In this document: positions 1-64,000 of the stretch, one piece after another
How the letters are laid out: each line of letters starts with the position of its first letter
Numbering within the stretch: position 1 is the first letter of the stretch
DNA from: Candidatus Adlerbacteria bacterium
GTDB lineage: Bacteria; Patescibacteriota; Minisyncoccia; Phycocordibacterales; SBAW01
DNA length: 64,000 nucleotides
NCBI GenBank assembly: GCA_963749085.1
Contig: CAVVLG010000003.1
Location: forward strand, 219,380-283,379
Direction of reading: 5' to 3'
Notes under the pieces: model-generated
The model's database searches: none
What the model was told of the DNA's origin: nothing
What the model saw: only the letters and a program-made list of their open reading frames with translations
Position numbers and translations under genes: made by a program

Positions 1-69
1 CGGGATGGGAGAATCGAACTCCCAACTACAGTTTGGAAAACTGTCATTTTACCACTAAACTAATCCCGC
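1..69 (-). tRNA. tRNA-Gly (anticodon TCC); 3' end is cut by the window edge
   Basis: The reverse complement reads GCGGGATTAGTTTAGTGGTAAAATGACAG-TTTTCCAAA-CTGTAGTTGGGAGTTCGATTCTCCCATCCCG. This folds as a cloverleaf with a GTTCGATTC T-loop and a 7-nt anticodon loop TTTCCAA. Confidence 0.8.
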
Positions 70-88
70 CTTCGTACTCGAGTATACT

Positions 89-1237
89 TTGTATATGGGC
101 TTTTTCAATTCACTGCCGTACAAGTTACATACGCTTATAGCAAGCCTCATACTACTCGCACACGTGCTTGCCGGAATACTAACCGGAACTATTTTCTTTC
201 AGGCCCTCCCTCCCTCCCCAACGGCTACTTCCTCGCTTGTCGTTTCGACTCAATCGACAAGCTCAATGGTGAGCTCCCCTCACAAACCTTCAGCCACTCC
301 CCCGCCGATCGTGAAGACGGTTCCAATCTATGTGACAGCACCCCTGAGTACGTCTCAGACGCCGGTAACCCCCACAATTTCTCCTGAAGCTTTAAACACG
401 CAGACGCGTGCGGCGTTGGTAAATATCCTCTGTACCACTCAAGGAGGAGGTTATTTCGAACCTATAAGCGGCAGCGGCGTGTTCATCGATACCCGCGGCG
501 TTATCCTCACCAATGCGCATGTGGCGCAGTACTTTTTGTTGCAAAATTATCCGGACCCAAACGATATCAGCTGTGTTATTAGGACCGGCAGCCCGGCGCA
601 AGCGATGTATTATGCGCGCCTTATATACTTGCCGCCGGTATGGGTGAGCGCCAACGCAAGCCAAATAATATCCTCGGACCCTATGGGCACCGGGCAGAAC
701 GATTATGCGTTTCTCCTTGTTACTACATCCACCGACCCAAATGGTTCGCTTCCCTCTTCATTCCCTTCTGTTCCACTGACTGTGAATACTCCCAACCCGG
801 GAGACCAAGTACTTTTGGCGGCATACCCGGCGGCACTGGTTGGAGGTGAGGAAATTCAAACCAATTTGTATATAAGCTCGGCCTTTTCGCAGGTAGAGCA
901 ACTGTTTACCTTCAGCACTACCTCCTCCTCGCAGGTAGATTTGGTATCGCTTGCCCCTACAATCGTCTCCCAAAGTGGTTCCTCCGGCGGTGCGGTTGTG
1001 AATACTGATGGCGCATTGGTCGGCATTATCACAACCCAAACGACTGGCACTACTACAGCAGATAGAGAGTTACGAGCAATAACCATTTCACAGATAGACA
1101 GAAGTTTAGGTGTAGAAGGTCAAGGAGGTCTCGCAGGCTTGCTGTCTCAAAACCTAGTTGCTGAGGCCAATGCATTTGCGAACACAACTGCACTAAGCGA
1201 GGAACAGAGTCTTATTGATGTATTGCCAACGCAATAG
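89..1237 (+). CDS. Membrane-anchored trypsin-like (S1/HtrA-like) serine protease with an N-terminal TM segment and a Pro/Ser/Thr-rich linker
   Basis: The N-terminus is hydrophobic. The His motif TNAHV, the Asp region and the catalytic Ser motif GSSGGAVV (GDSGG-like) are present. No PDZ domain is evident. Confidence 0.7.
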   Translation: MYMGFFNSLPYKLHTLIASLILLAHVLAGILTGTIFFQALPPSPTATSSLVVSTQSTSSMVSSPHKPSATPPPIVKTVPIYVTAPLSTSQTPVTPTISPEALNTQTRAALVNILCTTQGGGYFEPISGSGVFIDTRGVILTNAHVAQYFLLQNYPDPNDISCVIRTGSPAQAMYYARLIYLPPVWVSANASQIISSDPMGTGQNDYAFLLVTTSTDPNGSLPSSFPSVPLTVNTPNPGDQVLLAAYPAALVGGEEIQTNLYISSAFSQVEQLFTFSTTSSSQVDLVSLAPTIVSQSGSSGGAVVNTDGALVGIITTQTTGTTTADRELRAITISQIDRSLGVEGQGGLAGLLSQNLVAEANAFANTTALSEEQSLIDVLPTQ

Positions 1238-2075
1238 ATTTTTCCCCTTCCCACCGCGCGAAGATACCGCAGGGCAGGAGACGCTCACTCCCCTTTTCTT
1301 CTATCGTTAAATCCCCATATTCGAGACTTCCGCCAAATTTTTTCTGGAGAAACTTCAAATTGTATGCAAACGCGAGGGGTGAATAGCCGGCGGCATAACC
1401 ATTTATCAATAAAAATAAGGGTTTTTCGGACAATAGTTGACTACATAATTTAACCAACTCAATAAAATCCTCCTCTATCTTCCATAATTCTTTCTTAGGC
1501 CCGTGACCGAATGCCGGCGGATCCATGATGATAGCGTCATATGTGCTTCCACGTTTGATTTCACGCTTCACGAACAAAAGAGTGTCTTCGACTATCCATC
1601 GAATGGGCTTATCAGACATGCCGGAGGTCATGGCATTTTCGCGGGCCCATGCTACGGCGGTTTTTGACGCATCTACATGCGTCACCGAGGCCCCTGCCTG
1701 GGCTGCTGCCAGGGTGGCCCCGCCTGTGTAGGCAAAAAGATTGAGTATTGAGGGAGCAGAAGCCCCGTGAGAGATAATCTCCCGTACCCAGTCCCAATTG
1801 GGGAGTTGTTCGGGAAAGAGCCCCGTGTGTTTAAAGGACGTGGGTTTGATAATGAACTGCAAGCCGCCGAATTTTATCTGCCATTCTTTCGGCAAATGTT
1901 TCGCCCGCCACTCCCCTTCTCTGCCTTCCCTCACATACCTTCCATCGGCCTTCTGCCACTCAGCAGGCAGTAATCTCCTCTCCCACAGAGCCTGCGGATC
2001 GGGACGAGCGAGGGTATATGTACCATACCTCTCAAGCTTTTCTTCCCCACCAGAGTCAAGAAGTTCGTAGTCCAT
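1212..2075 (-). CDS. Class I SAM-dependent methyltransferase (RlmI/YccW-like rRNA m5C methyltransferase family)
   Basis: The N-terminus MDYELLDSGGEEKLERYG, the FAYTGGATLAAAQAGA SAM-binding segment and the IIMDPPAFG catalytic motif are present. The ORF extends to 2108; the likely start is the internal Met at 2075. Confidence 0.65.
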   Translation of the reverse strand: MDYELLDSGGEEKLERYGTYTLARPDPQALWERRLLPAEWQKADGRYVREGREGEWRAKHLPKEWQIKFGGLQFIIKPTSFKHTGLFPEQLPNWDWVREIISHGASAPSILNLFAYTGGATLAAAQAGASVTHVDASKTAVAWARENAMTSGMSDKPIRWIVEDTLLFVKREIKRGSTYDAIIMDPPAFGHGPKKELWKIEEDFIELVKLCSQLLSEKPLFLLINGYAAGYSPLAFAYNLKFLQKKFGGSLEYGDLTIEEKGSERLLPCGIFARWEGEKSIALAIHQ

Positions 2076-2489
2076 AGAGGACTTGGTGCTAAGGGTAATT
2101 CTTTCCATATTATTTATTATGTTGGTCGGGCCGCCCAGAATCGGACTGGGTCATCTTGCTCCCAAAGCAAGCGTACTACCGGTATACGACGGCCCGCGAA
2201 CAAAGCCACTTTATCATGCGACCTTACTGCGTCCTATAGATACTATTGTCAGATATGTCAGATATCGCCTTCAAGGTCTACTTCTCTTGGTTCACGTGAA
2301 AACATGGCTAAAAGCTTCACGTGAAACTCTACTCATAGATAAAAAACAATGAGACAATAGACTTTCTGGCTCTTTCTACTTCAATCTGTCAGTATCTTTA
2401 ATGTCACCTTAGAAACATAAAGGACATGTCCTTTATCCACATTTCCCCAGAGTTATCCACAAAAACTGTCCTTAAAACCTCCATTTCTG

Positions 2490-2560
2490 TGCGGATAGGG
2501 GGAATCGAACCCCCACCTCGTCCTTGGCAAGGACGCGTCCTACCATTAAACAATATCCGC
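2490..2560 (-). tRNA. tRNA-Gly (anticodon GCC)
   Basis: The reverse complement reads GCGGATATTGTTTAATGGTAGGACGCGTCC-TTGCCAA-GGACGAGGTGGGGGTTCGATTCCCCCTATCCGCA. The anticodon loop is TTGCCAA and there is a T-loop. CCA is not encoded. Confidence 0.75.
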
Positions 2561-2590
2561 TTTTTAAACTTGGGCCACTATAACACAATC

Positions 2591-2665
2591 GGGTGCGCCC
2601 GGCAGGATTCGAACCCACAACAACTGCTTCGAAGGCAGTGATGATATCCATTTCACCACGGGCGC
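2591..2665 (-). tRNA. tRNA-Arg (anticodon TCG)
   Basis: The reverse complement reads GCGCCCGTGGTGAAATGGATATCATCACTGC-CTTCGAA-GCAGTTGTTGTGGGTTCGAATCCTGCCGGGCGCA. The anticodon stem-loop carries TCG. CCA is not encoded. Confidence 0.75.
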
Positions 2666-2702
2666 CTGCGCCTAGGGAGGCCGAGCATGCTAGAATTGTG
2701 CC

Positions 2703-4178
2703 ATGAATTTAAGGCCTGAACAAATTCCTCAGGAGGTCCTACATATCACCCAGATGCTTCAAAAAAAAGGTTACGAGGCATGGATAGTGGGCGGATGTGT
2801 AAGGGATCTGCTCTTAGGCCGGGTGCCCAAAGATTGGGATGTAACTACTAACGCCACGCCTGAAGAGATACAGGGTATGTTTGAAAATACCTTCTATACC
2901 AACGAATATGGAACCGTGGGAGTAGTAACTGAAGGTGCGACCGATAAGACACTTAAGGTAGTAGAGGTCACGCCGTACCGAATAGAAGGGAAGTACACTG
3001 ATGCAAGGCGTCCAGATAGCCTTATTTTTAGCCATAAAATAGAGGATGACCTTAAAAGACGCGATTTCACCATAAACGCAATGTCCTTTAATCCCGCCAA
3101 TGGTAAGCTTCTTGACCTTTATGACGGTCTAAAGGACATCAAGTCAGGCGTCATCCGCGCAGTGGGGAACCCCCAGGAGCGATTTTCAGAGGATGCACTG
3201 CGTATTTTGAGGGCAATACGCATAGCGGCGGAGCTCAATTTCTCCATAGAAGAAGAGACTAAACGGGCAATAGCTAAAAATGCGTTGCAATTGGAGAAGA
3301 TCTCCAAAGAGCGTATCCGCGATGAGTTCGTAAGGATAATTAACTCTCCCAAACCCATGAAGGCGCTCACCCTGGCGCACGAGCTTGGGCTTCTGAAGGA
3401 CATATCTTCAGAGCTTGAGCAGGGCATAGGGGTGGAACAAAATCAGGCCCACTCCTACGATGTCTTTGAGCATAATATGCGCTCCCTGCAGCATGCCGCG
3501 GACAAGGATTGGGATTTCCCTGTCCGTCTGGCGGCCCTTTTTCATGATGTAGGCAAACCAAAAGCCCGCCGGTGGTCGGAGGAGAAGAAGGATTGGACAT
3601 TTCACGGCCACGAGGTCGTGGGGGCGAAAATCACACAAAAAGTGCTTGAAAAGCTAAAATTTCCACGTGAAACGATAGACCAAGTAACCTCATTAGTCCG
3701 CTGGCACATGTTCTTTAGTGACCCAGATAAGGTCACTCTTTCTGCCGTGCGTCGCATTATCGTCAATGTAGGGAAGGAGAACATAGAGGACCTCATACGA
3801 TTGCGTATTTGCGATCGCATAGGGACGGGGAGACCGAAGGAGCAGCCGTTCCGCCTACGGAAGTATCATTCGATGATAGAACAGGCGCTCAGAGACCCTA
3901 TCTCTGTTTCAATGCTCTCCATAAATGGCAGGCGTCTGATGGACGTTACACGTGAAAGTCCCGGGCCACGCCTGGGTTGGATGCTTCATGCACTACTTGA
4001 AGAGGTTTTGGATGACCCTGCAAAAAATTCGAGCGATTATCTAGAGCAAAAATCGAAAGAACTTTCCAAATTGTCCGATGCTGAACTTAAGAAAATAGGG
4101 GAGGAGGGAAAGGAACGCAAGAGTGAAGCTGAGGAAGACAGCATAAAGGAGATACGTAAAAAACACTATGTGGAATAA
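2703..4178 (+). CDS. cca: CCA-adding tRNA nucleotidyltransferase with C-terminal HD domain
   Basis: The Pol-beta nucleotidyltransferase head motif is GGCVRDLLLG...DWD. The HD motif is LFHDVGK within HSYDVFEHN...H..D. Length is 491 aa. It sits next to tRNAs that lack an encoded CCA. Confidence 0.85.
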   Translation: MNLRPEQIPQEVLHITQMLQKKGYEAWIVGGCVRDLLLGRVPKDWDVTTNATPEEIQGMFENTFYTNEYGTVGVVTEGATDKTLKVVEVTPYRIEGKYTDARRPDSLIFSHKIEDDLKRRDFTINAMSFNPANGKLLDLYDGLKDIKSGVIRAVGNPQERFSEDALRILRAIRIAAELNFSIEEETKRAIAKNALQLEKISKERIRDEFVRIINSPKPMKALTLAHELGLLKDISSELEQGIGVEQNQAHSYDVFEHNMRSLQHAADKDWDFPVRLAALFHDVGKPKARRWSEEKKDWTFHGHEVVGAKITQKVLEKLKFPRETIDQVTSLVRWHMFFSDPDKVTLSAVRRIIVNVGKENIEDLIRLRICDRIGTGRPKEQPFRLRKYHSMIEQALRDPISVSMLSINGRRLMDVTRESPGPRLGWMLHALLEEVLDDPAKNSSDYLEQKSKELSKLSDAELKKIGEEGKERKSEAEEDSIKEIRKKHYVE

Positions 4179-4496
4179 GGATTATTTGGATTGTGTCCTT
4201 TATCCACAGTTATTGTCCTTTACAATGTCTTTTATATCCGTATAGTTACTGCAGACTAGTTGTTTACTAAATCATTCTGCCCTGTATGAATTGGTAGCAG
4301 CACCTGTTCTTTGTGTGCGCTGCAGCATTAGGGTCATATCATTAATTCATTGTCACCCGGACATTGGTGTGGAAATCTCTCAATTTGCTCTAAATTTTTG
4401 GATTAAAACACACTTAAAATATCTGGCAGAACCAAAAGGTTCCTAGTTGATGATATTCCGACCCAAACCCCGATCACTCTTGGTCGGGGTTTTGTA

Positions 4497-5306
4497 TTAC
4501 TTGAGTTCCAATACCACTGGGCAGTGGTCAGAGCCCATAACCTTTGGGAGGATCGTAGCCGATTTGAGGCGAGAAAGGAGCGTTTTGGAGACGAAAAAAT
4601 AGTCAATACGCCAGCCGACGTTTCGGGCTCTGGCATTGGCGAAGTGTGTCCACCAGGTGTAGTGACCGTTGCCCTTAGGGGTGAAGCGGCGGAAGGTGTC
4701 TATAAAGCCCGCAGCAATTATCTTATCTATACCCTCGCGTTCTTCCTTGGTAAACCCATGCTCGCCTTCGTTTTGCTTGGGGTTGGCGAGATCCTCGTAC
4801 GTATGGGCAACATTGAGGTCGCCACAAAAAATAACCGGTTTCTTCTTCTCTAGTTGTTTCATATACGCCAAAAAAGCCGGGTCCCATCTCTTATGGCGAA
4901 AGGAGAGGCGGGCCAAATCGGGTTTGGCGTTTGGGGTATAGCAATCTACCACGTAAAAATCATCGAGTTCGATCGCAAGAACACGGCCTTCGGCGTTGGC
5001 ATCGCCGAAGCTGTCGGAAAGGTCAAATTTTTTGCAAATATTCTCAGGCAAGCCTAGTAAAAGCTTGTGAACTTTAGGTTTGAGGATGGTTTTAACGAAT
5101 ATAGCTGTACCCGCATAGCCCTTTTTACGCGTTGACGAATTCCAATATTCCTCATACTCCTTCAAATCGATAACCGCTTGCCCTTTTTCGGCTTTGGTTT
5201 CCTGCAAACACAGAATATCTGGCTTGTAGTGCTGAATGAATGGCAGAAAAAGATCTTTGTTATGCACTCCCCGTATACCGTTGACGTTCCAGGAGATCAG
5301 CTTCAT
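4497..5306 (-). CDS. xth: Exodeoxyribonuclease III / AP endonuclease (Xth family)
   Basis: The N-terminus MKLISWNVNGIRG, the motif LCLQETK and the C-terminal GSDHCPVVLEL are present. The ORF extends upstream to 5447; the likely start is the Met at 5306. Confidence 0.85.
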   Translation of the reverse strand: MKLISWNVNGIRGVHNKDLFLPFIQHYKPDILCLQETKAEKGQAVIDLKEYEEYWNSSTRKKGYAGTAIFVKTILKPKVHKLLLGLPENICKKFDLSDSFGDANAEGRVLAIELDDFYVVDCYTPNAKPDLARLSFRHKRWDPAFLAYMKQLEKKKPVIFCGDLNVAHTYEDLANPKQNEGEHGFTKEEREGIDKIIAAGFIDTFRRFTPKGNGHYTWWTHFANARARNVGWRIDYFFVSKTLLSRLKSATILPKVMGSDHCPVVLELK

Positions 5307-5385
5307 TTTTTCAGGATAACATAACGCGCCAAAATGCCGATTTTTAGCGCATACTGCTATTGGGAGGGTTTTAGGAGGGACCCCT

Positions 5386-5580
5386 ATGAACAAAAAACCC
5401 GACTTGCGCCTAGTGAAGGGAGAGGAGGGGCAGCCCGGAGAGCCCACACCTGCAGCGCAGGAGGAGCCTGAGTACGGCAGCTATGCCTATTTTCTCATCC
5501 TTACGAACGGGGACCGGAAAGCGGCAGAGGAAGCCTATGCGGAGTTTCTCCAGTGGGACGTTCCACAACCCTATCAATAA
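5386..5580 (+). CDS. Small hypothetical protein (64 aa)
   Basis: An AGGAGGGA Shine-Dalgarno lies 7 nt upstream of the ATG. A GACGCG...CGCGTC hairpin plus T5 terminator (5585-5621) lies directly downstream. Confidence 0.4.
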   Translation: MNKKPDLRLVKGEEGQPGEPTPAAQEEPEYGSYAYFLILTNGDRKAAEEAYAEFLQWDVPQPYQ

Positions 5581-5616
5581 GGCTGACGCGGTTCATAGGT
5601 TGTGAATCGCGTCTTT

Positions 5617-6588
5617 TTATTTCCTTCTCTTGCCGTGGAAGTTTTTGTGAACCTCTCTCAAATGTTTGTCGGTAATGTGGGTATAGACCTGTGTGGTTGA
5701 GATATTTGAGTGTCCTAACAATGCTTGCACGGAGCGCAAATCGGCACCGTTCTCAAGCAAGTCGGTGGCGAAGGAATGACGGATAACATGTGGTGTAACT
5801 TTGCGCGTGATGCCAGCTTTGGTGGCGTAGTGCTTAACGATACGCTCGACTGAGCGGGGCGTGAGCCGCCGATCCTTAGAATTTTTTGCGTTCTTGCCCA
5901 TTTGCACGAATAACGCGTCATCGATATCACCGCGCTTATCCAAATATTCTTTTGTGGCCTTTTTGGCGGTGGGGGAGAGAAAGACGACACGAACCTTCTC
6001 GCCCTTACCGCGGATGGAAAATTCATCCCTAGAAAGGTCAATGTCACGGTCGAGCGAGCAGAGCTCGGAGACCCGTAAACCAGTACTAAATAGAAGTTCC
6101 ATAATCGCCTTGTCGCGCAACGAAGCGAGAGCGGTGTTTTTGTCTTTGCTGCTTGAAGTTGCATTTGGTCCATCCATGAGTCGCCCGAGTTCATTGCTCG
6201 AAATAAGGTCAAGATCCCGCGCGCCAACTTTGGCGAGCTCTATTCTTTCGGGGTTAAGCGACTCAATCCCTCGTTTGCGCATATATTTGAGGAATGCGCG
6301 CAGTGCAATGAGGTAATAATTCTGGGTTTTGTGCTTCATAGTGCCCGCCACACCCTCTTGGCGGTTGAGATGCAGGCGAAACTCGCGTATGAGGTTTTCC
6401 GTGAGCTTCCCCGGCGAATTTATTTTTGCGTATGCGAAAAATCGAGTGAGATAGCGGTCATAGTTCTCGACCGTCTTTACACTGCGGCCTTTTTCTATCT
6501 CCAAATATTCCAAAAACTGGGTCTTGAGTTCTTTTAGATCCACCACACTCCAAGTGTCGCACAATTTTATTTTGACCGCTATACGCAA
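5617..6588 (-). CDS. Tyrosine site-specific recombinase (XerC/XerD family)
   Basis: The C-terminal catalytic region is RHSFATDLLENGADLRSVQALLGHSNISTTQVYTHI. The N-terminal core-binding domain is FLEYLEIEKGRSVKTVENY. Confidence 0.85.
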   Translation of the reverse strand: MRIAVKIKLCDTWSVVDLKELKTQFLEYLEIEKGRSVKTVENYDRYLTRFFAYAKINSPGKLTENLIREFRLHLNRQEGVAGTMKHKTQNYYLIALRAFLKYMRKRGIESLNPERIELAKVGARDLDLISSNELGRLMDGPNATSSSKDKNTALASLRDKAIMELLFSTGLRVSELCSLDRDIDLSRDEFSIRGKGEKVRVVFLSPTAKKATKEYLDKRGDIDDALFVQMGKNAKNSKDRRLTPRSVERIVKHYATKAGITRKVTPHVIRHSFATDLLENGADLRSVQALLGHSNISTTQVYTHITDKHLREVHKNFHGKRRK

Positions 6589-6739
6589 AAAATACCGGCA
6601 GACAAAATAGGTCCTGCTTAGACACGCCGCACAAAGGAGCTCGTAATCTACTCAGGGGATTGGAAGTGACATATCGAGCTATACAGCTCTGCGGATAAGC
6701 AGGCTAATACATTTCCCTACCGAGTCTAGAACCCTACGG

Positions 6740-8341
6740 TTATTGGGAGTATACCCATTCACCCCGCTGACAGTGGAGCGCTGTTGTGCTCCCATTATCC
6801 ACAAAGTTAAGAAAACCACCGTTTGATGTAGTAGCGCCATTGCCCTGAACAACGACCCCAAATGGTAAGGTTGGCGTGGCACAACTCCCACTCCCCGTGG
6901 TAGTGGCCGAGGATGGCCAGGTGGACTGCATCGGCACTGTCATTGAAGATACCCATGACGGCATTCCTGACGGCATTCCTGACGGCATTCCTGACGGCAT
7001 TCCTGACGGCATTCCTGACGGCATTCCTGACGGCATTCCTGACGGCATTCCTGACGGCATTCCTGACGGCATTCCTGACGGCATTCCTGACGGCATTCCT
7101 GACGGCATTCCTGACGCAGGAATAGGAGTGGAAACGGTTGAAGATGCCATCTTCCACGTGCCAGCATTGCAGACAGGAGTCGGCCAGTTCGTACTCTGGG
7201 TTGTCGAGCCGTTGGTAAAGTACGGCTGGAAAGATACGCTTCCACCATTTGGTATCTGGATATTGCCCCAAGGCGTCGTGCACATATCACTCGAAGAGGG
7301 GATACTAGCGCCAGTGAACCACTGAGAAAACGAGTGACGTGTTCTGGGTCCGAAGACACCCAGACCGGTCGTGGTGGCGCTTCCACCAGAGACAATACCG
7401 TTCGCTATTTGCCAGCGGCCCACCGCAGCCGCAGTAAGCGGGCCAAAATAGCCGGTCACCAATCCCTGGGGGTATATGTTTGTGTCTTGGGAAAGCGCCT
7501 CTTGCAGACACGACACATCTGGACCAGTCGAACCTATCGACAACGAAGTCGTGAAGTCACAGGAGATAGTGGAAGTGACGGTGCTGGTAGTTATCGGAAC
7601 AGTAGTTATACCCGTCGCATTGATCGTAAGTGTCTCAGAGCCAGAGACACCACTACCGTCATTGGCGGTTGCGGTGATAGTGACCTGGCCTGCCGCAACG
7701 CCGGAAACCAGGCCATTGCTGTCGACGGTCGCCACAGAGGTGCTGCTCGAGCTCCACGTCACGGTATTGTTTGTGGCATCGTCAGGCAAAACAGTTGCTG
7801 TGAACTGATCGGTGTCGCCAACAGTAAGGGTGCCGCTGTCGGCAGCGGTGACGGTGATGCTGGTGACCGCAATGTCGGGCGCCGCAATGATGGTGGAACC
7901 GGTGGTGGAGGGCGGCTCTACGACGATGATGCCGGAGCATGAGGCAGAGCCAGCGGAATTGGTGACGCTCAGATTAACGGTGACGGTCTGGTTAGTGCTA
8001 TCGGTGTTTGTAAACGTGCCGGTGGTAGCAGTGCCAGAGGAGGAGGGGGTGAAGCTGGAGTCGTCTGGGCCTGAGCTTTCGCTCACGCCCGAAGGCAGCG
8101 TGTAGGTAAGCGCGGCGCTGGTTGGAGCATTCGTGGTGGTATAGGTGACGGTGGCCGAGGAGCCACTGGTAGTTGGCGAAGAAATGGAGGGGATGGAACA
8201 AGACGGAGAAGAAGGGGAAGTATAGTTAACCGACTGTGCTTGTACGAGTAGGGGAGCAAAACCGCACAAAAGAACGAGCACACCAATAATACTAAAGGCG
8301 ATCGAAAAATTAGTTTTCTTCATGATTTTAGTATAAAACAT
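6740..8341 (-). CDS. Secreted surface protein with Big_2 (bacterial Ig-like) domain, peptidoglycan-binding-like domain and (SGMP)14 tandem repeat
   Basis: A signal peptide [31 protein letters not shown] is present. The Big_2-like segment is [34 protein letters not shown]. The PG_binding_1-like segment is [21 protein letters not shown] 12-bp x13 DNA repeat encodes SGMP repeats. Confidence 0.7.
6957..7112. repeat. Perfect tandem repeat of the 12-bp unit GACGGCATTCCT, 13 copies, in-frame inside the CDS 6740-8341
   Basis: Read directly in the sequence. No mismatches between copies. Confidence 0.95.
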
Positions 8342-8441
8342 CCTCTTCGGGAGAAAAAGAAGTTATGCACATTTATGAAATTGGACTTGCTACCCATGCC
8401 TGCCCTTGCGGAACATATCGAGATGTGCTACCATACTGCCT

Positions 8442-8708
8442 ATGCTGACCAAGCGAAAGAAAGAAAAGATAATCAAGGCATCCGGCATCCATGAAAAGGA
8501 TACCGGCTCTCCCGAGGTTCAAATCTCCCTTTTATCGAAGCAAATAGACGAACTTGCGTCACATTTGAAGAAACATCTGAAGGATAAGCATTCGCGCCGC
8601 GGCCTTTTGCAGATGGTCGCCGATCGCCGCACGCATTTGAAATACCTCGAGGGCAAAGACAAGAAGCGCTACAACGCTATCGTCAAAAAGCTTGATTTGA
8701 AGAGATAA
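8442..8708 (+). CDS. rpsO: 30S ribosomal protein S15
   Basis: The sequence MLTKRKKEKIIKASGIHEKDTGSPEVQISLLSKQIDELASHLKKHLKDKHSRRGLLQMVADRRTHLKYL is a canonical S15 sequence. Confidence 0.9.
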   Translation: MLTKRKKEKIIKASGIHEKDTGSPEVQISLLSKQIDELASHLKKHLKDKHSRRGLLQMVADRRTHLKYLEGKDKKRYNAIVKKLDLKR

Positions 8709-8806
8709 ACGAACCTTGGTTCACTCTTTTTTCGTATATACTTAGGTAAGGTCTATTTTGTTTGCGGTCAGCAGTTCCATTTTAAAAAGTTAATTGTTCA
8801 TTTTTT

Positions 8807-9448
8807 ATGGCTATCATAAAACATAAGAGCCAGCGTGTCGGCATTTTTATAGACACGCAAAATCTCTATCACAGCGCCAAGAATCTCTACAAAGCAAAGG
8901 TAAATTTCGGCCAGGTGGTCAAAGAAGCGCTCGCCGGCCGCGTCCTTATCCGCGCGGTCGCCTACGTCATACGCACCGAGTCCGAGGAGGAGAAGGGCTT
9001 TTTTGAAGCGCTTAACAAGCTCGGGATCGAAACCAAGGTCAAAGATATCCGCATTTTCGCCGGCGGAGCAAAAAAGGCTGACTGGGACATCGGCATGGCT
9101 ATAGACGCTATCGCCATGGCGCAGAAACTCGACACTATCATACTCGCGACCGGTGATGGTGATTTTGTGCCGCTTGTCGAATACTTGCGCTACACGCATG
9201 GTGTCCAGGTGGAAGTCATCTCCTTCGGTAAATCATCCTCGGGTCAGCTCAAAGAAGTAGTGGATGACTTTATCGACATGTGTGAAAATCCCCGCAACTT
9301 CCTGCTCGGCTACCGAGGAGGCCCTGGGCGCGGTTGGATACCAGGCTTCTCTTCGTCCAATGAGCACCAGGATGAGAGCACTGACAACCAGCCACTCTAC
9401 AAAGAAGATGGCGGGGAAGATCCGGCAATTTCGATGTCAGGGGAATAA
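8807..9448 (+). CDS. NYN-domain (LabA/DUF88-like) predicted ribonuclease with disordered C-terminal tail
   Basis: The N-terminus VGIFIDTQNLYHSAKNL and the acidic motif ILATGDGDFVPLVEYLR are typical of NYN/LabA proteins. Confidence 0.7.
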   Translation: MAIIKHKSQRVGIFIDTQNLYHSAKNLYKAKVNFGQVVKEALAGRVLIRAVAYVIRTESEEEKGFFEALNKLGIETKVKDIRIFAGGAKKADWDIGMAIDAIAMAQKLDTIILATGDGDFVPLVEYLRYTHGVQVEVISFGKSSSGQLKEVVDDFIDMCENPRNFLLGYRGGPGRGWIPGFSSSNEHQDESTDNQPLYKEDGGEDPAISMSGE

Positions 9449-9466
9449 GCCAGAGTTCACATCTGC

Positions 9467-9853
9467 GTGGCAGACATAAGTCCTTTTTGCTATGCTCACT
9501 CCAGAGGTTTCAAAGAGGGAGGCGGCTATGGAGCGGAACTACTTTCAGGTTTGTGTTGGCGTGCGCCTATGAGCAAGAGGTCGTGTGACTACTGCAGCAA
9601 GACCCGCGAGGGCGGACTACACGATCCAGATAAACCGCACGACGCGTATTGTTTGAGCGCGGTACGGATCGAAGTTATCTCATTCTGGCGTGCAGGGTGG
9701 ACAGGCAGTCCTTTCTCCGGCAGTACCGAAGAGGCGCAGGACGCATGGCAGAAGGGTGTACTGGCCCAGCGAAAAAAAACGGAGCAATTCTTCGTCGACG
9801 CAAGCACGGAGCAATCCGTGAATCGTTTAATCGAAATAGCACGCGCCCCCTAG
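9467..9853 (+). CDS. Hypothetical Cys-containing ORF; may not be coding
   Basis: GTG start with no clear Shine-Dalgarno. A strong hairpin-T-run terminator lies just after its stop, at 9859-9892. Confidence 0.25.
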   Translation: MADISPFCYAHSRGFKEGGGYGAELLSGLCWRAPMSKRSCDYCSKTREGGLHDPDKPHDAYCLSAVRIEVISFWRAGWTGSPFSGSTEEAQDAWQKGVLAQRKKTEQFFVDASTEQSVNRLIEIARAP

Positions 9854-9858
9854 AGGCT

Positions 9859-9892
9859 GCCCCGTTGGTCTTACCACCGGGGCTTTTATTTT
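9859..9892 (+). terminator. Rho-independent terminator
   Basis: A GCCCCG...CGGGGC stem is followed by TTTTATTTT. Confidence 0.6.
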
Positions 9893-10003
9893 CCGAATGT
9901 TTGTCGTACAGTGGAGCTGTTCTTCATTATTAGTGACTGCCCTTGGATAGGTAGGCCTGCAAACTTTCGTTTGTGACCTAAAATCTGGGGGCACAATTCC
10001 CAC

Positions 10004-12202
10004 ATGCAAAGTAAAAAATTCTCTCTCGAGATCGGCGGCAAGACTATGACCGCGGAGTTCAGCGACTTAGCCGAGCAGGCCAACGGCTCGGTTATTTTGC
10101 ACTACGGCAACACGGCGGTCCTCGCGACTGCGGTCATTTCAAGCCGAACGCGTGACGATATCGATTATTTCCCCCTCACGGTTGATTACGAAGAGCGATT
10201 TTATGCGGCCGGCGCCATTTTGGGTAGCCGTTTCATGCGCCGAGAAGGACGTCCTTCGGATGCCGCGATACTCTCCGGCCGCATCGTCGACCGCACTATC
10301 CGCCCGCTCTTTCCGCAGCACATCCGCAATGAACTGCAGGTTGTCATCACGGTGCTCGCGCTCGACGAGGAGGATCCGGATCAAGTTGCGGTCAACGCCG
10401 CGTCGCTCGCGCTCGCTACTTCTGATATTCCCTGGGGCGGTCCCGTCGCGGCCGTCCGCATCGGTCAGAAGGGAACGGGTACATTCATTATTAACCCCAC
10501 GTACAAGGAACGCGAGGAAGGGAACCTCGACATACTCGCCTGCGGCAAAGACGGCACTATCAACATGATTGAGGTCGGAGCGCACGAAGCGAGTGAGGAT
10601 ACTATCGCCCGGGGATTCACCCAGGCTATTGAAGAGCACGATAACATTCTTGTGTGGCAGAAAAGCATCATTAAGGAGATCGGGAAGCAGAAGCGCGACG
10701 CCGAGAAACCCGAGTTGCCGGTAGTACTTACCGATCTCTATGCATCTGAATTCGCGAACCGGATCACACAGACCGTTTTCTGTGGAGTAGCCGGGAAAGA
10801 CGAGATTCATCGCTTTACTGATGAGTGGCTCGAGCGTTTTAAAGAAAAAGGGGAAGAGAGCCCCGAGTTGAAAGATATCAAAACTGGCGTCGCCAGACGC
10901 TTTATCGAAGACAAGATAGACGAGGAAATACACCGTGGCGCCGTTGAGGACAACAAGCGGGCGGACAACCGGAAGATGAACGAAATCCGTCCCCTCCTCG
11001 CACAGGCAGGGGGCATGTCGCCCATGCTTCACGGATCGGGCATTTTTTACCGCGGCGGCACACATGTCTTTACCGCGCTGACCTTGGGCGGCCCGGGTGA
11101 TAGCCAGATCGTCGACACGATGGAGGAACACGACACCAAAAAAAGATTCCTGCACCACTATAACTTTCCACCGTATTCCTCTGGCGAGGTTGGCCGCATG
11201 GGCGGCATCAACCGCCGCGCCACCGGACACGGCGCGCTTGCCGAGAAGGCGCTCGCGGCCGTCATACCACCCCCGGAAAAATTTCCCTACACCATTCGGC
11301 TGGTGTCGGAGTGCCTGGCGAGCAATGGTTCGACGTCAATGGGCTCCGCCTGCGCCTCCACGCTTGCGCTTATGGACGGCGGAGTACCCATAAAAGCACC
11401 GGTGGCTGGCATTGCTATGGGACTCATGACGCACAAAGGCAAACACAAGGTACTTACTGATATCCAAGGACCTGAGGATGAGTTCGGTGGAATGGATTTC
11501 AAGGTCGCGGGCACGCGCGAAGGCGTGACAGCCATCCAGCTTGATATCAAGCTCGACGGCATTCTGATCGAAGCCCTTACTGAAGCGCTCGCGGGCGCAA
11601 AAATGGCGCGTCTGCAGATCATCGACGTCATAGAAAAAGAAATTCCAGCACCACGCGTCACCATATCCCCGCGCGCGCCTGAAATACTCACGCTCCGAGT
11701 CAAACCTGATCAAATCGGTCTCGTCATCGGCGGGGGCGGCAAAACCATCAACGGCATCAAGGATTTCTCCGGGGTGGAGGATATCACCATTGAGGACGAC
11801 GGTTCGGTATTTATCACCGGCAAAGGTGGCACCGCAACCAAAGCCAAAGAAATGATAGAGGCGCTGGTCAAGGAATATAAGCCCGGCGAAGTGTACGAGG
11901 GCATAGTGAGCAGGCTTATGGATTTCGGCGCGTTCGTGCGCATCGGTCCCGGCAAAGACGCCGAGGGATTGGTGCACGTTTCCGAAGTGGCGCCGTTTCG
12001 CATCGATAAAATTTCAAACGCGGTTTCGATAGGCGAGAAAGTTCGCGTTATGATAAAGGAGATAGACGAGAAGGGGCGGATTAATCTCTCGATTAAAGCC
12101 GCGGACCCGGAGTTTGCCGCCCGCAAGGGCCTCCAGCCGTCATCAAACCCCAATGGACCAAGAACCGAGCGTCCCCAAAGACCTCCCCGCAGAGACTTCT
12201 AG
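10004..12202 (+). CDS. pnp: Polyribonucleotide nucleotidyltransferase (PNPase)
   Basis: Length is 732 aa. Two RNase PH-like domains, a KH domain (GLVIGGGGKTINGI) and an S1 domain (GEVYEGIVSRLMDFGAFVRI) are present. It is downstream of rpsO. Confidence 0.9.
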   Translation: MQSKKFSLEIGGKTMTAEFSDLAEQANGSVILHYGNTAVLATAVISSRTRDDIDYFPLTVDYEERFYAAGAILGSRFMRREGRPSDAAILSGRIVDRTIRPLFPQHIRNELQVVITVLALDEEDPDQVAVNAASLALATSDIPWGGPVAAVRIGQKGTGTFIINPTYKEREEGNLDILACGKDGTINMIEVGAHEASEDTIARGFTQAIEEHDNILVWQKSIIKEIGKQKRDAEKPELPVVLTDLYASEFANRITQTVFCGVAGKDEIHRFTDEWLERFKEKGEESPELKDIKTGVARRFIEDKIDEEIHRGAVEDNKRADNRKMNEIRPLLAQAGGMSPMLHGSGIFYRGGTHVFTALTLGGPGDSQIVDTMEEHDTKKRFLHHYNFPPYSSGEVGRMGGINRRATGHGALAEKALAAVIPPPEKFPYTIRLVSECLASNGSTSMGSACASTLALMDGGVPIKAPVAGIAMGLMTHKGKHKVLTDIQGPEDEFGGMDFKVAGTREGVTAIQLDIKLDGILIEALTEALAGAKMARLQIIDVIEKEIPAPRVTISPRAPEILTLRVKPDQIGLVIGGGGKTINGIKDFSGVEDITIEDDGSVFITGKGGTATKAKEMIEALVKEYKPGEVYEGIVSRLMDFGAFVRIGPGKDAEGLVHVSEVAPFRIDKISNAVSIGEKVRVMIKEIDEKGRINLSIKAADPEFAARKGLQPSSNPNGPRTERPQRPPRRDF

Positions 12203-13352
12203 AAAAGAAGTCGACATTAACAAGATCCTCCTCCCAAACAAGGAGATTCATTCGCCGGCGAGCGCGCAGCGCATAAACGCGGGGGCATTGCTCGAACAAG
12301 AACAACGGGCGGCACAAGAAGGACCGACCACGGAGGCCGCACAATCGACCGTCTCTCCTGAAGTATCTCCGCCAGCAGCTCCGGTGCTAGTCAAAAAAGA
12401 TGAGGAAGCGGTGGTCAAGCCAATTGAGACCTATAAAAGCGACATCGAGGATTTGGTAAAGGATAAAAATATCTCGGTGCTCTCGATCGCCGCCGCAGAA
12501 GCCGAGCGCCGCGCCGCCGCGGGTCCTCAGGCAAGCGCTGCGATGAGTGGCGTTGACAAGGAAGAAAAAAGACACGTTGGGATTCGTCTGCTTATGATCA
12601 TTCTTGGCGCAGTGTTAGTGATCGCGGCCGCCGGGGCGCTTCTGTACGTGTTCGGAGCTTTCACCAGTAGCCCACCGGCTCAACAAACTACTCCTCAAAC
12701 GCCATTTATACCGGTGAATGGCAGCGTAGTGGTTACCATCACCCCGGGAGAGCTCCCGAGTTCTATCCTCGCGGATTTAAACACCGCAAAAAACGGCGTC
12801 TCGTTGTCCTTGGGGCTTATGTCGCAACTCTTGGTCGAGGAATCCTCAACAACGCCAAGCGGAGGCACGGTGCTCGCACCTCTTGACGCGCCGATGTTTC
12901 TCTCGACGATCGCGCCCGATGCCCCGCAAAGTCTTCTGCTGACGCTTCAACCGCAATATTTGCTCGGCGCACACGTGTACGACGGCAACCAGGCGTTTCT
13001 CATGTTGAGCGTCGATTCCTACGAGCAGGCGTTCTCGGGGATGCTCGCATGGGAACCGACTATGCAAAGTGATCTCTCACCGCTGTTTACCTATACGCCG
13101 CCTCCTTCCATTCCTGAGCAAATCCTCACCACCTCAACGCCCACCACGCCGGAATTTTTGCAGACCGGTTTTGTCGACGATATCGTCGACAATCACGACG
13201 CGCGCGTTGTGGAGGACCGTTCCGGCACTATCGTGCTGTTGTGGACGTTCCTCGACAACGACACCATCGTCATCACCACTAATGAAGCAACCCTCAGTGA
13301 AATAATCTCCCTTCTACAGACCGCGCCCGTTAATCCCGTGCCGGGACAGTAA
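12153..13352 (+). CDS. Hypothetical single-pass membrane protein with a disordered N-terminus; start uncertain
   Basis: A TM helix IRLLMIILGAVLVIAAAGALLYVF is present. No recognisable domain. The ORF overlaps the pnp 3' end. Confidence 0.45.
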   Translation: MDQEPSVPKDLPAETSRKEVDINKILLPNKEIHSPASAQRINAGALLEQEQRAAQEGPTTEAAQSTVSPEVSPPAAPVLVKKDEEAVVKPIETYKSDIEDLVKDKNISVLSIAAAEAERRAAAGPQASAAMSGVDKEEKRHVGIRLLMIILGAVLVIAAAGALLYVFGAFTSSPPAQQTTPQTPFIPVNGSVVVTITPGELPSSILADLNTAKNGVSLSLGLMSQLLVEESSTTPSGGTVLAPLDAPMFLSTIAPDAPQSLLLTLQPQYLLGAHVYDGNQAFLMLSVDSYEQAFSGMLAWEPTMQSDLSPLFTYTPPPSIPEQILTTSTPTTPEFLQTGFVDDIVDNHDARVVEDRSGTIVLLWTFLDNDTIVITTNEATLSEIISLLQTAPVNPVPGQ

Positions 13353-13372
13353 TATACGGTATACTACCCGTC

Positions 13373-13720
13373 ATGAATATTGATCAGCATAAGAAGAAAC
13401 TGGAGGAGGAGAAAAAGCTTGTCGAGAAGGAACTTTCGGATTTGGGATGGAAGAATCCCGAGACAGGCGAATGGGACACGTCGGGTGGGGATATCGATTC
13501 CTCCGCCACCGAGCTGGATGAGCTTGCCGACCGGCAAGAAGAATATGAGGAGCGCAGTGAGGAAGTGACGCCGCTTGAGGCTCGACTGAAAGACATCAAA
13601 GACGCTCTGCAAAAAATAGAGGATGGTACGTACGGCAGGTGCGACGAATGCGGGCAGAGAATAGAAGAGAGTCGGCTTGAGATAAACCCTGCGGCGCGGA
13701 CATGCCAAAAACACCTGTAA
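13373..13720 (+). CDS. DksA/TraR-family C4-type zinc-finger protein
   Basis: A coiled-coil N-terminus and the C-terminal CDECGQRIEESRLEINPAARTC zinc finger are present. Confidence 0.7.
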   Translation: MNIDQHKKKLEEEKKLVEKELSDLGWKNPETGEWDTSGGDIDSSATELDELADRQEEYEERSEEVTPLEARLKDIKDALQKIEDGTYGRCDECGQRIEESRLEINPAARTCQKHL

Positions 13721-14334
13721 ATCCGGGTCAGTTTGATGCTTCATACCGACATCTGAAAAAGGAGAGGCGTTTAGGTCCTTTTATAAAACGGTACGGGCCC
13801 ATCGTGCACCGGCGGCGACATGCAACAGAGGCGTTCCAATCGCTTGCCGAAGCAATTATCTATCAACAGCTCTCAGGAAAAGCCGCCGCAACTATTTTGA
13901 AACGCTTCACTGCACTTTTTCCGAATAAAAAATTCCCGACGCCGGAGGAAGTGTTGAAAATCAGGGTAAAAAAATTAAGAAGCGCCGGACTCTCACATCA
14001 AAAGGCTGGCTATGTGAAGGATCTCGCACGTAAATTTAGAGACGGCAGCATACAACCAAAAAAATTCTCCTCGATGACCGATGAGGATATCATCACGCAC
14101 ATAACCGCGGTCAAAGGCATCGGCACGTGGACCGCGCACATGTTTTTGATGTTCACGCTCTCGCGCCCCGACATTTTGCCGACCGGGGACCTCGGCATAC
14201 AGAAAGGGTTCAAAAAACTGTTTAAGCTCACATCGATTCCTTCTCCCGCGCACATGGAGCGCTTAGCGTCCGCGTGGCGGGGCCACCGCACGGTCGCCTC
14301 CTTTTATCTATGGCGACTCGCGGACGAACAATAA
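13702..14334 (+). CDS. HhH-GPD base-excision DNA glycosylase (AlkA-like 3-methyladenine glycosylase II)
   Basis: The HhH-GPD region is ITAVKGIGTWTAHMFLMFTLSRPDILPTGDLGIQKGF, with the catalytic Asp in the GDLG segment. Confidence 0.7.
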   Translation: MPKTPVNPGQFDASYRHLKKERRLGPFIKRYGPIVHRRRHATEAFQSLAEAIIYQQLSGKAAATILKRFTALFPNKKFPTPEEVLKIRVKKLRSAGLSHQKAGYVKDLARKFRDGSIQPKKFSSMTDEDIITHITAVKGIGTWTAHMFLMFTLSRPDILPTGDLGIQKGFKKLFKLTSIPSPAHMERLASAWRGHRTVASFYLWRLADEQ

Positions 14335-14427
14335 GGATATTACTTTCCCGACAACCAGTTGAGCCAGTCGGGACCCACGTGGCTCGCAAACAGCTGCAGA
14401 TACGCGATAAGTTGCCAGACATTCATA

Positions 14428-15519
14428 TTAGGCATTGCACACTGGATCGCTCGTACCCAAAGGCAATTCGGCAAACGGATTTTGTGCGCCGCGGACTTCA
14501 AAGTGCACGTGCGGACCGGTCGCAAGCCCCGTCATACCCACCAAGCCTATAGTCTCTCCCTGAGACACTTGCGTGCCGGCGGATATGAGCACTCTGCTCA
14601 TATGCGCATAGAGCGTTTGGGTGTTGTTTGAATGCTGGATAACGACATAGTTGCCGTAGCCACCATTCCACGCACCGTTGTCCTTGGAAACAATGACGAT
14701 GCCGGCCGCTGCGGCATAAATGGGAGTGCCGGTGCGGGCGCCGATATCAACCGCATTCCATCCATGGAGACCCTGAGTAACCACACCAGGCCATGAGCAG
14801 CTGGTGATATTCCCCGCAAGCGGCCACTCGTAATAGTCCGCAATAGCCGGTCCGCCGCCGCCGAGATACGGCTCGGTGCTTCCTGATGCTGCTCTAAGGC
14901 CTCCAGTCGATCCGGTGGCAAGCTGAGGAGGAGGGGAGGACGCGTAACTTGGCGCAGTCGCACTCAATTCGCCATCTGGAATGATGATACTCATGCCCGG
15001 CGTGAGCGACTCATCTGGCGAGAGTCCGTTGTACTGCGCTATATCATCCGCGTTAGAGCTATAGGTGGTGGCGAGCGAGGCAAGTGTCTCGCCCTTCTGC
15101 ACCGTGTGCTCCACGCCCGTAATGGGGAGGATAATGAGGGTATCGCCCGGATGAATGACGCCGTTTGGTATGTCGTTGGCCCATATGATCGTGTTCACTG
15201 ATACCCCGAACATCTGCGCTATCTGGGAGAGCGTGTCGCCCGGGCGCACCGTATAGACGCTGACTTGTGAGGACGTCGGCCACTGCTCAATATCGGCCGA
15301 GGTACCCGAAGGTCCCTCCTGGGGCACAAGTGCCGAACCGTCAACCACCGTGATACCGCCTCCTCCAACAGGGGGGTTTGGATCCAGATTTACCGCCGCG
15401 GCAAGGAGGGGAACCGTCTGGGAGTTAAGAGTCGGGGTAGCATCTGAGGAGGTTGTCTGACCAAAAAGAGAAGAGAGAAAACTGGCTTGCGCAAAGAGAG
15501 GAAAAAGAAGGATAAGCAA
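14428..15519 (-). CDS. Secreted peptidoglycan hydrolase with two LysM domains and an M23 metallopeptidase domain
   Basis: The LysM segments are YTVRPGDTLSQIAQMFGVSVNTIIWAN and HTVQKGETLASLATTYS. The M23 segment is YAHMS...GETIGLVGMTGLATGPHVHFEVR. Confidence 0.85.
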   Translation of the reverse strand: MLILLFPLFAQASFLSSLFGQTTSSDATPTLNSQTVPLLAAAVNLDPNPPVGGGGITVVDGSALVPQEGPSGTSADIEQWPTSSQVSVYTVRPGDTLSQIAQMFGVSVNTIIWANDIPNGVIHPGDTLIILPITGVEHTVQKGETLASLATTYSSNADDIAQYNGLSPDESLTPGMSIIIPDGELSATAPSYASSPPPQLATGSTGGLRAASGSTEPYLGGGGPAIADYYEWPLAGNITSCSWPGVVTQGLHGWNAVDIGARTGTPIYAAAAGIVIVSKDNGAWNGGYGNYVVIQHSNNTQTLYAHMSRVLISAGTQVSQGETIGLVGMTGLATGPHVHFEVRGAQNPFAELPLGTSDPVCNA

Positions 15520-16336
15520 CGACGCTATCCCTGCAAAGAGATTGGAAAATAAGGTCCTTTTGAGCTTCCCCGCAAAAGATGGCTTAACCGCCGGAGAAGT
15601 GTCCGAATGATGATAGTCTATAAGCCTATTTCACCTGACAGTCACTCGTTTCTCTCAATTAATGGCCCAACAGAGCCAGTTCATTGTGCCTTCACCCTGT
15701 ACTTACCCAGTGTATCGGTTGAGGAGTGAGAGTCAACTAGACAACGGACAGGGTGTGTATAACAAAATTACTGGCGCCTAAAAACTGGCCCTATATGGCG
15801 ACCATTCCTTCTATCTATCTATTGCCTAAGGAAAGTCTTTAAATCCGAGGTCTCGCAGCGGTGGTTGGTCTGGTTTTTCTTTTGTGCTGGGAGATCCACA
15901 GTGGCCATGCTTTTCAGATGACTTCAAGGAAGGCTCGGGGTAGCCGGGGCGCCAGAAGGACGTGGCTCTGGTGGCACGTGCCACGTCAGCGTGGTGTCAG
16001 GAATTCTATTCACGACATCTTGTTGTTCCTTCTGCTTTTGGAGTTCAGTGAAGTCGCTTTGAATTTGAAGTGCGGGATCTAGGTGTGTCTCCGATGTGTG
16101 CGCCGGGATGGGAGAGCTGGCGAGTGCTATTCCAAGAGCCCCGGCAGCGAGGACTCCCGATTTCTTTTTGGAAACTTTTTCGCTGCTGGATTTTGGCGCT
16201 TCAAGTGACATACGTCGTACTACTCAGTATAAGGGGTAGCACTGTTGAGGCCATGAGTACCTGTAGATAACAGTAAAACTTCCATTGCTGCCAAGGAATT
16301 ACAACAGAACGTGAGCGAAGAAGAGGAGAACATTTT

Positions 16337-18268
16337 GTGTATCCTTCCTGGTACGCTATAGTTGCTTTCGTGCAACCTTTTGAAGGTCTCAACGCCGCGC
16401 AGCAAGAGGCCGTTCGCACAACTGAGGGACCGCTCCTAGTCTTGGCAGGCGCTGGGGCAGGAAAGACCCGCGTTATCGTCGAGCGGATACTCCAGATAGT
16501 GCGTGGCGGCGTGGCCCCTGAGCACATACTTGCCATAACGTTCACGAACAAAGCGGCCGGGGAGATGCGCGAGCGGGTGCTGAAACGCCTCTCTCCCCAG
16601 GACCGAGCACCGTTCATTTCGACCTTCCACTCGCTTGGGCTTCTCATACTCAAAGAAAATTTCCGAGCGTTGGGGCTCAAGCGCCGCCCGGCCGTATACG
16701 ATCGCGCCGATTCGCTACGCACCATAAAGGAAGTTTTAAAATCACTCGGATCCGGCGGCGAAATTGAGCCGCGTGCGGCACTCAGTGGTATATCGCGGCA
16801 AAAGGGGGAAGGGGTAACAGCTGGGCAGTTTAGCGAGAGCGCTCACACACATCGAGACCGCTTTCTAGCTTCCCTCTGGCTTGCTTATGAGCGAGCGCTT
16901 TCGGAGGATAGTGCGTTGGATTTCGATGATCTTCTGTTGCGCTCGGAGAAATTTTTGCGCGAAACACCCTCCGCGCGAGACAGGTACCAACAACGATGGC
17001 AATACATCCACATAGATGAATACCAGGATACCAACCGCATTCAGGCACGACTGGCAGAACTTTTGGTCGGAGAAGGAACCCACCTATGCGCGGTCGGTGA
17101 CATCGATCAGACGATCTACAGCTGGCGAGGCGCGGACATAGCCAATATACTGTCGTTCGAGAAAAAATACGCAGGTGCGCGCGTTATCACGCTTGAAGAA
17201 AATTACCGCTCAACCAAACATATCCTCGCTGCGGCTAATGAGGTGATAGCGAAGAATGTGCATCGGCTTGAAAAAAATCTCTATACCAACAATGCCGAGG
17301 GCGAAGCGCTGTCGCTCTATCAGGCGTTCGATGAAACGGATGAAGCGAGATTCGTTGTACGAGAGATAGCCACACGTATGGCCGAAAAAAAAGCGCGCCC
17401 GAGCGATTGCTGCGTGTTGTACCGCGTGAACTTTCAGTCGCGCGCACTCGAGGAAGCGTTGCTTGCCGCGGATATACCCTACCAGGTCGTAGGCACTCGA
17501 TTTTTTGAGCGCAAAGAAGTGAAAGATATGCTTGCGTGGGTTCGTGCAGCGCTCTTTGAGACGCCGAGTGATATAGTGCGTGCGGCAGGAGTGCCCGCGC
17601 GCGGCATCGGTAAAGTGACGCTTCTTAAAATGCTTGGCGGTCGCGAGCATGAACTCAGCGGTGCTGTACAGCACAAGGTTGCGCGTTTCCATATGCTCCT
17701 CACAGCGATACGGGAAAAGGCCACGGAGCTTTCTCCCTCTAAGCTTATGCGCTTTGTGCTTGTGGAGTCTGGTATGGACCGTATGCACAAGGAAGATAAA
17801 CTTGAGGGGGAGGAGCGGCTTGAAAATATCCGTGAACTTATCTCGCTTGCTGCCCGCTATGATGCAGAGTCGGGGGATCCTGAAGAGCGTCTCCAGGAAT
17901 TTCTTGACTCGGCCGCTCTGGCAAGCGACCAGGACGAACTTAAAGACACCAACGACGCCGTGCGGCTTATGACGGTGCACGCAAGCAAGGGGCTGGAATT
18001 CTCCTATGTATTCATCACCGGCCTTGAAGAAGGGCTTTTCCCCTACGAGCGGGAGGAAGAGGGACAAGATGCGGAGGAGGAGCGGCGGCTCATGTACGTG
18101 GCGCTCACCCGCGCCCGAAAAAAAGTGTTTCTCTCCTATGCCTCGTACCGCACGGTGTTCGGATCAAAAAACGGCACGATGCCGTCTCAGTTTCTCTCCG
18201 ATATTCCGCAGGAGCTGCTTCAGTGGGAATCGCCGGAGCGCGTGGCTAAAACTATTTATCTCGAGTAA
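16337..18268 (+). CDS. UvrD/PcrA-family ATP-dependent DNA helicase
   Basis: Walker A is LAGAGAGKTRV. The DEYQDTN motif and the C-terminal VALTRARKKVFLSY motif are present. Length is 643 aa. Confidence 0.85.
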   Translation: MYPSWYAIVAFVQPFEGLNAAQQEAVRTTEGPLLVLAGAGAGKTRVIVERILQIVRGGVAPEHILAITFTNKAAGEMRERVLKRLSPQDRAPFISTFHSLGLLILKENFRALGLKRRPAVYDRADSLRTIKEVLKSLGSGGEIEPRAALSGISRQKGEGVTAGQFSESAHTHRDRFLASLWLAYERALSEDSALDFDDLLLRSEKFLRETPSARDRYQQRWQYIHIDEYQDTNRIQARLAELLVGEGTHLCAVGDIDQTIYSWRGADIANILSFEKKYAGARVITLEENYRSTKHILAAANEVIAKNVHRLEKNLYTNNAEGEALSLYQAFDETDEARFVVREIATRMAEKKARPSDCCVLYRVNFQSRALEEALLAADIPYQVVGTRFFERKEVKDMLAWVRAALFETPSDIVRAAGVPARGIGKVTLLKMLGGREHELSGAVQHKVARFHMLLTAIREKATELSPSKLMRFVLVESGMDRMHKEDKLEGEERLENIRELISLAARYDAESGDPEERLQEFLDSAALASDQDELKDTNDAVRLMTVHASKGLEFSYVFITGLEEGLFPYEREEEGQDAEEERRLMYVALTRARKKVFLSYASYRTVFGSKNGTMPSQFLSDIPQELLQWESPERVAKTIYLE

Positions 18269-18285
18269 CGTTTCTTCTGAGCAGT

Positions 18286-19059
18286 ATGCTGCGTAAAAAA
18301 TCTCTGGGCCAACATTTTTTGCACAACCCGTATTATCTGCGTCTCATCGTTGACGCCGCGCATCTGAAAGCAGGAGAGCGGGTGCTTGAAATAGGGCCTG
18401 GAGAAGGCGCACTTACCCGCGAACTTCTGAAGCGCGACGTCAACGTTATTGCCATTGAAAAAGATGCTCGTCTCATACCGATGCTGCAAGAAAAATTCCG
18501 CATTGAAATCTCAACCGGCGCATTGCTACTCGTTGAGAGTGATGCGCTTGCCTTTGCTATATCAAAATTGAAATTAAAAAAATATATCGTGGTCGCCAAT
18601 ATTCCGTACTATATTACGGGTGCACTGTTAAAAAAATTCCTTTCGGAAAAAAACCAGCCTTCGCGCATGGTACTACTGGTGCAAAAAGAAGTCGCCGAAC
18701 GAATCGCACGAAGCACAAAAGAATCCATCCTCTCCCTTTCAATAAAAGCATACGGGACAGCGCGATATGTCAAAACGGTTCCGCGCGGCGCATTTTCGCC
18801 TGTACCAAGCGTTGATTCGGCGATAATGACGGTAGAAAATATCTCGCGAAAGAATTTTGCCAACGCTCACCATGAAAAGAGATTTTTTGAAATGGTCCGT
18901 GGGGGTTTCTCCCACAAAAGAAAGTTACTTAAGCGCAATTTGGAGCGTCTGCTTGGCAAAAATTATGTGAGTATGTTGCAAATTATCGGCATACCCGACA
19001 CTGCCCGCGCCGAGGACGTATCGTTGGGACAATGGATTGCTCTCAGCAGGGAAGTATAA
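18286..19059 (+). CDS. rsmA: 16S rRNA (adenine1518/1519-N6)-dimethyltransferase RsmA/KsgA
   Basis: The N-terminus LGQHFLHNPYYLRLIV and the SAM motif VLEIGPGEGALT are present. NIPY is at the catalytic site. Confidence 0.85.
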   Translation: MLRKKSLGQHFLHNPYYLRLIVDAAHLKAGERVLEIGPGEGALTRELLKRDVNVIAIEKDARLIPMLQEKFRIEISTGALLLVESDALAFAISKLKLKKYIVVANIPYYITGALLKKFLSEKNQPSRMVLLVQKEVAERIARSTKESILSLSIKAYGTARYVKTVPRGAFSPVPSVDSAIMTVENISRKNFANAHHEKRFFEMVRGGFSHKRKLLKRNLERLLGKNYVSMLQIIGIPDTARAEDVSLGQWIALSREV

Positions 19060-19104
19060 CCACTTTGCAACATCAAATCACAAAAAAAGGCGTTATAATT
19101 AGGA

Positions 19105-20025
19105 GTGATGAACTCCCGGTCCTATCTGCCGAGCCCACAATTTACTCTGATAGCGATCTCTGTTGCACTCTCTGCGGGATTGGTAGTGGCCGCAGAATTT
19201 TTTACCCAGTCGCCCCAGCCGCAAGCGCAAATTGCAGTCGATAATTCGCAGGCCGCAAGCGACAACTCAAATTGGCAGGCGGCACTCTATGCCATAGAAG
19301 CCGAAAATGCTTCAACCTCGCTTGCCGTGCCAAGCCCTGACGCGCTCGATCAACTGCTGCAGGCGGCGCAAAGTCCCAATCTCACCGACACTATTGGCCG
19401 CACCCTGTTAATAAACATAAGCAATGCCGAATCGCAGAGCCTTGGGGATGACATCCCCACGCAAGACCAGATCGTCGCGGAGGCGGCGGCGCAAGCAGAG
19501 AATGCGGTGGCAACAACTACGGTGTATGGCTTTTCAGATCTCAACATTGTACCGACATCCAGCGATACGCTTCACGCCTATGGCAATGCCGTTATACAGA
19601 CTCTCAGTGGATACCCCAATGCCAGCGAACAGGCGACGTTTCTCGGGTTAGATGAGATAGTCGAAGGTCACGAGACCGCAGCGTCAAAAGGTCTAGCTGG
19701 TATAGGTGCTGCATACAAAGCCGCAGCAGTGGCTCTCCTCGCCGTTCCGGTGCCACAGACGCTTGCACCGCTCCACCTGGAAGTCATAAACAACTTACTC
19801 AGTACAAGCGCAACGTATGCGGATATGGAAACCATCGGTTCTGACCCGGTGCGCGGTCTTGAGGGATTCCAAACTTACGAATCACTGATGGATAATGGGG
19901 CGAACCTGTTCACAAACATTGCGCAGGAATTGTCCAGCGACGGTATACTTTTTACTAAGGACGAGCCGGGAAGCGCGTGGAGCGTTTTCCTGAACCCGAC
20001 CGGAACGCCGACATCGCCGCAATAA
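19105..20025 (+). CDS. Hypothetical secreted/membrane-anchored protein; first gene of the T4SS-like cluster
   Basis: The N-terminal hydrophobic segment is FTLIAISVALSAGLVVAAEFF. No recognisable domain. Confidence 0.45.
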   Translation: MMNSRSYLPSPQFTLIAISVALSAGLVVAAEFFTQSPQPQAQIAVDNSQAASDNSNWQAALYAIEAENASTSLAVPSPDALDQLLQAAQSPNLTDTIGRTLLINISNAESQSLGDDIPTQDQIVAEAAAQAENAVATTTVYGFSDLNIVPTSSDTLHAYGNAVIQTLSGYPNASEQATFLGLDEIVEGHETAASKGLAGIGAAYKAAAVALLAVPVPQTLAPLHLEVINNLLSTSATYADMETIGSDPVRGLEGFQTYESLMDNGANLFTNIAQELSSDGILFTKDEPGSAWSVFLNPTGTPTSPQ

Positions 20026-20030
20026 GACAC

Positions 20031-22967
20031 ATGGGTAAAAGAATACTATATATAGTAATCGGAACTTTGCTGGTGTTTGGCATTCTCTTTTTACTGTGGT
20101 CATGGTGGTCGCAGCCTAACCACCCTTCGCAAACTACCGGCACCTTTGGCACTGCAAGCAACAGCACTACGACCAGTAGCAGTTCGGGTCCGCCAGGTAA
20201 CGGCACCATATCACTCGGACAAACAGTCGGTGCAGGAAGCTATAACGCACAAGGCGTCTATGTAGGGCAGGGCAACGGCACGTACGACGCGCAGGGGAAT
20301 TATGTCGGCTATGTCAGCACGCAGAGCAGTACCGAGACATCAAACTCAACTGGAACGGTCGGTGCAGGAAGCTATAACGCACAAGGCGTCTATGTAGGGC
20401 AGGGCAACGGCACGTACGACGCGCAGGGGAATTATGTCGGCTATGTCAGCACGCAGAGCAGTACCGAGACATCAAACTCAACTGGAACGGTCGGTGCAGG
20501 AAGCTATAACGCACAAGGCGTCTATGTAGGGCAGGGCAACGGCACGTACGACGCGCAGGGGAATTATGTAGGTTATGTCGGTACTGTGGGAAGCACGACT
20601 GTGACAAGTGTGCCGGGTGCAATTTGGCTAGGCGGTACTTCTTTTAATCCGACGGGTATAAACAGTGTCAGCAGCGGTGCAAACGGCTTCGTGCCAACGA
20701 TTACGACAACAATCAGCAATAACGGCAGCGGGGCTGTGACGCTTATAGAAGCGCTCGCAGGAACTGCGATAGCGGGAACTTTGACATGCGCAGCACCAAG
20801 CTTAGTCGCAGCAATAGCAGCAGGAGGAACCGCAGTCAGTCTCCCGACCGTGGTCGGAGCAGCTACTGGAGTTACAATAACCACTACGGGAGCAGGACCG
20901 GAGTTTCTTACTAGTGGAATAGCGTCATTTGCAGGTGCTATTCCTGTCAACGATTATATTACTCATAACCAACTAGCGGGTTTGGGCTTGATTCAAGGTG
21001 CCTCTTTTGCTCTCCAAGCAAAAAACTCCGCGCAAGACATCGCATTTACCGGCAACAAAGTCGTCGACTGTTTTCTCAATGTCATCGCCAAAGTAGCCCT
21101 CCAGCAAATAACTGTAAGCGTCGTCAACTGGATAAACTCCGGCTTTAGCGGCCAGCCCGCTTTTGTCAACGACTATCAACAGTTCTTCACCAATGTCGCC
21201 GATGCCGCGGCGGGAGCGTTTATTCAAGGGTCTCCACTCTCATTTCTGTGCAGTCCATTTCAATTACAGATAAAAATAGCCATAGCGCAGGCCTATGCCA
21301 CGCGCGCCGCACAGTCCTGTACCCTGACTAAACTCATTAGCGACATTAATGGCTTTATGAACGGCGCCTTTTCAAGCGGCGGCTGGCCTGGGTTTATTTC
21401 CTTTACCACAGTGCCGACCAACAACCCTTATGGCGCGTTTGCCTATGCCCAAGTAGGTCTCGCGACTGCACAATCGCAGGCGCTTACAAATGCGAAGAAT
21501 AATATATCGCCTACGGGCTTTCTTAACCTCCAAAAGCTCTCGGGTTGTAGCGATCCTACTCAAAACGGCATCTCTGGGTCAGCGAGTATAGGTGTAAACC
21601 CGCAGGCAGCGATAGCAGCAGGAAAGGCCGCCTTGCCGCCCGGTTGCACGGCAACAGTGGTTACACCAGGAAGCGCCATTGCAGCTTCTCTGACTTCGTT
21701 AAATAACGCTCAAATCAATCAGCTCGGAATTGGCAATGACATTGATCAGATAATCACTGCACTCACGACCCAGCTCATGACCCACATAGTTCAAAACGGC
21801 CTCTCGTCGCTCTCGCAGACGACGACACAGACGCCCGCCGATATCGCAGCGGAGTCGCAAGCGACCACGCTGCTTGGTGAAATGCAAACCGAGACGACGC
21901 TCGCACAACAGCTCGGCAGTATATATCAAGGGAGCATCGGCGACATAGAAAGCGCCCAGGAAGATCTGAATTCGCTCGCCAGTTGCTGGGGCAGCGTCGC
22001 TTCCTCAAGCCCCTCAGCCGCGCAAGCGTCTCAAAACGCTTCAAACGCCAGCGAGATACTGCAGTCCCTTAACACACAGATTGATATCCTCAACAACAAT
22101 ATTACGGAGGTGAACAACGAAATAGCGGAACTGAACCAATTCCAGGAGGATGTGTCGTCCGCACAATCAGATGCCGGTGTGGCAAATGCCACGGCCAGTT
22201 ACAACGCAGCCGCCGGCAGCTTCCCCGCGCAGACCGACGTTACTACGGCCCAGCAAAACCGCACCACGGAGCAGGCGCAGCTGGCGACGCTTGAACAGTC
22301 AGTGCAGACGAGCCTTACCCAATGCCAGGCCGGCGGCAATGAGTCTTTCAATCCACCATGGCAAGTTTCAATATTAGTAACAGGAGTCACTCTTACCGAC
22401 ATTGGAGGCCAAGCAGGCAACCTTGCAGCCGGTAACACCGACCAGCTCTCGGCAACAGTGGCACCGTCCGATGCAACTGATGCGACAGTTACCTGGTACT
22501 CCGATACCCCCTCTGTTGCCACCGTCGACGCCAATGGTCTCGTGACTGCGGTCGCTCCGGGAACCGCAAACATTACCGCTGCCTCTACCGACGGGAGCAA
22601 TATAACCTCCAATCCTATTATCGTGACAGTTCCTACTTCTGCGGGCGGTGGTCAATCAGTCCAATCGTCGATACCAGTTGCCAGTATCACTATCACTGAC
22701 ACGGGCGGCAAAGCAGGCAGTCTTCCGATCGGCAGTACCGACCAGCTTTCGGCGACGGTAGCGCCATCTGATGCGACCAACCAGACAGTCACTTGGTCCT
22801 CCGACAACACAGTAGTCGCCGCTGTTTACTCAAATGGTCTCGTCACGGGACTTTCCCCAGGAACGGCCAACATCACCGCAGTTTCTACTGACGGCAGTGA
22901 TATAACATCTAACGCCATGACCGTGACGGTCAGCAACCCGCAGCAAGAAGATGCCGCCACGCAATGA
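20031..22967 (+). CDS. Giant surface protein with an N-terminal TM anchor, 3x 44-aa perfect repeats, a coiled-coil segment and two C-terminal Big_2 domains
   Basis: The TM segment is ILYIVIGTLLVFGILFLLW. The repeat unit is TVGAGSYNAQGVYVGQGNGTYDAQGNYVGYVSTQSSTETSNSTG. The Big_2-like segment is TDQLSATVAPSDATxxTVTWxSDxxxVAxVxxNGLVTxxxPGTANITA, twice. Confidence 0.65.
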   Translation: MGKRILYIVIGTLLVFGILFLLWSWWSQPNHPSQTTGTFGTASNSTTTSSSSGPPGNGTISLGQTVGAGSYNAQGVYVGQGNGTYDAQGNYVGYVSTQSSTETSNSTGTVGAGSYNAQGVYVGQGNGTYDAQGNYVGYVSTQSSTETSNSTGTVGAGSYNAQGVYVGQGNGTYDAQGNYVGYVGTVGSTTVTSVPGAIWLGGTSFNPTGINSVSSGANGFVPTITTTISNNGSGAVTLIEALAGTAIAGTLTCAAPSLVAAIAAGGTAVSLPTVVGAATGVTITTTGAGPEFLTSGIASFAGAIPVNDYITHNQLAGLGLIQGASFALQAKNSAQDIAFTGNKVVDCFLNVIAKVALQQITVSVVNWINSGFSGQPAFVNDYQQFFTNVADAAAGAFIQGSPLSFLCSPFQLQIKIAIAQAYATRAAQSCTLTKLISDINGFMNGAFSSGGWPGFISFTTVPTNNPYGAFAYAQVGLATAQSQALTNAKNNISPTGFLNLQKLSGCSDPTQNGISGSASIGVNPQAAIAAGKAALPPGCTATVVTPGSAIAASLTSLNNAQINQLGIGNDIDQIITALTTQLMTHIVQNGLSSLSQTTTQTPADIAAESQATTLLGEMQTETTLAQQLGSIYQGSIGDIESAQEDLNSLASCWGSVASSSPSAAQASQNASNASEILQSLNTQIDILNNNITEVNNEIAELNQFQEDVSSAQSDAGVANATASYNAAAGSFPAQTDVTTAQQNRTTEQAQLATLEQSVQTSLTQCQAGGNESFNPPWQVSILVTGVTLTDIGGQAGNLAAGNTDQLSATVAPSDATDATVTWYSDTPSVATVDANGLVTAVAPGTANITAASTDGSNITSNPIIVTVPTSAGGGQSVQSSIPVASITITDTGGKAGSLPIGSTDQLSATVAPSDATNQTVTWSSDNTVVAAVYSNGLVTGLSPGTANITAVSTDGSDITSNAMTVTVSNPQQEDAATQ
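20222..20585. repeat. 132-bp tandem repeat, about 2.8 copies; copies are identical at nucleotide level
   Basis: Read directly in the sequence. The period between ACGGTCGGTGCAGGAAGCTATAACGC occurrences is 131-132 bp. Confidence 0.85.
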
Positions 22968-22991
22968 CCGTGACGGTCGTCCAATAATGAT

Positions 22992-25622
22992 ATGAAACGG
23001 ATGTTCACCAAATTTACAACGTATAGCAGCATCATTCTTGTGGTAGTGGCAATTATTTTTGGTACGTTTCAACCCTTAGTGGTGCAGGCACAAAATGCTT
23101 CTGTTAATTGCACAGGCTCCAACAGTGCGAACTGCATTCCCAGTGGGGCAGGTACCACGGCCGGAGCTTCTACCGGTTCTAGTGCGTCAAGCGCTCTTAA
23201 CTGCAATGGTACCAACAGTGCAACATGCCTAAATGGTGGAGAGACTACCGTGCCTACAGCGGCGAACACTCCTGCCATAGCGGCAGCTACACCAACCGCA
23301 GGTACCCCAAGCAGCAAAAATCCTGTAGACAACACTAGCAATATCGGTTGCAATCTATCCACTGCAATTACTTCAGGATTTGGGGGAGCGTTCGCACTGT
23401 GTCTCACTAATGTGGTTTATATTTTCACTGTCGGGATTGGCAGTGGCTTTGCATACGTTTCAGCCTACTTTTTTGACTATGCAATAAGTCTTTCGCTTAA
23501 TAGCGCGGCTTATGGACTCGGTTTTGTATCGCAAGGATGGACAACCGCGCGCGACGTTGCCAACATGGCATTTCTCTTCGTCCTTATCTACATCGCGTTC
23601 CTTATCATGTTCGAAGCCGAAACCAGTGGCACCATACCCTTGCTCACCGCCGTGATTGTGATGGCTCTGATAGTTAATTTCAGCTTTTTCTTCACGAGAC
23701 TTGCCATCGATGCGGGAAACATTCTTTCGATTCAGTTCTACAACGCCATCACTGCGCCCTCTATAGCTTCGAGCGCCCAAAACACGGGTGTCGCCGCGGC
23801 ATCTATTGTTAATACTGCAAACAATGCATTGGGTAGCGCCAGTTTGGGCAACAGCAAAGACCTTACTGCGAGCATCATGGGGATGCTTCAGTTGCAAAAT
23901 CTATTTAGCAACCCGTCATTCAATGCCTTCTTTTCAACTAGTCCAGGCTTCATGGTTACCACTATCGCACTCTCCTTCCTGTATATAGCGGCAGCCATCA
24001 TGTTCTGGCTTCTCACCGTTATGTTCGCCACGGCGGGTATGAAGTTCCTCTTTCGCATCGTGGCGCTATGGTTCCTTATTATCGCTTCGCCCTTGGCTTT
24101 CGTCGCATATGCCATACCGGGCCTAAGACAATATTTTAAGCAGTGGCTCTCGCTGCTCATTGAAAATTCGTTCTATCCGGCCGCCTTCATGTTTATTTTT
24201 CTTATTCTCACTAACTTCTCCAATCAGATGTCGGGCAACAACGGGATTATTAGCGGTATCTTCACAGGCCTGACGCCAGGCACAAACACAGCAAGCGGTG
24301 CGGTGGCACAGATAGGATATGCTGCTGCGAATGTTGGCATTCGGATGGGCTTTGTTATTGCTATCCTCTGGGTCGGGCTTGAAGCATCAAAGCGACTTGG
24401 GGTGATGGGTGGCGAAGCGGCTAATAAGTTTGGCAGTTGGGTAGGAACAGGAGTTCTTAAAGGCTACAACGTCCCGTATAAGTACGTGGGTCCGGGAGCA
24501 TTGGCTGGGTTGGCCGATCGGGGTTTGCAAAAGACTAAATTTGGCAATTCGCTCCTCGGTTATGAATTGCGCCGATATGTTACAAAACCTCTCGCCGGTA
24601 CTACCATACCCGGCAGTCATGGAGAATCGTATACGCAACTAATAGAGCGTCAGAGAAAAGAAAGTTCTGAAAAAAAGGCAAATCTGCGTGATATAGAAAC
24701 TAAGAAAATAATCCAGCCGCTTCCTGATGTGGAGAAATCATTGCAGCCGCTTGCAGAGAAAGCAGAACTTAAAAAACTGAATGAGCAGGAAGAACTTAAG
24801 AGATTGCATGCCGCAGAAGTCGCTCATGCAGCTGGCACTGGACCGGCGCTCACCAGAGCTGAGTCGGATCGAAAGACCTATCTAGAGAGCAAGGGTCTGT
24901 CCGATATCAGTGCAAGCCAGGACGCAAGGAGATTAGCTCTTGTGGGTAGAGGGGTGACACCAATAACTGCGACCGAAGAAGATAAGAAAAAAACTCTTGA
25001 TGCAAAAAAATCGAACATAGACACGCGTCTTAAGTCATTGAGCGAGCGCGAAATCGGAGAAATCGGTGCGAAAAACATCAAGCCATATGTTCATGCGTTC
25101 AGCGAAAACCAAATAAAGACAATGAAAAATATCAAGACATTCACCGATGCTCAAAAAGAAGACCTCGAAATGACCTGGCAAGAAAAAGGCGCTGCTGCAC
25201 CGCTTAAGAAAGCTGATGACATCACTGATAAATTGGCCCAAATCGATACGGACCTTAGAGTCGTCGGGAAAGGACTAAAACCTGGAGGTGGAGACCTTAA
25301 GGGTGTCGAGATCATGCAATTAAACACGGCGAACACCACCAAATCTTCGGTAACAAAATCCGGGGATCTCATTACCAAGGACAAACTTGAAGCTGCCCTT
25401 AAATCCATAGGGAACGAGACTGAGAGGGTCAGGGGGGAACGTGACTCGCTAGGGCGCGGTGTGGGTACTGCACCTGCAAGAACGTTCTACGGCCAGCAGC
25501 TGAAGGACTTGCAAGATGCAAAGAAACAGGTCGAGGATCTAAAAGATAAAATGAAAGAGATTTCACCTAAAGTAAGCAGAGCCTCCGAGGGCGCGGGCAC
25601 TTTAACAGTAAGAGATAGGTAG
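22992..25622 (+). CDS. Polytopic membrane protein (about 7 TM) with Cys-pair N-terminal repeats and a charged coiled-coil C-terminus; VirB6/TrbL-like candidate
   Basis: There are multiple long hydrophobic helices, for example VANMAFLFVLIYIAFLIMF and FMVTTIALSFLYIAAAIMFWLLTVMF. Its position is next to PrgI and VirB4 genes. The assignment rests on topology only. Confidence 0.45.
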   Translation: MKRMFTKFTTYSSIILVVVAIIFGTFQPLVVQAQNASVNCTGSNSANCIPSGAGTTAGASTGSSASSALNCNGTNSATCLNGGETTVPTAANTPAIAAATPTAGTPSSKNPVDNTSNIGCNLSTAITSGFGGAFALCLTNVVYIFTVGIGSGFAYVSAYFFDYAISLSLNSAAYGLGFVSQGWTTARDVANMAFLFVLIYIAFLIMFEAETSGTIPLLTAVIVMALIVNFSFFFTRLAIDAGNILSIQFYNAITAPSIASSAQNTGVAAASIVNTANNALGSASLGNSKDLTASIMGMLQLQNLFSNPSFNAFFSTSPGFMVTTIALSFLYIAAAIMFWLLTVMFATAGMKFLFRIVALWFLIIASPLAFVAYAIPGLRQYFKQWLSLLIENSFYPAAFMFIFLILTNFSNQMSGNNGIISGIFTGLTPGTNTASGAVAQIGYAAANVGIRMGFVIAILWVGLEASKRLGVMGGEAANKFGSWVGTGVLKGYNVPYKYVGPGALAGLADRGLQKTKFGNSLLGYELRRYVTKPLAGTTIPGSHGESYTQLIERQRKESSEKKANLRDIETKKIIQPLPDVEKSLQPLAEKAELKKLNEQEELKRLHAAEVAHAAGTGPALTRAESDRKTYLESKGLSDISASQDARRLALVGRGVTPITATEEDKKKTLDAKKSNIDTRLKSLSEREIGEIGAKNIKPYVHAFSENQIKTMKNIKTFTDAQKEDLEMTWQEKGAAAPLKKADDITDKLAQIDTDLRVVGKGLKPGGGDLKGVEIMQLNTANTTKSSVTKSGDLITKDKLEAALKSIGNETERVRGERDSLGRGVGTAPARTFYGQQLKDLQDAKKQVEDLKDKMKEISPKVSRASEGAGTLTVRDR

Positions 25623-25635
25623 TATACTACACGCT

Positions 25636-26292
25636 ATGGAGAGAAGAAACTACTCGGCAGAAGAAATACAAAAGAAATTTGATTCGCTTCCTGAGGAGAT
25701 AAAAGCGCTTCTTTACAGTCCCGAGATGATGGATGTTATTAAAAAAGTTGGGGAAAAACACCAGCTTCATATAGACCAACTCGATTTGTTGGAGAACGAT
25801 ACTGCTCAGGTGATGCTTGGATTCATTCAGACAAAGGACTACCCTGTGGCGCTGATGGACAGTCTTAATGTCACGCAGATAAAAGCCGACATGATTGCTC
25901 AAGATATGAACGATATGCTGTTCGTTAAAATTCGTGACTCAATGAAGAAAACAGATATGCCGGTCATTATGCCCTCAAATAAATCCGCCTCGACTCCACA
26001 ACCTATCAGCACAGTCCCGACGCCAACGACACATATGGTTTCAGCTGCCATGCCTATGCCAAAGCCAGCTTTTCCTGTTTCCTCTATTCCAATACAACCT
26101 CCCACTGCGGCAACGCAGATTATCTCCGTGCCCATGCAAACGGCAGATGTGATGCTCACCAAAACAACCGTGAGCATGGCGAAAAAAATTGAGGGTCCGC
26201 CCGTGCAAAATACTCCTCCTTCCGCCACCAAGATAGAGATACCCACACCGGGACCCTACAAAACCGATCCCTACCGCGAACCGCCAGAGTGA
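25636..26292 (+). CDS. Hypothetical Pro/Thr-rich protein
   Basis: ORF with a low-complexity Pro-rich C-terminal half. It lies inside the T4SS-like cluster. Confidence 0.4.
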   Translation: MERRNYSAEEIQKKFDSLPEEIKALLYSPEMMDVIKKVGEKHQLHIDQLDLLENDTAQVMLGFIQTKDYPVALMDSLNVTQIKADMIAQDMNDMLFVKIRDSMKKTDMPVIMPSNKSASTPQPISTVPTPTTHMVSAAMPMPKPAFPVSSIPIQPPTAATQIISVPMQTADVMLTKTTVSMAKKIEGPPVQNTPPSATKIEIPTPGPYKTDPYREPPE

Positions 26293-26487
26293 ACCCTCAT
26301 TGTATTACCAATGCGATTTTTTCTTCGCTTTCCTCGCGCGGACAGCTATAGAGCTAATGGGAAAATTTACATTTTGCATTCATATGCCTCGCGCTTCGGC
26401 TCAAAAAAGGCCATTTCCACATGTATGAAGGAAGCACCTCACTAAAAGTCTCAGATCTGGCGCTTTTTCGCGCTATACTATTAGGCA

Positions 26488-26937
26488 ATGGCGCGGTATC
26501 AAGTTCCTCAATTTATCGAGGTTGAAGATAAAATATTCGGACCGTTGACATTCAAGCAATTCGTCTATATTGCTGGCGGCGGAGGGCTGTGTCTTGTTTT
26601 TTTTACGCTTCTACCGCTTTACATCGCCATTATCTTCATGATCCCTGTGGCGGCCTTTGCACTGGCACTCGCGTTCTATAAGGTTAACGGTCGGCCGTTC
26701 ATTGTAGTGGTGGAGCATGCTGTTGGGTATTTTTTCGGCCATAAGCTCTATTTGTGGAAACAAAGAAGCCAACAGGCTACAAACAGCAAAAAACCCTTAC
26801 CCAATATCTCTGTAGCAAACCAGCTGGTACCAAAACTTTCGCAAAGCAAGCTCAAGGATCTCTCTTGGTCGCTCAATATAAAGGATCGCGCCAAGATGGG
26901 CCTGGTTGACTCGGAGCGCACTGGATTTGAAATTTAG
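26488..26937 (+). CDS. PrgI-family (VirB3-like) small membrane protein
   Basis: The N-terminus MARYQVPQFIEVEDKIFGPLTFKQFVYIAGGGG followed by two TM helices is typical of PrgI/VirB3-like proteins that precede VirB4 in Gram-positive T4SSs. Confidence 0.65.
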   Translation: MARYQVPQFIEVEDKIFGPLTFKQFVYIAGGGGLCLVFFTLLPLYIAIIFMIPVAAFALALAFYKVNGRPFIVVVEHAVGYFFGHKLYLWKQRSQQATNSKKPLPNISVANQLVPKLSQSKLKDLSWSLNIKDRAKMGLVDSERTGFEI

Positions 26938-26941
26938 AAGT

Positions 26942-27607
26942 ATGCCAAACACAAAAGTAAAAGCGCAGGCGACCCAGGAATTCGTGCCCATCAAAGAGGT
27001 GCGCGAGGGTATTGTGATACTCAAAGACGGAAGCCTGCGCGCACTCCTTATGGCTTCTTCCATAAATCTCGCGCTCAAAGGAGCCGACGAGCAGCAGGCG
27101 ATTATCGGACAGTTCCAGAATTTTCTCAATTCGTTGGAATTTACTACACAATTCTTCATTGAATCGCGAGATCTCGATATCCGTCCCTACATCGCCCTTC
27201 TTGAGGAGCGTTTGGCCGCCGAGCTCGACGATCTGATGAAAATTCAGATACGCGAATACATTTCATTCATCAAGGATTTTACCGAACGCGCGAACATTAT
27301 GTCGAAAAATTTCTTTATCGTCGTCCCGTACGATCCGGCCTTCATCGCACGCGGCGGAGGTATACGAGGAACAGTTACTTCATTTTTGCCTACAAAAGGC
27401 GGCGGGAATTCCGTACTTACCGATGAGCAGTTTGAGGAATATCGCACCCAGCTGGAGCAGCGCATTTCAGTTATTGAACAGGGACTGGTGCGCACCGGCG
27501 TACGCGTTGTCAACCTCGGCACGGAGGAGGTTATAGAATTATTCTACAAACTCTTCAATCCGGGCGAGCTGGAGAAGCCCCTGCAAGTCACGCAAATCGC
27601 CAAATAA
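26942..27607 (+). CDS. Stand-alone protein resembling the N-terminal (TraC/TrbE/CagE-type) domain of VirB4
   Basis: The segment FVPIKEVREGIVILKDGSLRALLMASSINLALKGADEQQAII resembles the N-terminus of the downstream VirB4 (LPEQIYKEGVLELQDVIAPSALKITPREINLGDKIARTFFV). It ends 2 nt before the VirB4 start, in a different frame. Confidence 0.5.
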   Translation: MPNTKVKAQATQEFVPIKEVREGIVILKDGSLRALLMASSINLALKGADEQQAIIGQFQNFLNSLEFTTQFFIESRDLDIRPYIALLEERLAAELDDLMKIQIREYISFIKDFTERANIMSKNFFIVVPYDPAFIARGGGIRGTVTSFLPTKGGGNSVLTDEQFEEYRTQLEQRISVIEQGLVRTGVRVVNLGTEEVIELFYKLFNPGELEKPLQVTQIAK

Positions 27608-27609
27608 CT

Positions 27610-29454
27610 ATGGCAATCCTTGATTTTTTAAAAACAAAAAAGTCCTCGCCGCTTACGCCAGTCGCACCTATTTTGCCGGAGCAAATATATAAAGAGGGGG
27701 TACTAGAACTCCAAGACGTCATCGCGCCCTCGGCTCTCAAAATAACACCACGTGAGATAAACCTCGGCGATAAAATCGCGCGCACGTTCTTCGTCATGTC
27801 TTATCCGCGTATCCTCACCGACTCGTGGTTCTCTCCCGTCATTAATCTCGACCGCGTGCTTGATGTGTCCATCTTTATCCACCCGCTAGACTCCGCCGAG
27901 GTCCTCAAAAAATTCCAAAAAAAGGTCGCCGAGGTACAGAGCCAGATTATGGTACGGGAAGAAAAAGGCCTCGTGCGCGACCCGATGCTTGATACCGCCT
28001 ATCAGGATCTCGAGCAGCTACGCGACAACCTCCAACAGGCGCAAGAGAAACTGTTCGACGTCGGCGTCTATATCACCATTTACGGCGCTTCGACGGAGGA
28101 GCTCGACAAGGCCGAGTCGGAAATAAAATCGATGCTTGAGTCGCGATTGATTTACGTCAAACCAGCGCTTTTCCAGCAGGAGCAGGGTTTCAAAAGTGTG
28201 CTCCCCATAGGGCTCGACGAACTTGCTGTCAACTCGAAGTTGAATTCCTCTCCGCTCTCTTCCATTTTCCCGTTCGTGTCCTTCGATCTGACGTCAGATA
28301 AGGGCATACTCTACGGCGTCAATCGTCATAACGCCTCACTCGTTCTCTTTGATCGTTTCAGCTTGGAAAACTACAACTCAGTTATATTCGCAAAGTCGGG
28401 TTCTGGCAAATCCTACGCCACAAAACTCGAGATCTTACGCACGCTTATGTTCGACACGGAAGTCATTGTTATCGATCCGGAGCGCGAATACGAGTTTCTG
28501 GCGCAAACCGTCGGCGGCCGTTATTTCAACATCAGCCTCAACTCTGAACACCATATCAATCCCTTCGATTTAGCCCCTCCTCGTGAGGACGAAAGTGCCT
28601 CGGACGTGCTTCGAAGTAACATTGTTGCGCTGGTTGGAATGTTCCGGATCATGCTCGGGGGACTCACCCCTGAAGAAGACGCAATAATTGATCGCGCCAT
28701 CACTGAAACCTATGCGCTCAAAGATATCACCGTCGATAGTAATTTTGCTGATATAGAACCTCCGCTGCTGTCGGACTTCGAACTAGTCTTGGCTGGCATG
28801 CAGGGCTCGGAGTCCTTGGTGCAGCGGCTCAGCAAATACACCAAGGGCACCTGGTCGGGGTTCATCAACGAGCCGACCAATGTCGATATCAACAAAAAAT
28901 TCGTGGTGTTCTCGGTGCGCGACATGGAGGACGATCTCAAACCGGTCGCGATGTACCTCATCACCCATTATATCTGGAACGCCGTTCGTAAAACGCTGAA
29001 AAAACGCCTGCTGGTCATCGATGAGGCGTGGTGGATGATGAAATCGGATGACACGGCGTCGTTTCTCTACAGCATGGCTAAGCGCGGCCGCAAATACTTC
29101 TTGGGGCTCGCGACCATCACTCAGGATGTTGATGACTTCTTGAAGTCGCCCTACGGGCTCCCGATGATAACCAACTCTTCGATTCAAATTCTGCTGAAAC
29201 AATCGCCGACCACTATTGATAATCTACAAAAAACTTTCAATCTTTCGGACGAGGAGAAATATCTTCTACTGGAGTCAGATGTGGGAGAGGGTATTTTCTT
29301 TGCTGGGCTCAAACACGTAGCTATTAAAGTCATTGCCTCCTATACCGAGGACCAGATCATCACCTCCGACCCTTCCCAAGTGCTGGCGTTGCGCAAGCAG
29401 CGCGCTGAAGCAAGCGAGACACCAGCTGCGCCTGCGGGAAGCGCGATACAATAA
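27610..29454 (+). CDS. VirB4/TraC/TrbE-family type IV secretion ATPase (DUF87/AAA-like)
   Basis: Walker A is FAKSGSGKSYAT. Walker B is LLVIDEAWWMM. Length is 614 aa. It follows the PrgI-like gene. Confidence 0.8.
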   Translation: MAILDFLKTKKSSPLTPVAPILPEQIYKEGVLELQDVIAPSALKITPREINLGDKIARTFFVMSYPRILTDSWFSPVINLDRVLDVSIFIHPLDSAEVLKKFQKKVAEVQSQIMVREEKGLVRDPMLDTAYQDLEQLRDNLQQAQEKLFDVGVYITIYGASTEELDKAESEIKSMLESRLIYVKPALFQQEQGFKSVLPIGLDELAVNSKLNSSPLSSIFPFVSFDLTSDKGILYGVNRHNASLVLFDRFSLENYNSVIFAKSGSGKSYATKLEILRTLMFDTEVIVIDPEREYEFLAQTVGGRYFNISLNSEHHINPFDLAPPREDESASDVLRSNIVALVGMFRIMLGGLTPEEDAIIDRAITETYALKDITVDSNFADIEPPLLSDFELVLAGMQGSESLVQRLSKYTKGTWSGFINEPTNVDINKKFVVFSVRDMEDDLKPVAMYLITHYIWNAVRKTLKKRLLVIDEAWWMMKSDDTASFLYSMAKRGRKYFLGLATITQDVDDFLKSPYGLPMITNSSIQILLKQSPTTIDNLQKTFNLSDEEKYLLLESDVGEGIFFAGLKHVAIKVIASYTEDQIITSDPSQVLALRKQRAEASETPAAPAGSAIQ

Positions 29455-29458
29455 CTAT

Positions 29459-30019
29459 ATGAAGTTGCACTACATTTTTTTTCTTCTGGTAGCTATTTTC
29501 ATAACTGGACTTGCCGACGGCATAACGTGGGCTCTGGCACCTATACCCGGTATTGGATTTGTACTTGGCATTGCGATAGCTTTCTGCATCAACATAACCA
29601 TGGGCGTAGGGTTTCTTATGCCTCTGCTAGCTCTCAGTGATATGTACCACCCGCGCATAAGCCCTTTCGGCATTATCGCGGGACTCATACCTGGTGTTAA
29701 CGTGTTGCCTTTCTGGGTTGGGCTCGTCATCGCGGGCATTATCTATAAAACAAACGCGGAGGGCAAATCACTCGGTGGCGTTACCGGCACGGCATTCAAA
29801 CTTCAATCCATATATCAATCAGGAGGAAATCCTATTTCTAAAATGCGTGAAGCCGGTTCAGCGACACGGAACTCTCGCCGAGATCTCGATCGACCCGAGG
29901 TTCCCCGACCGGCTGATGCCGGCGAAGAGCGGCAAAGTATACGCACACTGCAAAATCTAAAATCTCCCCGTATGAATGAAGATATACGATCACCACAAGC
30001 TCATGCACAAACTGCATAA
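29459..30019 (+). CDS. Small 4-TM membrane protein, hypothetical
   Basis: The hydrophobic helices are HYIFFLLVAIFITGL, GIGFVLGIAIAFCINITMGVGFLMPLLAL, FGIIAGLIPGV and FWVGLVIAGIIY. Confidence 0.45.
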   Translation: MKLHYIFFLLVAIFITGLADGITWALAPIPGIGFVLGIAIAFCINITMGVGFLMPLLALSDMYHPRISPFGIIAGLIPGVNVLPFWVGLVIAGIIYKTNAEGKSLGGVTGTAFKLQSIYQSGGNPISKMREAGSATRNSRRDLDRPEVPRPADAGEERQSIRTLQNLKSPRMNEDIRSPQAHAQTA

Positions 30020-31043
30020 AGAAATACTCGTTTGTGTGCTCATCGCTTTTTTTGCTTTCGCGGGCGTAACTCATGCGCAGTCGACCGACGGAGTGCCTCC
30101 TCCGGTGCAATATAACGTGGCGCCCGAAACGCCAGGACCAGATACACCGGTTACCATTACGGTTCAGGGGGTTGGCACTTTTTTGGGCAATTCAAATGTT
30201 ATCTGGTCGCAAGACGGTGCAGTCGTTTCCTCAGGTGTCGGAGACAGCAGTTATTCCTTCACTACGGGGGCGCTCGGGCAAGTAACGACCATACATGTGG
30301 AAATAGACTCCGCCACAGAAGGCACCATAACGCAGGACTTCACTATTAATCCTTCGTTGGTTGACTTAGTGTGGGAGGCCGATACCAGTGCTCCTCCTTT
30401 TTATAGAGGCAAACCGCTTTATAGCGCGGGCTCAGGACTTAAAGTAGTTGCCTTTCCAATAGTGATCTCAAATGGCACTCGGGTTGCTGCATCAAGCCTC
30501 TCGTACCAATGGACGCGAGATAGTGTACCCCAGGCGGCAGCTTCCGGACTTGGAGAAAACACGTTCTCTTTTACGGGCGACCAATTGCAAACGGGGGAAG
30601 ATGTTGAGGTTGACATTTATCTTGGCAATACGCTGGTAGGCCAGGGTGAAGTCGTGATTCCGAGTTCATCTCCTCAAGTGGTGCTCTATGATCAAGACCC
30701 TCTGCGCGGTACGTTATACGATGAAGCGTTGCCGAGTGCGATATCGCTCGACACTAAAGAGTTAACCGTGCAGGCGGTGCCGTACTATTTTTCAAACACG
30801 AGCATAAGCGACGGCGCACTCTCTTATAGCTGGACGCTTAACGGCAACACCATAACCGGCCCTGAATCCGCGCAGGGGATACTGACCCTACTGCAAACGG
30901 GAAGTGGAACGGGCGCGGCGAATCTCGCCGTATCGGTGCAGAACAATGATCCTGATAAATTGGTACAAGCGGCAAGTGCGGCGCTCCAAATTGTATTCGG
31001 GCAATCAACAGGTTCTAGCCCTTCATCATTCTTTGGACCATGA
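29976..31043 (+). CDS. Hypothetical secreted protein (signal peptide)
   Basis: The signal-like N-terminus is ILVCVLIAFFAFAGVTHAQ. No recognisable domain. Confidence 0.45.
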   Translation: MKIYDHHKLMHKLHKEILVCVLIAFFAFAGVTHAQSTDGVPPPVQYNVAPETPGPDTPVTITVQGVGTFLGNSNVIWSQDGAVVSSGVGDSSYSFTTGALGQVTTIHVEIDSATEGTITQDFTINPSLVDLVWEADTSAPPFYRGKPLYSAGSGLKVVAFPIVISNGTRVAASSLSYQWTRDSVPQAAASGLGENTFSFTGDQLQTGEDVEVDIYLGNTLVGQGEVVIPSSSPQVVLYDQDPLRGTLYDEALPSAISLDTKELTVQAVPYYFSNTSISDGALSYSWTLNGNTITGPESAQGILTLLQTGSGTGAANLAVSVQNNDPDKLVQAASAALQIVFGQSTGSSPSSFFGP

Positions 31044-31978
31044 AAAAACTGCTTTTAAATGCGGGGTTGTTCTCTCTTTTGTTTTCCATAGGTATGCTCG
31101 TTCCCGTCGTGCATGCACAGGTCGGCGGTATACCTGAATATACAGGTAGCCCTCCCTCGACATCGGCGCCAAATTATAATTGTCCTTCCGGTCAGACCTA
31201 TTCATCAACTGGTAGTAATGGGTCAGGTGGGTGTGTTGCCTTACCTACGACAGCAAACCCAGCTGGCACACCAACTAACGGTTCTAATCTCACTTATACC
31301 CCCCTTGAACCGATACCAGGTGCAACCACAAATGCAAACGGAACCGCGCTTAGTTTTCCGGCGCTGATAAATAGTATGTTTACCGTTCTCTTTACTGTAG
31401 GAGCACTGTTTGCGGTGCTTATGCTCACAATAAGTGGCATACGGTATATGCTCTCGGATGTCGTCATTAATAAAGAGAGAGCAATAAAACGTATTACAGC
31501 CTGTATCTACGGCCTACTCCTCTTAGCTGGCACGTGGCTCATACTGAACACCATAAACCCACAGCTACTTAATTTTACACTCATTCCGTGTCCACAGGGA
31601 AGTACCGGATGTACGATCACGGGTGCACCACCGACAAATACAACGCCTCCACCAAATCCTTATTCTTCTATTTCATTTCAACAGGCGGTACAAAACGAGC
31701 AGACGGTTCAAAACGCAATTACAGATAATACCGACGCGCAAAATGCACAGACATACGACCAATCTAACTGTGCTTCTATCGCCCAGCAACAAACTGCGCT
31801 CGTCCAAACGGCAAGTGCTCCCCCAGCGGGGGGTGGTCAGGGCTGTGTCATTAACGTAAGTGGGATGTTCGGGAGTGTAGGCAACACCCAATGCCTCTCT
31901 TATAGAGTACAGTATCAATCATTTTGCGACCAACTCGCAGAATGCCAGTCGGATGGGAACGGTACTTATAATTGTTGA
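31040..31978 (+). CDS. Candidate T4SS pilin-like protein (VirB2/TrbC-like topology) with a signal peptide, a Pro/Thr-rich spacer, two adjacent TM helices and a Cys-rich C-terminus
   Basis: The signal peptide is MKKLLLNAGLFSLLFSIGMLVPVVHAQ. The paired helices are FTVLFTVGALFAVLMLTISGIRYML and ITACIYGLLLLAGTWLILNTI. The assignment rests on topology and genomic context only. Confidence 0.4.
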   Translation: MKKLLLNAGLFSLLFSIGMLVPVVHAQVGGIPEYTGSPPSTSAPNYNCPSGQTYSSTGSNGSGGCVALPTTANPAGTPTNGSNLTYTPLEPIPGATTNANGTALSFPALINSMFTVLFTVGALFAVLMLTISGIRYMLSDVVINKERAIKRITACIYGLLLLAGTWLILNTINPQLLNFTLIPCPQGSTGCTITGAPPTNTTPPPNPYSSISFQQAVQNEQTVQNAITDNTDAQNAQTYDQSNCASIAQQQTALVQTASAPPAGGGQGCVINVSGMFGSVGNTQCLSYRVQYQSFCDQLAECQSDGNGTYNC

Positions 31979-31987
31979 TTTAATAAA

Positions 31988-33226
31988 ATGAAAAACACTT
32001 TTACACTACTATTTAGTGCCGTAATAATTTTACTTTTGATATTCCTTGCAATTTGGTTTTTCTTTTTCCGACCATCTGCGCCGGGGCAAACTACACCTAC
32101 CTCTTCTTTCGGCACAGCAGCAAATAATTCAACGACGGTTACGAGCAACACCTCTTCAAACTCAACCCAGTCGACCAATGTGCCGTTAACGCAATCTGCC
32201 GCACAAAAGATATTTGAAATTGCGACAGGTCCAGTGGTCGGCGCAACGCTGATACAGACGCTCGACCCTACGACCACCCTCGCGCGATACATAGATGCAG
32301 ATGATGGTCATGTGTATGACTTGCCGCTCGATGTTCCCGGTGCCATACCGCAGGTCGTCTCCGATACGACCATCCCTGGCGGTGTGGACGCTATCTGGGT
32401 AGACGACGGCAATGCGGTAGTCATGCAGTACCTCGATACTAGCGATGCGGTAAAAACGCTATATATGAACTTCCAAGTTACAACCTCGAGTTCTTCTTCA
32501 CTTGAGGCGACCAAAATACTATTTTTGCCAAACAATATCATCGGCATCGCTGCCTCTCCTGACGGCAAGGACGTCGTATATCTGCTCCAAACCGCAAGCG
32601 GCTCTGACGGCTATACCGCAAAGGCAGACGGCACCGGTGCCAAAAAACTATTTTCTCTCCCACTCTCGCAGATGATTATTTCTTGGCCTTCGAAGGGTAC
32701 CCTCTTGGCGTATACCAAATCGGCTGCAGGCGTACCCGGTATTGTGTTTGCAATCGACGTTAAAAGTGGAAACGTGACGCCGCTTGTGTATGCCGACGGT
32801 ATCACTGCGACGGCTGACCCGACATTTGCGAATGTCATTTATCAGGTGGTATTAAGTGATGGGTCTGCGCCGATTACCTACATTCACAACGTTAGCACTG
32901 GACTTAATCAGGCTGCCGATTTCAATCCTGCCCCTGAAAGATGTATCTGGAGTGAAATTGTCACCTCATTTATGTACTGCGCTATTTCGACCGTAGATAC
33001 GCAATCAAATTTCCTCGACTTGTGGCATCAAGGCGAAACTGGCGGAGGGGATGCTATCTTTTCTTTTGACGTCTCTAAGAATACTGACAATCTCGTTGCA
33101 GCTCTTTCGAACAGTATGGGGTCAAGCGATATTTCAGAAATGGCACTCTCGCCCGATGAGCACTATCTCGACTTCGTGACCAAAGGCGACCGAACGCTGT
33201 GGGGTGTGCGCCTTACACAACCGTAG
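31988..33226 (+). CDS. N-terminally anchored extracytoplasmic protein, probably a beta-propeller (TolB/WD40-like) fold
   Basis: The TM segment is FTLLFSAVIILLLIFLAIWFFFF. Repeated SPDGK/SPDE blade-like motifs are present. Confidence 0.4.
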   Translation: MKNTFTLLFSAVIILLLIFLAIWFFFFRPSAPGQTTPTSSFGTAANNSTTVTSNTSSNSTQSTNVPLTQSAAQKIFEIATGPVVGATLIQTLDPTTTLARYIDADDGHVYDLPLDVPGAIPQVVSDTTIPGGVDAIWVDDGNAVVMQYLDTSDAVKTLYMNFQVTTSSSSSLEATKILFLPNNIIGIAASPDGKDVVYLLQTASGSDGYTAKADGTGAKKLFSLPLSQMIISWPSKGTLLAYTKSAAGVPGIVFAIDVKSGNVTPLVYADGITATADPTFANVIYQVVLSDGSAPITYIHNVSTGLNQAADFNPAPERCIWSEIVTSFMYCAISTVDTQSNFLDLWHQGETGGGDAIFSFDVSKNTDNLVAALSNSMGSSDISEMALSPDEHYLDFVTKGDRTLWGVRLTQP

Positions 33227-33689
33227 TCCCTTGCGTCGAACGATACTTCAGTACGATGTGGCGAAATTTTCCTTCGCCTTCTGACACTGTCTTTATCTCC
33301 GGATCTTCAGCAAACAACTCATGCACTACTAACCGCTCGTAGGAAGAGAGCGGCTCCATCTCGACATCGTGCTTAAAAAGCCGTGCACGCTGCGCAAGCA
33401 TGCGAGCGGCCGAGCGTACGTGTTCAAGCTGATCTTCGTGGTAATTGTTAACGTCAATAAGGAAGTTCGCTACTTCCTCGCCGTGGTGGGTTTCTACGAG
33501 CCTGCGCGCGAGTGTATTGAGCGCGCGTAAATGCTCCCCATGAGGACCGATAAGGAGTTTGGAATCCTGCGAAGTAATCCGTACGACCGTGCGGTGACCA
33601 TTGTCTATCTCTACGGCCGCGTTCTCAACTCCCAACTGGGAGAGAAGGTCGGTGATATGTTGTTTGAGAAGCTCCGGGTTCATGCGCAC
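33213..33689 (-). CDS. jag: Jag/KhpB-like RNA-binding protein (KH + R3H domains)
   Basis: The segment VVRITSQDSKLLIGPHGEHLRALNTLARRLV is KH-like and FRHIVLKYR is R3H-like. It is downstream of yidC in the canonical operon. Confidence 0.7.
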   Translation of the reverse strand: MRMNPELLKQHITDLLSQLGVENAAVEIDNGHRTVVRITSQDSKLLIGPHGEHLRALNTLARRLVETHHGEEVANFLIDVNNYHEDQLEHVRSAARMLAQRARLFKHDVEMEPLSSYERLVVHELFAEDPEIKTVSEGEGKFRHIVLKYRSTQGTTVV

Positions 33690-33724
33690 ACAATACCCTA
33701 AGAGACTCCTCTATCGCAACTTGA

Positions 33725-34447
33725 CTACTTTTTTTTCCTGAGTTCGCGGCGTATGAGCCACTCCTGGCCCAAAGAAATAACGTTGCCGGTGGCAAAATAA
33801 AGGCCGGCCGCCGAAGGGAGGGTGAAGGAAATGACCGCAAAGAGGCCGGGCATGAAATACAGCATCATTTTTTGCTGCATCGCTTGCGCCTGCGCTTTTT
33901 CAGGCGAGAGTGACTTTGATTTCGGGGTGCGCATAAGCGAGAGATGGATAACCGCGTATTGGAGCAAGCCGACTACCAAGGCAAGAATGATATTGTGCGC
34001 GTTGGAAAGATTTAAAAATCCCAAGAACTGCAAATTAACGTTTACGGGATTCGAGACGAACGAATAGAGGAGCGTAGTGGCAACATGGGGAAGTCCTCCG
34101 TCTTCGCGAAAGAATGCGTAGTACAAGGCGATGAATATAGGTATCTGCACCAGAATGGCAACAAAACCGGCGAGTGGGCGGATATTGCGCTCCTTGAAAA
34201 GCGCCATGGTGTGTTTTGCCTTTTCGTCGGGGTTGTCTTTGTATTTTTTATTTATTTCATCGAGCTCACCTTGCGCCGCCGCCATGCCCATTTGGGTTCG
34301 TATGGACGCGCTGAAGGCCGGATAAAACAGAACGCGCATCACCACCGTCATGGCGATGATAGCGAGCCCCACGTCGCCGTGCGGCATGACGTCGATGAGG
34401 AAGATAAACGCGTTGTAGAGGGGTTGTATTAAGTAAGTTTGGAACAT
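33725..34447 (-). CDS. yidC: Membrane protein insertase YidC/Oxa1 (short Gram-positive type)
   Basis: The motifs LAIIAMTVVMRVLFYP and IRPLAGFVAILVQIPIFIALYY are present. Its position is after rnpA. Confidence 0.85.
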   Translation of the reverse strand: MFQTYLIQPLYNAFIFLIDVMPHGDVGLAIIAMTVVMRVLFYPAFSASIRTQMGMAAAQGELDEINKKYKDNPDEKAKHTMALFKERNIRPLAGFVAILVQIPIFIALYYAFFREDGGLPHVATTLLYSFVSNPVNVNLQFLGFLNLSNAHNIILALVVGLLQYAVIHLSLMRTPKSKSLSPEKAQAQAMQQKMMLYFMPGLFAVISFTLPSAAGLYFATGNVISLGQEWLIRRELRKKK

Positions 34448-34728
34448 AAGGTTTTAACTTCGCGTCGTATAGCTTCAAGGGATGCCGCTTTGCGGACAAA
34501 AAACACAACATGCGCGCGGGGAAGTTTCGTGAGCTCCCGGTAGACGCTGCGGCGCAATGCATTTCGTAAGATCGCCTTCTTAGCTGTCTTCTTTGATACC
34601 ACGACGGCTACTTTTCCAGTCGACGTCGCTATCCATTTTACCGCTAAAGGGCCGCTTGAGAGCGAACGGCCTTCTTTGAGAACACGGCGAACCTCAACGG
34701 CCCTTAAACGACGCGAAGCGGGAAGCAT
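34429..34728 (-). CDS. rnpA: Ribonuclease P protein component
   Basis: The motifs MLPASRRL...VVVSKKTAKKAILRNALRR are present. It lies 4 nt downstream of rpmH. Confidence 0.85.
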   Translation of the reverse strand: MLPASRRLRAVEVRRVLKEGRSLSSGPLAVKWIATSTGKVAVVVSKKTAKKAILRNALRRSVYRELTKLPRAHVVFFVRKAASLEAIRREVKTLCSKLT

Positions 34729-34732
34729 GGCG

Positions 34733-34867
34733 CTACACCGAGAGCCTCGCACGCCCCTTGCGGGCGCGCCGCTTCAATGTCGCGCGGCCTCCGGCGGTTT
34801 TTGTGCGCTTCAAATACCCGTGCGAGCGAGCGCGTTTGCGCTTTTTGGGTTGATAAGTTTGCGACAT
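34733..34867 (-). CDS. rpmH: 50S ribosomal protein L34 (44 aa; below the ORF-track length cutoff)
   Basis: The minus strand translates to [44 protein letters not shown]. Confidence 0.85.
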
Positions 34868-34910
34868 GACTAGAACCATATCACACCATATAGCCTATAT
34901 ACAACTTCCC

Positions 34911-35171
34911 CTACCCGTATAGTTCGGAGTGAGTTCCAATTTTTATAAAAAGCACGATGTCCTGTCTTATTGGTTCATAGATAGCCCGAAAATTCCCGGT
35001 TATATTGATGCTTCGATAACCTGCATACGCTCCATGCAGTGCATGGTTATCAAGAAGCGGATGAAACGGATTTTTGAGAAATAAATCTCGGCGTTCTTGG
35101 AATTGTTCTTTAATCTTCTTTGGCAACTTGTCAAATCGCTTTACAAAACGATCGTCAAGAATTATTTTCAT
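34911..35171 (-). CDS. Type II toxin, RelE/YafQ-family mRNA interferase
   Basis: Length is 86 aa. The motifs DNHALHGAYAGYRSINITGNFRAIY are present. It overlaps the upstream antitoxin ORF by 4 nt. Confidence 0.65.
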   Translation of the reverse strand: MKIILDDRFVKRFDKLPKKIKEQFQERRDLFLKNPFHPLLDNHALHGAYAGYRSINITGNFRAIYEPIRQDIVLFIKIGTHSELYG

Positions 35172-35449
35172 GCACGCCGATTAAGCCACGCGTCCATCTC
35201 TTTACCGGAAGAAAATGCTGGAGAAACGTTTTTTCCTTTCCGGAAATCTGCGCTCGCTTTGCGGAGTTCCCGTCCGGTCTTGGCATTAGGTATTTCTCTG
35301 CGCACGATGCCGATACCATACTCTCCTTCCGCAAACTTTTCCGTCGCCATTTTGAGAAAGGAAGCAAAAGGGACGCCTTCCCGCTTGGCTCGCTTCATCG
35401 CTTTAGCCTTAATCTTCGGATCGATGTTAAATACAATTTGGGTGGTCAT
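35168..35449 (-). CDS. Type II antitoxin, RelB/DinJ-like (RHH)
   Basis: Length is 93 aa. The N-terminus IVFNIDPKIKAKAMKRAKREGVPFASFLK is RHH-like. It sits immediately upstream of the RelE-like toxin. Confidence 0.6.
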   Translation of the reverse strand: MTTQIVFNIDPKIKAKAMKRAKREGVPFASFLKMATEKFAEGEYGIGIVRREIPNAKTGRELRKASADFRKGKNVSPAFSSGKEMDAWLNRRA

Positions 35450-35539
35450 ATATATAGCTTATACATAGCTCAGATATATGTCAACTTCCACCGCAGCCTG
35501 GGCAAGCCCCCCTGTACTGTGTGCAAGGTGTCCCGCTGT

Positions 35540-35779
35540 CTATAAATTTTTATAGGTACCCTCGTTGCGTAGCCCTATGTGATCAATGATAAGCACCTGG
35601 TGCTCGTAATGAAAGACTATTCTGAGACGACCCTTCCGAACGCGGAATTTTTCATGGCCAGAAAGCCTGACAACATTGAGACTGTGAAAGTTTCTCGTCA
35701 GCAATCTCTCAACCATTTCTTCCAACTGGGCGCGCTGTTTCTTATTTAACTTTCGAAGAAGTTTTTCGTGCTCGTTCAT
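35540..35779 (-). CDS. Type II toxin, RelE/ParE family
   Basis: Length is 79 aa. The segment FRVRKGRLRIVFHYEHQVLIIDHIGLR has the typical RelE/ParE C-terminal pattern. It overlaps the upstream antitoxin. Confidence 0.65.
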   Translation of the reverse strand: MNEHEKLLRKLNKKQRAQLEEMVERLLTRNFHSLNVVRLSGHEKFRVRKGRLRIVFHYEHQVLIIDHIGLRNEGTYKNL

Positions 35780-36032
35780 GCGTTTTTATTCTGCGGAGTA
35801 TGCGCAGCACCTCGCCACCCGCAATGCCCTTGCCTTTATTATCGCGGTCAGCATCAAAAATAGTGCCCCACTCTACTTCGCTTTCCCCAGCGTCCACCGG
35901 AGCCATGCGAAATACCGGTTTCGAGCGCCGCAATACCGTAAATGAAGAACCGCGCTCGACGTCCTTTATGTATTTGTCGAGATTAACGCGTAACTCCTTA
36001 AGTCCAACGAGATTATGTTTAGCCATATCCAT
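35742..36032 (-). CDS. Type II antitoxin, Phd/YefM family
   Basis: The segment LVGLKELRVNLDKYIKDVERGSSFTVLRRSKPVFRMAPVD has a Phd/YefM fold signature. The ORF extends to 36062. Confidence 0.6.
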   Translation of the reverse strand: MDMAKHNLVGLKELRVNLDKYIKDVERGSSFTVLRRSKPVFRMAPVDAGESEVEWGTIFDADRDNKGKGIAGGEVLRILRRIKTHERARKTSSKVK

Positions 36033-36169
36033 AAGTTTATCCTCAGATGAACTTTGAGTCAAATCGTCCTGTCAAATGTGGTTTATACACACGTTCTCCA
36101 CACCTTATGCACAAAACTGCAAATTTTGACTCGGGGAGAAGAGACGGGTATCCTTGGTTACGACTCGCC

Positions 36170-37513
36170 ATGACAACTACGAAGGAACTCTGGGAAAATG
36201 CACTGGTTGAGCTCGAGCTCACCATATCAAAACCGAATTTCAACACGTGGTTTAAAGATACACACATCGTGAGAGTGGAGGACGGCGCGGTCCACCTCGG
36301 CGTCCCCTCGCAATTCGCCCGCGACTGGCTCTCCACCAAGTTCCACAAGGATATTCTTCGCTCCCTGCGCGGGCTCTCCGAGAACGTGCGGGTGGTTGAG
36401 TACGTTATTTCCCGCAGCGCCAAGAAAACGAGCGAGGAAGTGGCGCTCTCAGTCCCGGCCGCCGCTCAAGAACTTCCCCTTGAGGCGGTACATCCAAAGA
36501 CCAATCTTAATCCGCGCTTCACGCTTGGCTCTTTCGTTGTGGGACCCTTCAATGAACTCGCCCATGCGGCAGCGCAGGCAGTCATACGCAAGCCCGGCAT
36601 CGCTTACAACCCGCTCTTGGTGTACGGGCCCACCGGTTTGGGCAAGACGCACCTCATACAGGCGGTGGGAAATCATTTCCGCATGAGCGCGCCGGAGCGA
36701 AAGGTCTACTACACCACCTCGGAGAAGTTCTCCATGGACTATGTGTCATCGCTTCAGAGCAACAAAACACAAAGCTTCAAGGAAAAATACCGGCAGTACG
36801 ACCTTCTCATCATGGACGACATTCAATTTCTGGCCGGCCGAGACAAAATAAAGGAGGAATTCTTCCATTTGTTCAACTTTTTGCACGACAACAACAAACA
36901 ATTGGTCTTCTCCTCCGACCAGCACCCCAACGTCATCCAAAACCTCGAGGATAGGCTCAAATCGCGCTTTGCAGCGGGCATGGTGGTCTCGGTGACACCG
37001 CCCGATCATCAATCGCGTTTGGCCATTGTGCGTTCAAAAGCGGCCGCTCACGGCGTCATGATGCCAGATGAGGTGCTCGAATACCTGGCTGCCACGGTTG
37101 AGGGCAACGTACGGGAGCTTGAAGGCGCTCTAAACACGCTTCTCATACAGTTTGAGATGCGCGGCAATCCCTTGACGTTGAGCGACGCCAAAACGCTCCT
37201 GCGCGGCGCGGGGGCTGCCACAAAAAAGGCGGTGTCGGTGCAGGAAGTGGTCAAGACTATTGCCAGTTTTTACGGAGTGGAGGAGACGAGTATTTATGAG
37301 AAGACGCGGCGCAAGGAAGTGGTGCGCCCGCGCCAGGTGATTATGTATTTATTGCGCGAGGATTTTCGCATTTCCTTCCCCACCATAGGGGAGAAACTCG
37401 GTGGACGCGATCACACCACCGTCATTCATTCCTGCGAGAAAATACGCAATGACATTCTTGGGGATAGTGTGCTTTCTCAGGAGGTACATCAGATTCGTCT
37501 GATGTTGAAATGA
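36170..37513 (+). CDS. dnaA: Chromosomal replication initiator protein DnaA
   Basis: Walker A is LLVYGPTGLGKTHL. The AAA+ sensor motifs and the C-terminal DNA-binding helix GEKLGGRDHTTVIHSCEKI are present. The ORF opens at 36047; the start is taken at MTTTKELW. Confidence 0.9.
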   Translation: MTTTKELWENALVELELTISKPNFNTWFKDTHIVRVEDGAVHLGVPSQFARDWLSTKFHKDILRSLRGLSENVRVVEYVISRSAKKTSEEVALSVPAAAQELPLEAVHPKTNLNPRFTLGSFVVGPFNELAHAAAQAVIRKPGIAYNPLLVYGPTGLGKTHLIQAVGNHFRMSAPERKVYYTTSEKFSMDYVSSLQSNKTQSFKEKYRQYDLLIMDDIQFLAGRDKIKEEFFHLFNFLHDNNKQLVFSSDQHPNVIQNLEDRLKSRFAAGMVVSVTPPDHQSRLAIVRSKAAAHGVMMPDEVLEYLAATVEGNVRELEGALNTLLIQFEMRGNPLTLSDAKTLLRGAGAATKKAVSVQEVVKTIASFYGVEETSIYEKTRRKEVVRPRQVIMYLLREDFRISFPTIGEKLGGRDHTTVIHSCEKIRNDILGDSVLSQEVHQIRLMLK

Positions 37514-37712
37514 TGGGGAGAAGTGGTAGAAATACGCGGGGATAATTGGGGATAAGAAAAGAGAAACATTCTCTGATGAAGACTTTATGAAACTTACCAC
37601 CACCTTATCAAAAAACGGAGTGTATAAAAAAGCCTTTAATAATAATGGTTTTATCGACTTCTCCCCCTATCCACAGAGCTAATAGTAATAGTAGTTTTTA
37701 TATAGATACTTT

Positions 37713-38810
37713 ATGAAATTTGAATGTACAGCTGAACAGTTATTGGGAGCAGTGGGGACAGCGGTGCGTTTTGTCGAACGACGGCCTAATTTGCCCGTGC
37801 TTCATAGTATTCTCCTTACCGCTGAGGGTGGAAGAGTTACTTTGCGGGCAACGAATCTTGAGTGTGGGGTTGAAATTATGATGCCGGCGAAAATTTCAAG
37901 TGAGGGGAGTGTGGCAGTCCCCGGTGCCGTTCTCTACGGATTTTTATCGAACAACAAAGGGAAAGGTATGTCTATTTCGGTGGTGAATGATTTGTTTAAA
38001 ATTGACGCCGAGCGCGCGTCTGCGTCAATAAAAACGGTGCCGGCGGATGATTTTCCTATTTTACCGAAAGTATCTGCTGAAAAATCATTCACTATCAAAT
38101 CGAACGACCTTATTCGTGCTATTCGGAGCGTTGCATATTGCGCATCGGTGTCGGCAATAAAACCGGAGCTTCAGAGCGTATTACTTTTTGGGGAGGCGGG
38201 GAAAGTAACTGCCGTTGCAACGGATTCATTCCGTTTGGCGGAGAAATCGGCACCACTGCGTGGGGGAGGAAGTGTGCCGCATCTGCTGGTACCCGCACGC
38301 AACGCCGCCGAGCTTATACGTATTCTCGAAGGAAATTCCGGTGACGTTGAGTTGTATTACAACGATCACCAACTCTCGACCCACATCGGCGATGTCTACT
38401 ACACCTCTCGCCTTATTGACGGCGCGTTCCCGAATTATCGCCAGATTCTTCCTAAAAAATTCTCAACTGAAGTTGTAGTATTGCGTGAAGATCTCGCAGG
38501 AGCACTTAAAGCACTTTCAGTTTTCGCTGATAAATTTGCGCAAGTTTCTTTTAGCGTTGAGCCCGCTAAAAAAGCAATTTTACTTTCATCACGTAATCCT
38601 GATGTGGGCGAACAAGTCTCAACCGTCCGCGCGACTATCCAAGGCGATGCGGTCGCGATGAATTTTAATGGTCGCTATCTTGCCGACAGCTTGCAGGCAA
38701 TCTCAGGTGAATCAGTGCGTGTTCAATCCAACGGTCCAGGTAAACCACTTCTCATCAAAGACGCGGCGGACGAATCGTTCTTCTATCTAGCAATGCCGAT
38801 GAATCGGTAG
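37713..38810 (+). CDS. dnaN: DNA polymerase III beta sliding clamp
   Basis: The N-terminus MKFECTAEQLLGAVGTAVRFV...LHSILLTAEGGRVTLRATNLE is present. Length is 365 aa. It is immediately downstream of dnaA. Confidence 0.9.
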   Translation: MKFECTAEQLLGAVGTAVRFVERRPNLPVLHSILLTAEGGRVTLRATNLECGVEIMMPAKISSEGSVAVPGAVLYGFLSNNKGKGMSISVVNDLFKIDAERASASIKTVPADDFPILPKVSAEKSFTIKSNDLIRAIRSVAYCASVSAIKPELQSVLLFGEAGKVTAVATDSFRLAEKSAPLRGGGSVPHLLVPARNAAELIRILEGNSGDVELYYNDHQLSTHIGDVYYTSRLIDGAFPNYRQILPKKFSTEVVVLREDLAGALKALSVFADKFAQVSFSVEPAKKAILLSSRNPDVGEQVSTVRATIQGDAVAMNFNGRYLADSLQAISGESVRVQSNGPGKPLLIKDAADESFFYLAMPMNR

Positions 38811-39222
38811 GGTTCGATTTCTACCCTTCCAGATCGACACGTTTATAAAAATACTGTAAATTTTCAATAGAGTCGTTTTCTTGATGGAGGATATAATGCG
38901 CGCTGTTGTATTCCAGGAGCATATACCGCTCGCTCTAAGGGGTGGGGGTATTTGGTGGGTCGGTCAGTGCATAGAACGCGATATTGCTGTGCAGGCAAAG
39001 ACTCTCCCCGGTATTAAAAAAGAATTCAAAAGAATCTTTGGTATCTATAGGTCGATCCGTTATCGACTGCATAGGCACCCCAAACCGCCAGTATACGCAG
39101 TACGAAGACCGGGACGGATCATCCATATCTAGCCGCATCGAGATTTTAAGGCGTTCGTCATCCAACGATCGCCTTTTCTTTTGTTACACTGGTTCGAATC
39201 TCGTTCCACACTCCCAGCATTT

Positions 39223-41481
39223 CTATTGCGGATTCGTCGCTGCTCCTGGAACTTGTGATTGATCTATTTCCGTTGTAGTCGGCACTTGCCCCGTGCTTCC
39301 GGAAGTCACGGTGAATTCCGGATGTTGTTGGAGCCATAGATGAAGCCCTATCTCCCACGCATTGTATTGCGGGTCGGACGCGGGATCAGTCGGTGCCGGT
39401 CCCAAGGGATTATTTTTATCCACCCAGTAGAGGATTTCGTGGAGCATCCCGTCCGCTCCAGGTATGTCCCAGTCTCCCTGCATGATGGGTTTAAGTCCGC
39501 TTTCGTTTACGGTTTCTCTGGTGAAGTACTGCGTCGGCCGGTTGGCGAGCGCGTATTGCATAAATTGATTCCACATCGGGCCCACAATGAAGCCGGAAAC
39601 CTTGCGCACCATGGGCGTATTGTTGTTGTTACCCGCCCAGATGCCAACCACAAGGTTCGGCGTATACCCGATGGTCCACGCATCGCGGAAGTCGTCCGTG
39701 GTACCGGTCTTGACCGCCACGTCATAGCCGGGGAAGTACAGATATTCATTCTCGCCCAAAGGCGCACGCGCCACGGGGTCTGAGAGTACATCATTTATCT
39801 CCTCCGCGACCTGCGGCCCCACTACCTGCGTTCCCGTGGGTTGCGTGTCGTCTTCAATGACATTTCCGTTGGCGTCCATAATTTTCAGTACAGGGGTCGT
39901 GGGATAATGCACGCCGTTGGTCGCAAATGCGCCGTAGGCGCTCGTCATCTGCAGAAGCGTTACATCGCCTCCTCCCAGCACCAACGTGAGCCCATATTGG
40001 CTTGCAGGGCCGAGGGTTGTGATACCCATGGATTTGGCGAGCTCAAGCGACTGTGGGATACCGGCGAGGTAGAGCACTTTTACCGACGGAACATTAATAG
40101 ATTGCGCGATGGCATCACGCAAGGTCATCGGTCCGCGGAATAAGCCGTCGTAGTTGACTGGCGAGTAGCAGCCATTTGCGTTGGTGAAATTAGTAGGCGA
40201 GCATGCGGTATCAAACTGGGTCGGTACGTCCCACAGCACGGTGTCGGGCGTGTAGCCTTCGGTGAACGCCTGCGCGTAGACGAAAGGCTTAAAGGCCGAC
40301 CCAGGTTGACGGTTCGCAAGCGTCACGTTATAAGCGCCGTCTATGGTCGTATCAAAGTAGTTGCGCGAGCCCACCATGACGAGAATCTGCCCGTTGGTAG
40401 GATCTATGGCTATCATGCCCGCATTGCTGGCGTTGTATTTCGTCGCGTTGCTGAGCGCCCCTGCCCCAACGATGGACTCGGCCTGCTGCTGCAGATTAGC
40501 ATCGAGGGAGGTGATGACCGTCCAACCGTCGGTCTGAAGCGCCTCCTCGCCATACTTCTGTTCAAGGTATTGCTCAACGTAGAACACAAAGTGTGGGGCC
40601 AAGAGGGCGCTGGTTTTCTGCGGTAAAAAGATCACCTGGGTTGTTTCGGCGCTTTCCTCCTGTTGCTCGGTAATATATCCGTGGGTATACATATCTTGGA
40701 GTACCAGGTTTTTGCGCGCATCAAGCGCCGCCTTATTGTTGCCGTAGGGCGAATAGTAGCTTGGGGCCTCAAGCAGTGCCGCCAAATACGCGGCTTCGGG
40801 CAAGGTAACTTGGCTTGCGTGCACGCCGAAGAACGTTTCTGATGCTTCTTCAACCCCGTACATGGGACCGCCGTAGGGAACTTGGTTGAGATAGATCTCG
40901 AGGATTTGCTGCTTGCTTACGACCCGGGTGAGTTTAAGCGCCAGAATCCACTCCTTTATCTTGCGCGCAATGCTTTTGTCGTCGGTTAAGACCGTATTCT
41001 TGATGACCTGCTGGGTTATGGTGGAACCCCCTTCCGTGGCTCCCAGATGCAATACGTCGACCACTGCTGAGCGTAGTATTGCTTTCAGATCTATGCCGTC
41101 GTTTTGGTAAAAGGTCGGATCTTCAATGGCGATAGTCGCGTCTTGGATATCGGGAGAAATTTGCGAGAGCGACACGGTAGTGCGCTCTATATTGTTGTTG
41201 GTGAGGTCATACAAGAGCACGGTGCCCGTGCGGTCGTAGAGTTTGACCGACTGGTCGACTTGAATTTGCGAGAGGGAAGCCAAGTCGGGGAGGGGCAATG
41301 TCGCGGCCCATAAAAAGAAAAGACCAAGAAGGACGAGCAGAGCTCCGACCAGACACATAACAACCGACGCAGGGTGTTTTTTGATGTATTTCCAAAACAG
41401 CTTAAGCGAGTGGTGCGAGTAGTTGACGTAGGAGCGTGCGTGCTCCTTGGAGCGGTCTATACCCGAGCGCATAAAAGGCAT
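39223..41481 (-). CDS. Class A penicillin-binding protein (PBP1A; transglycosylase + transpeptidase)
   Basis: The GT51 motifs are IAIEDPTFYQNDGID and GGSTITQQVIKN. The transpeptidase motifs are SAFKPF, SIN and KTGTT. The start is uncertain: the ORF extends to 41568. Confidence 0.85.
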   Translation of the reverse strand: MPFMRSGIDRSKEHARSYVNYSHHSLKLFWKYIKKHPASVVMCLVGALLVLLGLFFLWAATLPLPDLASLSQIQVDQSVKLYDRTGTVLLYDLTNNNIERTTVSLSQISPDIQDATIAIEDPTFYQNDGIDLKAILRSAVVDVLHLGATEGGSTITQQVIKNTVLTDDKSIARKIKEWILALKLTRVVSKQQILEIYLNQVPYGGPMYGVEEASETFFGVHASQVTLPEAAYLAALLEAPSYYSPYGNNKAALDARKNLVLQDMYTHGYITEQQEESAETTQVIFLPQKTSALLAPHFVFYVEQYLEQKYGEEALQTDGWTVITSLDANLQQQAESIVGAGALSNATKYNASNAGMIAIDPTNGQILVMVGSRNYFDTTIDGAYNVTLANRQPGSAFKPFVYAQAFTEGYTPDTVLWDVPTQFDTACSPTNFTNANGCYSPVNYDGLFRGPMTLRDAIAQSINVPSVKVLYLAGIPQSLELAKSMGITTLGPASQYGLTLVLGGGDVTLLQMTSAYGAFATNGVHYPTTPVLKIMDANGNVIEDDTQPTGTQVVGPQVAEEINDVLSDPVARAPLGENEYLYFPGYDVAVKTGTTDDFRDAWTIGYTPNLVVGIWAGNNNNTPMVRKVSGFIVGPMWNQFMQYALANRPTQYFTRETVNESGLKPIMQGDWDIPGADGMLHEILYWVDKNNPLGPAPTDPASDPQYNAWEIGLHLWLQQHPEFTVTSGSTGQVPTTTEIDQSQVPGAATNPQ

Positions 41482-41520
41482 TCTACCACTCCTCGCAGTT
41501 GTGTTACAGTGTTTCTGTAT

Positions 41521-42711
41521 ATGGGATTTTTCTCCTCCACCCCGAAGGTCTCGACCGATGAACAGCACATAGACGAGCTCCTATCGCGCGGCGTTGCCGA
41601 AGTGATAGTCAAAGAGGATCTGCGCAAAAAACTCCAGAGCGGCAAGCGCCTGCGAGTGAAACTTGGCATAGACCCGACCTCGCCTGACCTTCATATCGGC
41701 CGTGCCGTACCCCTCCTGAAGCTTCGCGATTTCCAGAAACTGGGGCATCAGATCGTGCTCATTATTGGTGACTTTACCGCGGTCATCGGCGATACGTCCG
41801 ACAAAGAGAGCGAGCGTCCCATGCTTGCGCATGAGGTTATAGAAAAAAATAAAAAGACGTATTTTGAGCAGGCAGGAAAACTGCTCGACCTCTCTCAGGT
41901 TGAGATGCGCCACAACAGCGAATGGCTTGGGCTCCTGACGTATCGGGAGATAGGTGAGCATGCAGACGCGTTCTCAGTCGCAGATTTTATCGCGCGCGAC
42001 GTCATCAAGCGACGCCTCGACGCGGGCAAACGCGTCTCTTTGCGCGAAGTACTCTATCCCCTCATGCAGGGCTTCGATAGCGTCGCCGTCAAGGCCGATG
42101 TGGAGCTCGGCGGCATGGATCAGAAATTTAATTTGCTCGCGGGACGCGTTCTGCAGGAAACATATAATCAGCCTGCGCAGAATATAGTCATGAATCCCCT
42201 TATCGACGGCCTTGATGGCACAAAGATGAGTTCCAGCCGAGGCAACGTCATCACCCTTACTGCATCTCCCAGCGATATGTATGGCAAAGTCATGAGCATG
42301 GGGGATGCACAGGTGCCGCTTTATTTTGAGATATGCACGCGAGTTCCTTTGAAAGAGATTGAGGAAATAAAAAGCGATCTGACGAGCGGCTCTGTGCATC
42401 CGAAAGACGCCAAGATGCGCCTTGCGCTCGAGATAGTCGCGCTCTATCACGGCACTGATGCTGCTCAAAAAGCGGAAGAGGACTGGCGACGAACATTTAG
42501 TGAAGGAGGCACGCCTGCTGATGCACCGCACGTACGGGGAGGTAGATTGCGAGATTTGATTACGGACATCTCAACCAGTGAATTGCGTCGCTTAGTTGAA
42601 CAAGGTGCGGTCTCCTCCGTTCTCAGCGGGAAAAAAGTTGAAAGTATCGATACTGAAATACAACATGACACCATCCGCATAGGCAAGCACCGGTTTCTTA
42701 GAGTAGAGTAA
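41521..42711 (+). CDS. tyrS: Tyrosine--tRNA ligase
   Basis: The segment GIDPTSPDLHIGRAVPLLKLRDFQKLGHQIVLIIGDFTAVIGD shows HIGH-region homology. The KMSSS (KMSKS) motif and a C-terminal S4-like domain are present. Confidence 0.85.
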   Translation: MGFFSSTPKVSTDEQHIDELLSRGVAEVIVKEDLRKKLQSGKRLRVKLGIDPTSPDLHIGRAVPLLKLRDFQKLGHQIVLIIGDFTAVIGDTSDKESERPMLAHEVIEKNKKTYFEQAGKLLDLSQVEMRHNSEWLGLLTYREIGEHADAFSVADFIARDVIKRRLDAGKRVSLREVLYPLMQGFDSVAVKADVELGGMDQKFNLLAGRVLQETYNQPAQNIVMNPLIDGLDGTKMSSSRGNVITLTASPSDMYGKVMSMGDAQVPLYFEICTRVPLKEIEEIKSDLTSGSVHPKDAKMRLALEIVALYHGTDAAQKAEEDWRRTFSEGGTPADAPHVRGGRLRDLITDISTSELRRLVEQGAVSSVLSGKKVESIDTEIQHDTIRIGKHRFLRVE

Positions 42712-42959
42712 ACCCCGGCTAAAGCCGGGGCGTACTATATACCTTCGTCTTCAGTATCGCCGGAGGCTTCCTCATCTTCATTTTCTTCGGAATCGTCAGT
42801 CTCCGAGTCGCTCTCATCCAGTGCGAATTCCTCTTTCTCAAACTCGTCGTACATACGCCACTACTATTAGCTTAATAATGCTTTGCGTACCCAATGCCCA
42901 GAGTTGTAACAAAACTAATACGCTTTGCAAATCACTTTTGGCGCATCCTTGTGGATATC

Positions 42960-43445
42960 TCAGTTTTCATGCTTGAGGCGCACTGACGCAAGGCAGGTAA
43001 GGCCTACTGCTATAGCGTCTATTTCGTCATCCAGGCGCTTTTTCGCTGGCAACTTAATAAGCCTTGCTACCATAGCGGCCACGGCGGCCTTGTCGCTTTT
43101 GCCATAGCCGGTCATGGCGACTTTGACCTCAAGGGGGGTGTATTGATAGAGCGGCAAGCCTCGCGTGGCGGCAATGTAGCTCAGCATACCCATGACAGCG
43201 GCGACCTGCATGGCGGTCTTGGCGTTTTTCTCAAAATAGATCTCCTCCAGGGCGATTGCGTCCGGTTGATATTTTTTTATAAGCTTCTCGGAAGCTTCCC
43301 CGAGCACTTTAAGCCGCTTCTCAAAGGGAAGCGAAGCCAGGGTACGTACACATTCGGAATGCACCAGGACCTCCTTGCCGTTCAGTTTTTCAACCAATGC
43401 GATACCCAACCGCTCATAGCCGGGGTCAAAGGCTAAGACTTTCAT
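42960..43445 (-). CDS. ruvC: Holliday junction resolvase RuvC
   Basis: The N-terminus MKVLAFDPGYERLGIALVE is present. Length is 161 aa. Confidence 0.85.
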   Translation of the reverse strand: MKVLAFDPGYERLGIALVEKLNGKEVLVHSECVRTLASLPFEKRLKVLGEASEKLIKKYQPDAIALEEIYFEKNAKTAMQVAAVMGMLSYIAATRGLPLYQYTPLEVKVAMTGYGKSDKAAVAAMVARLIKLPAKKRLDDEIDAIAVGLTCLASVRLKHEN

Positions 43446-43460
43446 AGCGCCATCATAGCA

Positions 43461-43991
43461 CTACGCCGCGTTCGTATATACTTCACTAACATCGTCATGT
43501 TCTTCAAGTGCGTCGGTAAGCGTCGCGAGTTTCTGCCCATCGTCATCAGAGATATCAAGAGGGGATTGTGCTTCCAGTTTTCCTTCAGTATTTTTTGCAA
43601 AGGCCCACATGGCCGCGCCGGGCGTTGCTAGTGTCCCACCATTAAGTAACAGCAGGTGCTTTATTTCTTGCGCCGTTCGATTCCGATTATCGGTATAGCC
43701 TTCGATAATGAGTGCGGTGCCGCCCGGTCCGTAAGCTTCGTATACAACTTGCTCAAGTTCTGCGCCGCCGCTCGACGCTTTGCGTAAGGCACGCTCAATA
43801 GTATCCGCTGGCATATTAGCTTCGCGCGCTTTTTCGATAGCTTGGCGAACACCAGGTGCGTTGCTATTGCCTTTTGCCTTTTTAGCTTCGACAGTAATAA
43901 AACGCACTAACTTTGAAAAAGTTTTTGCTTTTTGCGCATCCGTCTTGCCTTTCACATGTTTGAGTTTTGCCCACTTGCTATGACCTGCCAT
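43461..43991 (-). CDS. yebC: YebC/PmpR-family transcriptional regulator
   Basis: The N-terminus MAGHSKWAKLKHVKGKTDAQKAK is diagnostic. Confidence 0.85.
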   Translation of the reverse strand: MAGHSKWAKLKHVKGKTDAQKAKTFSKLVRFITVEAKKAKGNSNAPGVRQAIEKAREANMPADTIERALRKASSGGAELEQVVYEAYGPGGTALIIEGYTDNRNRTAQEIKHLLLLNGGTLATPGAAMWAFAKNTEGKLEAQSPLDISDDDGQKLATLTDALEEHDDVSEVYTNAA

Positions 43992-44015
43992 GAAGGCTAG
44001 AGTAACTCACAGGAA

Positions 44016-44276
44016 TTGTCACTGCAACCGTCGGAGGTAGCAATGCGTACCTTATGCCACGTGTTCAGCGACGAGCAGACTCTCTTGATCTCAACCTTCG
44101 TTCCCAAGCCGGAAGAGATGCTGGGGTACAACCCTGCGGTGGGGATGAAATTCACTATTGGTCCACCCCTGCACGCTACTCCGCACGTCTACGAGATAAT
44201 CGATATTTCAATGGAGAAACGTAACGGAGAGAAGGTCTGGGCGTGGCGGGTACAACAACCCCACACATTGCACTAG
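44016..44276 (+). CDS. Hypothetical small protein (86 aa)
   Basis: It lies in the yebC-ruvB gap. A perfect 18-bp palindromic hairpin GGCGACCACGTGGTCGCC plus TTT follows at about 44286-44306. Confidence 0.3.
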   Translation: MSLQPSEVAMRTLCHVFSDEQTLLISTFVPKPEEMLGYNPAVGMKFTIGPPLHATPHVYEIIDISMEKRNGEKVWAWRVQQPHTLH

Positions 44277-44308
44277 CCCTTCAAAGGCGACCACGTGGTC
44301 GCCTTTCG

Positions 44309-45310
44309 TTACAAAAGTTTTTGGTTTAAATCCATTGGGGCTACTAACCTGAGATGCTTATACGCTTTTGCGGTCGCAACACGTCCGCGCGGTGTGCGCT
44401 CAATGAGTCCGAGTTGCAACAAAAATGGTTCGTGTACTTCCGAGATGGTCGTGGGCTCCTCGGCAAGTGCCGCAGCTAGGGCTGAGACTCCGGCGGGACC
44501 TCCATTGAATCGTTCTATCAATACGGTCAGTAATTTTCTGTCCAAAGGAGTGAGACCAAGTTCATCCACCTCAAGCATGCCGAGCGCCTCGGAAACCATT
44601 TGTGCTGAGAGCGGTACGCGCTTGAGCTGTGCGTAATCGCGGGCGCGTTTTAATAAATAGTTTGCGGTGCGCGGCGTGGCGCGACTGCGCTTGGCAATTT
44701 CCTTCACTCCGGCCTCATCCACTTTCACTCCTAAGATTTTTGCCGATCGCTTGATTATCTTCGCGATATCTTCCTCGGAATAAAATTCAAGGCGAAAGGT
44801 ACCCCCTGAGAAACGCGAGCGCAGTGGAGCTGAGAGATCAGCGACGCGCGTGGTTGCGGCAACCAACGTGAACGGCGGCAGCGGCAAGTCGAGCGTGCGC
44901 GCGGAAGGTCCCTTGCCGATGATAATATTTAATACACCGCTCTCCATGGCCGGATAGAGTACTTCCTCAATCGCGCGCGAAAGGCGGTGTACTTCGTCTA
45001 TAAAAAGAATATCGCCAGGAGAGAGGTTGGTGAGGAGTGCTGCCAAGTCGCCCACGCGCTCAATAGCAGGACCCGACGTCGAACGCATATTGCCGCCGAG
45101 CTCATGCGCTATCAAATGAGCGAGCGTGGTCTTACCTAAACCCGGCGGTCCGTAGAAAAGGATGTGTTCCGGAGGAGTCGAGCGCTCTTTTGCGGCGCTG
45201 ATGAGGATGTGCAGGTTGTTTTTGATGCTTTGCTGCCCGATATATTCCTCCCAGGAGGTGGGGCGCAGCGTCTGGTCGAGAAAAGCCTCTTTTTCTGGTT
45301 TACTTGACAT
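44309..45310 (-). CDS. ruvB: Holliday junction branch-migration helicase RuvB
   Basis: The segment LRPTSWEEYIGQ...ILFYGPPGLGKTTLA (AAA+ Walker A) is present. Length is 333 aa. Confidence 0.9.
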   Translation of the reverse strand: MSSKPEKEAFLDQTLRPTSWEEYIGQQSIKNNLHILISAAKERSTPPEHILFYGPPGLGKTTLAHLIAHELGGNMRSTSGPAIERVGDLAALLTNLSPGDILFIDEVHRLSRAIEEVLYPAMESGVLNIIIGKGPSARTLDLPLPPFTLVAATTRVADLSAPLRSRFSGGTFRLEFYSEEDIAKIIKRSAKILGVKVDEAGVKEIAKRSRATPRTANYLLKRARDYAQLKRVPLSAQMVSEALGMLEVDELGLTPLDRKLLTVLIERFNGGPAGVSALAAALAEEPTTISEVHEPFLLQLGLIERTPRGRVATAKAYKHLRLVAPMDLNQKLL

Positions 45311-45604
45311 ACATTTAATACTATGCTAGGCTCTCGTCAGTTGCTCCTCCTCTACATGAGGGGCTTTTTTATTGGGCAGAGTACACCCTCAAGCAATACG
45401 GCTTCATTGCTTTGAGACCATACTAAGGACGTTCCGGCCTATGTTTTATACATCAGCTGCGGGTACTATCCTCATGAATGAATCTCGCTTCATCGCCAGT
45501 CGATGTTGTGTATTGCTTGGTGGTATACTGCGCCCAAGCACACTCTACTCCCGTGCAGGTCATTCGCAAGATTGACCCTCGAGAGTTTTGTGGTTTTAAA
45601 CCAG

Positions 45605-47287
45605 CTATTTTACCTCATCGAGATCGACCACGCGTCCAAGTTCGTCCAGCGAGGTAACCCCCTTCAGTATTTTTATAATCCCGTCTTCTTGCATGGTGGG
45701 GATGCCTTGCGGCTTGGCTGCTGCGGCTATTTCACGCTCGCTCGGGCGGCTCCGAAGGATCTCTTCTATCGCTCGATCCATAAATATGGCCTCAAAAATG
45801 CCAATACGGCCCTTGTAGCCGCGTCCTCCGCAGGCCTCACAACCCTCCGCATTCGCTTCCCATACCATATTCGTTTGCTGGGGTACCAATACGCGATCGA
45901 CGACACCCTTCATAACGCGATCAATAAGCTCTTGCTCTTGAGGATTTGCCTGGCGCTGTTTTTTGCACGTCTGGCAGAGTTTGCGCAAAAGCCGTTGTGC
46001 CATCGCGACGTTGATTGAGGAAGAAAGCACCTTCTCCGATACCCCGAGGTCTATGAGACGGGGGAAAGAACCGGCCGCGTCGTTAGTGTGGAGCGTTGAG
46101 AACACGAGGTGTCCGGTGAGCGCGGCGTTAATGGCCGTCTCGGCCACTTCCTCGTCGCGGATCTCACCAACCATGATGATGTCGGGGTCTTGCCTGAGTG
46201 CTGAGCGCAGGCCCGAGGCGAAGGTATAGGTTTTTTTATCAACCTGGGTTTGCACAATACCCTGCAGGTGGTACTCGATAGGATCTTCAATAGTAATTAT
46301 TTTGCTGCCGGGCGAATTTATCTTCCGCATGAATGCGTAGAGCGTTGTGGTTTTGCCGCTCCCCGTAGGGCCGGTCGTTAGTATCATGCCGTTTGGCCTT
46401 GTTATTTCTTTTTCAATCCGCAGCCGCAATTTTTCCTCCAACCCCAGCTCTTCAAGGGGAACAGCGATTGATTTCGGATTGAGAATACGAAGCACCACGG
46501 TCTCGGCGTAGTTGCCGGGTAAAATACTAGTACGCAACTCTATCTCATCGCCCTTTATTTTTATAGAAAACCGTCCGTCCTGTGCTTCATCGGTGACATT
46601 GAGTTTCAGCCCCGAAATTAATTTCAACCGCGACAATACAAGCTTGTAGGTTTCGTGGTCGAAGGTGAGTACGTCGACTAAGACGCCATCGAGGCGGTAG
46701 CGCAGACGCACCGCCACTTCCTCCGGTTCGAAATGTACGTCGGATGCGCCGGTTGAAAGTCCGCCGGCGAGAATAACTTCCAGTATGCGCGTAATGCGAT
46801 AGGTGCGCTTGATAGTGACCGCATCGTTGATGAGCGCTCCGATATCTTTGAGACTTTTGACTTTATCAAGCAACCCCTCGATTTCAGTCGGAGAAATTTC
46901 AAACACGCCGGCTTTAGATTCGGTGGCGTAGGAGAGGTCGGCATAGCGCTCAAACGCCCGCTTCAGCGACTCCTGCGAACACATGAAAAGCGTCACGTCG
47001 TAGCCTTGTTCGGTCAGTTTTTGTTTCAGTATCTGTACTTTCGGATTCTCCGGCGCGCGCACCGCAACTGAGAGCCGTTTTCCGACTCGGCCGAAGGCCG
47101 CAGCCTCCGTTTCGCGCGATTCTTTCTCCGGTATCACGCGTAGCGCGTCGGTATTGACCGCCACCAGGGTGAGGTCGACGTATTCGACGCCGTATTTGCG
47201 CGAAAGTACCTGGGCGAGCTCTTCTTCTTCGCGCTTACGCAGGAAGTCGAGCCGCTTCTCCTCATCGATGTCGTTAAACACAACCAT
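45605..47287 (-). CDS. GspE/PilB-family secretion ATPase (type IV pilus / type II secretion assembly ATPase)
   Basis: Walker A is GPTGSGKTTTL. The Asp-box and His-box (GxxxHxxG) are present. A tetracysteine zinc motif CQTCKK...CEACGGRG is present. Length is 560 aa. Confidence 0.85.
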   Translation of the reverse strand: MVVFNDIDEEKRLDFLRKREEEELAQVLSRKYGVEYVDLTLVAVNTDALRVIPEKESRETEAAAFGRVGKRLSVAVRAPENPKVQILKQKLTEQGYDVTLFMCSQESLKRAFERYADLSYATESKAGVFEISPTEIEGLLDKVKSLKDIGALINDAVTIKRTYRITRILEVILAGGLSTGASDVHFEPEEVAVRLRYRLDGVLVDVLTFDHETYKLVLSRLKLISGLKLNVTDEAQDGRFSIKIKGDEIELRTSILPGNYAETVVLRILNPKSIAVPLEELGLEEKLRLRIEKEITRPNGMILTTGPTGSGKTTTLYAFMRKINSPGSKIITIEDPIEYHLQGIVQTQVDKKTYTFASGLRSALRQDPDIIMVGEIRDEEVAETAINAALTGHLVFSTLHTNDAAGSFPRLIDLGVSEKVLSSSINVAMAQRLLRKLCQTCKKQRQANPQEQELIDRVMKGVVDRVLVPQQTNMVWEANAEGCEACGGRGYKGRIGIFEAIFMDRAIEEILRSRPSEREIAAAAKPQGIPTMQEDGIIKILKGVTSLDELGRVVDLDEVK

Positions 47288-47289
47288 GC

Positions 47290-47751
47290 GTGTATTATAC
47301 AGGCATGCAGAAGGTATTACGCGCCGATTTGCCGACAGTGGTGAGGGACGTACTCGATAAACTTCCTAAAGGAAAGGATCGTTCGGCATTGGTAACTCTC
47401 AGCGGCGACGTGGGAGCGGGGAAGACAACCTTCGTTCAAATGCTCGCGAAAGAACTCGCCGTCAGTGCTATCGTGCAGAGTCCGACCTATGTTTTGATGA
47501 AAAAGTACGATATATCCAAAAATAAGATACTTCCGGATTTTCATACCTTGGTGCACCTCGACCTCTACCGTTTGGGGAAACCGGATGAGTTTGCAGCCCT
47601 CAAACCCGAACAATTTTTGAATGACCCGCACACGTTAGTGTGTGTCGAATGGCCCGAGCGGGTCGGAAATGCACTTCCGAAGTCAGATGTCAGCGTACAC
47701 TTTTCCTCTGATGGCGCTGGTGAGGTCGAGCGGTATATTGGAGTGGCATGA
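47290..47751 (+). CDS. tsaE: tRNA t6A37 biosynthesis protein TsaE (YjeE)
   Basis: The segments VTLSGDVGAGKTTFVQ and HLDLYRL are present. Confidence 0.8.
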   Translation: MYYTGMQKVLRADLPTVVRDVLDKLPKGKDRSALVTLSGDVGAGKTTFVQMLAKELAVSAIVQSPTYVLMKKYDISKNKILPDFHTLVHLDLYRLGKPDEFAALKPEQFLNDPHTLVCVEWPERVGNALPKSDVSVHFSSDGAGEVERYIGVA

Positions 47752-50144
47752 AAGGGAAAACTAAAAACAGAAAGCGTCTCATCATTCTCGACACTCACTC
47801 GATACTGCATCGCGCTTATCATGCGCTTCCGGATTTCAGCTCCAGCAAGGGAGAGCCAACGGGCGCGCTCTATGGCATTGTCTCCATGCTGGTTAAAATC
47901 ATCAACGATCTGAAACCCGACTATATTGTCGCGGCGTATGATCTTCCAGGCGGCACCTTCCGCAACGAAATCTATGATAAATACAAAGCAACGCGACCAG
48001 AGGCCGAGGAGGACCTCATATCGCAGATAAAGCGTTCGCGGGATGTAATAGGAGCCTTCGGGATTCCTATGTACGATGCAAAAGAATTCGAGGCGGATGA
48101 CGTCATCGGTACCATCGTCGAGAAAATGAAGAAGCAGAAGGATGTCGACATCATCATCGTCTCCGGCGACATGGACGCGCTCCAGCTCGTCGATGGCGAG
48201 CGGGTGCGAGTCTTTACTCTGAAAAAAGGACTAAACGACAGCATCATCTACGACGAGCAAGGAGTCAATAAGCGCTACGGCTTCGGTCCAGAGCTCATTC
48301 CCGATTACAAAGGATTGCGTGGCGACCCCAGCGACAATATCCCGGGTGTAGTCGGCATAGGTGAGAAGACAGCGACAGAACTCATCACCAAGTTCGGGAC
48401 GCTTGAGAACATATACAAGGCGCTTAAGAACCCAGACAAGCTTCTCAAGGTGGGGATCAAGGAAGGGGTCATCGAGAAGCTGAAAACGCAAAAAGCGCAG
48501 GCTGAACTTAGCAAAGAACTCGCGCAAATTAATCGTAAGGTACCCATTGAGTTCTCACTGCCCAAAGAAAGATGGCACACAAGTGTCTCGCCAAGACAGC
48601 TGCTCGATATGTTAAGCGAGTTCGATTTTCGCTCCTTAATGCCGCGGGTGCGCACCCTTTTTGGGGGAGATGCCAAGAAGCCTCTAGAAGTCCCCGATAC
48701 TTCGGAAACCATGCAAGGGAATTTACTTCCGGCCCAGGATATTAATCCGGAGGAATTTCACAAAATCGCCATAGCCGTGTGGGCGCTCGACTCATCCATG
48801 ACCGAGCCCACGCTCGACGATATCTATAGAATGGGGAAAAGCGATGATTTTGCAGAGGCGAGCAGACACATTTTGAAAGACATAAAAGACCGCAAACTCA
48901 CGTTCGTCTACGAACACATAGAACTTCCGCTTGCGCCGGTACTGCGCGCGATGGAGCAGCGCGGCGTGCTCATCGATCGTATTTTTTTAGAGAAGCTCTC
49001 AAAAGAATATACAGTGAAGCTCAAAAAAATTGCTACGCGAATTTTCAAAGCTGCCGGCGGTGAGTTCAATATTAACTCACCCAAGCAGTTGGGCGACGTT
49101 CTCTTCGACAAGCTTGGGTTGGCACCTGCGAAACAAAAAAAGACTGCCGGAGGACAGCGTTCGACTCGCGAGTCAGAGCTCGAGAAAATGAAAGACCTGC
49201 ACCCTGTCATCGAGGATATTTTGGCGTATCGCGAACTGCAAAAGCTACTCTCCACTTATATAGATACGCTCCCGACACTGCTCGACAATAAAAACCGCGT
49301 CCACACCACATTTATTCAAAATGGCGCAGCGACTGGCCGTCTCGCGTCGCAAACTCCGAACCTGCAGAATATTCCCATCAAGTCTGAGCTCGGCCGTGCA
49401 ATCCGCCACGCGTTTATAGCCGATGAGGGCTATGTGCTGGTATCATTCGATTATTCGCAAATCGAGTTGCGCATCGCGGCGTTTCTTTCGCATGATAAAA
49501 ACCTCGCGGCCATTTTCAAAGATGGACGCGACGTCCATACCGAGGTCGCGGCGCGCGTCTTTCATGTCCGCGAAAGCGACGTCACCTACGAGATGCGCCG
49601 GCGCGCGAAAGTCATAAACTTCGGCATCCTCTACGGCATGGGTGTGACTTCGCTCCAGCAGGCGTTGGGTACCAAACGCGCAGAGGCCCAGGAGTTTTAT
49701 AACGAGTACTTCGCCGCGTTCCCGCGCCTCGCCGCCTATATCGAGGAGGTCAAAGGAGATGCCGCACGCCAAGGCTATACCGAAACGTTCTTCGGCCGCC
49801 GCCGATATTTCGATGGCATTAAATCCCCCATACCCTACATACGCTCCGCCGCCGAGCGTATGGCTATTAACGCGCCACTTCAAGGAACGCAAGCCGACTT
49901 GGTGAAGCTCGCGATGATTAAAATAGATGCGTTGTTTAAGAAGGAAGCGCTAAACAAAGCCTATATACTACTTCAGGTGCATGACGAGTTGGTGTTTGAG
50001 ATAGAGGAGGATATGGTCAAGAAACTCGCGCCGAAAATAAAGGAAATAATGGAGACTATCGTTTCCGAAAAAGAAAGGAATGGCATCCCATTCCTCGCTG
50101 AAGGCAAAGTTGGCAAGAATTGGGGCGAAATGAGAAAAATATAA
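47748..50144 (+). CDS. polA: DNA polymerase I (5' nuclease + polymerase domains)
   Basis: The 5'-3' exonuclease N-terminus is LIILDTHSILHRAYHA. Pol A motif A is DYSQIELRI. Motif C is QVHDELVFE. Length is 798 aa. Confidence 0.9.
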   Translation: MKGKTKNRKRLIILDTHSILHRAYHALPDFSSSKGEPTGALYGIVSMLVKIINDLKPDYIVAAYDLPGGTFRNEIYDKYKATRPEAEEDLISQIKRSRDVIGAFGIPMYDAKEFEADDVIGTIVEKMKKQKDVDIIIVSGDMDALQLVDGERVRVFTLKKGLNDSIIYDEQGVNKRYGFGPELIPDYKGLRGDPSDNIPGVVGIGEKTATELITKFGTLENIYKALKNPDKLLKVGIKEGVIEKLKTQKAQAELSKELAQINRKVPIEFSLPKERWHTSVSPRQLLDMLSEFDFRSLMPRVRTLFGGDAKKPLEVPDTSETMQGNLLPAQDINPEEFHKIAIAVWALDSSMTEPTLDDIYRMGKSDDFAEASRHILKDIKDRKLTFVYEHIELPLAPVLRAMEQRGVLIDRIFLEKLSKEYTVKLKKIATRIFKAAGGEFNINSPKQLGDVLFDKLGLAPAKQKKTAGGQRSTRESELEKMKDLHPVIEDILAYRELQKLLSTYIDTLPTLLDNKNRVHTTFIQNGAATGRLASQTPNLQNIPIKSELGRAIRHAFIADEGYVLVSFDYSQIELRIAAFLSHDKNLAAIFKDGRDVHTEVAARVFHVRESDVTYEMRRRAKVINFGILYGMGVTSLQQALGTKRAEAQEFYNEYFAAFPRLAAYIEEVKGDAARQGYTETFFGRRRYFDGIKSPIPYIRSAAERMAINAPLQGTQADLVKLAMIKIDALFKKEALNKAYILLQVHDELVFEIEEDMVKKLAPKIKEIMETIVSEKERNGIPFLAEGKVGKNWGEMRKI

Positions 50145-50146
50145 CT

Positions 50147-50701
50147 ATGTTAAAAATTTTCGTCGGTAAAAAAGGGAAAGGGGAAGAACTCACATGGGAG
50201 GGGATGAGTGGCGAGGAACTCGCAACACTCGCCTCAACGCCGGCATTGTTCGGCGGAGCCAGGACGTTCCTTCTTATCGGGGCTATAAACAGCGAACGAC
50301 AGGAAGAATTTCTTGATAGGGCCGAGGTATTTGTCGAATCTCCACACACATTTATTTTTGAAGAAGAGAAATTACTCAAAGCGCCGACCGTAGCGCTCGA
50401 AAAAGCAGGAGCAAAGATTGAAGTTGAAAAAAAATCTGCCGCGATCAAGGAACGCGGCTTCGATCAATTCGGTCTTACCTATGCACTAGGAAGTCGCGAT
50501 AAGAAAAAGCTTTGGCTCGGCCTTATACAAGCATTGCAGGCAGGAGAAAAGCCCGAAGCGATAGCTGGTCTCTTGGCGTGGAAGGCGCGCCAAATGAAAG
50601 ACGCCAATCTTTCACGCGAGCTCACTTTCATGTATCACGACTCTCACCGCGGCGCAGGCGATCTCGAGTTATTGCTTGAGCGTTTCGCGCTCACCCTCTA
50701 A
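50147..50701 (+). CDS. Hypothetical protein, possibly a short DNA polymerase III delta (HolA)-like subunit
   Basis: It is translationally coupled to polA. No decisive motif; the suggestion rests on weak resemblance and context. Confidence 0.3.
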   Translation: MLKIFVGKKGKGEELTWEGMSGEELATLASTPALFGGARTFLLIGAINSERQEEFLDRAEVFVESPHTFIFEEEKLLKAPTVALEKAGAKIEVEKKSAAIKERGFDQFGLTYALGSRDKKKLWLGLIQALQAGEKPEAIAGLLAWKARQMKDANLSRELTFMYHDSHRGAGDLELLLERFALTL

Positions 50702-50745
50702 TTTCACTAGAAAATAAGGGACATTTTTGCTATAGTGCTGTCAAT

Positions 50746-50818
50746 CCGCCCATAGCTCAGTTGGTAGAGCGGCTCCCTTTTAAGGAGAAGGTCGTAGGTT
50801 CGAATCCTACTGGGCGGA
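50746..50818 (+). tRNA. tRNA-Lys (anticodon TTT); C1:G72 acceptor end; CCA not encoded
   Basis: The sequence CCGCCCATAGCTCAGTTGGTAGAGCGGCTCC-CTTTTAA-GGAGAAGGTCGTAGGTTCGAATCCTACTGGGCGGA forms a cloverleaf. Confidence 0.75.
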
Positions 50819-50873
50819 CAGGTCAATAAAGCCTTATTTTGCAAGGTATTTTAATGATGACAATTCAGAAGCC

Positions 50874-50909
50874 TTGACTCCTTGACAAAACAATGTTTTG
50901 GGTATACGA
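50874..50909 (+). promoter_or_regulatory. Sigma70-like promoter (TTGACA-17 nt-TATACGAT)
   Basis: TTGACAaaacaatgttttgggTATACGAT lies upstream of the ORF at 50969. Confidence 0.4.
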
Positions 50910-50968
50910 TAGCAGACAAGTGAGTCCTTTGATTTGGCCATTCGGCCACAACGCCTGAGGAGGGCAAC

Positions 50969-51208
50969 ATGGAACGCGAGATGATAAAGATTCTTCTCTT
51001 CCTGCTGTGGGTTTCCACCATCGGCGACCTGCTTTTCACTTCTGCCTTCTCGTCTGACGAATTGACTATTTTCGTCAAACTCCATCCGCTTTTCGCAGGC
51101 GAAGGCCTCGTCTTCACAACCTTCTCCACGTTTGCGACCGTCGTGATGACGCTCAGAGTTATTCTGGACTTCACTCGCGGCAAAACGAACGAGATAGCGA
51201 ATGGCTGA
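50969..51208 (+). CDS. Hypothetical small membrane protein (79 aa)
   Basis: A GGAGG Shine-Dalgarno lies 7 nt upstream. The hydrophobic segment is ILLFLLWVSTIGDLLFTSAF. Confidence 0.4.
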   Translation: MEREMIKILLFLLWVSTIGDLLFTSAFSSDELTIFVKLHPLFAGEGLVFTTFSTFATVVMTLRVILDFTRGKTNEIANG

Positions 51209-51423
51209 CGCGCAAGCGCGTCCCGACGGCACGACGGTATCGTGCCACTCTATTGAGCCCACAACTTCGGTTGCGGTCTCATCGAGAAAGTTCACTAAAA
51301 GTTCTTCATAAATCTTAGGACTAAAGTCAGGTCGCGGTAACAACTTTGGTTGGCAAACTATCAAGTGAATGTCTATCCAAGAGAGGTATTACTATCCCGC
51401 AATACCAACCAAAGGAGAAAGCC

Positions 51424-51837
51424 ATGACCTGGCTCAGCGACCAACGCAACATGCAACCCGTTGTAGAAAGCGATTCATGGAGCAGAGCGGAGCAATTCGC
51501 GCTGGACTATGGATTTGCTGGCTGCATCGTCTCCTCCGCCTATGATGAGGTAGATACTCATCACAGCGGTATGCCTGGTGAATATCTCGGCTACGCCGAG
51601 CGATTCATTAAGAGCATAGGAGGAATGGTCATCGACGTTAAAGAACGTAATGACCGCATGTTGCCCTACTTGGTGGAGGAACTGGTTCGCCGGTCCTACC
51701 ATGCTTCACAAACCTGCTACAACCCCGCCATAAAAGGGCGGTGGGTGACGGGTACCGATATCTTTCGTATCTCTCGACTCATCCTCGAGGGTTTCCGAAA
51801 GTACGGTTTGAAGCTGGAGGATTTGCACACAAGCTAA
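51424..51837 (+). CDS. Hypothetical protein (137 aa)
   Basis: An AAGGAG Shine-Dalgarno lies upstream of the MTWLSD start. No recognisable domain. Confidence 0.4.
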   Translation: MTWLSDQRNMQPVVESDSWSRAEQFALDYGFAGCIVSSAYDEVDTHHSGMPGEYLGYAERFIKSIGGMVIDVKERNDRMLPYLVEELVRRSYHASQTCYNPAIKGRWVTGTDIFRISRLILEGFRKYGLKLEDLHTS

Positions 51838-52218
51838 TCCCCACCAAAAGAAGCCACGGATTCAACCCCGTGGCTTTCGATTTATGGCCTCCGACAAAGG
51901 CGAGACAACTTATCTCATGCCTCAATCAGAAGTACCTCTCTCCTCCCAAGTATTTTGAGTACGATTTAGCACCTTAATTCATTTGCCAACTCTTTACTAC
52001 AGCGACGAAAGACGGGGTCGGTGATAACATCAAAGTGGTTCTGACTTCGTCCATTAGGGCGGACATACCTATAAAGCCTTATTTTGCAATGCCGTTTTGG
52101 GCATTCCAACAGGACTAGATTTGCTCGAAAATCTTCATTTTTATATCAGGTTCATCCTTCTATCATCCAAAGCAGAAGTACGCGTAACTGGGCGTATTAT
52201 TTGTTTAATAAAAACGTT

Positions 52219-52443
52219 ATGAAGGTACTTCTATCATGCACCGAGTGCAATTATGAAGAGTGGAGTTCCTCTGAAAAAGAGCTGATGAATAAGATTATCG
52301 TGTGGAATCACGTTAAAAGGGAGCATCCGGCCACCGCCGAGCATATTATGCGCGTGTACCAACACGTGCCAATTTCGCTCTTTCATATACACACTTCACG
52401 TGCCGATGAACGAACTCGAAGATTTGTGCCCACGTTCGTTTAA
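52219..52443 (+). CDS. Hypothetical small protein (74 aa), DUF1059-like metal-binding pattern
   Basis: The MKVLLSCTECNYEE...H...H pattern is present. The assignment is weak. Confidence 0.3.
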   Translation: MKVLLSCTECNYEEWSSSEKELMNKIIVWNHVKREHPATAEHIMRVYQHVPISLFHIHTSRADERTRRFVPTFV

Positions 52444-52910
52444 GAGGTCTTACTGAGCGTGAATAGCAGCACGCCTGCTGTCACGCTCACATTAAGCGAT
52501 TCTTTTTTCCCTCGCATAGGAATTTCGAGGATGGTATCGGCTTGGGAAAGAATGCTTTTCGAGAGACCTCGCACTTCGTTGCCTAATATAAGCGCGACTT
52601 TGTCCGAGGTTGGTTTATAATCGAAAAGAGAAGTAGCATTTTTGCTTTGTTCTATCGCCAATATCTTATACCCATCTTTCTTTAATTTTTTTATAGCATC
52701 CGCAGGTGTCTGTACCTGCTTCCACGGTACTGTTTTCTCAGCCCCAAGTGATACCTTATTGAAATTCTTGCGCGCACGGCCGAAACGATCAACAGGTGTC
52801 GGCGTGTAGCCGCAGAGAATTATTTTGGATACTCCGGCCGCGTCGGCCGTGCGGAATATAGAGCCGACGTTATGGACGCTCCTGATGTTGTGGAGCATGA
52901 GCACACACAT
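52440..52910 (-). CDS. SpoU/TrmH-family RNA 2'-O-methyltransferase
   Basis: The motifs HNVGSIFRTADAAG, LILGNEVRGLS and IPMRGKKESLNVSVTAGVLLF are present. Confidence 0.8.
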   Translation of the reverse strand: MCVLMLHNIRSVHNVGSIFRTADAAGVSKIILCGYTPTPVDRFGRARKNFNKVSLGAEKTVPWKQVQTPADAIKKLKKDGYKILAIEQSKNATSLFDYKPTSDKVALILGNEVRGLSKSILSQADTILEIPMRGKKESLNVSVTAGVLLFTLSKTS

Positions 52911-52913
52911 TAT

Positions 52914-53315
52914 TTAGAGTGGCACATCAAACGCGATGCCACCTGCGCCGGTGATAAGCAGGGAGAGACAGATAATGAAGATCAGAATATAGGTGCTGCG
53001 CGCAAGCGGCATGATGTGTTGATAGCAGTGCGCAAACAGCCCGTTATTAAGCGCAATGATCATGCCCACGATTGCCGCCCATTGTGTGCCGTATCCGAAG
53101 AAAAGCGCGAGGCCGGTGAGTGTAATGATGGTGGCCGAGAGCCAACACATCCATTCAGTGGGTTTGCCGATGAGTGGCGCAGGAGTACTCGTAATCACGT
53201 CGCGTTTTTGTATAAGCGCATAGGCGACATAGAAAAACATCAACGCCGCGAAGACACGCAGAAGCGTCGGTGCAAAGAACGTGTAGTTAAGCAACTGGGG
53301 GAATGGATTCAACAT
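52914..53315 (-). CDS. DoxX-like small multi-TM membrane protein
   Basis: Four hydrophobic helices are present. Length is 133 aa. Confidence 0.45.
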   Translation of the reverse strand: MLNPFPQLLNYTFFAPTLLRVFAALMFFYVAYALIQKRDVITSTPAPLIGKPTEWMCWLSATIITLTGLALFFGYGTQWAAIVGMIIALNNGLFAHCYQHIMPLARSTYILIFIICLSLLITGAGGIAFDVPL

Positions 53316-53319
53316 ATAA

Positions 53320-53544
53320 TTATTGGGTACTAGGACCTTGCACGTACGAGGAACTAGTACCTATGGTTGGGCCGTAGGCGCCGCCGGTGCCCACCGGCTC
53401 AGGCGGGTGTATGAATATGCCTTGTAGGTTAGACTTTGCGGGGCCGCCTTCAGCAAACCATATTAAAACGAGGACGAGAATAAGACCGACAATGAACAAT
53501 AAATCTCCAACCGGTCCCGATCCTTTAGGGGCTTCATCGGCCAT
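53320..53544 (-). CDS. Hypothetical small membrane protein (74 aa)
   Basis: The TM segment is LLFIVGLILVLVLIWF. Confidence 0.35.
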   Translation of the reverse strand: MADEAPKGSGPVGDLLFIVGLILVLVLIWFAEGGPAKSNLQGIFIHPPEPVGTGGAYGPTIGTSSSYVQGPSTQ

Positions 53545-53547
53545 AGA

Positions 53548-54795
53548 TCAATGATACCCTAGTTTTTTAAGTTCCTCCTGCACAACCTTTTTATCACTCC
53601 ACTCCTCCTTGCTGCCCTTGGGTCCCATGATATAGGGATCGGTGCCTTTACCGCTTAAGAGCACCACGCCGCCGCTCTTGCATTCCTTAAGCGCTTCGCG
53701 AATGGCCGAGCGACGGTTGCGGATGATGTGCGGCCTGTTTTTGGTAAATCCCTTCGCCATCTCGTCAATTATTTTTTGAGGATCTTCGTCGTACGGATCC
53801 TCGTCGGTCAAAATGGCCAGCGAACAGAACTCATCGGCGATGGTACCCATGAGCGGCCGCTTCCAGGTATCGCGGCCGCCACCAGTTGAGCCTAAGACGC
53901 ATACCATCGGTTTACCTTTGTAGGTCTCGTAGAGCGCACGCAAAGACTCCGGCGTGTGAGCGTAGTCAACGATGACGCCAAACGGCTGCCCCATCTCAAC
54001 GCGCTCGGCACGCCCTGCAATGGGGCGCATATGTTCAAATGCTTTTTTCATAACCGACATGGGGATGTTCATCGCCTCGCCGAGCGTGAGAGCAGCCAAG
54101 ATGTTTTTTAGATTGAATACGCCCGGCAGCGGGACGGTAAAAAGTTCTCCGCGCCGCCAGACAAAACGTACACTTTTGTCGTCAGTGGAGTATGGTTCCG
54201 CATCGCGTAGTGAGAAGGATGTTCGTATCTCTACGTCGGTACCAAGAAACGCTTTGCCATAGGGATCGTCGGCATTGGCGACTATGATGCGCGGACGCTT
54301 CGACGAAGCGGCAAGCGCGTGAGCCAAGGAAAGTTTCGCCTCAAGATATTTCTCGAAGCTCCCATGGCTCTCAATATGCTCCGGGGCAAGATTGGTGAAG
54401 ACCAGCACATCAAGTGCGATGCCGACATTGCGGAATTGTTTGGCGCCCTCCGAAGTCATCTCAACTATCGCATGCGTAGCGCCTGTATTGACCGCTTGGC
54501 GCAAAAAATGCTGCAGAAAAAAACGCCCCGGCATCGTCATTTTAAAAAGGTTCGGTTCACTTTCTCGCCCAATCGCAAAACGGATAGTCGAGGCGACTGC
54601 GACGGTATATCCCGCTTCCTCTAACATTGCCGCAATCAACTCCACCGTAGTTGATTTTCCTTTAGTGCCGGTGACACCAATGACAAATAGTTTTCGCGAA
54701 GGGAAGCGATAGATAAATGCCCCCACTGCCGCAAGCGAGTAGTGGTACGCATCTAGTAGTGGTGCGGGGGTGAGTGCTTTGAGCAACTTTTTCAT
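53548..54795 (-). CDS. Mur ligase family protein (MurE/MurF-like)
   Basis: The P-loop is IGVTGTKGKSTT. The Mur ligase middle-domain motif is DYAHTPESL. Length is 415 aa, shorter than canonical MurC-F. Confidence 0.65.
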   Translation of the reverse strand: MKKLLKALTPAPLLDAYHYSLAAVGAFIYRFPSRKLFVIGVTGTKGKSTTVELIAAMLEEAGYTVAVASTIRFAIGRESEPNLFKMTMPGRFFLQHFLRQAVNTGATHAIVEMTSEGAKQFRNVGIALDVLVFTNLAPEHIESHGSFEKYLEAKLSLAHALAASSKRPRIIVANADDPYGKAFLGTDVEIRTSFSLRDAEPYSTDDKSVRFVWRRGELFTVPLPGVFNLKNILAALTLGEAMNIPMSVMKKAFEHMRPIAGRAERVEMGQPFGVIVDYAHTPESLRALYETYKGKPMVCVLGSTGGGRDTWKRPLMGTIADEFCSLAILTDEDPYDEDPQKIIDEMAKGFTKNRPHIIRNRRSAIREALKECKSGGVVLLSGKGTDPYIMGPKGSKEEWSDKKVVQEELKKLGYH

Positions 54796-55376
54796 ATGGT
54801 CTTGAGCGCTACCGCAAGACGCTCGCGAACTGAACCGATTGAGGAAGGAACGCCTTTTATCGCCTGGCGGCTTTCGTAGGCACTGTAGCCGAGCGCCATG
54901 AGTGCCTCAAGCAACTCCAGGTCGTCCGAGGATTTTGCGTCGGAAGCAGCCGAAGGGCCCGCACTTTTGCCGAGTACCACTTTATCGCGCAGCTCCACTA
55001 CAATGCGCTCAGCGCTTTTTTTGCCGATACCGAATACTTTTGTGAGCGAAACCGCGTCGCCGCGAGCGATGCCCCGCTTGAGCGTCACCACATCAGAAAC
55101 ATTGAGTATCGCGAGCGCGCTTTTTGGGCCGATGCCCGAGACGCTCATTAATTGTTTGAAAAAAGAAAGTTCTTCTTCCGTGAGAAAGCCATAAAGGTCT
55201 ATTGCGTCTTCCCGCACGGCTGTGTGGATATAAAGGGACACCTCCGTGTCACCGACCCTCATGACCTGGAGCGTTCCCTGCGGCACGCGTACACCATACC
55301 CCACGCCCGAGACCTCTATGAGTACCATTCCATCGGTCGTTGTACCTTCAAATCGTCCGGTAAGCTTGCCTATCAT
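54792..55376 (-). CDS. ruvA: Holliday junction DNA helicase RuvA
   Basis: The N-terminus MIGKLTGRF is present. The HhH motif is GIGPKSALAIL. The ORF extends to 55439. Confidence 0.85.
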   Translation of the reverse strand: MIGKLTGRFEGTTTDGMVLIEVSGVGYGVRVPQGTLQVMRVGDTEVSLYIHTAVREDAIDLYGFLTEEELSFFKQLMSVSGIGPKSALAILNVSDVVTLKRGIARGDAVSLTKVFGIGKKSAERIVVELRDKVVLGKSAGPSAASDAKSSDDLELLEALMALGYSAYESRQAIKGVPSSIGSVRERLAVALKTI

Positions 55377-55400
55377 ACCCTTATAGAGTACTGTAGCCGC

Positions 55401-55646
55401 ATGGCAATTACAAAAGGAGCCAAAAAAGCACATCGGCAAAGCCTCCGCAAGAAAGAAATGAACGATATGCGCAAAAAAGCGATGCGCGAGACGCTGAGGG
55501 GAGCACGCACAACAAAAAAGGGAGATATTAAAGCCCTTGCTGCCGCATACCAGGCGATAGACAAGGCACTCAAGCGCGGACTTATAAAAAAGAACACGGC
55601 TGCTCGCCGCAAGGCAAAAGTCGCACGGCTACTTTCGACTAAATAA
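55401..55646 (+). CDS. rpsT: 30S ribosomal protein S20
   Basis: The sequence MAITKGAKKAHRQSLRKKEMNDMRKKAMRETLR is diagnostic. The ORF opens at 55152. Confidence 0.85.
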   Translation: MAITKGAKKAHRQSLRKKEMNDMRKKAMRETLRGARTTKKGDIKALAAAYQAIDKALKRGLIKKNTAARRKAKVARLLSTK

Positions 55647-55652
55647 TCTTAT

Positions 55653-55727
55653 TGGTGCTTCCGGCAGGAATCGAACCTGCATCTCCTCCTTCGGAGGGAG
55701 GTGTTCTATCCATTGGACTACGGAAGC
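55653..55727 (-). tRNA. tRNA-Arg (anticodon CCG); CCA encoded
   Basis: The reverse complement reads GCTTCCGTAGTCCAATGGATAGAACACCTCC-CTCCGAA-GGAGGAGATGCAGGTTCGATTCCTGCCGGAAGCACCA. Confidence 0.75.
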
Positions 55728-55839
55728 AATAACGCACTCACCCTAACATATTTGTGCCCCCTCACGGTAGCGCACCAACCCAGGTGAGGCAACACAATGG
55801 TTTTCCGGCGACCGTCAGTCGTACATCACCGAGGCCTCA

Positions 55840-56285
55840 TGATCGCCTACAAAATGGGATGAATGGGACACTTTGTAGTACTTCGGGATAGTGTCCCATT
55901 TTTGGACTTCCACCAAGCCCCACAAGGACATTCGAGCGATTTTGAGAGCGGGACAGGTGTCCCGTTTGATGTCCCACGGTTGCGAACTGAAAAATGGACA
56001 AATCGGACACAAAGATCGGACGTGTGACTGTCCGATTTCTGGAGTGGAATGTTACAAATGTTACATCTTTTTGACATTTTCCGGGCTGTAACATTCGGGA
56101 AAAACCGAACAAACCGAACACGAAAACACGGATCCTGGTGTGTCCGATTTATGTTCGCAAATGAGACTAATGAGACCTTTAAAAGCACTTTTCGGAGTCT
56201 CATTATCAAATGTCCCCGGCACAAAATGATATGGAATGTAACGCCAAAAGGGCTATTTCGGGGCGTTACATTTTGAGATCAGCAT
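55840..56285. repeat. Non-coding block dense in short inverted and direct repeats (iteron-like)
   Basis: GGGACAC/GTGTCCC, GGGACAGGTGTCCC, AAATCGGACA x3 (one inverted), TGTTACA/TGTAACA x5 and CCGAACA x2 are all read directly. Only short mutually overlapping ORFs are present. Confidence 0.6.
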
Positions 56286-56289
56286 CTCA

Positions 56290-57528
56290 TTACTGCACCA
56301 CTTGCCCCTCAAGGTATTGATGGTTTTTATCCTGAGCATCGAAGGTGCAGCTTGAATCGTTGGCACATTGGCTTGGCACGGGGACAAATGTGGCGACATC
56401 GGCTCCAGGTATGACTTGTCCATCGTAATAGGCCGAATTTTTATCATGAGCATAGCCCACCACAAATCGATAGCCAGCGCCTAGCTCAGGACTATTCCAG
56501 AAAATAGGGTAGTAGGCCTCGAACGAGGTAAGATCTGCGGCAATAGGCTCTATACCGCCGGATTCACCATTTACATAACCATAATAAATGTGGTTGACGT
56601 CTTTATAATAGACAAAATTTATGGCTTCAAATGTTTTAGGATCGACCCCTTGAATTATAGTCATGGGGCTACCACCTAAATCACCCCCATACCAAACGTG
56701 TGTGCTGTCTCTAGCAACATCTGTTTGGGCATCGTAACTAAAGGTTGCAGGATCTGCGCCTGGTAATACGGAAAAGTTATCTATAACTTGATAGCCATAA
56801 GTGTAGATGTGATTTTTATCTTTTGCCAGGCCGGAATCAGGAATAACCGCAAAAGTATTGGGATCCGCGCCCGTGACTAGCTTATCCGCCAAAAACACAT
56901 GCGTTGCATCTTTAGCGAAAGGATAGATTGTCGCATCTGTCGTAAAAGTATTGGGATCCACGCCTGCTAGGATTCCTCCCCCACCAGCAGGGCCTGCACC
57001 GCCAAAGTATGAATAAGCGTTCGATTTGTCTTTTCCGTAACAATATCCGTAATCATCCGATTGGGGATTCAAAACGTCGAGAGAAACAAAGCTCGAAACA
57101 TCTGCGCCAATGCTTTCTGCGCTGCCGTCTCCGAGGTTATAATAGACATTGTTTTTGTCCTTAGAAAAACAATAACCTACCGATTCGGAGCTAGTCGCAA
57201 ATATTTCATATGTCGAAGGATCGACCGTCAGCGGATTGAATTCTCCATCCACGAAAGTCGTTGAGGTGCCTATATCAACATGGATCCACTGCTGCGAAAC
57301 ATTTTGAGCTGGGATGGCGGAAGTATTCTGAGTTGTGGTCGACGCCGTAGACGATTCGCCCGTCGTGCTTGGCATTTGATTTGTGTCGACACTTCGAATC
57401 AGTAAGGCCCAGCCTCCGGCTGCACATACAAGCAACACTGCTAAAACTGCTCCAAGTATCCACCACACTTTTTTACTTGACGGCAGTGGTTGAACCGGAG
57501 GGATTGGTTGCTCAGATGAAGGAGGCAT
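56290..57528 (-). CDS. Secreted DKNYY-repeat family protein
   Basis: An N-terminal TM/signal segment is present. Repeated DKNNVYY, DKSNAYSYF, DKNHIYTYG, DVNHIYYGY, DKNSAYYDG and DKNHQY motifs are present. Confidence 0.65.
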   Translation of the reverse strand: MPPSSEQPIPPVQPLPSSKKVWWILGAVLAVLLVCAAGGWALLIRSVDTNQMPSTTGESSTASTTTQNTSAIPAQNVSQQWIHVDIGTSTTFVDGEFNPLTVDPSTYEIFATSSESVGYCFSKDKNNVYYNLGDGSAESIGADVSSFVSLDVLNPQSDDYGYCYGKDKSNAYSYFGGAGPAGGGGILAGVDPNTFTTDATIYPFAKDATHVFLADKLVTGADPNTFAVIPDSGLAKDKNHIYTYGYQVIDNFSVLPGADPATFSYDAQTDVARDSTHVWYGGDLGGSPMTIIQGVDPKTFEAINFVYYKDVNHIYYGYVNGESGGIEPIAADLTSFEAYYPIFWNSPELGAGYRFVVGYAHDKNSAYYDGQVIPGADVATFVPVPSQCANDSSCTFDAQDKNHQYLEGQVVQ

Positions 57529-57668
57529 AGATGCCTAAAGTGTAGCAGTTTCAAGGCATTTCTGAACTCGGTTACCAACAGCTTACCAACTCGACCCTCC
57601 TGGACACCCACCCCCCTTGCGTCATCCATATACCTGTCGAATTAACAGGGCTTTAACTAGAACCAGTC

Positions 57669-58133
57669 TCAAAAATAATGTTTGAGTAATAGCATGATGC
57701 ACGCGAGCTTCACGAAGGCGGCAAAGTTCTGCAGTTTGTATTCGTAGCGAGTCACGAGCTTTCTCCAGTTGTGCATCCACGCGAACAGCCGCTCAATCTT
57801 CCACCGGCGCTTGTAGGAGCGCAGCGCCCTGCCGTCCTGTGTTGCTCTGCGCACCCGGCCTCTGCGATGCGGTGAAATGAGTTTGATGCGGTATTTGTTC
57901 AGGAGCGTTCCATCCAGCGGATCGGAATCATATGCTCGGTCAGCCGTGAGGCGAAGCGGATTCTGTCGGGTAAATCGCCGGGCAAGCGTGTCTTCAACCA
58001 ACCGGACTTCGCTCGGAGAAGCAGAGGCCACATAGACGGCGACTGGAAGAGAGCCTTCGTCCGCAATCGCCATGATCTTGGTGCCTTTCCCACGCTTCGT
58101 GGGTCCCACGCCAAGACCCCCTTTTTTGCCCCC
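57669..58133 (-). CDS. IS5-family transposase OrfB (DDE domain), expressed by a -1 frameshift from OrfA
   Basis: The DDE region is TADRAYDS...RWKIERLFAWMHNWRKL. The frame is open upstream through the A AAA AAG slippery site at + coordinates 58122-58128. Confidence 0.7.
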   Translation of the reverse strand, partial: GGKKGGLGVGPTKRGKGTKIMAIADEGSLPVAVYVASASPSEVRLVEDTLARRFTRQNPLRLTADRAYDSDPLDGTLLNKYRIKLISPHRRGRVRRATQDGRALRSYKRRWKIERLFAWMHNWRKLVTRYEYKLQNFAAFVKLACIMLLLKHYF

Positions 58134-58441
58134 GCGAAGGTGGCATCGAGAAAGCAGCTCCTGAGCTTGATGCGCCCCCGGTATTCCATGTCCATGGCCA
58201 GGGCTTCGACGATGCGGTCAAAGGCGCCGCTCTCCACCCACTGCTGGAACCTGCGATGGCAGGTCTGGTAGGGCGGGTAGTCTTTCGGCAGGTGCTTCCA
58301 CTGGGCGCCGGTCTTCAGTGCCCAGAGGATACCTTCCAGTATCTTGCGGTCGTCCTGCCGGGGACGGCCGCGGGTTTCCAAACGCTTGAGGGGTGTGACA
58401 AACGGAGCGATGACGCTCCACTGCTCGTTGGTGAGAGGCAT
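57899..58441 (-). CDS. IS5-family transposase OrfA (N-terminal DNA-binding part)
   Basis: The segments WSVIAPFV...GRPRQDDRKILEGILWALKTGAQWKHLP form an IS5/IS4 transposase N-domain. Confidence 0.75.
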   Translation of the reverse strand: MPLTNEQWSVIAPFVTPLKRLETRGRPRQDDRKILEGILWALKTGAQWKHLPKDYPPYQTCHRRFQQWVESGAFDRIVEALAMDMEYRGRIKLRSCFLDATFAGAKKGVLAWDPRSVGKAPRSWRLRTKALFQSPSMWPLLLRAKSGWLKTRLPGDLPDRIRFASRLTEHMIPIRWMERS

Positions 58442-58519
58442 GGGCAGGCAAATTACGGGTAACGCCCTGTGCCTTTAGTCTACAACGGTATTTTTGAGAT
58501 TGGTTCTAGGGTCAAATAT

Positions 58520-59851
58520 ATGGAAGCATCAATAGCAGACGGTTTAGAGCGGATGGGCGTAGCCGTTCCCCAAGAAAAATTAGCGGTGCAAATTAAATAT
58601 TGTCTCTATGCTCGCAAGAGTACCGAGGACGATGAGCATCAAGCACTCTCCATTGATAGCCAGATAAAGGAGATGGGCAGTCTGGCAATACGGGAGAAAT
58701 TAGAAGTAGTCGAAGTGCGCTCGGAGAAACATTCAGCAAAAGCCGCGGGCCAACGACCAGTATTCCAGCAGCTGCTCGCCGATGTACGCGAGGGAAAATT
58801 CAACGGCATCCTTACTTGGGCACCAGATCGTCTGAGTAGAAATGGCGGCGATCTCGGCGTACTGGTGGACTTGATGGATCAAAAATCACTGGTCGAGATA
58901 CGCACGTACACGCAGAAATTTACCAACAACCCGAACGAGAAGTTTCTGCTGATGATACTCGGTTCGCAAGCCAAGCTCGAAAATGACAACAAGAGCCTCA
59001 ACGTCAAGCGCGGATTGAAGGCGCGTGCAGAGATGGGCCTTTGGCCCGGCATTGCGCCGACTGGATACACCAACGACAAACGGTCTGACCACAAGTGCGA
59101 GATTCTAGTCGATCCAATACGTTCTTTGGTGGTTAAGCAAATATTCGAGAAAGTTGGGCGCGACAGAAGGAGCGGCCGGAAAGTATACGCGTGGTTGAAA
59201 TATGACATCAGATTTACGCACCGCTCCGGCAAACCGCTAAGTCTTAGCAATGTCTACAATGTGCTCCGGAACCCCTTCTATTGTGGCATGTTCGAGTTTC
59301 CGCGCGGCTCGGGACAGTGGTACACCGGCAAGCACACACCGCTCATCACCAAAGAGCTGTTTCAACTGGCGCAGGAGAAAATTGCTGAGGACAATCGCCC
59401 GAAAAAGAAATTCCAGGATTTTACCTTCACCAAATTGATGATCTGTGGATACTGTGGCTCAGGCGTCACGGCACAAGAAAAATCAAAAGCGCTTAAAGAC
59501 GGCAGCACAAATTGGTACATCTACTACAGCTGCGACAAATTCAAAGATCATCACTGCAAGAATCCCTATATTCGAGAGGACAATCTCACCACGCTACTGT
59601 TGGAGATAATAGAAACGGTAAGCATAGATGAAATTGGTGCGCGGCATCTCATCGAGCGCGAAGTGAACCGCTACAACAAACTCCGCGCTACGATGGGTCA
59701 CTCCGACAAAGACAAAGCCAAGGACATGGATATCCGTAAATATGCCAAATATCTATTGCAAGAAGGCACGCCGATGGAGAAGCGCGAACTGCTGCAGCAC
59801 CTTCGCAACCGGATCGTGATGAGAGACAAGAAAATATTTCTCGAGAACTAA
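58520..59851 (+). CDS. Large serine recombinase (resolvase/invertase N-domain + recombinase domain + zinc ribbon)
   Basis: The segment [19 protein letters not shown] carries the catalytic Ser region. The recombinase domain includes [11 protein letters not shown]. The zinc ribbon is CGYCGSGV...[12 protein letters not shown]. The ORF opens at 58469 inside the IS right end. Confidence 0.8.
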
Positions 59852-59857
59852 CACGTG

Positions 59858-59890
59858 AAAACGCCGAGCAATTTGCTCGGCGTTTTCGCT
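59858..59890 (+). terminator. Rho-independent terminator after the recombinase
   Basis: A CGCCGAGCA-attt-TGCTCGGCG stem is followed by TTTTCGCT. Confidence 0.6.
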
Positions 59891-60131
59891 CATCGAACCC
59901 TCTCGGTTGCGAACCGGTCTCGACGCATTTCGAGGCCTCATGGACGCATCGATGGGCCGCTGACTGCTGTGCCCCTGTTCGGAACCGACCCTGTGTGGTT
60001 GAGGCCCCACAAGCGTTTTCCGGAGGACTTCAGTGTACCAGAGCTGACCCTGTTCGGTAGGGGTCTCCAAAAGCCAATAAGACCGTTTGCGACTCCCAAA
60101 GGGCGTTTTCGACGCGTCGCAAACGCCCCCG

Positions 60132-60491
60132 CTATCGCACGCTGATACCGTGTTTCTTTTTGGGCCTCAGCTCTTTGAGCGCTAACCCGACCTTCGTCGG
60201 ATCGTTGAGGAGATAATATTTGTCCTTACTCTTGCCCGGCACTATCATTTTCCGCAGTACGCCGTAGCTGACCCCGAGGCGAAGATTTGAGGGGAGCTTG
60301 GCCTCTTTTGATTTCAACGCTTTGTATACGCGGTATCCCGCAAAGCCACTCCCGTCCGATTGCCCGTGCAGTTCGTAGCACACTTCGAGTATCGCCAGCC
60401 ATTCGGGGTACTCAAGCACCAGATGCTTGGTGCGGTGATAGATAGTCGCCTGTACTGGATGGGTCAGAATGGGTTTTTTAGCCATACTCAT
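60132..60491 (-). CDS. Hypothetical protein (119 aa) in mobile element
   Basis: ORF divergent from the methyltransferase genes. No recognisable domain. Confidence 0.4.
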   Translation of the reverse strand: MSMAKKPILTHPVQATIYHRTKHLVLEYPEWLAILEVCYELHGQSDGSGFAGYRVYKALKSKEAKLPSNLRLGVSYGVLRKMIVPGKSKDKYYLLNDPTKVGLALKELRPKKKHGISVR

Positions 60492-60704
60492 AGGATATCA
60501 TACGACCCCATAAAGAAGCATAGCAAATTGAGCAGGAGGCAGCACTAGTAGATTGCGGGGTCAGAAAATCCTTTAATCGAGCCATTAAATGAGGCTCGTT
60601 TTCGGTACGCGCGAAGCCTGCAAACGAAAATCAATTCCACTACTCAAGTCAGTACACTGAAATTAGAAGGTCAAAAAATTATTAATCACTTATACCCCTT
60701 ATAT

Positions 60705-61988
60705 ATGTCAAAGAAACAACCGCTCCAGTGGAGCACTGTGCAGCGCCGCATCGACGACCTTGTTCCCTTCAAAGGGAACCCACGCCAGCTCGACGAGCGG
60801 CAGGCCGAAGCTCTTAAAAAGAGCCTCACCCGTTTTGGCCTCGCAGAAATTCCGGCCGTGGATCAGGATAATACGATTTTGGCCGGGCACGCGAGACTCA
60901 AGACTCTTCAACTGTTGGGCAAGGGCCAAGAGATCGTCGACGTCAGGGTTCCATCAAGGCCCCTTACTACAAAAGAGCGCGAGGCATACCTGCTCACCTC
61001 CAATGCCGTGACCGGCGGCTGGGACTATGACCTCTTGCGCGGCTTCAATACCGACCTCTTGCTCGACATTGGGTTCAGCGACGAGGCGCTGGCAAATATC
61101 TTTGATGACAGTCTCGAAGTGCTCAATGATGGCTTCGACGAAAAAGAAGAGATCAAACGCGCGAAGAACACCACGATTAAACTCGGTGACCACTTCCTAC
61201 TCGGACGCCATCACCTGTTGTGTGCCGACGCGCTCGACCCGAAAACCGCGCAGACACTCATGGGTTCGGTTCGTGCCGATATGGTCAATGACGATTTGCC
61301 ATATAACATCGGACTCTCATATGACACCGGTGTTGGTGGGCGTGGGCGTTACGGCGGCACGACCAATGACAACAAGTCAGAGGCTGAGTACCGGCAGTTC
61401 GTGAAAACCGTAATGCAGAACGCCATCGCCGTTTCTAAGAAGGACTGCCATTACTTTTGGTGGTGTGACGAACGTTACGTTTTTCTTTTCCAGGAACTGT
61501 ATCGCGAGCTCGGCATCGACTCCAAGCGGCTCTGCATTTGGTTGAAGGACAACGCTTCGCCGGTACCACAAAACGCGTTCAATAAAATTATTGAATGCAT
61601 CCCGTATGGGGTTCGCGGAAAACCGTTTTTGAATAACCGCGTGCGCAACCTAAACGAGATCATCAATAAGGAACTTTCGACAGGGGGCCGGTTGCCGGAA
61701 GAATTCCTCGACATGCTGTGCGTGTGGCTGGCGAAGCGCCTGCCTAGCGGCGAGCTCCAGCACCCAACACAAAAAAATCCTACGGTCCATGAAAAATGTT
61801 TGCGTCGGTGTAGTCGGCCGGGTGATGCGGTGTTGGACTTGACGTGTGGCAGTGGCAGCCTTCTTTCAGCTTGCCACCAGCTAGGCCGCACGGCGTACTG
61901 CGCCGACTACGAGCCGGTGTTTGTTCAGGTCGTCATTAATAGATTCAAAAAATTGGCACCCCATGAAAAAATTACAAAACTCAATTAA
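60705..61988 (+). CDS. ParB-like nuclease domain fused to a beta-class N6-adenine/N4-cytosine DNA methyltransferase
   Basis: The N-terminal ParB/Srx segment is VPFKGNPRQLDERQAEALKKSLTRFGLAEIPAV. Motif IV is NDDLPYN. The C-terminal motif I is VLDLTCGSGS. Confidence 0.7.
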   Translation: MSKKQPLQWSTVQRRIDDLVPFKGNPRQLDERQAEALKKSLTRFGLAEIPAVDQDNTILAGHARLKTLQLLGKGQEIVDVRVPSRPLTTKEREAYLLTSNAVTGGWDYDLLRGFNTDLLLDIGFSDEALANIFDDSLEVLNDGFDEKEEIKRAKNTTIKLGDHFLLGRHHLLCADALDPKTAQTLMGSVRADMVNDDLPYNIGLSYDTGVGGRGRYGGTTNDNKSEAEYRQFVKTVMQNAIAVSKKDCHYFWWCDERYVFLFQELYRELGIDSKRLCIWLKDNASPVPQNAFNKIIECIPYGVRGKPFLNNRVRNLNEIINKELSTGGRLPEEFLDMLCVWLAKRLPSGELQHPTQKNPTVHEKCLRRCSRPGDAVLDLTCGSGSLLSACHQLGRTAYCADYEPVFVQVVINRFKKLAPHEKITKLN

Positions 61989-62730
61989 ATACGGAGACGT
62001 CTTCCGTCTGGGCGAACATATTCTCGCCTACGGCGATTGTCGCGATGCGAAACTCATTGCCAAGGCGATCGGCGCGCGCAAAGTAAAAACGGTCATTTGT
62101 GATGTTCCATATGGCATCGACCTGACCGCTTCCAAGGAAAACTTCAAGCCCCTCCTCAAAAACAAAAATATTGTGGGCGATCACGCGCAGAGCGACGCGG
62201 AGTATGCGACATTCACGCGCGAGTGGATCGAAGCATTGAAGCCACACCTCGCAGCAAAGAACTCCTTCTATATCTTCAACTCTGACCGCATGATCTTTGC
62301 GCTCCGGCAGGGCATGTTCGAGGCTGGATTGAAATTCAGCCAACTATTGGTCTGGGTCAAGACAAGCAGCGTGGTCGGGCGGCTCGACTACGCTCCCATG
62401 CACGAACTCATCGCGGTTGGTTGGCACGGCACGCACGAATTCCTCAAGCCCAAAGATCGCAGCGTCCTCATATATCCCAAACCTAAGCGCAGTCCTCGGC
62501 ATCCGTCGACGAAGCCGGTCGGGTTAATACGTCGCCTGGTGCTCAACACCACGAAGGTGGGCGATGTTGTGTTTGATGGATTCCTTGGTAGTGGTACTGC
62601 GCTTTGGGCTTGCCACCAGACAGGACGCGTCTGCATCGGGGTTGAAATCGATGGGGAGTATGTAGAGCAGGTCATCGAGTCATATTACAAATTAACTGGC
62701 ATTAAAGCCCAAAAAATATATGGAGCGTAA
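61963..62730 (+). CDS. DNA methyltransferase (N6-adenine/N4-cytosine, beta class)
   Basis: Motif IV is ICDVPYG. Motif I is VVFDGFLGSGTALWAC. Confidence 0.7.
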   Translation: MKKLQNSIKYGDVFRLGEHILAYGDCRDAKLIAKAIGARKVKTVICDVPYGIDLTASKENFKPLLKNKNIVGDHAQSDAEYATFTREWIEALKPHLAAKNSFYIFNSDRMIFALRQGMFEAGLKFSQLLVWVKTSSVVGRLDYAPMHELIAVGWHGTHEFLKPKDRSVLIYPKPKRSPRHPSTKPVGLIRRLVLNTTKVGDVVFDGFLGSGTALWACHQTGRVCIGVEIDGEYVEQVIESYYKLTGIKAQKIYGA

Positions 62731-63154
62731 AGAAGATAAGACCAAGCGCCAGATGCGCGAGAGGTCCAAAGAAATGATGATTGAGCAGTTAAAGCGTCTG
62801 CCTATTATTCAGTTAGCGGCGGAGAAAGTAAACATCGACCGTTCGACCCACTTCCGTTGGTGCAAGGAAGACGCTGATTACGCTCGCAGGAGCGAAGATG
62901 CAATTCTCGAAGGCGTCGGCTTCATCAACGACGGGGCCGAGGCGCAGCTTATGGCCGCCATCCGTGACCGTGATATGCGGGCGATTTCATTGTGGCTGCG
63001 CGCCAATCATCCGCGCTACAAGACCAAAGTCGAGGTATCTGGCAGCGTCACCATGAAAAAAGAGATGACGCCGGAGCAACAGGCGGATGCGGCCGAAGCG
63101 CTGGAACACTCGGCACAGCTCAGGGCCGCACTTAAAAAACATGAACCCGAGTAA
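62720..63154 (+). CDS. Phage terminase small subunit-like protein
   Basis: The HTH-like N-terminus is LKRLPIIQLAAEKVNIDRSTHFRWCKEDADYA. It is immediately upstream of, and overlapping, the terminase large subunit ORF. Confidence 0.5.
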   Translation: MERKEDKTKRQMRERSKEMMIEQLKRLPIIQLAAEKVNIDRSTHFRWCKEDADYARRSEDAILEGVGFINDGAEAQLMAAIRDRDMRAISLWLRANHPRYKTKVEVSGSVTMKKEMTPEQQADAAEALEHSAQLRAALKKHEPE

Positions 63155-64000
63155 TCTCAACAAAGAATTTCTCAAGCGGGTCATCGGTGACCCTATGGTG
63201 CGTCAGACCGTGACGCGCGAGGACCTCCTATGGTTTTGGCACGTCTACGTGATACCCAATCTTCCGAAGTTCTACGGCGTCGCGCCGTTTCAGATTGAGA
63301 TAATGGACATACTGCAGAATGCGGCGAATAAGTTCTTCGTGCTCGAAGGATTTCGCGGATCCTCCAAAAGCTCAATCGCCAACCACGCCTTCACCGTATG
63401 GTCCATCGTCGGTAAACCACAGACCAAATTTATTATTATCATCGCCGGCACGGCTGAACTGGCGCGGCAGCACCTCAACAATATAAAGGCGCTCATGGCG
63501 AGCGAGCCTCTGCGCTCGGACATGGGTCCGTTTCAAATTCCCGAAGGCGAGTGGCGGGCCAACGCGATCGACATCCCAAAATACAACGCGCGAGTCATTT
63601 CCGTGTCGGTTGAGCAAAATGTCAGAGGGTTGTTGCATAACAACATCAGGCCGCAAATCGTGATCCTCGACGACCTCGAGAACATCAACACCGCGCTCTC
63701 GGAGGACGTGCGTCATCGTACGTACCAAACTTTCAACTCCGACATCAGGCCGGTCGGCGATCTCGACACTCGCTTTATCGTCATCGGAACCAGATTGTGG
63801 GAAGAAAGTTTGATCATGCGTTTTAAAAACGACATTGAGAACGGCAGGCGCAACGGCATCTTCCGCTCCTACCCCATCATCAACGAGCGGGATGAGCCTC
63901 TGTGGCCGGATAAATTTCCAACAAAGGAGGATGTTGAACAACTGCGCAAGGACATTGGCGACGAAGCCGCGTGGGCGCGGGAGTTTATGCTCCAGATTGT
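63141..64000 (+). CDS. Phage terminase large subunit, N-terminal ATPase domain (partial; runs off the window so it is absent from the ORF track)
   Basis: The frame is open from the ATG at 63141 to the window end. The Walker A-like segment is VLEGFRGSSKSS. The Walker B-like segment is IVILDDLEN. The antisense ORF 63372-63941 is probably a shadow. Confidence 0.55.
   Translation, partial: MNPSNLNKEFLKRVIGDPMVRQTVTREDLLWFWHVYVIPNLPKFYGVAPFQIEIMDILQNAANKFFVLEGFRGSSKSSIANHAFTVWSIVGKPQTKFIIIIAGTAELARQHLNNIKALMASEPLRSDMGPFQIPEGEWRANAIDIPKYNARVISVSVEQNVRGLLHNNIRPQIVILDDLENINTALSEDVRHRTYQTFNSDIRPVGDLDTRFIVIGTRLWEESLIMRFKNDIENGRRNGIFRSYPIINERDEPLWPDKFPTKEDVEQLRKDIGDEAAWAREFMLQI

Follow-up and report, generated by a model that had tools for sequence, protein, structure and literature searches.

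Iteron-type origins and operators include the λ origin, whose iterons lie inside gene O, the iterons and inverted-repeat operators of plasmid Rep systems (pPS10, R6K and P1), and the octamers of P4 ori and crr. Small integrative elements which target tRNA genes and lack transfer genes form another group: PICI-like satellites are of this kind, and the tycheposons of Prochlorococcus reportedly are too. Little is known of the routes by which Patescibacteria, with their tiny genomes, exchange genes. As a further comparison class we considered integrative mobilizable elements with serine recombinases (PMC5704250).

We analysed a 64-kb stretch of DNA from a Candidatus Adlerbacteria contig (the window), in which an initial annotation had pointed out a repeat-packed non-coding block between tRNA-Arg(CCG) and a DKNYY gene. 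The sequence reads as described, and both flanking genes are those that were named.

An arm of a predicted integrative element

The annotation had held that no feature of the window explains the block. Alignment with related loci overturns this: by sequence comparison, the block is the conserved left arm of a small integrative element of a large serine recombinase (LSR), which spans 55754-59975 (Table 1). Homology with three sister elements (L240, L241 and L244) begins exactly at the left GTGCCCC, and homology with four to six sister elements starts and stops at GTGCCCC on both sides, the right copy lying at 59969-59975. A 17-bp direct repeat, D6, had been considered for the element ends and was dropped in favour of GTGCCCC after the sister elements were aligned; it is the internal motif M2. 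The element is 4.2 kb long here, versus 3.4 kb ancestrally, because of an IS5-family insertion whose transposase is frameshifted (Pfam DUF4096 and DDE_Tnp_1). Judged by its absence from all sister elements, this IS is a secondary insertion outside the ancestral element.

The LSR is the sole conserved protein of the element (85-89% amino acid identity in L240, L241, L244, L245, L246 and L253). It also matches PHROG 95 ‘integrase’ and has thousands of relatives in Patescibacteria; dozens of loci encode LSRs that are at least 80% identical. The cargo gene is transcribed towards the block, and the divergent region between it and the LSR gene is 82-90% identical in L240, L241, L242, L244 and L253. 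The right arm is conserved in six elements, each time next to the 3′ end of another tRNA gene (Val-CAC, Arg-CCT, Arg-TCT, Ile-TAT), whereas in the window it adjoins just a tRNA-3′-like remnant resembling a T-arm and acceptor. The LSR presumably mobilises the element, and the same element is seen in differing genomic contexts: sister elements adjoin tRNA-Val(CAC), Arg(CCT), Arg(TCT), Ile(TAT) and Gly(TCC), and carry unrelated membrane or secreted proteins at the DKNYY position.

Exact-sequence look-ups of one methylase and two candidate LSR starts returned no record. Breaks in the Logan contigs fall at the IS and at 59947/59948, an observation that is at most suggestive of excision or integration.

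Table 1 Features of the element and its left flank, in window coordinates.
Feature	Coordinates	Strand	Description
tRNA-Arg(CCG)	55653-55727	-	Flank of block
GTGCCCC, left copy	55754-55760	.	7-bp direct repeat; putative att crossover core, left boundary
Conserved leader	55761-55850	+	M1, CCTCAC/GTGAGG inverted repeat and M2; colinear, 73-83% identical in four elements
Motif M1	55761-55776	+	CTCACGGTAGCGCACC; putative P′ arm; M1-like copies at 55973 and 59900
Motif M2	55830-55846	+	CGAGGCCTCATGATCGC; second copy at 59931-59947
Module U1	55852-55901	+	AAATGGGATG AATGGGACAC - 19 nt - GTGTCCCATTT
P0	55948-55988	+	Palindrome GGGACAGGTGTCCC, then GATGTCCCACGGTTGCGAAC (M1-like motif)
Module U2	55993-56040	+	AATGGACA AATCGGACAC AAAGATCGGAC - 7 nt - TGTCCGATTTCT; three direct copies and one inverted
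Module U3	56047-56097	+	GAATGTTACA AATGTTACAT - 19 nt - CTGTAACATTCG; most AT-rich part of block
Module U6	56101-56162	+	AAAACCGAACA AACCGAACAC ... ATGTTCGCAAAT; spacer has extra GTGTCCGATTT at 56140-56150
Module U4	56159-56205	+	AAATGAGACT AATGAGACC - 18 nt - AGTCTCATTA
Module U5	56233-56274	+	AATGTAACGCC - 16 nt - GGCGTTACATT; directly after cargo gene stop codon
Cargo gene	56290-57528	-	DKNYY-family protein, N-terminal membrane anchor; Pfam PF13644, E = 1.7e-28
Cargo/LSR intergenic region	57529-57656	.	Divergent; palindrome CCTGTCGAATTAACAGG; split by IS
IS5-family insertion sequence	57657-58509	-	26-bp terminal inverted repeats 57657-57682 / 58484-58509
LSR	58520-59851	+	Resolvase PF00239, Recombinase PF07508, Zn_ribbon_recom PF13408
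Intrinsic terminator	59857-59887	.	Canonical, bidirectional; 15-bp G+C-rich stem, 1-nt loop, A and T runs; conserved in sisters
Conserved right arm	59894-59975	+	M1-like CTCTCGGTTGCGAACC 59900-59915; M2 CGAGGCCTCATGGACGC 59931-59947; ...GGGCCGCTGACTGCT; GTGCCCC 59969-59975

Organization of the repeat block

The 562-bp intergenic stretch 55728-56289 contains 11 GGACA/TGTCC cores (0.76 expected from the window's own density), in line with the annotated count of at least ten arranged as palindromes. It also holds five copies of SGGACAC (0.11 expected), three of AAATCGGACA (0.03 expected, with no others in the 64 kb), three of ATGAGAC (0.08 expected) and two of CCGAACA; the threefold AAATCGGACA and twofold CCGAACA had been counted correctly before. 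TGTTACA/TGTAACA, annotated as fivefold, has three exact copies, and the other two are the 6/7 variants TGTAACG and CGTTACA. Palindromes are formed by AATGGGACACT-N17-AGTGTCCCATT, by GGGACAGGTGTCCC, by a GAGAC pair and by AATGTAACGCC-N16-GGCGTTACATT, in agreement with the annotation. With up to one mismatch, six of the nine window matches of AATSGGACAC fall inside the block, the window total being at chance level. The block's motifs and modules occur nowhere else in the window and hardly at all in about 1 Mb of related Patescibacteria loci.

The initial annotation overlooked a regular repeat grammar, in which two tandem direct 9-10-mers and one inverted copy recur six or seven times with different cores. 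Six or seven paralogous tripartite sites make up the block. In each, two 9-10-bp direct repeats (in some sites three) with the pattern AA(T)-NNN-ACA(C) stand in tandem, an inverted copy follows at a constant 16-19 bp from them, and the core is particular to the module (GGGACA, CGGACA, GTTACA, GAGAC or CGAACA). Their polarity on the + strand is constant, with the direct copies preceding the inverted copy in every module of every element.

These repeats are non-coding, with no conserved ORF and no match to a protein family. As annotated, the ORFs are short and overlap one another; Pfam gives no match for the longest, of 125 aa. In the four homologous block copies compared, no frame is open throughout, each copy having stops in every frame, and the permuted module order likewise speaks against a gene or pseudogene. 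Both strands fold better than shuffled sequences (z = -3.6 for the + strand and -6.5 for the - strand); a structured ncRNA had been suggested as one option. No Rfam family corresponds to the block: scans of block and window in gathering and E-value modes (E ≤ 10) returned tRNAs only, and the best non-tRNA score within 55728-56289 was a chance-level match to a snoRNA model (E = 1.2). The same scan ruled out a decayed tRNA as the source of the block.

Conservation of the modules in sister elements

The repeat modules are kept in related LSR elements: homologous blocks adjoin 86-89% identical LSRs in L240, L241, L244 and L253. Most relatives retain the block, and close relatives carry differing surface or membrane cargo genes. 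The block is absent from L245, a rearranged element, and from the 77%-identical lineage L242, and is therefore not indispensable to every element of the recombinase family. In 80 Mur-ligase loci of species representatives, which are syntenic relatives without the element, no homologous block lies upstream of tRNA-Arg(CCG); that position is usually taken by tRNA-Arg(GCG) or small variable ORFs.

The four-fold degenerate sites of the LSR gene are saturated between elements (37-53% identical), yet the repeat arms are 86-97% identical, as against 44-70% for the spacers. Spacer length varies by at most 1 nt in every module type, and the array is constrained to the same degree as codon positions 1 and 2 of the recombinase gene. 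Inverted copies share a mean perfect run of 9.3 nt with the direct copies of their own module, versus 4.2 nt with those of other module types. Conserved arms and fixed spacer lengths beside saturated four-fold sites indicate that the block is under selection, and this pattern of conservation points to recognition that would be sequence-specific and spacing-dependent. The order of the modules is permuted among elements while the modules themselves are intact, so they appear to act as autonomous units.

The U1 spacer keeps its 19-nt length in all four elements with a sequence only about 44% identical, and what is conserved in all four copies is GGGACAC-N19-GTGTCCC, not the full 10-mers; the U5 spacer likewise keeps its 16 nt in four elements. 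U2 has arms that are 97% identical across elements. In P0, the second part is invariant across the four elements, and the palindrome has decayed in L241. U6 of L244 has changed both its second direct copy and its inverted copy, to AAAGCGAACAC / GTGTTCGCTTT, and U4 shows compensatory arm changes in L241 (..GACC / GGTC..) and L240 (TCTGAGACT / AGTCTCAGA).

Related arrays in phage genomes

Near-identical modules were found in unrelated phage contigs, in or beside replication genes. A phage Prim-Pol helicase family has the U1 10-mers at an identical 19-nt spacing: arrays of AATGGGACAC-N19-GTGTCCCATT lie within the last ~110 codons of a Prim-Pol/PriCT_2/AAA_25 helicase gene in 18-19 IMG/VR contigs. 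These arrays are read in different frames, which shows constraint acting on the DNA itself. Since U1 is conserved among the elements only as its GGGACAC/GTGTCCC portion, its match to this family could reflect convergence. No link of the Prim-Pol phage family to a Patescibacteria host was found, the source names being those of aquatic uncultured phages. We rejected the possibility of a decayed Prim-Pol helicase gene in the window: tblastx against the viral loci matches only PolA, at ~49 kb.

Other modules have counterparts as well. Arrays of ATGTTACA adjoin Prim-Pol/DUF3987, VapE and Lin1244_N genes, and a CGGACAC array lies within a phage HTH_36 gene. Three viral contigs (L203, L235 and L256) have near-identical modules with two direct copies and one inverted copy: L235 contains a ATCGGACA site analogous to U2, with direct and inverted copies, and L203 contains the U3 counterpart AAATGTTACAAATGTTAC-N16-TGTAACATTT twice, mirrored, between early and late genes. 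Counterparts of U4 are present in L256 and in L255/L259. As controls, an 18-base CGGACAC pattern gave 13 hits, mostly single-site and at background level, and in IMG/VR the 18-base motif GATGTCCCACGGNNGCGAAC from the block hit three unrelated coding sequences, at chance level. A BLAST comparison of the block with deposited phages and plasmids returned no meaningful similarity. All-against-all BLASTP detected no protein family common to phage loci with different array types, nor one common to those loci and the element. A literature search for the module sequences and for the resolvase half-site yielded nothing usable.

Comparison with a replication origin

The annotation had likened the block to iteron origins and multi-operator regions. 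The repeat grammar, the signs of selection and the phage counterparts by replication genes uphold the likeness, but not in the form of a classical origin. The block has tRNA-Arg, DKNYY, IS5, LSR, methylase and terminase genes as its neighbours; no rep gene adjoins it, and no primase, helicase or Rep is encoded within 14 kb. The DnaA box TTATCCACA does not occur in the block even at up to 2 mismatches. Its richest 30-nt stretch is 77% AT, which places it in the top 0.8% of the window, a modest value. A chromosomal origin was also discarded: GC skew shows no switch, the block has no DnaA box, and dnaA-dnaN with canonical boxes lies at 36-39 kb.

Discussion

Our favoured reading, which we hold tentatively, is that the block is a cis-acting array of iteron- or operator-type protein-binding sites belonging to the LSR element. 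Because arms and spacer lengths are conserved while spacer sequences drift and the modules occur in any order, the modules are most likely independent, sequence-specific binding sites on double-stranded DNA, and the placement of half-sites ~27-29 bp and ~36-38 bp apart would amount to an iteron or operator grammar. The element encodes only a recombinase and cargo, and the same modules stand at phage replication and control regions, so the binders are probably supplied in trans. They would probably come from co-resident phages or possibly from the host, and the array would probably be a region for replication, maintenance or control of the element in its excised or resident state. One candidate binder, for AATGGGACAC-N19-GTGTCCCATT, is the C-terminal winged-helix region of the Prim-Pol helicase. 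Against the reading stands the lack of a shared candidate binder in the BLASTP comparison of the element with the array-bearing phage loci. Several trans factors would be required to serve five to seven distinct specificities, which is many for a host with a ~1-Mb genome, and the compensatory arm changes (U4, U6 and the U1 flank) are equally expected if hairpin formation matters.

A more specific proposal is that the modules are docking sites for the replication initiators or regulators of different phages, which would make the element a minimalist multi-helper satellite, replicated or induced by any helper phage that happens to infect, or else a decoy that titrates or handcuffs initiators to protect the host (an origin mimic of the incompatibility type). 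Such a library of phage sites would explain the several conserved cores, the shufflable autonomous modules and the matches at replication and control regions of unrelated phages; we nevertheless regard it as quite improbable. If the modules did dock phage proteins, the cassette would link surface-protein turnover, mobile DNA and phage infection in episymbionts, and ready-made pairs of site and protein would be available for search.

Several readings place the function of the modules in their hairpins. The block could be structured RNA, either the 3′ UTR of the cargo gene, continuing on the - strand towards the host tRNA, or a separate ncRNA; each module would form a hairpin with a spare single-stranded copy of one arm, and the role would be transcript stabilisation or processing, or pairing with other RNAs. 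In the window as in L240, the cargo gene, the block and the host tRNA downstream all run in one direction, no canonical terminator lies between the cargo stop codon and the block, and the - strand fold (z = -6.5) and the compensatory arm changes in U4, U6 and U1 are consistent with such a transcript. We still consider it unlikely: stems kept for pairing alone should drift with compensation, but the arms are 86-97% identical where neutral sites are saturated, and their mismatches, in alignments read by eye, have no consistent G-U strand bias. Fixed-length 16-19-nt loops are unusual for RNA hairpins, no Rfam match appears even at E ≤ 10, the permuted module order excludes a global fold, and the phage modules sit inside coding sequence or between divergent gene blocks. 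If instead the element has a single-stranded stage (uptake, transfer or rolling-circle copying), the hairpins might form in DNA and act as a single-strand origin, a priming signal or an oriT-like region. Patescibacteria depend on DNA uptake machinery, a gene for a T2SSE-type secretion/pilus ATPase is present in the window, and a dense hairpin set of constant polarity in every module and element would suit an element without transfer or replication genes of its own. This is very unlikely, however, as LSRs work on double-stranded DNA, neither a relaxase nor an HUH Rep nor a nick-site motif was found, it is the arm sequences and not the structure that are conserved, and the phage counterparts include sites within coding sequence of double-stranded DNA phages. 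There is a slimmer chance yet that the stack of hairpins is a terminator-like insulator, blocking host read-through into the element and its recombinase, or cargo transcription into host tRNA genes. The + strand runs from the host flank via the antisense cargo gene into the LSR gene, its inverted arms all end in ATT(T) followed by T-rich sequence, and four terminator-like sites were found where 0.8 were expected. In the terminator type that the element demonstrably has (59857-59887), however, a G+C-rich stem of 15 bp closes on a 1-nt loop, whereas the modules have AT-rich arms of 9-11 bp and loops of 16-19 nt, and insulation leaves the tandem direct copies and the distinct conserved core of each module unexplained.

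The position of the block raises the possibility of accessory or pseudo-att sites for a serine recombinase, whether the element's own LSR or one of resolvase type, which might form a res-like synapse, impose directionality or provide landing pads for cargo exchange. The element has no conserved protein other than the LSR, about 100 bp separate the block from the att core, att arms and block have M1-like and M2 motifs in common, and cargo exchange has its exact limits at the block on one side and the conserved promoter region on the other. Half-site distances of ~29 and ~38 bp would, we assume, fit the size range of LSR attB/attP, and we take TGTCCGAT to resemble a γδ/Tn3 resolvase half-site, but the TGTC orientation relative to the dyad is presumably opposite to that in resolvase site I. 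The deduced att arms (..GGGCYGCTGACTGCT|GTGCCCC|CTCACGGTAGCGCACC..) contain no module 9-mers, one recombinase is not expected to keep five to seven different conserved cores, and the phage counterparts adjoin replication genes, not recombinases, all of which makes this reading distinctly unlikely. The resemblance of GTGTCCC to the att core GTGCCCC, the recurrence of the M1-like motif within the block and a module order that hints at past duplication and deletion could also be taken as marks of a non-functional relic, made of decayed att and tRNA fragments or of slippage products kept symmetric by hairpin-mediated gene conversion. This reading is already disfavoured, and we give it almost no credence: arms are 86-97% identical where four-fold sites are 37-53%, spacer lengths are fixed, and the same modules recur in unrelated phages.

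Even on a conservative view, what was an orphan intergenic repeat block can be annotated as a cis-acting arm belonging to a defined mobile element whose ends are mapped. The close relatives examined constitute a family of minimal cassettes that move between tRNA genes, each pairing a single recombinase with a single exchangeable gene for a surface or membrane protein; in this lineage they also have a conserved non-coding repeat array, which is strongly constrained yet matches no described element.

Relation to known systems

A protein-binding array of the kind we favour shares with iteron origins its clusters of short repeats in direct and inverted orientation, with fixed spacing and free spacer sequence, and its phage counterparts lie in or beside initiator genes as the λ origin lies in gene O. 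It differs in its units, which are not a single 17-22-bp iteron at helical phasing but 9-10 bp long, in tandem pairs with an inverted copy, and which have five to seven repeat sequences per array rather than one; it has no rep gene, DnaA box or clear unwinding element.

Like res of Tn3/γδ and like hix/gix, the block offers several inverted-repeat sites with differing spacers near the crossover site of a serine recombinase. Here, however, the recombinase is a large one, the spacers are 16-19 bp, direct copies stand in tandem and the cores differ between sites. Tn3-family res has three inverted-repeat subsites of one 12-bp motif, each 25-34 bp long, by a small resolvase gene; our element has no small resolvase, and its sites are 36-50 bp. 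Integron attC sites also have their own sequence per site, keep internal complementarity and occur near exchangeable ORFs and a recombinase, but the sites of the block are stacked instead of one per cassette, their arm sequences are conserved between elements, no IntI tyrosine recombinase is present, and the arms do not fit the R′′/R′ cores RYYYAAC/GTTRRRY. With REP/BIME sequences the block has in common a cluster of ~40-nt imperfect palindromes after a gene; its motifs are not dispersed across the window and no RAYT gene was seen.

Compared with small tRNA-targeting elements (tycheposons, PICI-like satellites and integrative mobilizable elements), the element described here differs in its Patescibacteria host, in having one conserved gene, that of the LSR, and in lacking a primase, rep, alpA, a terS module, and a relaxase or oriT signature. 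To our knowledge, no equivalent of its conserved non-coding array has been described in such elements. What it shares with them is a site-specific recombinase at one terminus, insertion at tRNA 3′ ends, swappable cargo, very small size and a probable dependence on functions supplied in trans.

Repeat organization of the block

The interval between tRNA-Arg(CCG) and the DKNYY gene spans 562 bp and, as the initial annotation stated, holds only short, overlapping ORFs. It contains 11 GGACA/TGTCC cores against 0.76 expected at the density of the window itself, in keeping with the at least ten claimed previously, and a repeat finder recovered the palindromes that had been named. AAATCGGACA is present three times in the block and nowhere else across the 64 kb, and ATGAGAC three times against 0.08 expected. 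For TGTTACA/TGTAACA, three of the five reported copies are exact; the remaining two are variants matching at 6/7 positions.

Read along the + strand, the repeats obey a common tripartite grammar, in which a tandem pair of 9-10-mers is followed by one inverted copy, 16-19 nt past the second copy. U2 departs from this rule with three tandem direct copies.

Repeat modules of the block and their spacer lengths in homologous copies
Module	Core	Spacer lengths (nt)	Remark
U1	GGGACA	19, 19, 19, 19	
U2	CGGACA	18, 18, 18, 18	
U3	GTTACA	19, 19, 18, 18	
U4	GAGAC	18, 18, 17, 18, 18	
U5	GTAACG	16 in 4/4	inverted pair only
U6	CGAACA		

The block had been likened to a structured non-coding RNA and to plasmid or phage sequences: both strands do form more stable folds than shuffled sequences (z = -3.6 and -6.5), Rfam returned the tRNA as sole match even at E <= 10, and BLAST found no relative of the block among deposited phages and plasmids. 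A protein-coding role was rejected: stops occur in every frame across four homologous copies, leaving no conserved open frame, and the 125-aa ORF of the block has no family match. A chromosomal origin was likewise rejected: the block has no DnaA box (TTATCCACA), even allowing two mismatches, while dnaA and dnaN, at 36047-38810, have canonical TTATCCACA boxes beside them. These boxes cluster just upstream of dnaA and in the dnaA-dnaN gap, and the clusters are probably the chromosomal oriC. With up to one mismatch, TTATCCACA occurs 24 times in the window against 11 expected; a pair of perfect boxes with a distance of 20 bp is also located between tRNA-Pro and tRNA-Gly.

Coordinates of features in the window
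Feature	Position	Strand	Remark
Two perfect DnaA boxes	2433-2461		
DnaA-box cluster	36037-36113		
dnaA	36047-37513		
DnaA-box cluster	37547-37675		
dnaN	37713-38810		
tRNA-Arg(CCG)	55653-55727	-	
GTGCCCC	55754-55760; 59969-59975		
M1, CYCWCGGTWGCGMACC	55761-55776; 55973-55988; 59900-59915		three direct copies
M2, CGAGGCCTCATGRWCGC	55830-55846; 59931-59947		two direct copies
DKNYY gene	56290-57528	-	
IS5-family element	57657-58509		26-bp terminal inverted repeats
DDE_Tnp_1 ORF	57669-58109		IS5-family transposase, overlapping
DUF4096 ORF	57899-58441		IS5-family transposase, overlapping
LSR gene	58520 (true start, ATG)		
Terminator	59857-59887		
Right flank of element	59976-60048		
Phage-like remnant	60132-64000		right of LSR; ParB-like/methylase fusion, second methylase, TerS, TerL

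The block is one arm of a mobile element

The source organism belongs to the Patescibacteria/Paceibacterota, near Adlerbacteria. Its 80 closest species representatives keep the order Mur ligase - RuvA - S20 - tRNA-Arg(CCG), and the slot upstream of this tRNA holds mostly tRNA-Arg(GCG) or small variable ORFs, with no block-like sequence in any of them; the block therefore arrived together with something. The window itself lacks the tRNA-Arg(GCG) found ahead of tRNA-Arg(CCG) in relatives.

A search pattern derived from modules U2 and U3 returned a single metagenome contig, L240, which carries a homologous block and a large serine recombinase (LSR) 89% identical in amino acids to that of the window. 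Its block adjoins tRNA-Pro(CGG) instead of tRNA-Arg, and its cargo gene, with a PG_binding_1 domain, is unrelated to the window's. LSR relatives number thousands in Patescibacteria (7998 of 8000 scored candidates at E <= 1e-60), and contigs of the closest ones yielded three more blocks: one colinear with the window's and 83% identical over 529 nt (L241), one with permuted module order (L244) and one partial copy (L253). On the block side, homology starts in all copies at G(G)TGCCCYCTCACGGTAGCGCACC; on the LSR side it ends at the junction of ...GGGCYGCTGACTGCT and GTGC..., running straight into the 3' end of a tRNA gene that differs per genome (Val-CAC, Arg-CCT, Arg-TCT, Ile-TAT). The more distant element of L242 abuts Gly-TCC. 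The 7-mer GTGCCCC occurs twice in the window.

These comparisons show that the block, a non-coding sequence that is conserved and under selection, forms one arm of an LSR element that targets tRNA genes, with mapped ends and sister copies on four contigs, so the earlier statement that no feature in the window explains it no longer stands. Without its IS, the element is 3.4 kb long and consists of the block, one cargo gene, a conserved divergent promoter region, the LSR, a terminator and the right arm. The cargo gene is different in each copy; its product is always membrane-anchored or secreted, and it is always transcribed towards the block. The IS5-family element is absent from every sister element and is therefore a later insertion. 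Lying immediately 5' of the LSR start codon, it cuts the gene off from the conserved promoter region and may have left the recombinase silent.

Near-identical LSRs (loci L038, L240-L246 and L253) are found at the 3' ends of Val, Arg (twice), Ile, Gly and Ser tRNA genes, so the LSR apparently recognises something that tRNA genes share. Motifs M1 and M2, conserved in the sister elements, recur around the att core and may be accessory recombination sites.

The right flank of the window element contains a remnant resembling a T-arm/acceptor 3' strand (AGGGTCGGTTCCGAACAGGGGCAC); the remainder is not tRNA-like and there is no intact tRNA. The remnant has the look of a tRNA 3' fragment that was displaced or borrowed, and this suggests that two elements integrated in tandem; the remnant is probably part of the adjacent phage-like island. 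This phage-like remnant, directly right of the element, continues into Logan contig L239 (window 59948-69710), which begins exactly past the right M2 copy. It encodes a 119-aa ORF, a ParB-like N-terminus fused to an N6/N4 methylase, a second methylase, TerS and TerL; beyond TerL lie minus-strand genes without assigned function, one with a weak TnsA-like match. No replication gene or tRNA was found in 60132-64000 or L239.

Related contigs show further rearrangements. L245, whose element has no block, carries a truncated second LSR copy (212-630, first ~140 codons) upstream of its cargo genes, which suggests tandem elements followed by deletion. By the left end of the L244 element, two ~100-bp direct repeats and T-arm-like fragments (agggattcgaac) at 2220-2510 are possibly scars of earlier integrations. 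L241 has a diversity-generating retroelement signature (bAvd beside an RVT_1 reverse transcriptase, 9736-11117) outside the sister element, 3.4 kb away.

Selection on the modules

Between elements, four-fold degenerate sites of the LSR are only 37-53% identical, near saturation, against 89-94% identity at codon positions 1 and 2. The conservation check on the block was positive: its arms are 86-97% identical, compared with 44-70% for the spacers. Perfect runs shared by an inverted copy and the direct copies of its own module average 9.3 nt, versus 4.2 nt with those of other module types. The U4 arms AATGAGACT/AGTCTCATT have become AATGAGACC/GGTCTCATT in L241 and TCTGAGACT/AGTCTCAGA in L240, and U6 reads AAAGCGAACAC/GTGTTCGCTTT in L244, all compensated changes. 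U2-U3 precede U6-U4-U5 in the window and L241 and follow them in L240 and L244, with modules intact despite the shuffling; an extra GAGACA module, U7, is found in L240, L244 and L253.

From these alignments we infer that the block is functional and its units autonomous, and that the feature read would be each arm's sequence plus the distance between arms. Retained arm sequence and distance, drifting spacers and permuted order are the signature of sequence-specific double-stranded DNA binding, not of a global RNA fold. Since some arm changes are compensated, hairpin formation is a possible selected property.

Similar modules in phages

A total of 24 IMG/VR contigs contain the U1 site AATGGGACAC-N19-GTGTCCCATT, and 18-19 of these carry it as part of a symmetric six-half-site array within the last ~110 codons of a ~800-aa Prim-Pol/PriCT_2/AAA_25 helicase. 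The embedded 10-mers translate in differing frames (VSH, CPI, NGT, WDT, MGH), which shows a DNA-level constraint, and the array appears to be a classical case of an origin within its own initiator gene. These phages (L082-L105; for example L097, 4355-6769) are widespread, aquatic and ~40-45 kb in size, with CGCGCGGGGA/TCCCCGCGCG on the flanks of the AATGGGACAC/GTGTCCCATT array. Arrays of ATGTTACA adjoin Prim-Pol/DUF3987, VapE and Lin1244_N replication genes, and a CGGACAC array lies within an HTH_36 gene. Among viral contigs, L203 carries two mirrored copies of AAATGTTACAAATGTTAC-N16-TGTAACATTT where its early genes (AAA/MCM-like, SNF2) give way to the late ones (terminase); L235 has TGTCCGAT...ATCGGACAATCGGACA-N15-TGTCCGAT past a Cro/CI-type gene; and L256 has AAATGAGACAAATGAGACAC-N19-GTGTCTCATT, in essence module U7. 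The background was gauged with control patterns: one of 18 bases, allowing 17 gap options, had 13 matches, mostly single-site, and a fixed 18-base motif from within the block had three unrelated coding matches.

At their replication or control regions, phages use modules whose arms and geometry are the same. For U1, conservation in 4/4 copies is limited to GGGACAC-N19-GTGTCCC. The Prim-Pol phages are aquatic and uncultured, no link between them and Patescibacteria is visible, and BLASTP revealed no protein family common to loci with different array types, or to those and the element.

Interpretation

Our leading, still tentative, reading is that the modules are iteron/operator-type protein-binding sites acting in cis for the element, with binders supplied in trans; such docking could serve to replicate the circle after excision, to exert control, or to titrate phage proteins. 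The arm and spacer pattern and the phage arrays are consistent with it. RNA hairpins within the cargo 3' UTR would suit the direction of cargo transcription, the folding scores and the compensated changes; the permuted modules and drifting spacers do not indicate a global fold, and we consider this explanation unlikely. Somewhat less likely again, the modules could be accessory or pseudo-att sites of the recombinase; M1-like and M2 motifs common to the att arms and the block speak for this, the position of the phage arrays by replication genes against it. Single-stranded DNA hairpins, to which the compensated arms would also lend themselves, seem improbable, as it is the sequence of the arms that is conserved. 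A stack of terminators is marginally less probable still: the element's own terminator is of the canonical G+C-rich, small-loop type. That the block is a non-functional relic is very improbable; its arms are conserved between elements whose four-fold sites are near saturation.

LSR integrative elements at tRNA genes are of an already known kind. A limited literature search returned neither a family of minimal one-gene-plus-cargo cassettes in Patescibacteria nor a conserved heterogeneous tripartite repeat array in an LSR element. Interest would be sharply higher should the modules be confirmed as sites at which several different phages dock. The proposed likeness to an iteron origin stands in part: with no rep gene, DnaA boxes or clear unwinding element, the block falls outside the classical iteron origins, but it shares the grammar of their repeats.

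Follow-up and report, generated by a model that had tools for sequence, protein, structure and literature searches.

The right-hand end of the window, the 64,000-nucleotide stretch of DNA analysed here, holds a cassette of phage-type genes belonging to a family of small integrated elements. Judged by gene content, these elements appear to keep the DNA-packaging enzyme of a phage, DNA methylases and a serine integrase, to lack capsid genes, and to be common in Patescibacteria (CPR). We hold, with moderate confidence, that the element is a tRNA-targeting integrative element, probably a helper-dependent satellite with its own terminase; the mechanism that we infer for it is given below. It probably travels in the capsids of another phage. 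On this reading the mobile element is integrated in a chromosome of Patescibacteria (Paceibacterota-like), and 58.5-64 kb of the window is its left part.

Genes and features in the window

The original prediction, made from the sequence alone, listed six ORFs from a serine recombinase through TerL, and all six are confirmed in place by the ORF list, Pfam and PHROG. The first, on the forward strand at 58520..59851, encodes a large serine recombinase (LSR, integrase) whose open frame extends back to 58469, the ATG at 58520 being the likely start. The Pfam domains Resolvase (2.4e-24), Recombinase (1.3e-12) and Zn_ribbon_recom (8.3e-10) all score over their cut-offs, and the PHROG integrase family phrog_95 matches at 1.6e-68. 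The protein is 57% identical to LSRs encoded 3' of TerL in three related loci (L002, L060 and L065), and by this sequence comparison it is of the type linked to the ParB-MTase/TerS/TerL cassette family. At the element's edge lies an IS5-family insertion sequence (57657..58509, reverse strand, 853 bp) with frameshifted orfA/orfB, 26-nt terminal inverted repeats at 57657-57682 and 58484-58509, and ORFs matching Pfam DUF4096 (8.4e-28) and DDE_Tnp_1 (4.1e-15). One copy occurs within the window. The LSR start codon is 10 bp beyond its end, and the insertion may have altered LSR expression.

Just past the LSR stop codon, a perfect hairpin with a 15-bp stem (inverted repeat I1, 59857..59887, forward strand, 100% complementary) is probably a terminator. 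Beyond it is an imperfect palindrome with centre ATCGAT (repeat I4, 59938..59963, unstranded), a candidate recombination (att) site and the sole att candidate in the window; a contig from an independent assembly, L001, starts at 59948, the palindrome centre. The ORF list then gives a divergent gene of 119 aa, orf119 (60132..60491, reverse strand), which has no match in Pfam, PHROG or PADLOC and no homologue among 86 related loci, and for which AF2 modelling from the single sequence gives a poor model (pLDDT 51). A promoter-like site lies near it at 60526-60497. Judged by position, orf119 could be a regulator.

The remaining genes, from the ParB-methyltransferase through TerL, overlap by 11-26 nt and so form one operon. 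The first (60705..61988, forward strand; identified by Pfam and PHROG) encodes a ParB/Srx-like N-terminal domain fused to a beta-class N6A/N4C methyltransferase (MTase). The predicted fusion is borne out by the match of residues 10-149 to the ParB-like family phrog_620 (5.1e-22) and by the retention in 79 relatives of motifs NPR and GxxR, together with DxPY and GSGS. Residues 192-409 match PF01555 (N6_N4_Mtase, 1.4e-21), and phrog_498 matches at 2.3e-75. The Pfam model ParB_N stays below threshold for the window protein, yet it is on record for relatives. A second beta-class DNA MTase (61963..62730, forward strand) matches PF01555 at 1.6e-29 and phrog_498 at 3.8e-52. The beta-class N6A/N4C assignment of both enzymes follows from PF01555 and from the placement of motif IV (DxPY) ahead of motif I (GSG). 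The second MTase is an optional module, present in about half of the relatives and missing in the closest, L169. In the cassette PADLOC reported MTase models alone and no restriction endonuclease; the two MTases are orphans, as had been proposed.

TerS (62720..63154, forward strand), with an N-terminal HTH, is encoded by a gene overlapping those of the second MTase and TerL, and it belongs to a cassette-specific family. The window protein matches phrog_4044 at 3.8e-7; among members tested, 21/21 match this family and 17/21 match phrog_309. A TerS profile searched against PDB sequences returned chance HTH matches only, and the single-sequence AF2 model is poor (pLDDT ~51). The N-terminal ATPase part of TerL occupies 63141..64000 (forward strand), the gene running to ~64883 of the source contig and encoding 580 aa; the full-length protein was taken from the identical contig L001. 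The match to phrog_38 is 2.8e-41 for the 286 aa in the window and 6.5e-70 for the full 580 aa. No substitution occurs among 38 homologues at Walker A K76, Walker B D177/D178 or nuclease residues D319/D454/D457, and E180 is almost as constant. PF17289 is recorded for TerL relatives. The phrog_38 score and matches of the TerL profile to T7 gp19 and 8dgc TerL in PDB mark it as a genuine terminase, as predicted, and not a non-phage ATPase.

Extent of the element and recurrence of the cassette

L001 is a public 9.8-kb Logan contig, 100% identical to the window over 59948-64000, that adds 5.7 kb. The complete TerL is followed by three small ORFs and then, among other genes, by those for a 315-aa secreted protein (phrog_26645, 1.3e-22), which weakly matches an exclusion-like family, for a DUF3761 protein and for membrane proteins resembling superinfection-exclusion proteins. 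The TerL nuclease half and the cargo genes beyond 64000 uphold the earlier view that the region is phage-derived, integrated and continues past the window. The further claim, that it is the beginning of a prophage, is not supported: PHROG and Pfam scans find no portal, capsid, tail or lysis genes in the 5.7 kb past the window, and the 4-5-gene cassette occurs in at least 80 Patescibacteria loci without structural genes. The original prediction had named two observations that would speak against it. The first, no structural genes downstream, is seen to the end of the sequence; the second, membership of TerL in a non-phage family, is not.

Synteny with relatives ends at a tRNA-Arg (55727), after which come at least 14 kb of island, still running at contig position 69.7 kb. 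The element extends to at least ~66.7 kb in contig coordinates. A metagenome scan found no close relative longer than L001. The possibility that L001 is an excised circle was rejected, as its ends show no overlap, terminal inverted repeat or arm symmetry.

A scan of GTDB species genomes returned 546 confirmed TerL relatives. The best 80 loci are nearly all from Patescibacteria MAGs, and the same cassette recurs throughout these 80 best-matching of 546 loci. Typically the ParB-MTase comes first, followed in some copies by a second MTase, then by TerS, TerL, cargo and finally the LSR. Across 86 related loci the order is fixed, with a TerS homologue directly 5' of TerL in 85/86, an MTase in 80/86 and an LSR in 61/86. 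The LSR is downstream on the same strand in 54 of the 64 loci with enough sequence to judge; its distance from TerL is under 250 bp in 26 of those 54 and up to 7.4 kb in the others. A variable cargo slot of 0-7 kb usually lies between TerL and LSR, and cassette flanks include rpoD/dnaG, gltX and tsaD/aspS. The window copy is rearranged, its LSR upstream of the operon being a circular permutation of the usual order.

The position of tRNA genes points to the integration target. In 25/25 loci the first tRNA past the LSR has its 3' end toward the LSR and lies on the opposite strand (p = 6e-8), at a distance of 2.5 kb or less in 19 loci and 300 bp or less in six. In canonical copies the LSR reads toward the 3' end of a gene for tRNA-Gln, -Ser, -Glu or -Asn. 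At L054 a 17-kb element is delimited by 19 bp of the tRNA-Gln 3' end, and at L048 a 34-bp repeat delimits a 9.5-kb element; L065 and L069 have a common 6.4-kb block at 91% identity within unrelated flanks. These observations speak for mobility. The window LSR has no adjacent tRNA 3' end, which counts against the favoured explanation: Rfam at E<=5 finds no tRNA fragment near it and only the tRNA-Arg at 55656-55727.

The core genes are under strong purifying selection, with dN/dS of 0.01-0.09. Values for L065 against L069 are 0.09 for the MTase, 0.055 for TerS, 0.032 for TerL and 0.012 for the LSR, and the window TerL against that of L169 gives 0.04. These low ratios and the invariant TerL catalytic residues indicate a functional cassette, not a decaying one. 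Pairwise identities of TerL correlate with those of TerS at a Spearman coefficient of 0.49 and weakly with those of the LSR (0.17), the latter because divergence is near saturation and modules have been swapped; co-evolution of TerL with the LSR was accordingly set aside.

Satellite and alternative explanations

Structural genes were sought around the cassette in several ways. Clustering of cassette loci yields no conserved portal or capsid family. None of the commonest PHROG/Pfam families of 91 cargo, 135 upstream and 134 downstream ORFs is structural, and those in relatives' flanks include no tail or lysis genes; these summaries cover the 25 commonest families, among which a lone structural gene in one locus could hide. 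In the 10-kb flanks examined for relatives, 0 of 1751 ORFs match the portal, protease or major capsid protein (MCP) of related phage contigs. In the nearest true phages, by comparison, portal (phrog_2662, 1e-101 to 1e-108), protease (phrog_80) and MCP (phrog_10) come directly after TerL. Among these, the IMG/VR contigs L091, L094 and L096 resemble the cassette in their order of ParB-MTase, small protein and TerL. The L091 MTase is 56% identical to the window ParB-MTase, and the TerLs of L091 and L092 share 43-46% identity with some of those in cassettes. Phages of the L091/L094/L096 type differ in having the three capsid-related genes, no adjacent LSR, and a small protein outside the cassette TerS family. 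The absence of that family from the nearest phages suggests that the element has its own packaging specificity. Median TerL identity is 49.5% between cassettes and 36.9% between cassettes and phages (maximum 46%), with overlapping ranges. A clean clade of cassette TerLs apart from phage TerLs was considered and set aside, monophyly not being established where identity ranges overlap.

In the mechanism that we favour, the LSR would excise the element upon induction. The operon would methylate the element's DNA, allowing it to survive restriction in the next cell; TerS would recognise a packaging site on the element, and the element's own TerL would pump the DNA into procapsids from a helper phage. 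The satellite would thus bring along a complete terminase and not a capsid. Its cargo, namely restriction-modification, superinfection-exclusion-like membrane proteins and metal pumps, would pay the host for carriage. Known cargo includes type I restriction-modification, a PLD-helicase with an Eco57I-type MTase, a KAP NTPase and a P-type ATPase, and further DpnII, HORMA and Sie/Ltp-like (exclusion-like) proteins. In many copies a repressor of inducible type, LexA/CI-like (S24) or ImmR/ImmA-like, is encoded divergently from the operon: Peptidase_S24 is found in 16 ORFs upstream, in six of which a LexA DNA-binding domain accompanies it, and L171 has HTH_3 with Peptidase_M78.

Several observations count against the satellite reading. 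Near the cassette there is no conserved primase, helicase or rep family, and a core without a replication module has no evident source of concatemeric packaging substrate. No packaged, circular or terminally repeated contig occurs among all fetched loci. Because TerL normally must fit the portal of its own phage, it is unusual for a satellite to carry a TerL unaccompanied by capsid genes. The helper phage is hypothetical, and this too weighs against a satellite.

An unlikely alternative is a domesticated or defensive module, in which MTase, TerS and TerL form an anti-phage system and the LSR merely moves the island. It could act by capturing the procapsids of an infecting phage, as packaging interference, or it could resemble a restriction-modification system, TerS and TerL recognising, translocating and cutting unmethylated DNA while the ParB-MTase marks the DNA of the cell itself. 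The strict linkage of MTase and terminase in an overlapping operon without capsid genes fits this, as does the strong purifying selection. Cassettes are also located among defence genes: type I, IIG and III restriction-modification, Shedu, Hachiman, CBASS, reverse transcriptases and KAP NTPases. Between the window copy and its closest relative, moreover, the DNA-recognition parts TerS (46% identity) and MTase (~40%) have diverged much faster than TerL (82%). However, PADLOC has no defence model for TerS, TerL, LSR, orf119 or the proteins downstream, and a second MTase that comes and goes is a better fit to an anti-restriction accessory than to a matched modification subunit. The LexA/CI-like and ImmR/ImmA-like switches point to repression of the operon followed by induction, as for the late genes of a mobile element, and the pairing of ParB-MTase with TerL derives from genuine phages, L091, L094 and L096 among them.

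Rather less probable is that immunity or transfer is carried out by the MTase-TerS-TerL operon by itself, without any capsid, its domesticated terminase acting as a sequence-targeted, ATP-driven translocase/nuclease on unmethylated foreign DNA. The ParB-MTase would mark the cell's own DNA, and the tRNA-targeting serine recombinase would spread the system in Patescibacteria.

Lower again we place a decaying prophage remnant, its packaging and integrase genes left functionless after deletion of the structural module. The window copy does look disturbed, with the IS5-family element 10 bp before the LSR, a non-canonical order and no tRNA beside the LSR, and TerL is apparently split in one relative (L033). 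Against this, all window ORFs are intact, dN/dS is low, catalytic residues are invariant, and the gene set and order are shared by dozens of deeply diverged genomes; random, independent decay would not repeatedly spare exactly MTase, TerS, TerL and LSR.

The least probable reading, a complete prophage of unusual layout with structural and lysis genes more than 6 kb downstream of TerL, can draw on the shortness of the sequence beyond the window (5.7 kb only), on an island not ended by 69.7 kb and on weak prophage-family matches in the small ORFs after TerL (DUF1660, 0.0097; phrog_15735, 1.7e-4), but the portal is immediately 3' of TerL in related true phages, relatives with both sides visible have cassettes bounded by the LSR and a tRNA or housekeeping genes within a few kb, and the genes after TerL in L001 are on the opposite strand and of cargo type, the 315-aa protein being kept beside TerL in the closest relative.

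Comparison with known elements and significance

The cassette element resembles PICIs, VEIMEs and PLEs in being small and integrated, with an integrase (here of the serine type) at one end, a repressor-type switch (seen in relatives), its own TerS redirecting packaging, defence or interference cargo, and no structural, tail or lysis genes. PLEs and one VEIME module use serine recombinases, and known satellites encode TerS, lack TerL and are presumed to borrow the TerL of the helper (PMC9618062). The cassette element differs in carrying both TerS and TerL in full. Nor were a primase/replication module or capsid-size-redirecting genes found in it; its core includes one or more ParB-MTases, and its hosts are Patescibacteria. 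The literature searched holds no phage satellite for Patescibacteria and no description of a ParB-MTase/TerS/TerL/LSR cassette.

Among satellites, cf-PICIs encode their own TerS and TerL, giving satellite-specific packaging. They additionally encode portal, protease, MCP and head-tail connectors, none of which is found in the cassette loci. Terminase genes are also retained in phiRv1 and phiRv2 of M. tuberculosis and in skin of B. subtilis, phage-like elements that are small or defective and that a large serine recombinase mobilises; phiRv1 and phiRv2 retain capsid and protease genes, and skin retains many PBSX-like structural genes. To our knowledge the ParB-MTase/TerS/TerL/LSR core and a tRNA target are absent from all three, and none is a widespread, phylum-conserved family. 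Tycheposons share tRNA-gene integration, variable cargo and, in some families, serine recombinases. They are defined by tyrosine or serine recombinases plus replication genes, and as far as we know a terminase operon with MTases is no part of that definition.

The genomes of Patescibacteria are tiny, and few prophages are recognised in them. That a small element found across the phylum should keep, under strong selection, a complete terminase, DNA methylases and a serine integrase but no capsid points either to the first satellite family in Patescibacteria, and the first bringing its own TerL without a capsid, or to a new use of the packaging motor. Should the capsid-free reading be true, the packaging motor of a phage would have been turned into a defence resembling restriction-modification. 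Whether satellite or new use, the answer would reveal the route by which cargo, defence genes included, passes between uncultured episymbionts, and the family would also supply tRNA-targeting large serine recombinases with natural att sites.

Gene content of the element and of the sequence past the window

Every gene named in the original prediction, which took this region for the start of a prophage or phage-derived element, was found where it had been placed. The large serine recombinase (LSR) lies on the plus strand in a frame open from 58469 to a stop codon at 59851; its start is likely the ATG at 58520, since an IS5-family element reaches to 58509. It contains all three LSR domains in Pfam (Resolvase, 2.4e-24; Recombinase, 1.3e-12; Zn_ribbon_recom, 8.3e-10) and matches phrog_95, "integrase", at 1.6e-68. 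The next gene encodes a 119-residue protein on the minus strand (60132-60491), opposite to the LSR and the operon, with no match in Pfam, PHROG or PADLOC. The operon itself is entirely on the plus strand, with overlaps of 11-26 nt between neighbors. It consists of a fusion of a ParB/Srx-like domain to a beta-class methyltransferase (60705-61988; PF01555, 1.4e-21; phrog_498, 2.3e-75; ParB-like phrog_620, 5.1e-22), a second methyltransferase (61963-62730; PF01555, 1.6e-29), a TerS-like HTH protein (62720-63154; phrog_4044, 3.8e-7) and TerL, which runs from 63141 to beyond 64000 and matches phrog_38 at 2.8e-41 over 286 residues inside the window. The methyltransferases had been described as lacking a restriction endonuclease, and PADLOC likewise matched neither a restriction endonuclease nor any other defense model.

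A public contig of 9763 bp, L001, is 100% identical to window positions 59948-64000 and continues for 5.7 kb. It completes TerL at 580 residues (phrog_38, 6.5e-70). Residues from about 480 to 580 form a charged C-terminal extension of about 100 residues, shorter than that of the long TerL proteins in related cassettes. Past TerL the coding strand switches. This stretch contains three small ORFs and the genes for four further proteins: one secreted, of 315 residues, which matches phrog_26645 at 1.3e-22 and, weakly, a superinfection-exclusion family; a DUF3761 protein (8.7e-28); and two of 155 and 329 residues. Searches of this 5.7 kb with Pfam and PHROG found no portal, capsid, tail or lysis protein. 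The same cargo region carries two LOOT RNA motifs (Rfam RF03000) on the minus strand, at L001 6839-6964 and 8024-8148 (source contig, about 66.8 and 68.0 kb), with scores of 66.0 and 66.5 bits where the gathering threshold is 46.4; they lie immediately 5' of the genes for the 315-residue secreted protein and the 155-residue protein.

Chromosomal setting of the window copy

The host, to judge from MurE, whose best named matches show 70-72% identity, is Paceibacterota-like. Window positions 48-55.7 kb are syntenic with two relatives through polA, tRNA-Lys, spoU, murE, ruvA, rpsT and tRNA-Arg, and synteny breaks at tRNA-Arg(CCG), 55653-55727. The genes that come next in both relatives (ruvX, a tRNA-binding protein, rplS and others) do not appear up to contig position 69.7 kb. 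The cassette therefore belongs to a variable island that spans 14 kb or more. Between tRNA-Arg and the insertion sequence the island encodes a DKNYY-family protein of 412 residues, anchored in the membrane at its N terminus (56290-57528, minus strand) and not found at the corresponding position in the two syntenic relatives. A second variable hotspot occurs by tRNA-Lys(TTT), at window 50746-52400 and, in the relatives, L167 12952-18500 and L168 13294-19600. One relative has there a different serine recombinase, of 516 residues, with Fic, another has a Peptidase_S74 protein with Fic, and the window has small ORFs only.

The layout of the window copy is atypical, with the LSR 5' of the operon; taken as a circle, the gene order is the usual one, opened elsewhere. 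The LSR is of the canonical type, 57% identical to those of three related loci (L002, L060, L065). In the 280-bp spacer toward which it reads, no tRNA was found with Rfam. The IS5-family element (57657-58509; 853 bp, single copy) has 26-nt inverted repeats at 57657-57682 and 58484-58509 and orfA/orfB in two frames. The element has inserted into a CTAG-like site and ends 10 bp 5' of the LSR ATG; it cuts the LSR off from the sequence originally upstream, and could either silence or drive the gene. L001 comes from an independent assembly (Logan, ERR12036785), and its first base, 59948, falls at the center of an imperfect palindrome (59938-59963), 97 bp past the LSR stop codon. This palindrome is a candidate recombination site, and the start of L001 there could point to a mixed population or to a recombination junction.

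A conserved cassette associated with tRNA genes

Homologs of the TerL come from Patescibacteria. Three neighborhoods read directly each show the ParB-methyltransferase, a protein of about 145 residues and TerL, with restriction or Shedu genes upstream and no structural genes; in the two that reach past TerL, an LSR comes next and housekeeping genes follow it, one locus having rpoD/dnaG and the other gltX. Among GTDB genomes, scanned at one per species, 546 TerL relatives were confirmed, and the best 80 of the 546 loci were kept with 10-kb flanks. Searching six-frame ORFs with the window proteins identified TerS in 85 of 86 loci, a methyltransferase in 80 of 86 and an LSR in 61 of 86. The order is fixed on one strand: ParB-methyltransferase, sometimes a second methyltransferase, TerS, TerL, LSR. 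The LSR is downstream in 54 of the 64 loci with enough sequence to judge; the gap from TerL is at most 250 bp in 26 loci, and the remainder have 0.4-7.4 kb of intervening genes. In all-against-all clustering, only three further families were widely shared. An S24 LexA/CI-like repressor occurs in 21 loci, where its gene mostly diverges from the operon; 17 loci encode a small HTH protein, and 15 an OB-fold membrane protein.

Several loci depart from this plan. L020, L038 and L071 have a canonical-type LSR upstream of the operon and on the other strand, which in L071 faces a tRNA cluster, so the orientation of the cassette relative to its LSR is not fixed. Two full-length TerL paralogs stand in tandem between TerS and LSR in L032, L037, L047, L064 and L082. 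Some TerL proteins, such as those of L007, L008, L013, L024 and L063, reach 700-720 residues, about 200 of them in an additional C-terminal region; for homologs of this length (P0015, P0017, P0018) no Pfam domain beyond Terminase_6C is recorded.

Loci L065 and L069 share a 6.4-kb block within unrelated flanks. L020 and L069 have flanking sequence 87% identical but cassettes, at differing positions, just 65% identical. Twenty-five loci combine an LSR in the canonical downstream position with at least one tRNA gene past it. In every one of them, the first such tRNA gene is encoded on the other strand and points its 3' end at the LSR (binomial p = 6e-8). The distance is within 2.5 kb in 19 of the 25 and within 300 bp in 6. 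Of these tRNAs, 11 are for Gln, nine for Ser, three for Glu and one each for Asn and Trp. The 17-kb island in L054 is marked on its far side by 19 nt copied from the tRNA-Gln 3' end, and a 34-bp repeat running into the tRNA-Ser 3' end bounds 9.5 kb in L048. Shared blocks, tRNA orientation and delimiting repeats are together characteristic of a tRNA-targeting, site-specific integrative element. From its position, we infer that the LSR is the enzyme behind this integration.

The slot between TerL and LSR holds varied cargo: type I restriction-modification, a PLD-helicase with an Eco57I-type methyltransferase, KAP NTPase, a heavy-metal P-type ATPase, DpnII with a Dam-type methyltransferase, a bacterial HORMA protein, nucleases, MarR/HTH regulators, transporters, and superinfection-exclusion-like and Ltp lipoprotein-like proteins. 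Peptidase_S24 occurs in 16 of 135 ORFs 5' of the methyltransferase, six with a LexA DNA-binding domain, alongside type IIG/ISP restriction enzymes, HamA, SAVED and reverse transcriptase. One locus has an ImmR/ImmA-like pair. Accessory and housekeeping genes are mixed 3' of the LSR. The 25 commonest families listed for each variable region include no head or tail family, a count that a singleton could escape. Defensive use of the terminase itself, in packaging interference or restriction-like cutting, is a rival to a satellite life style.

Selection, phage relatives and a proposed mechanism

Plain decay of the element is a second rival. Between L065 and L069 (91% identity), dN/dS is 0.09 for the methyltransferase, 0.055 for TerS, 0.032 for TerL and 0.012 for the LSR; for the window TerL against an 82%-identical relative it is 0.04, with dS near saturation. 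Across 38 TerL proteins, neither the Walker A and B residues nor the nuclease aspartates vary. Both results point to a functional element. The closest relative of the window element (L169/L170) is 82% identical in TerL, 46% in TerS and about 40% in the ParB-methyltransferase; it has no second methyltransferase, and keeps a homolog of the 315-residue protein directly 3' of TerL. L048 and L053 have near-identical TerL proteins (pN 0.016) and LSRs that are far apart (pN 0.305). These comparisons show that modules of the cassette are exchanged.

A third rival is a full prophage with its structural genes farther away. IMG/VR holds few close relatives of the cassette. Six of its phage contigs (L091, L092, L094, L096, L097, L098) encode TerL proteins 29-33% identical to that of the window; against the TerLs of other cassettes, identity reaches 46%. 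Some of the contigs have a ParB-methyltransferase upstream. In these phages a portal gene (phrog_2662, 1e-101 to 1e-108) is directly 3' of TerL, and the contigs checked further also have protease/scaffold (phrog_80) and major capsid protein (phrog_10) genes. Homologs of the phage portal, protease and major capsid protein were found in 0 of 1751 non-core ORFs of at least 100 residues in cassette loci at a cut-off of 1e-5, and the small protein 5' of TerL in the phages is not a member of the cassette TerS family. This comparison indicates that the cassette derives from a phage packaging module and that its capsid genes were lost. Its TerS is a lineage apart, and an LSR is linked to it.

Beyond the features established directly (gene content, conservation, selection, absence of capsid genes, tRNA association, cargo and repressor types), the proposed mechanism fits a satellite life style. 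Upon induction the LSR would excise the element; the methyltransferases would have pre-methylated its DNA, TerS would recognize a site on it, and its own TerL would package it into the procapsids of a helper phage. The weak points are the helper phage, a replication module and a packaged form of the element, none of which the analysis found. Described satellites carry TerS (PMC9618062) and are presumed to borrow the TerL of the helper, whereas the cassette element has a TerL of its own. Searches of open-access literature yielded no prior description of the cassette, which we rate as a satellite-like, tRNA-targeting integrative island. What is unusual in it is a full terminase without a capsid, and its spread through Patescibacteria.
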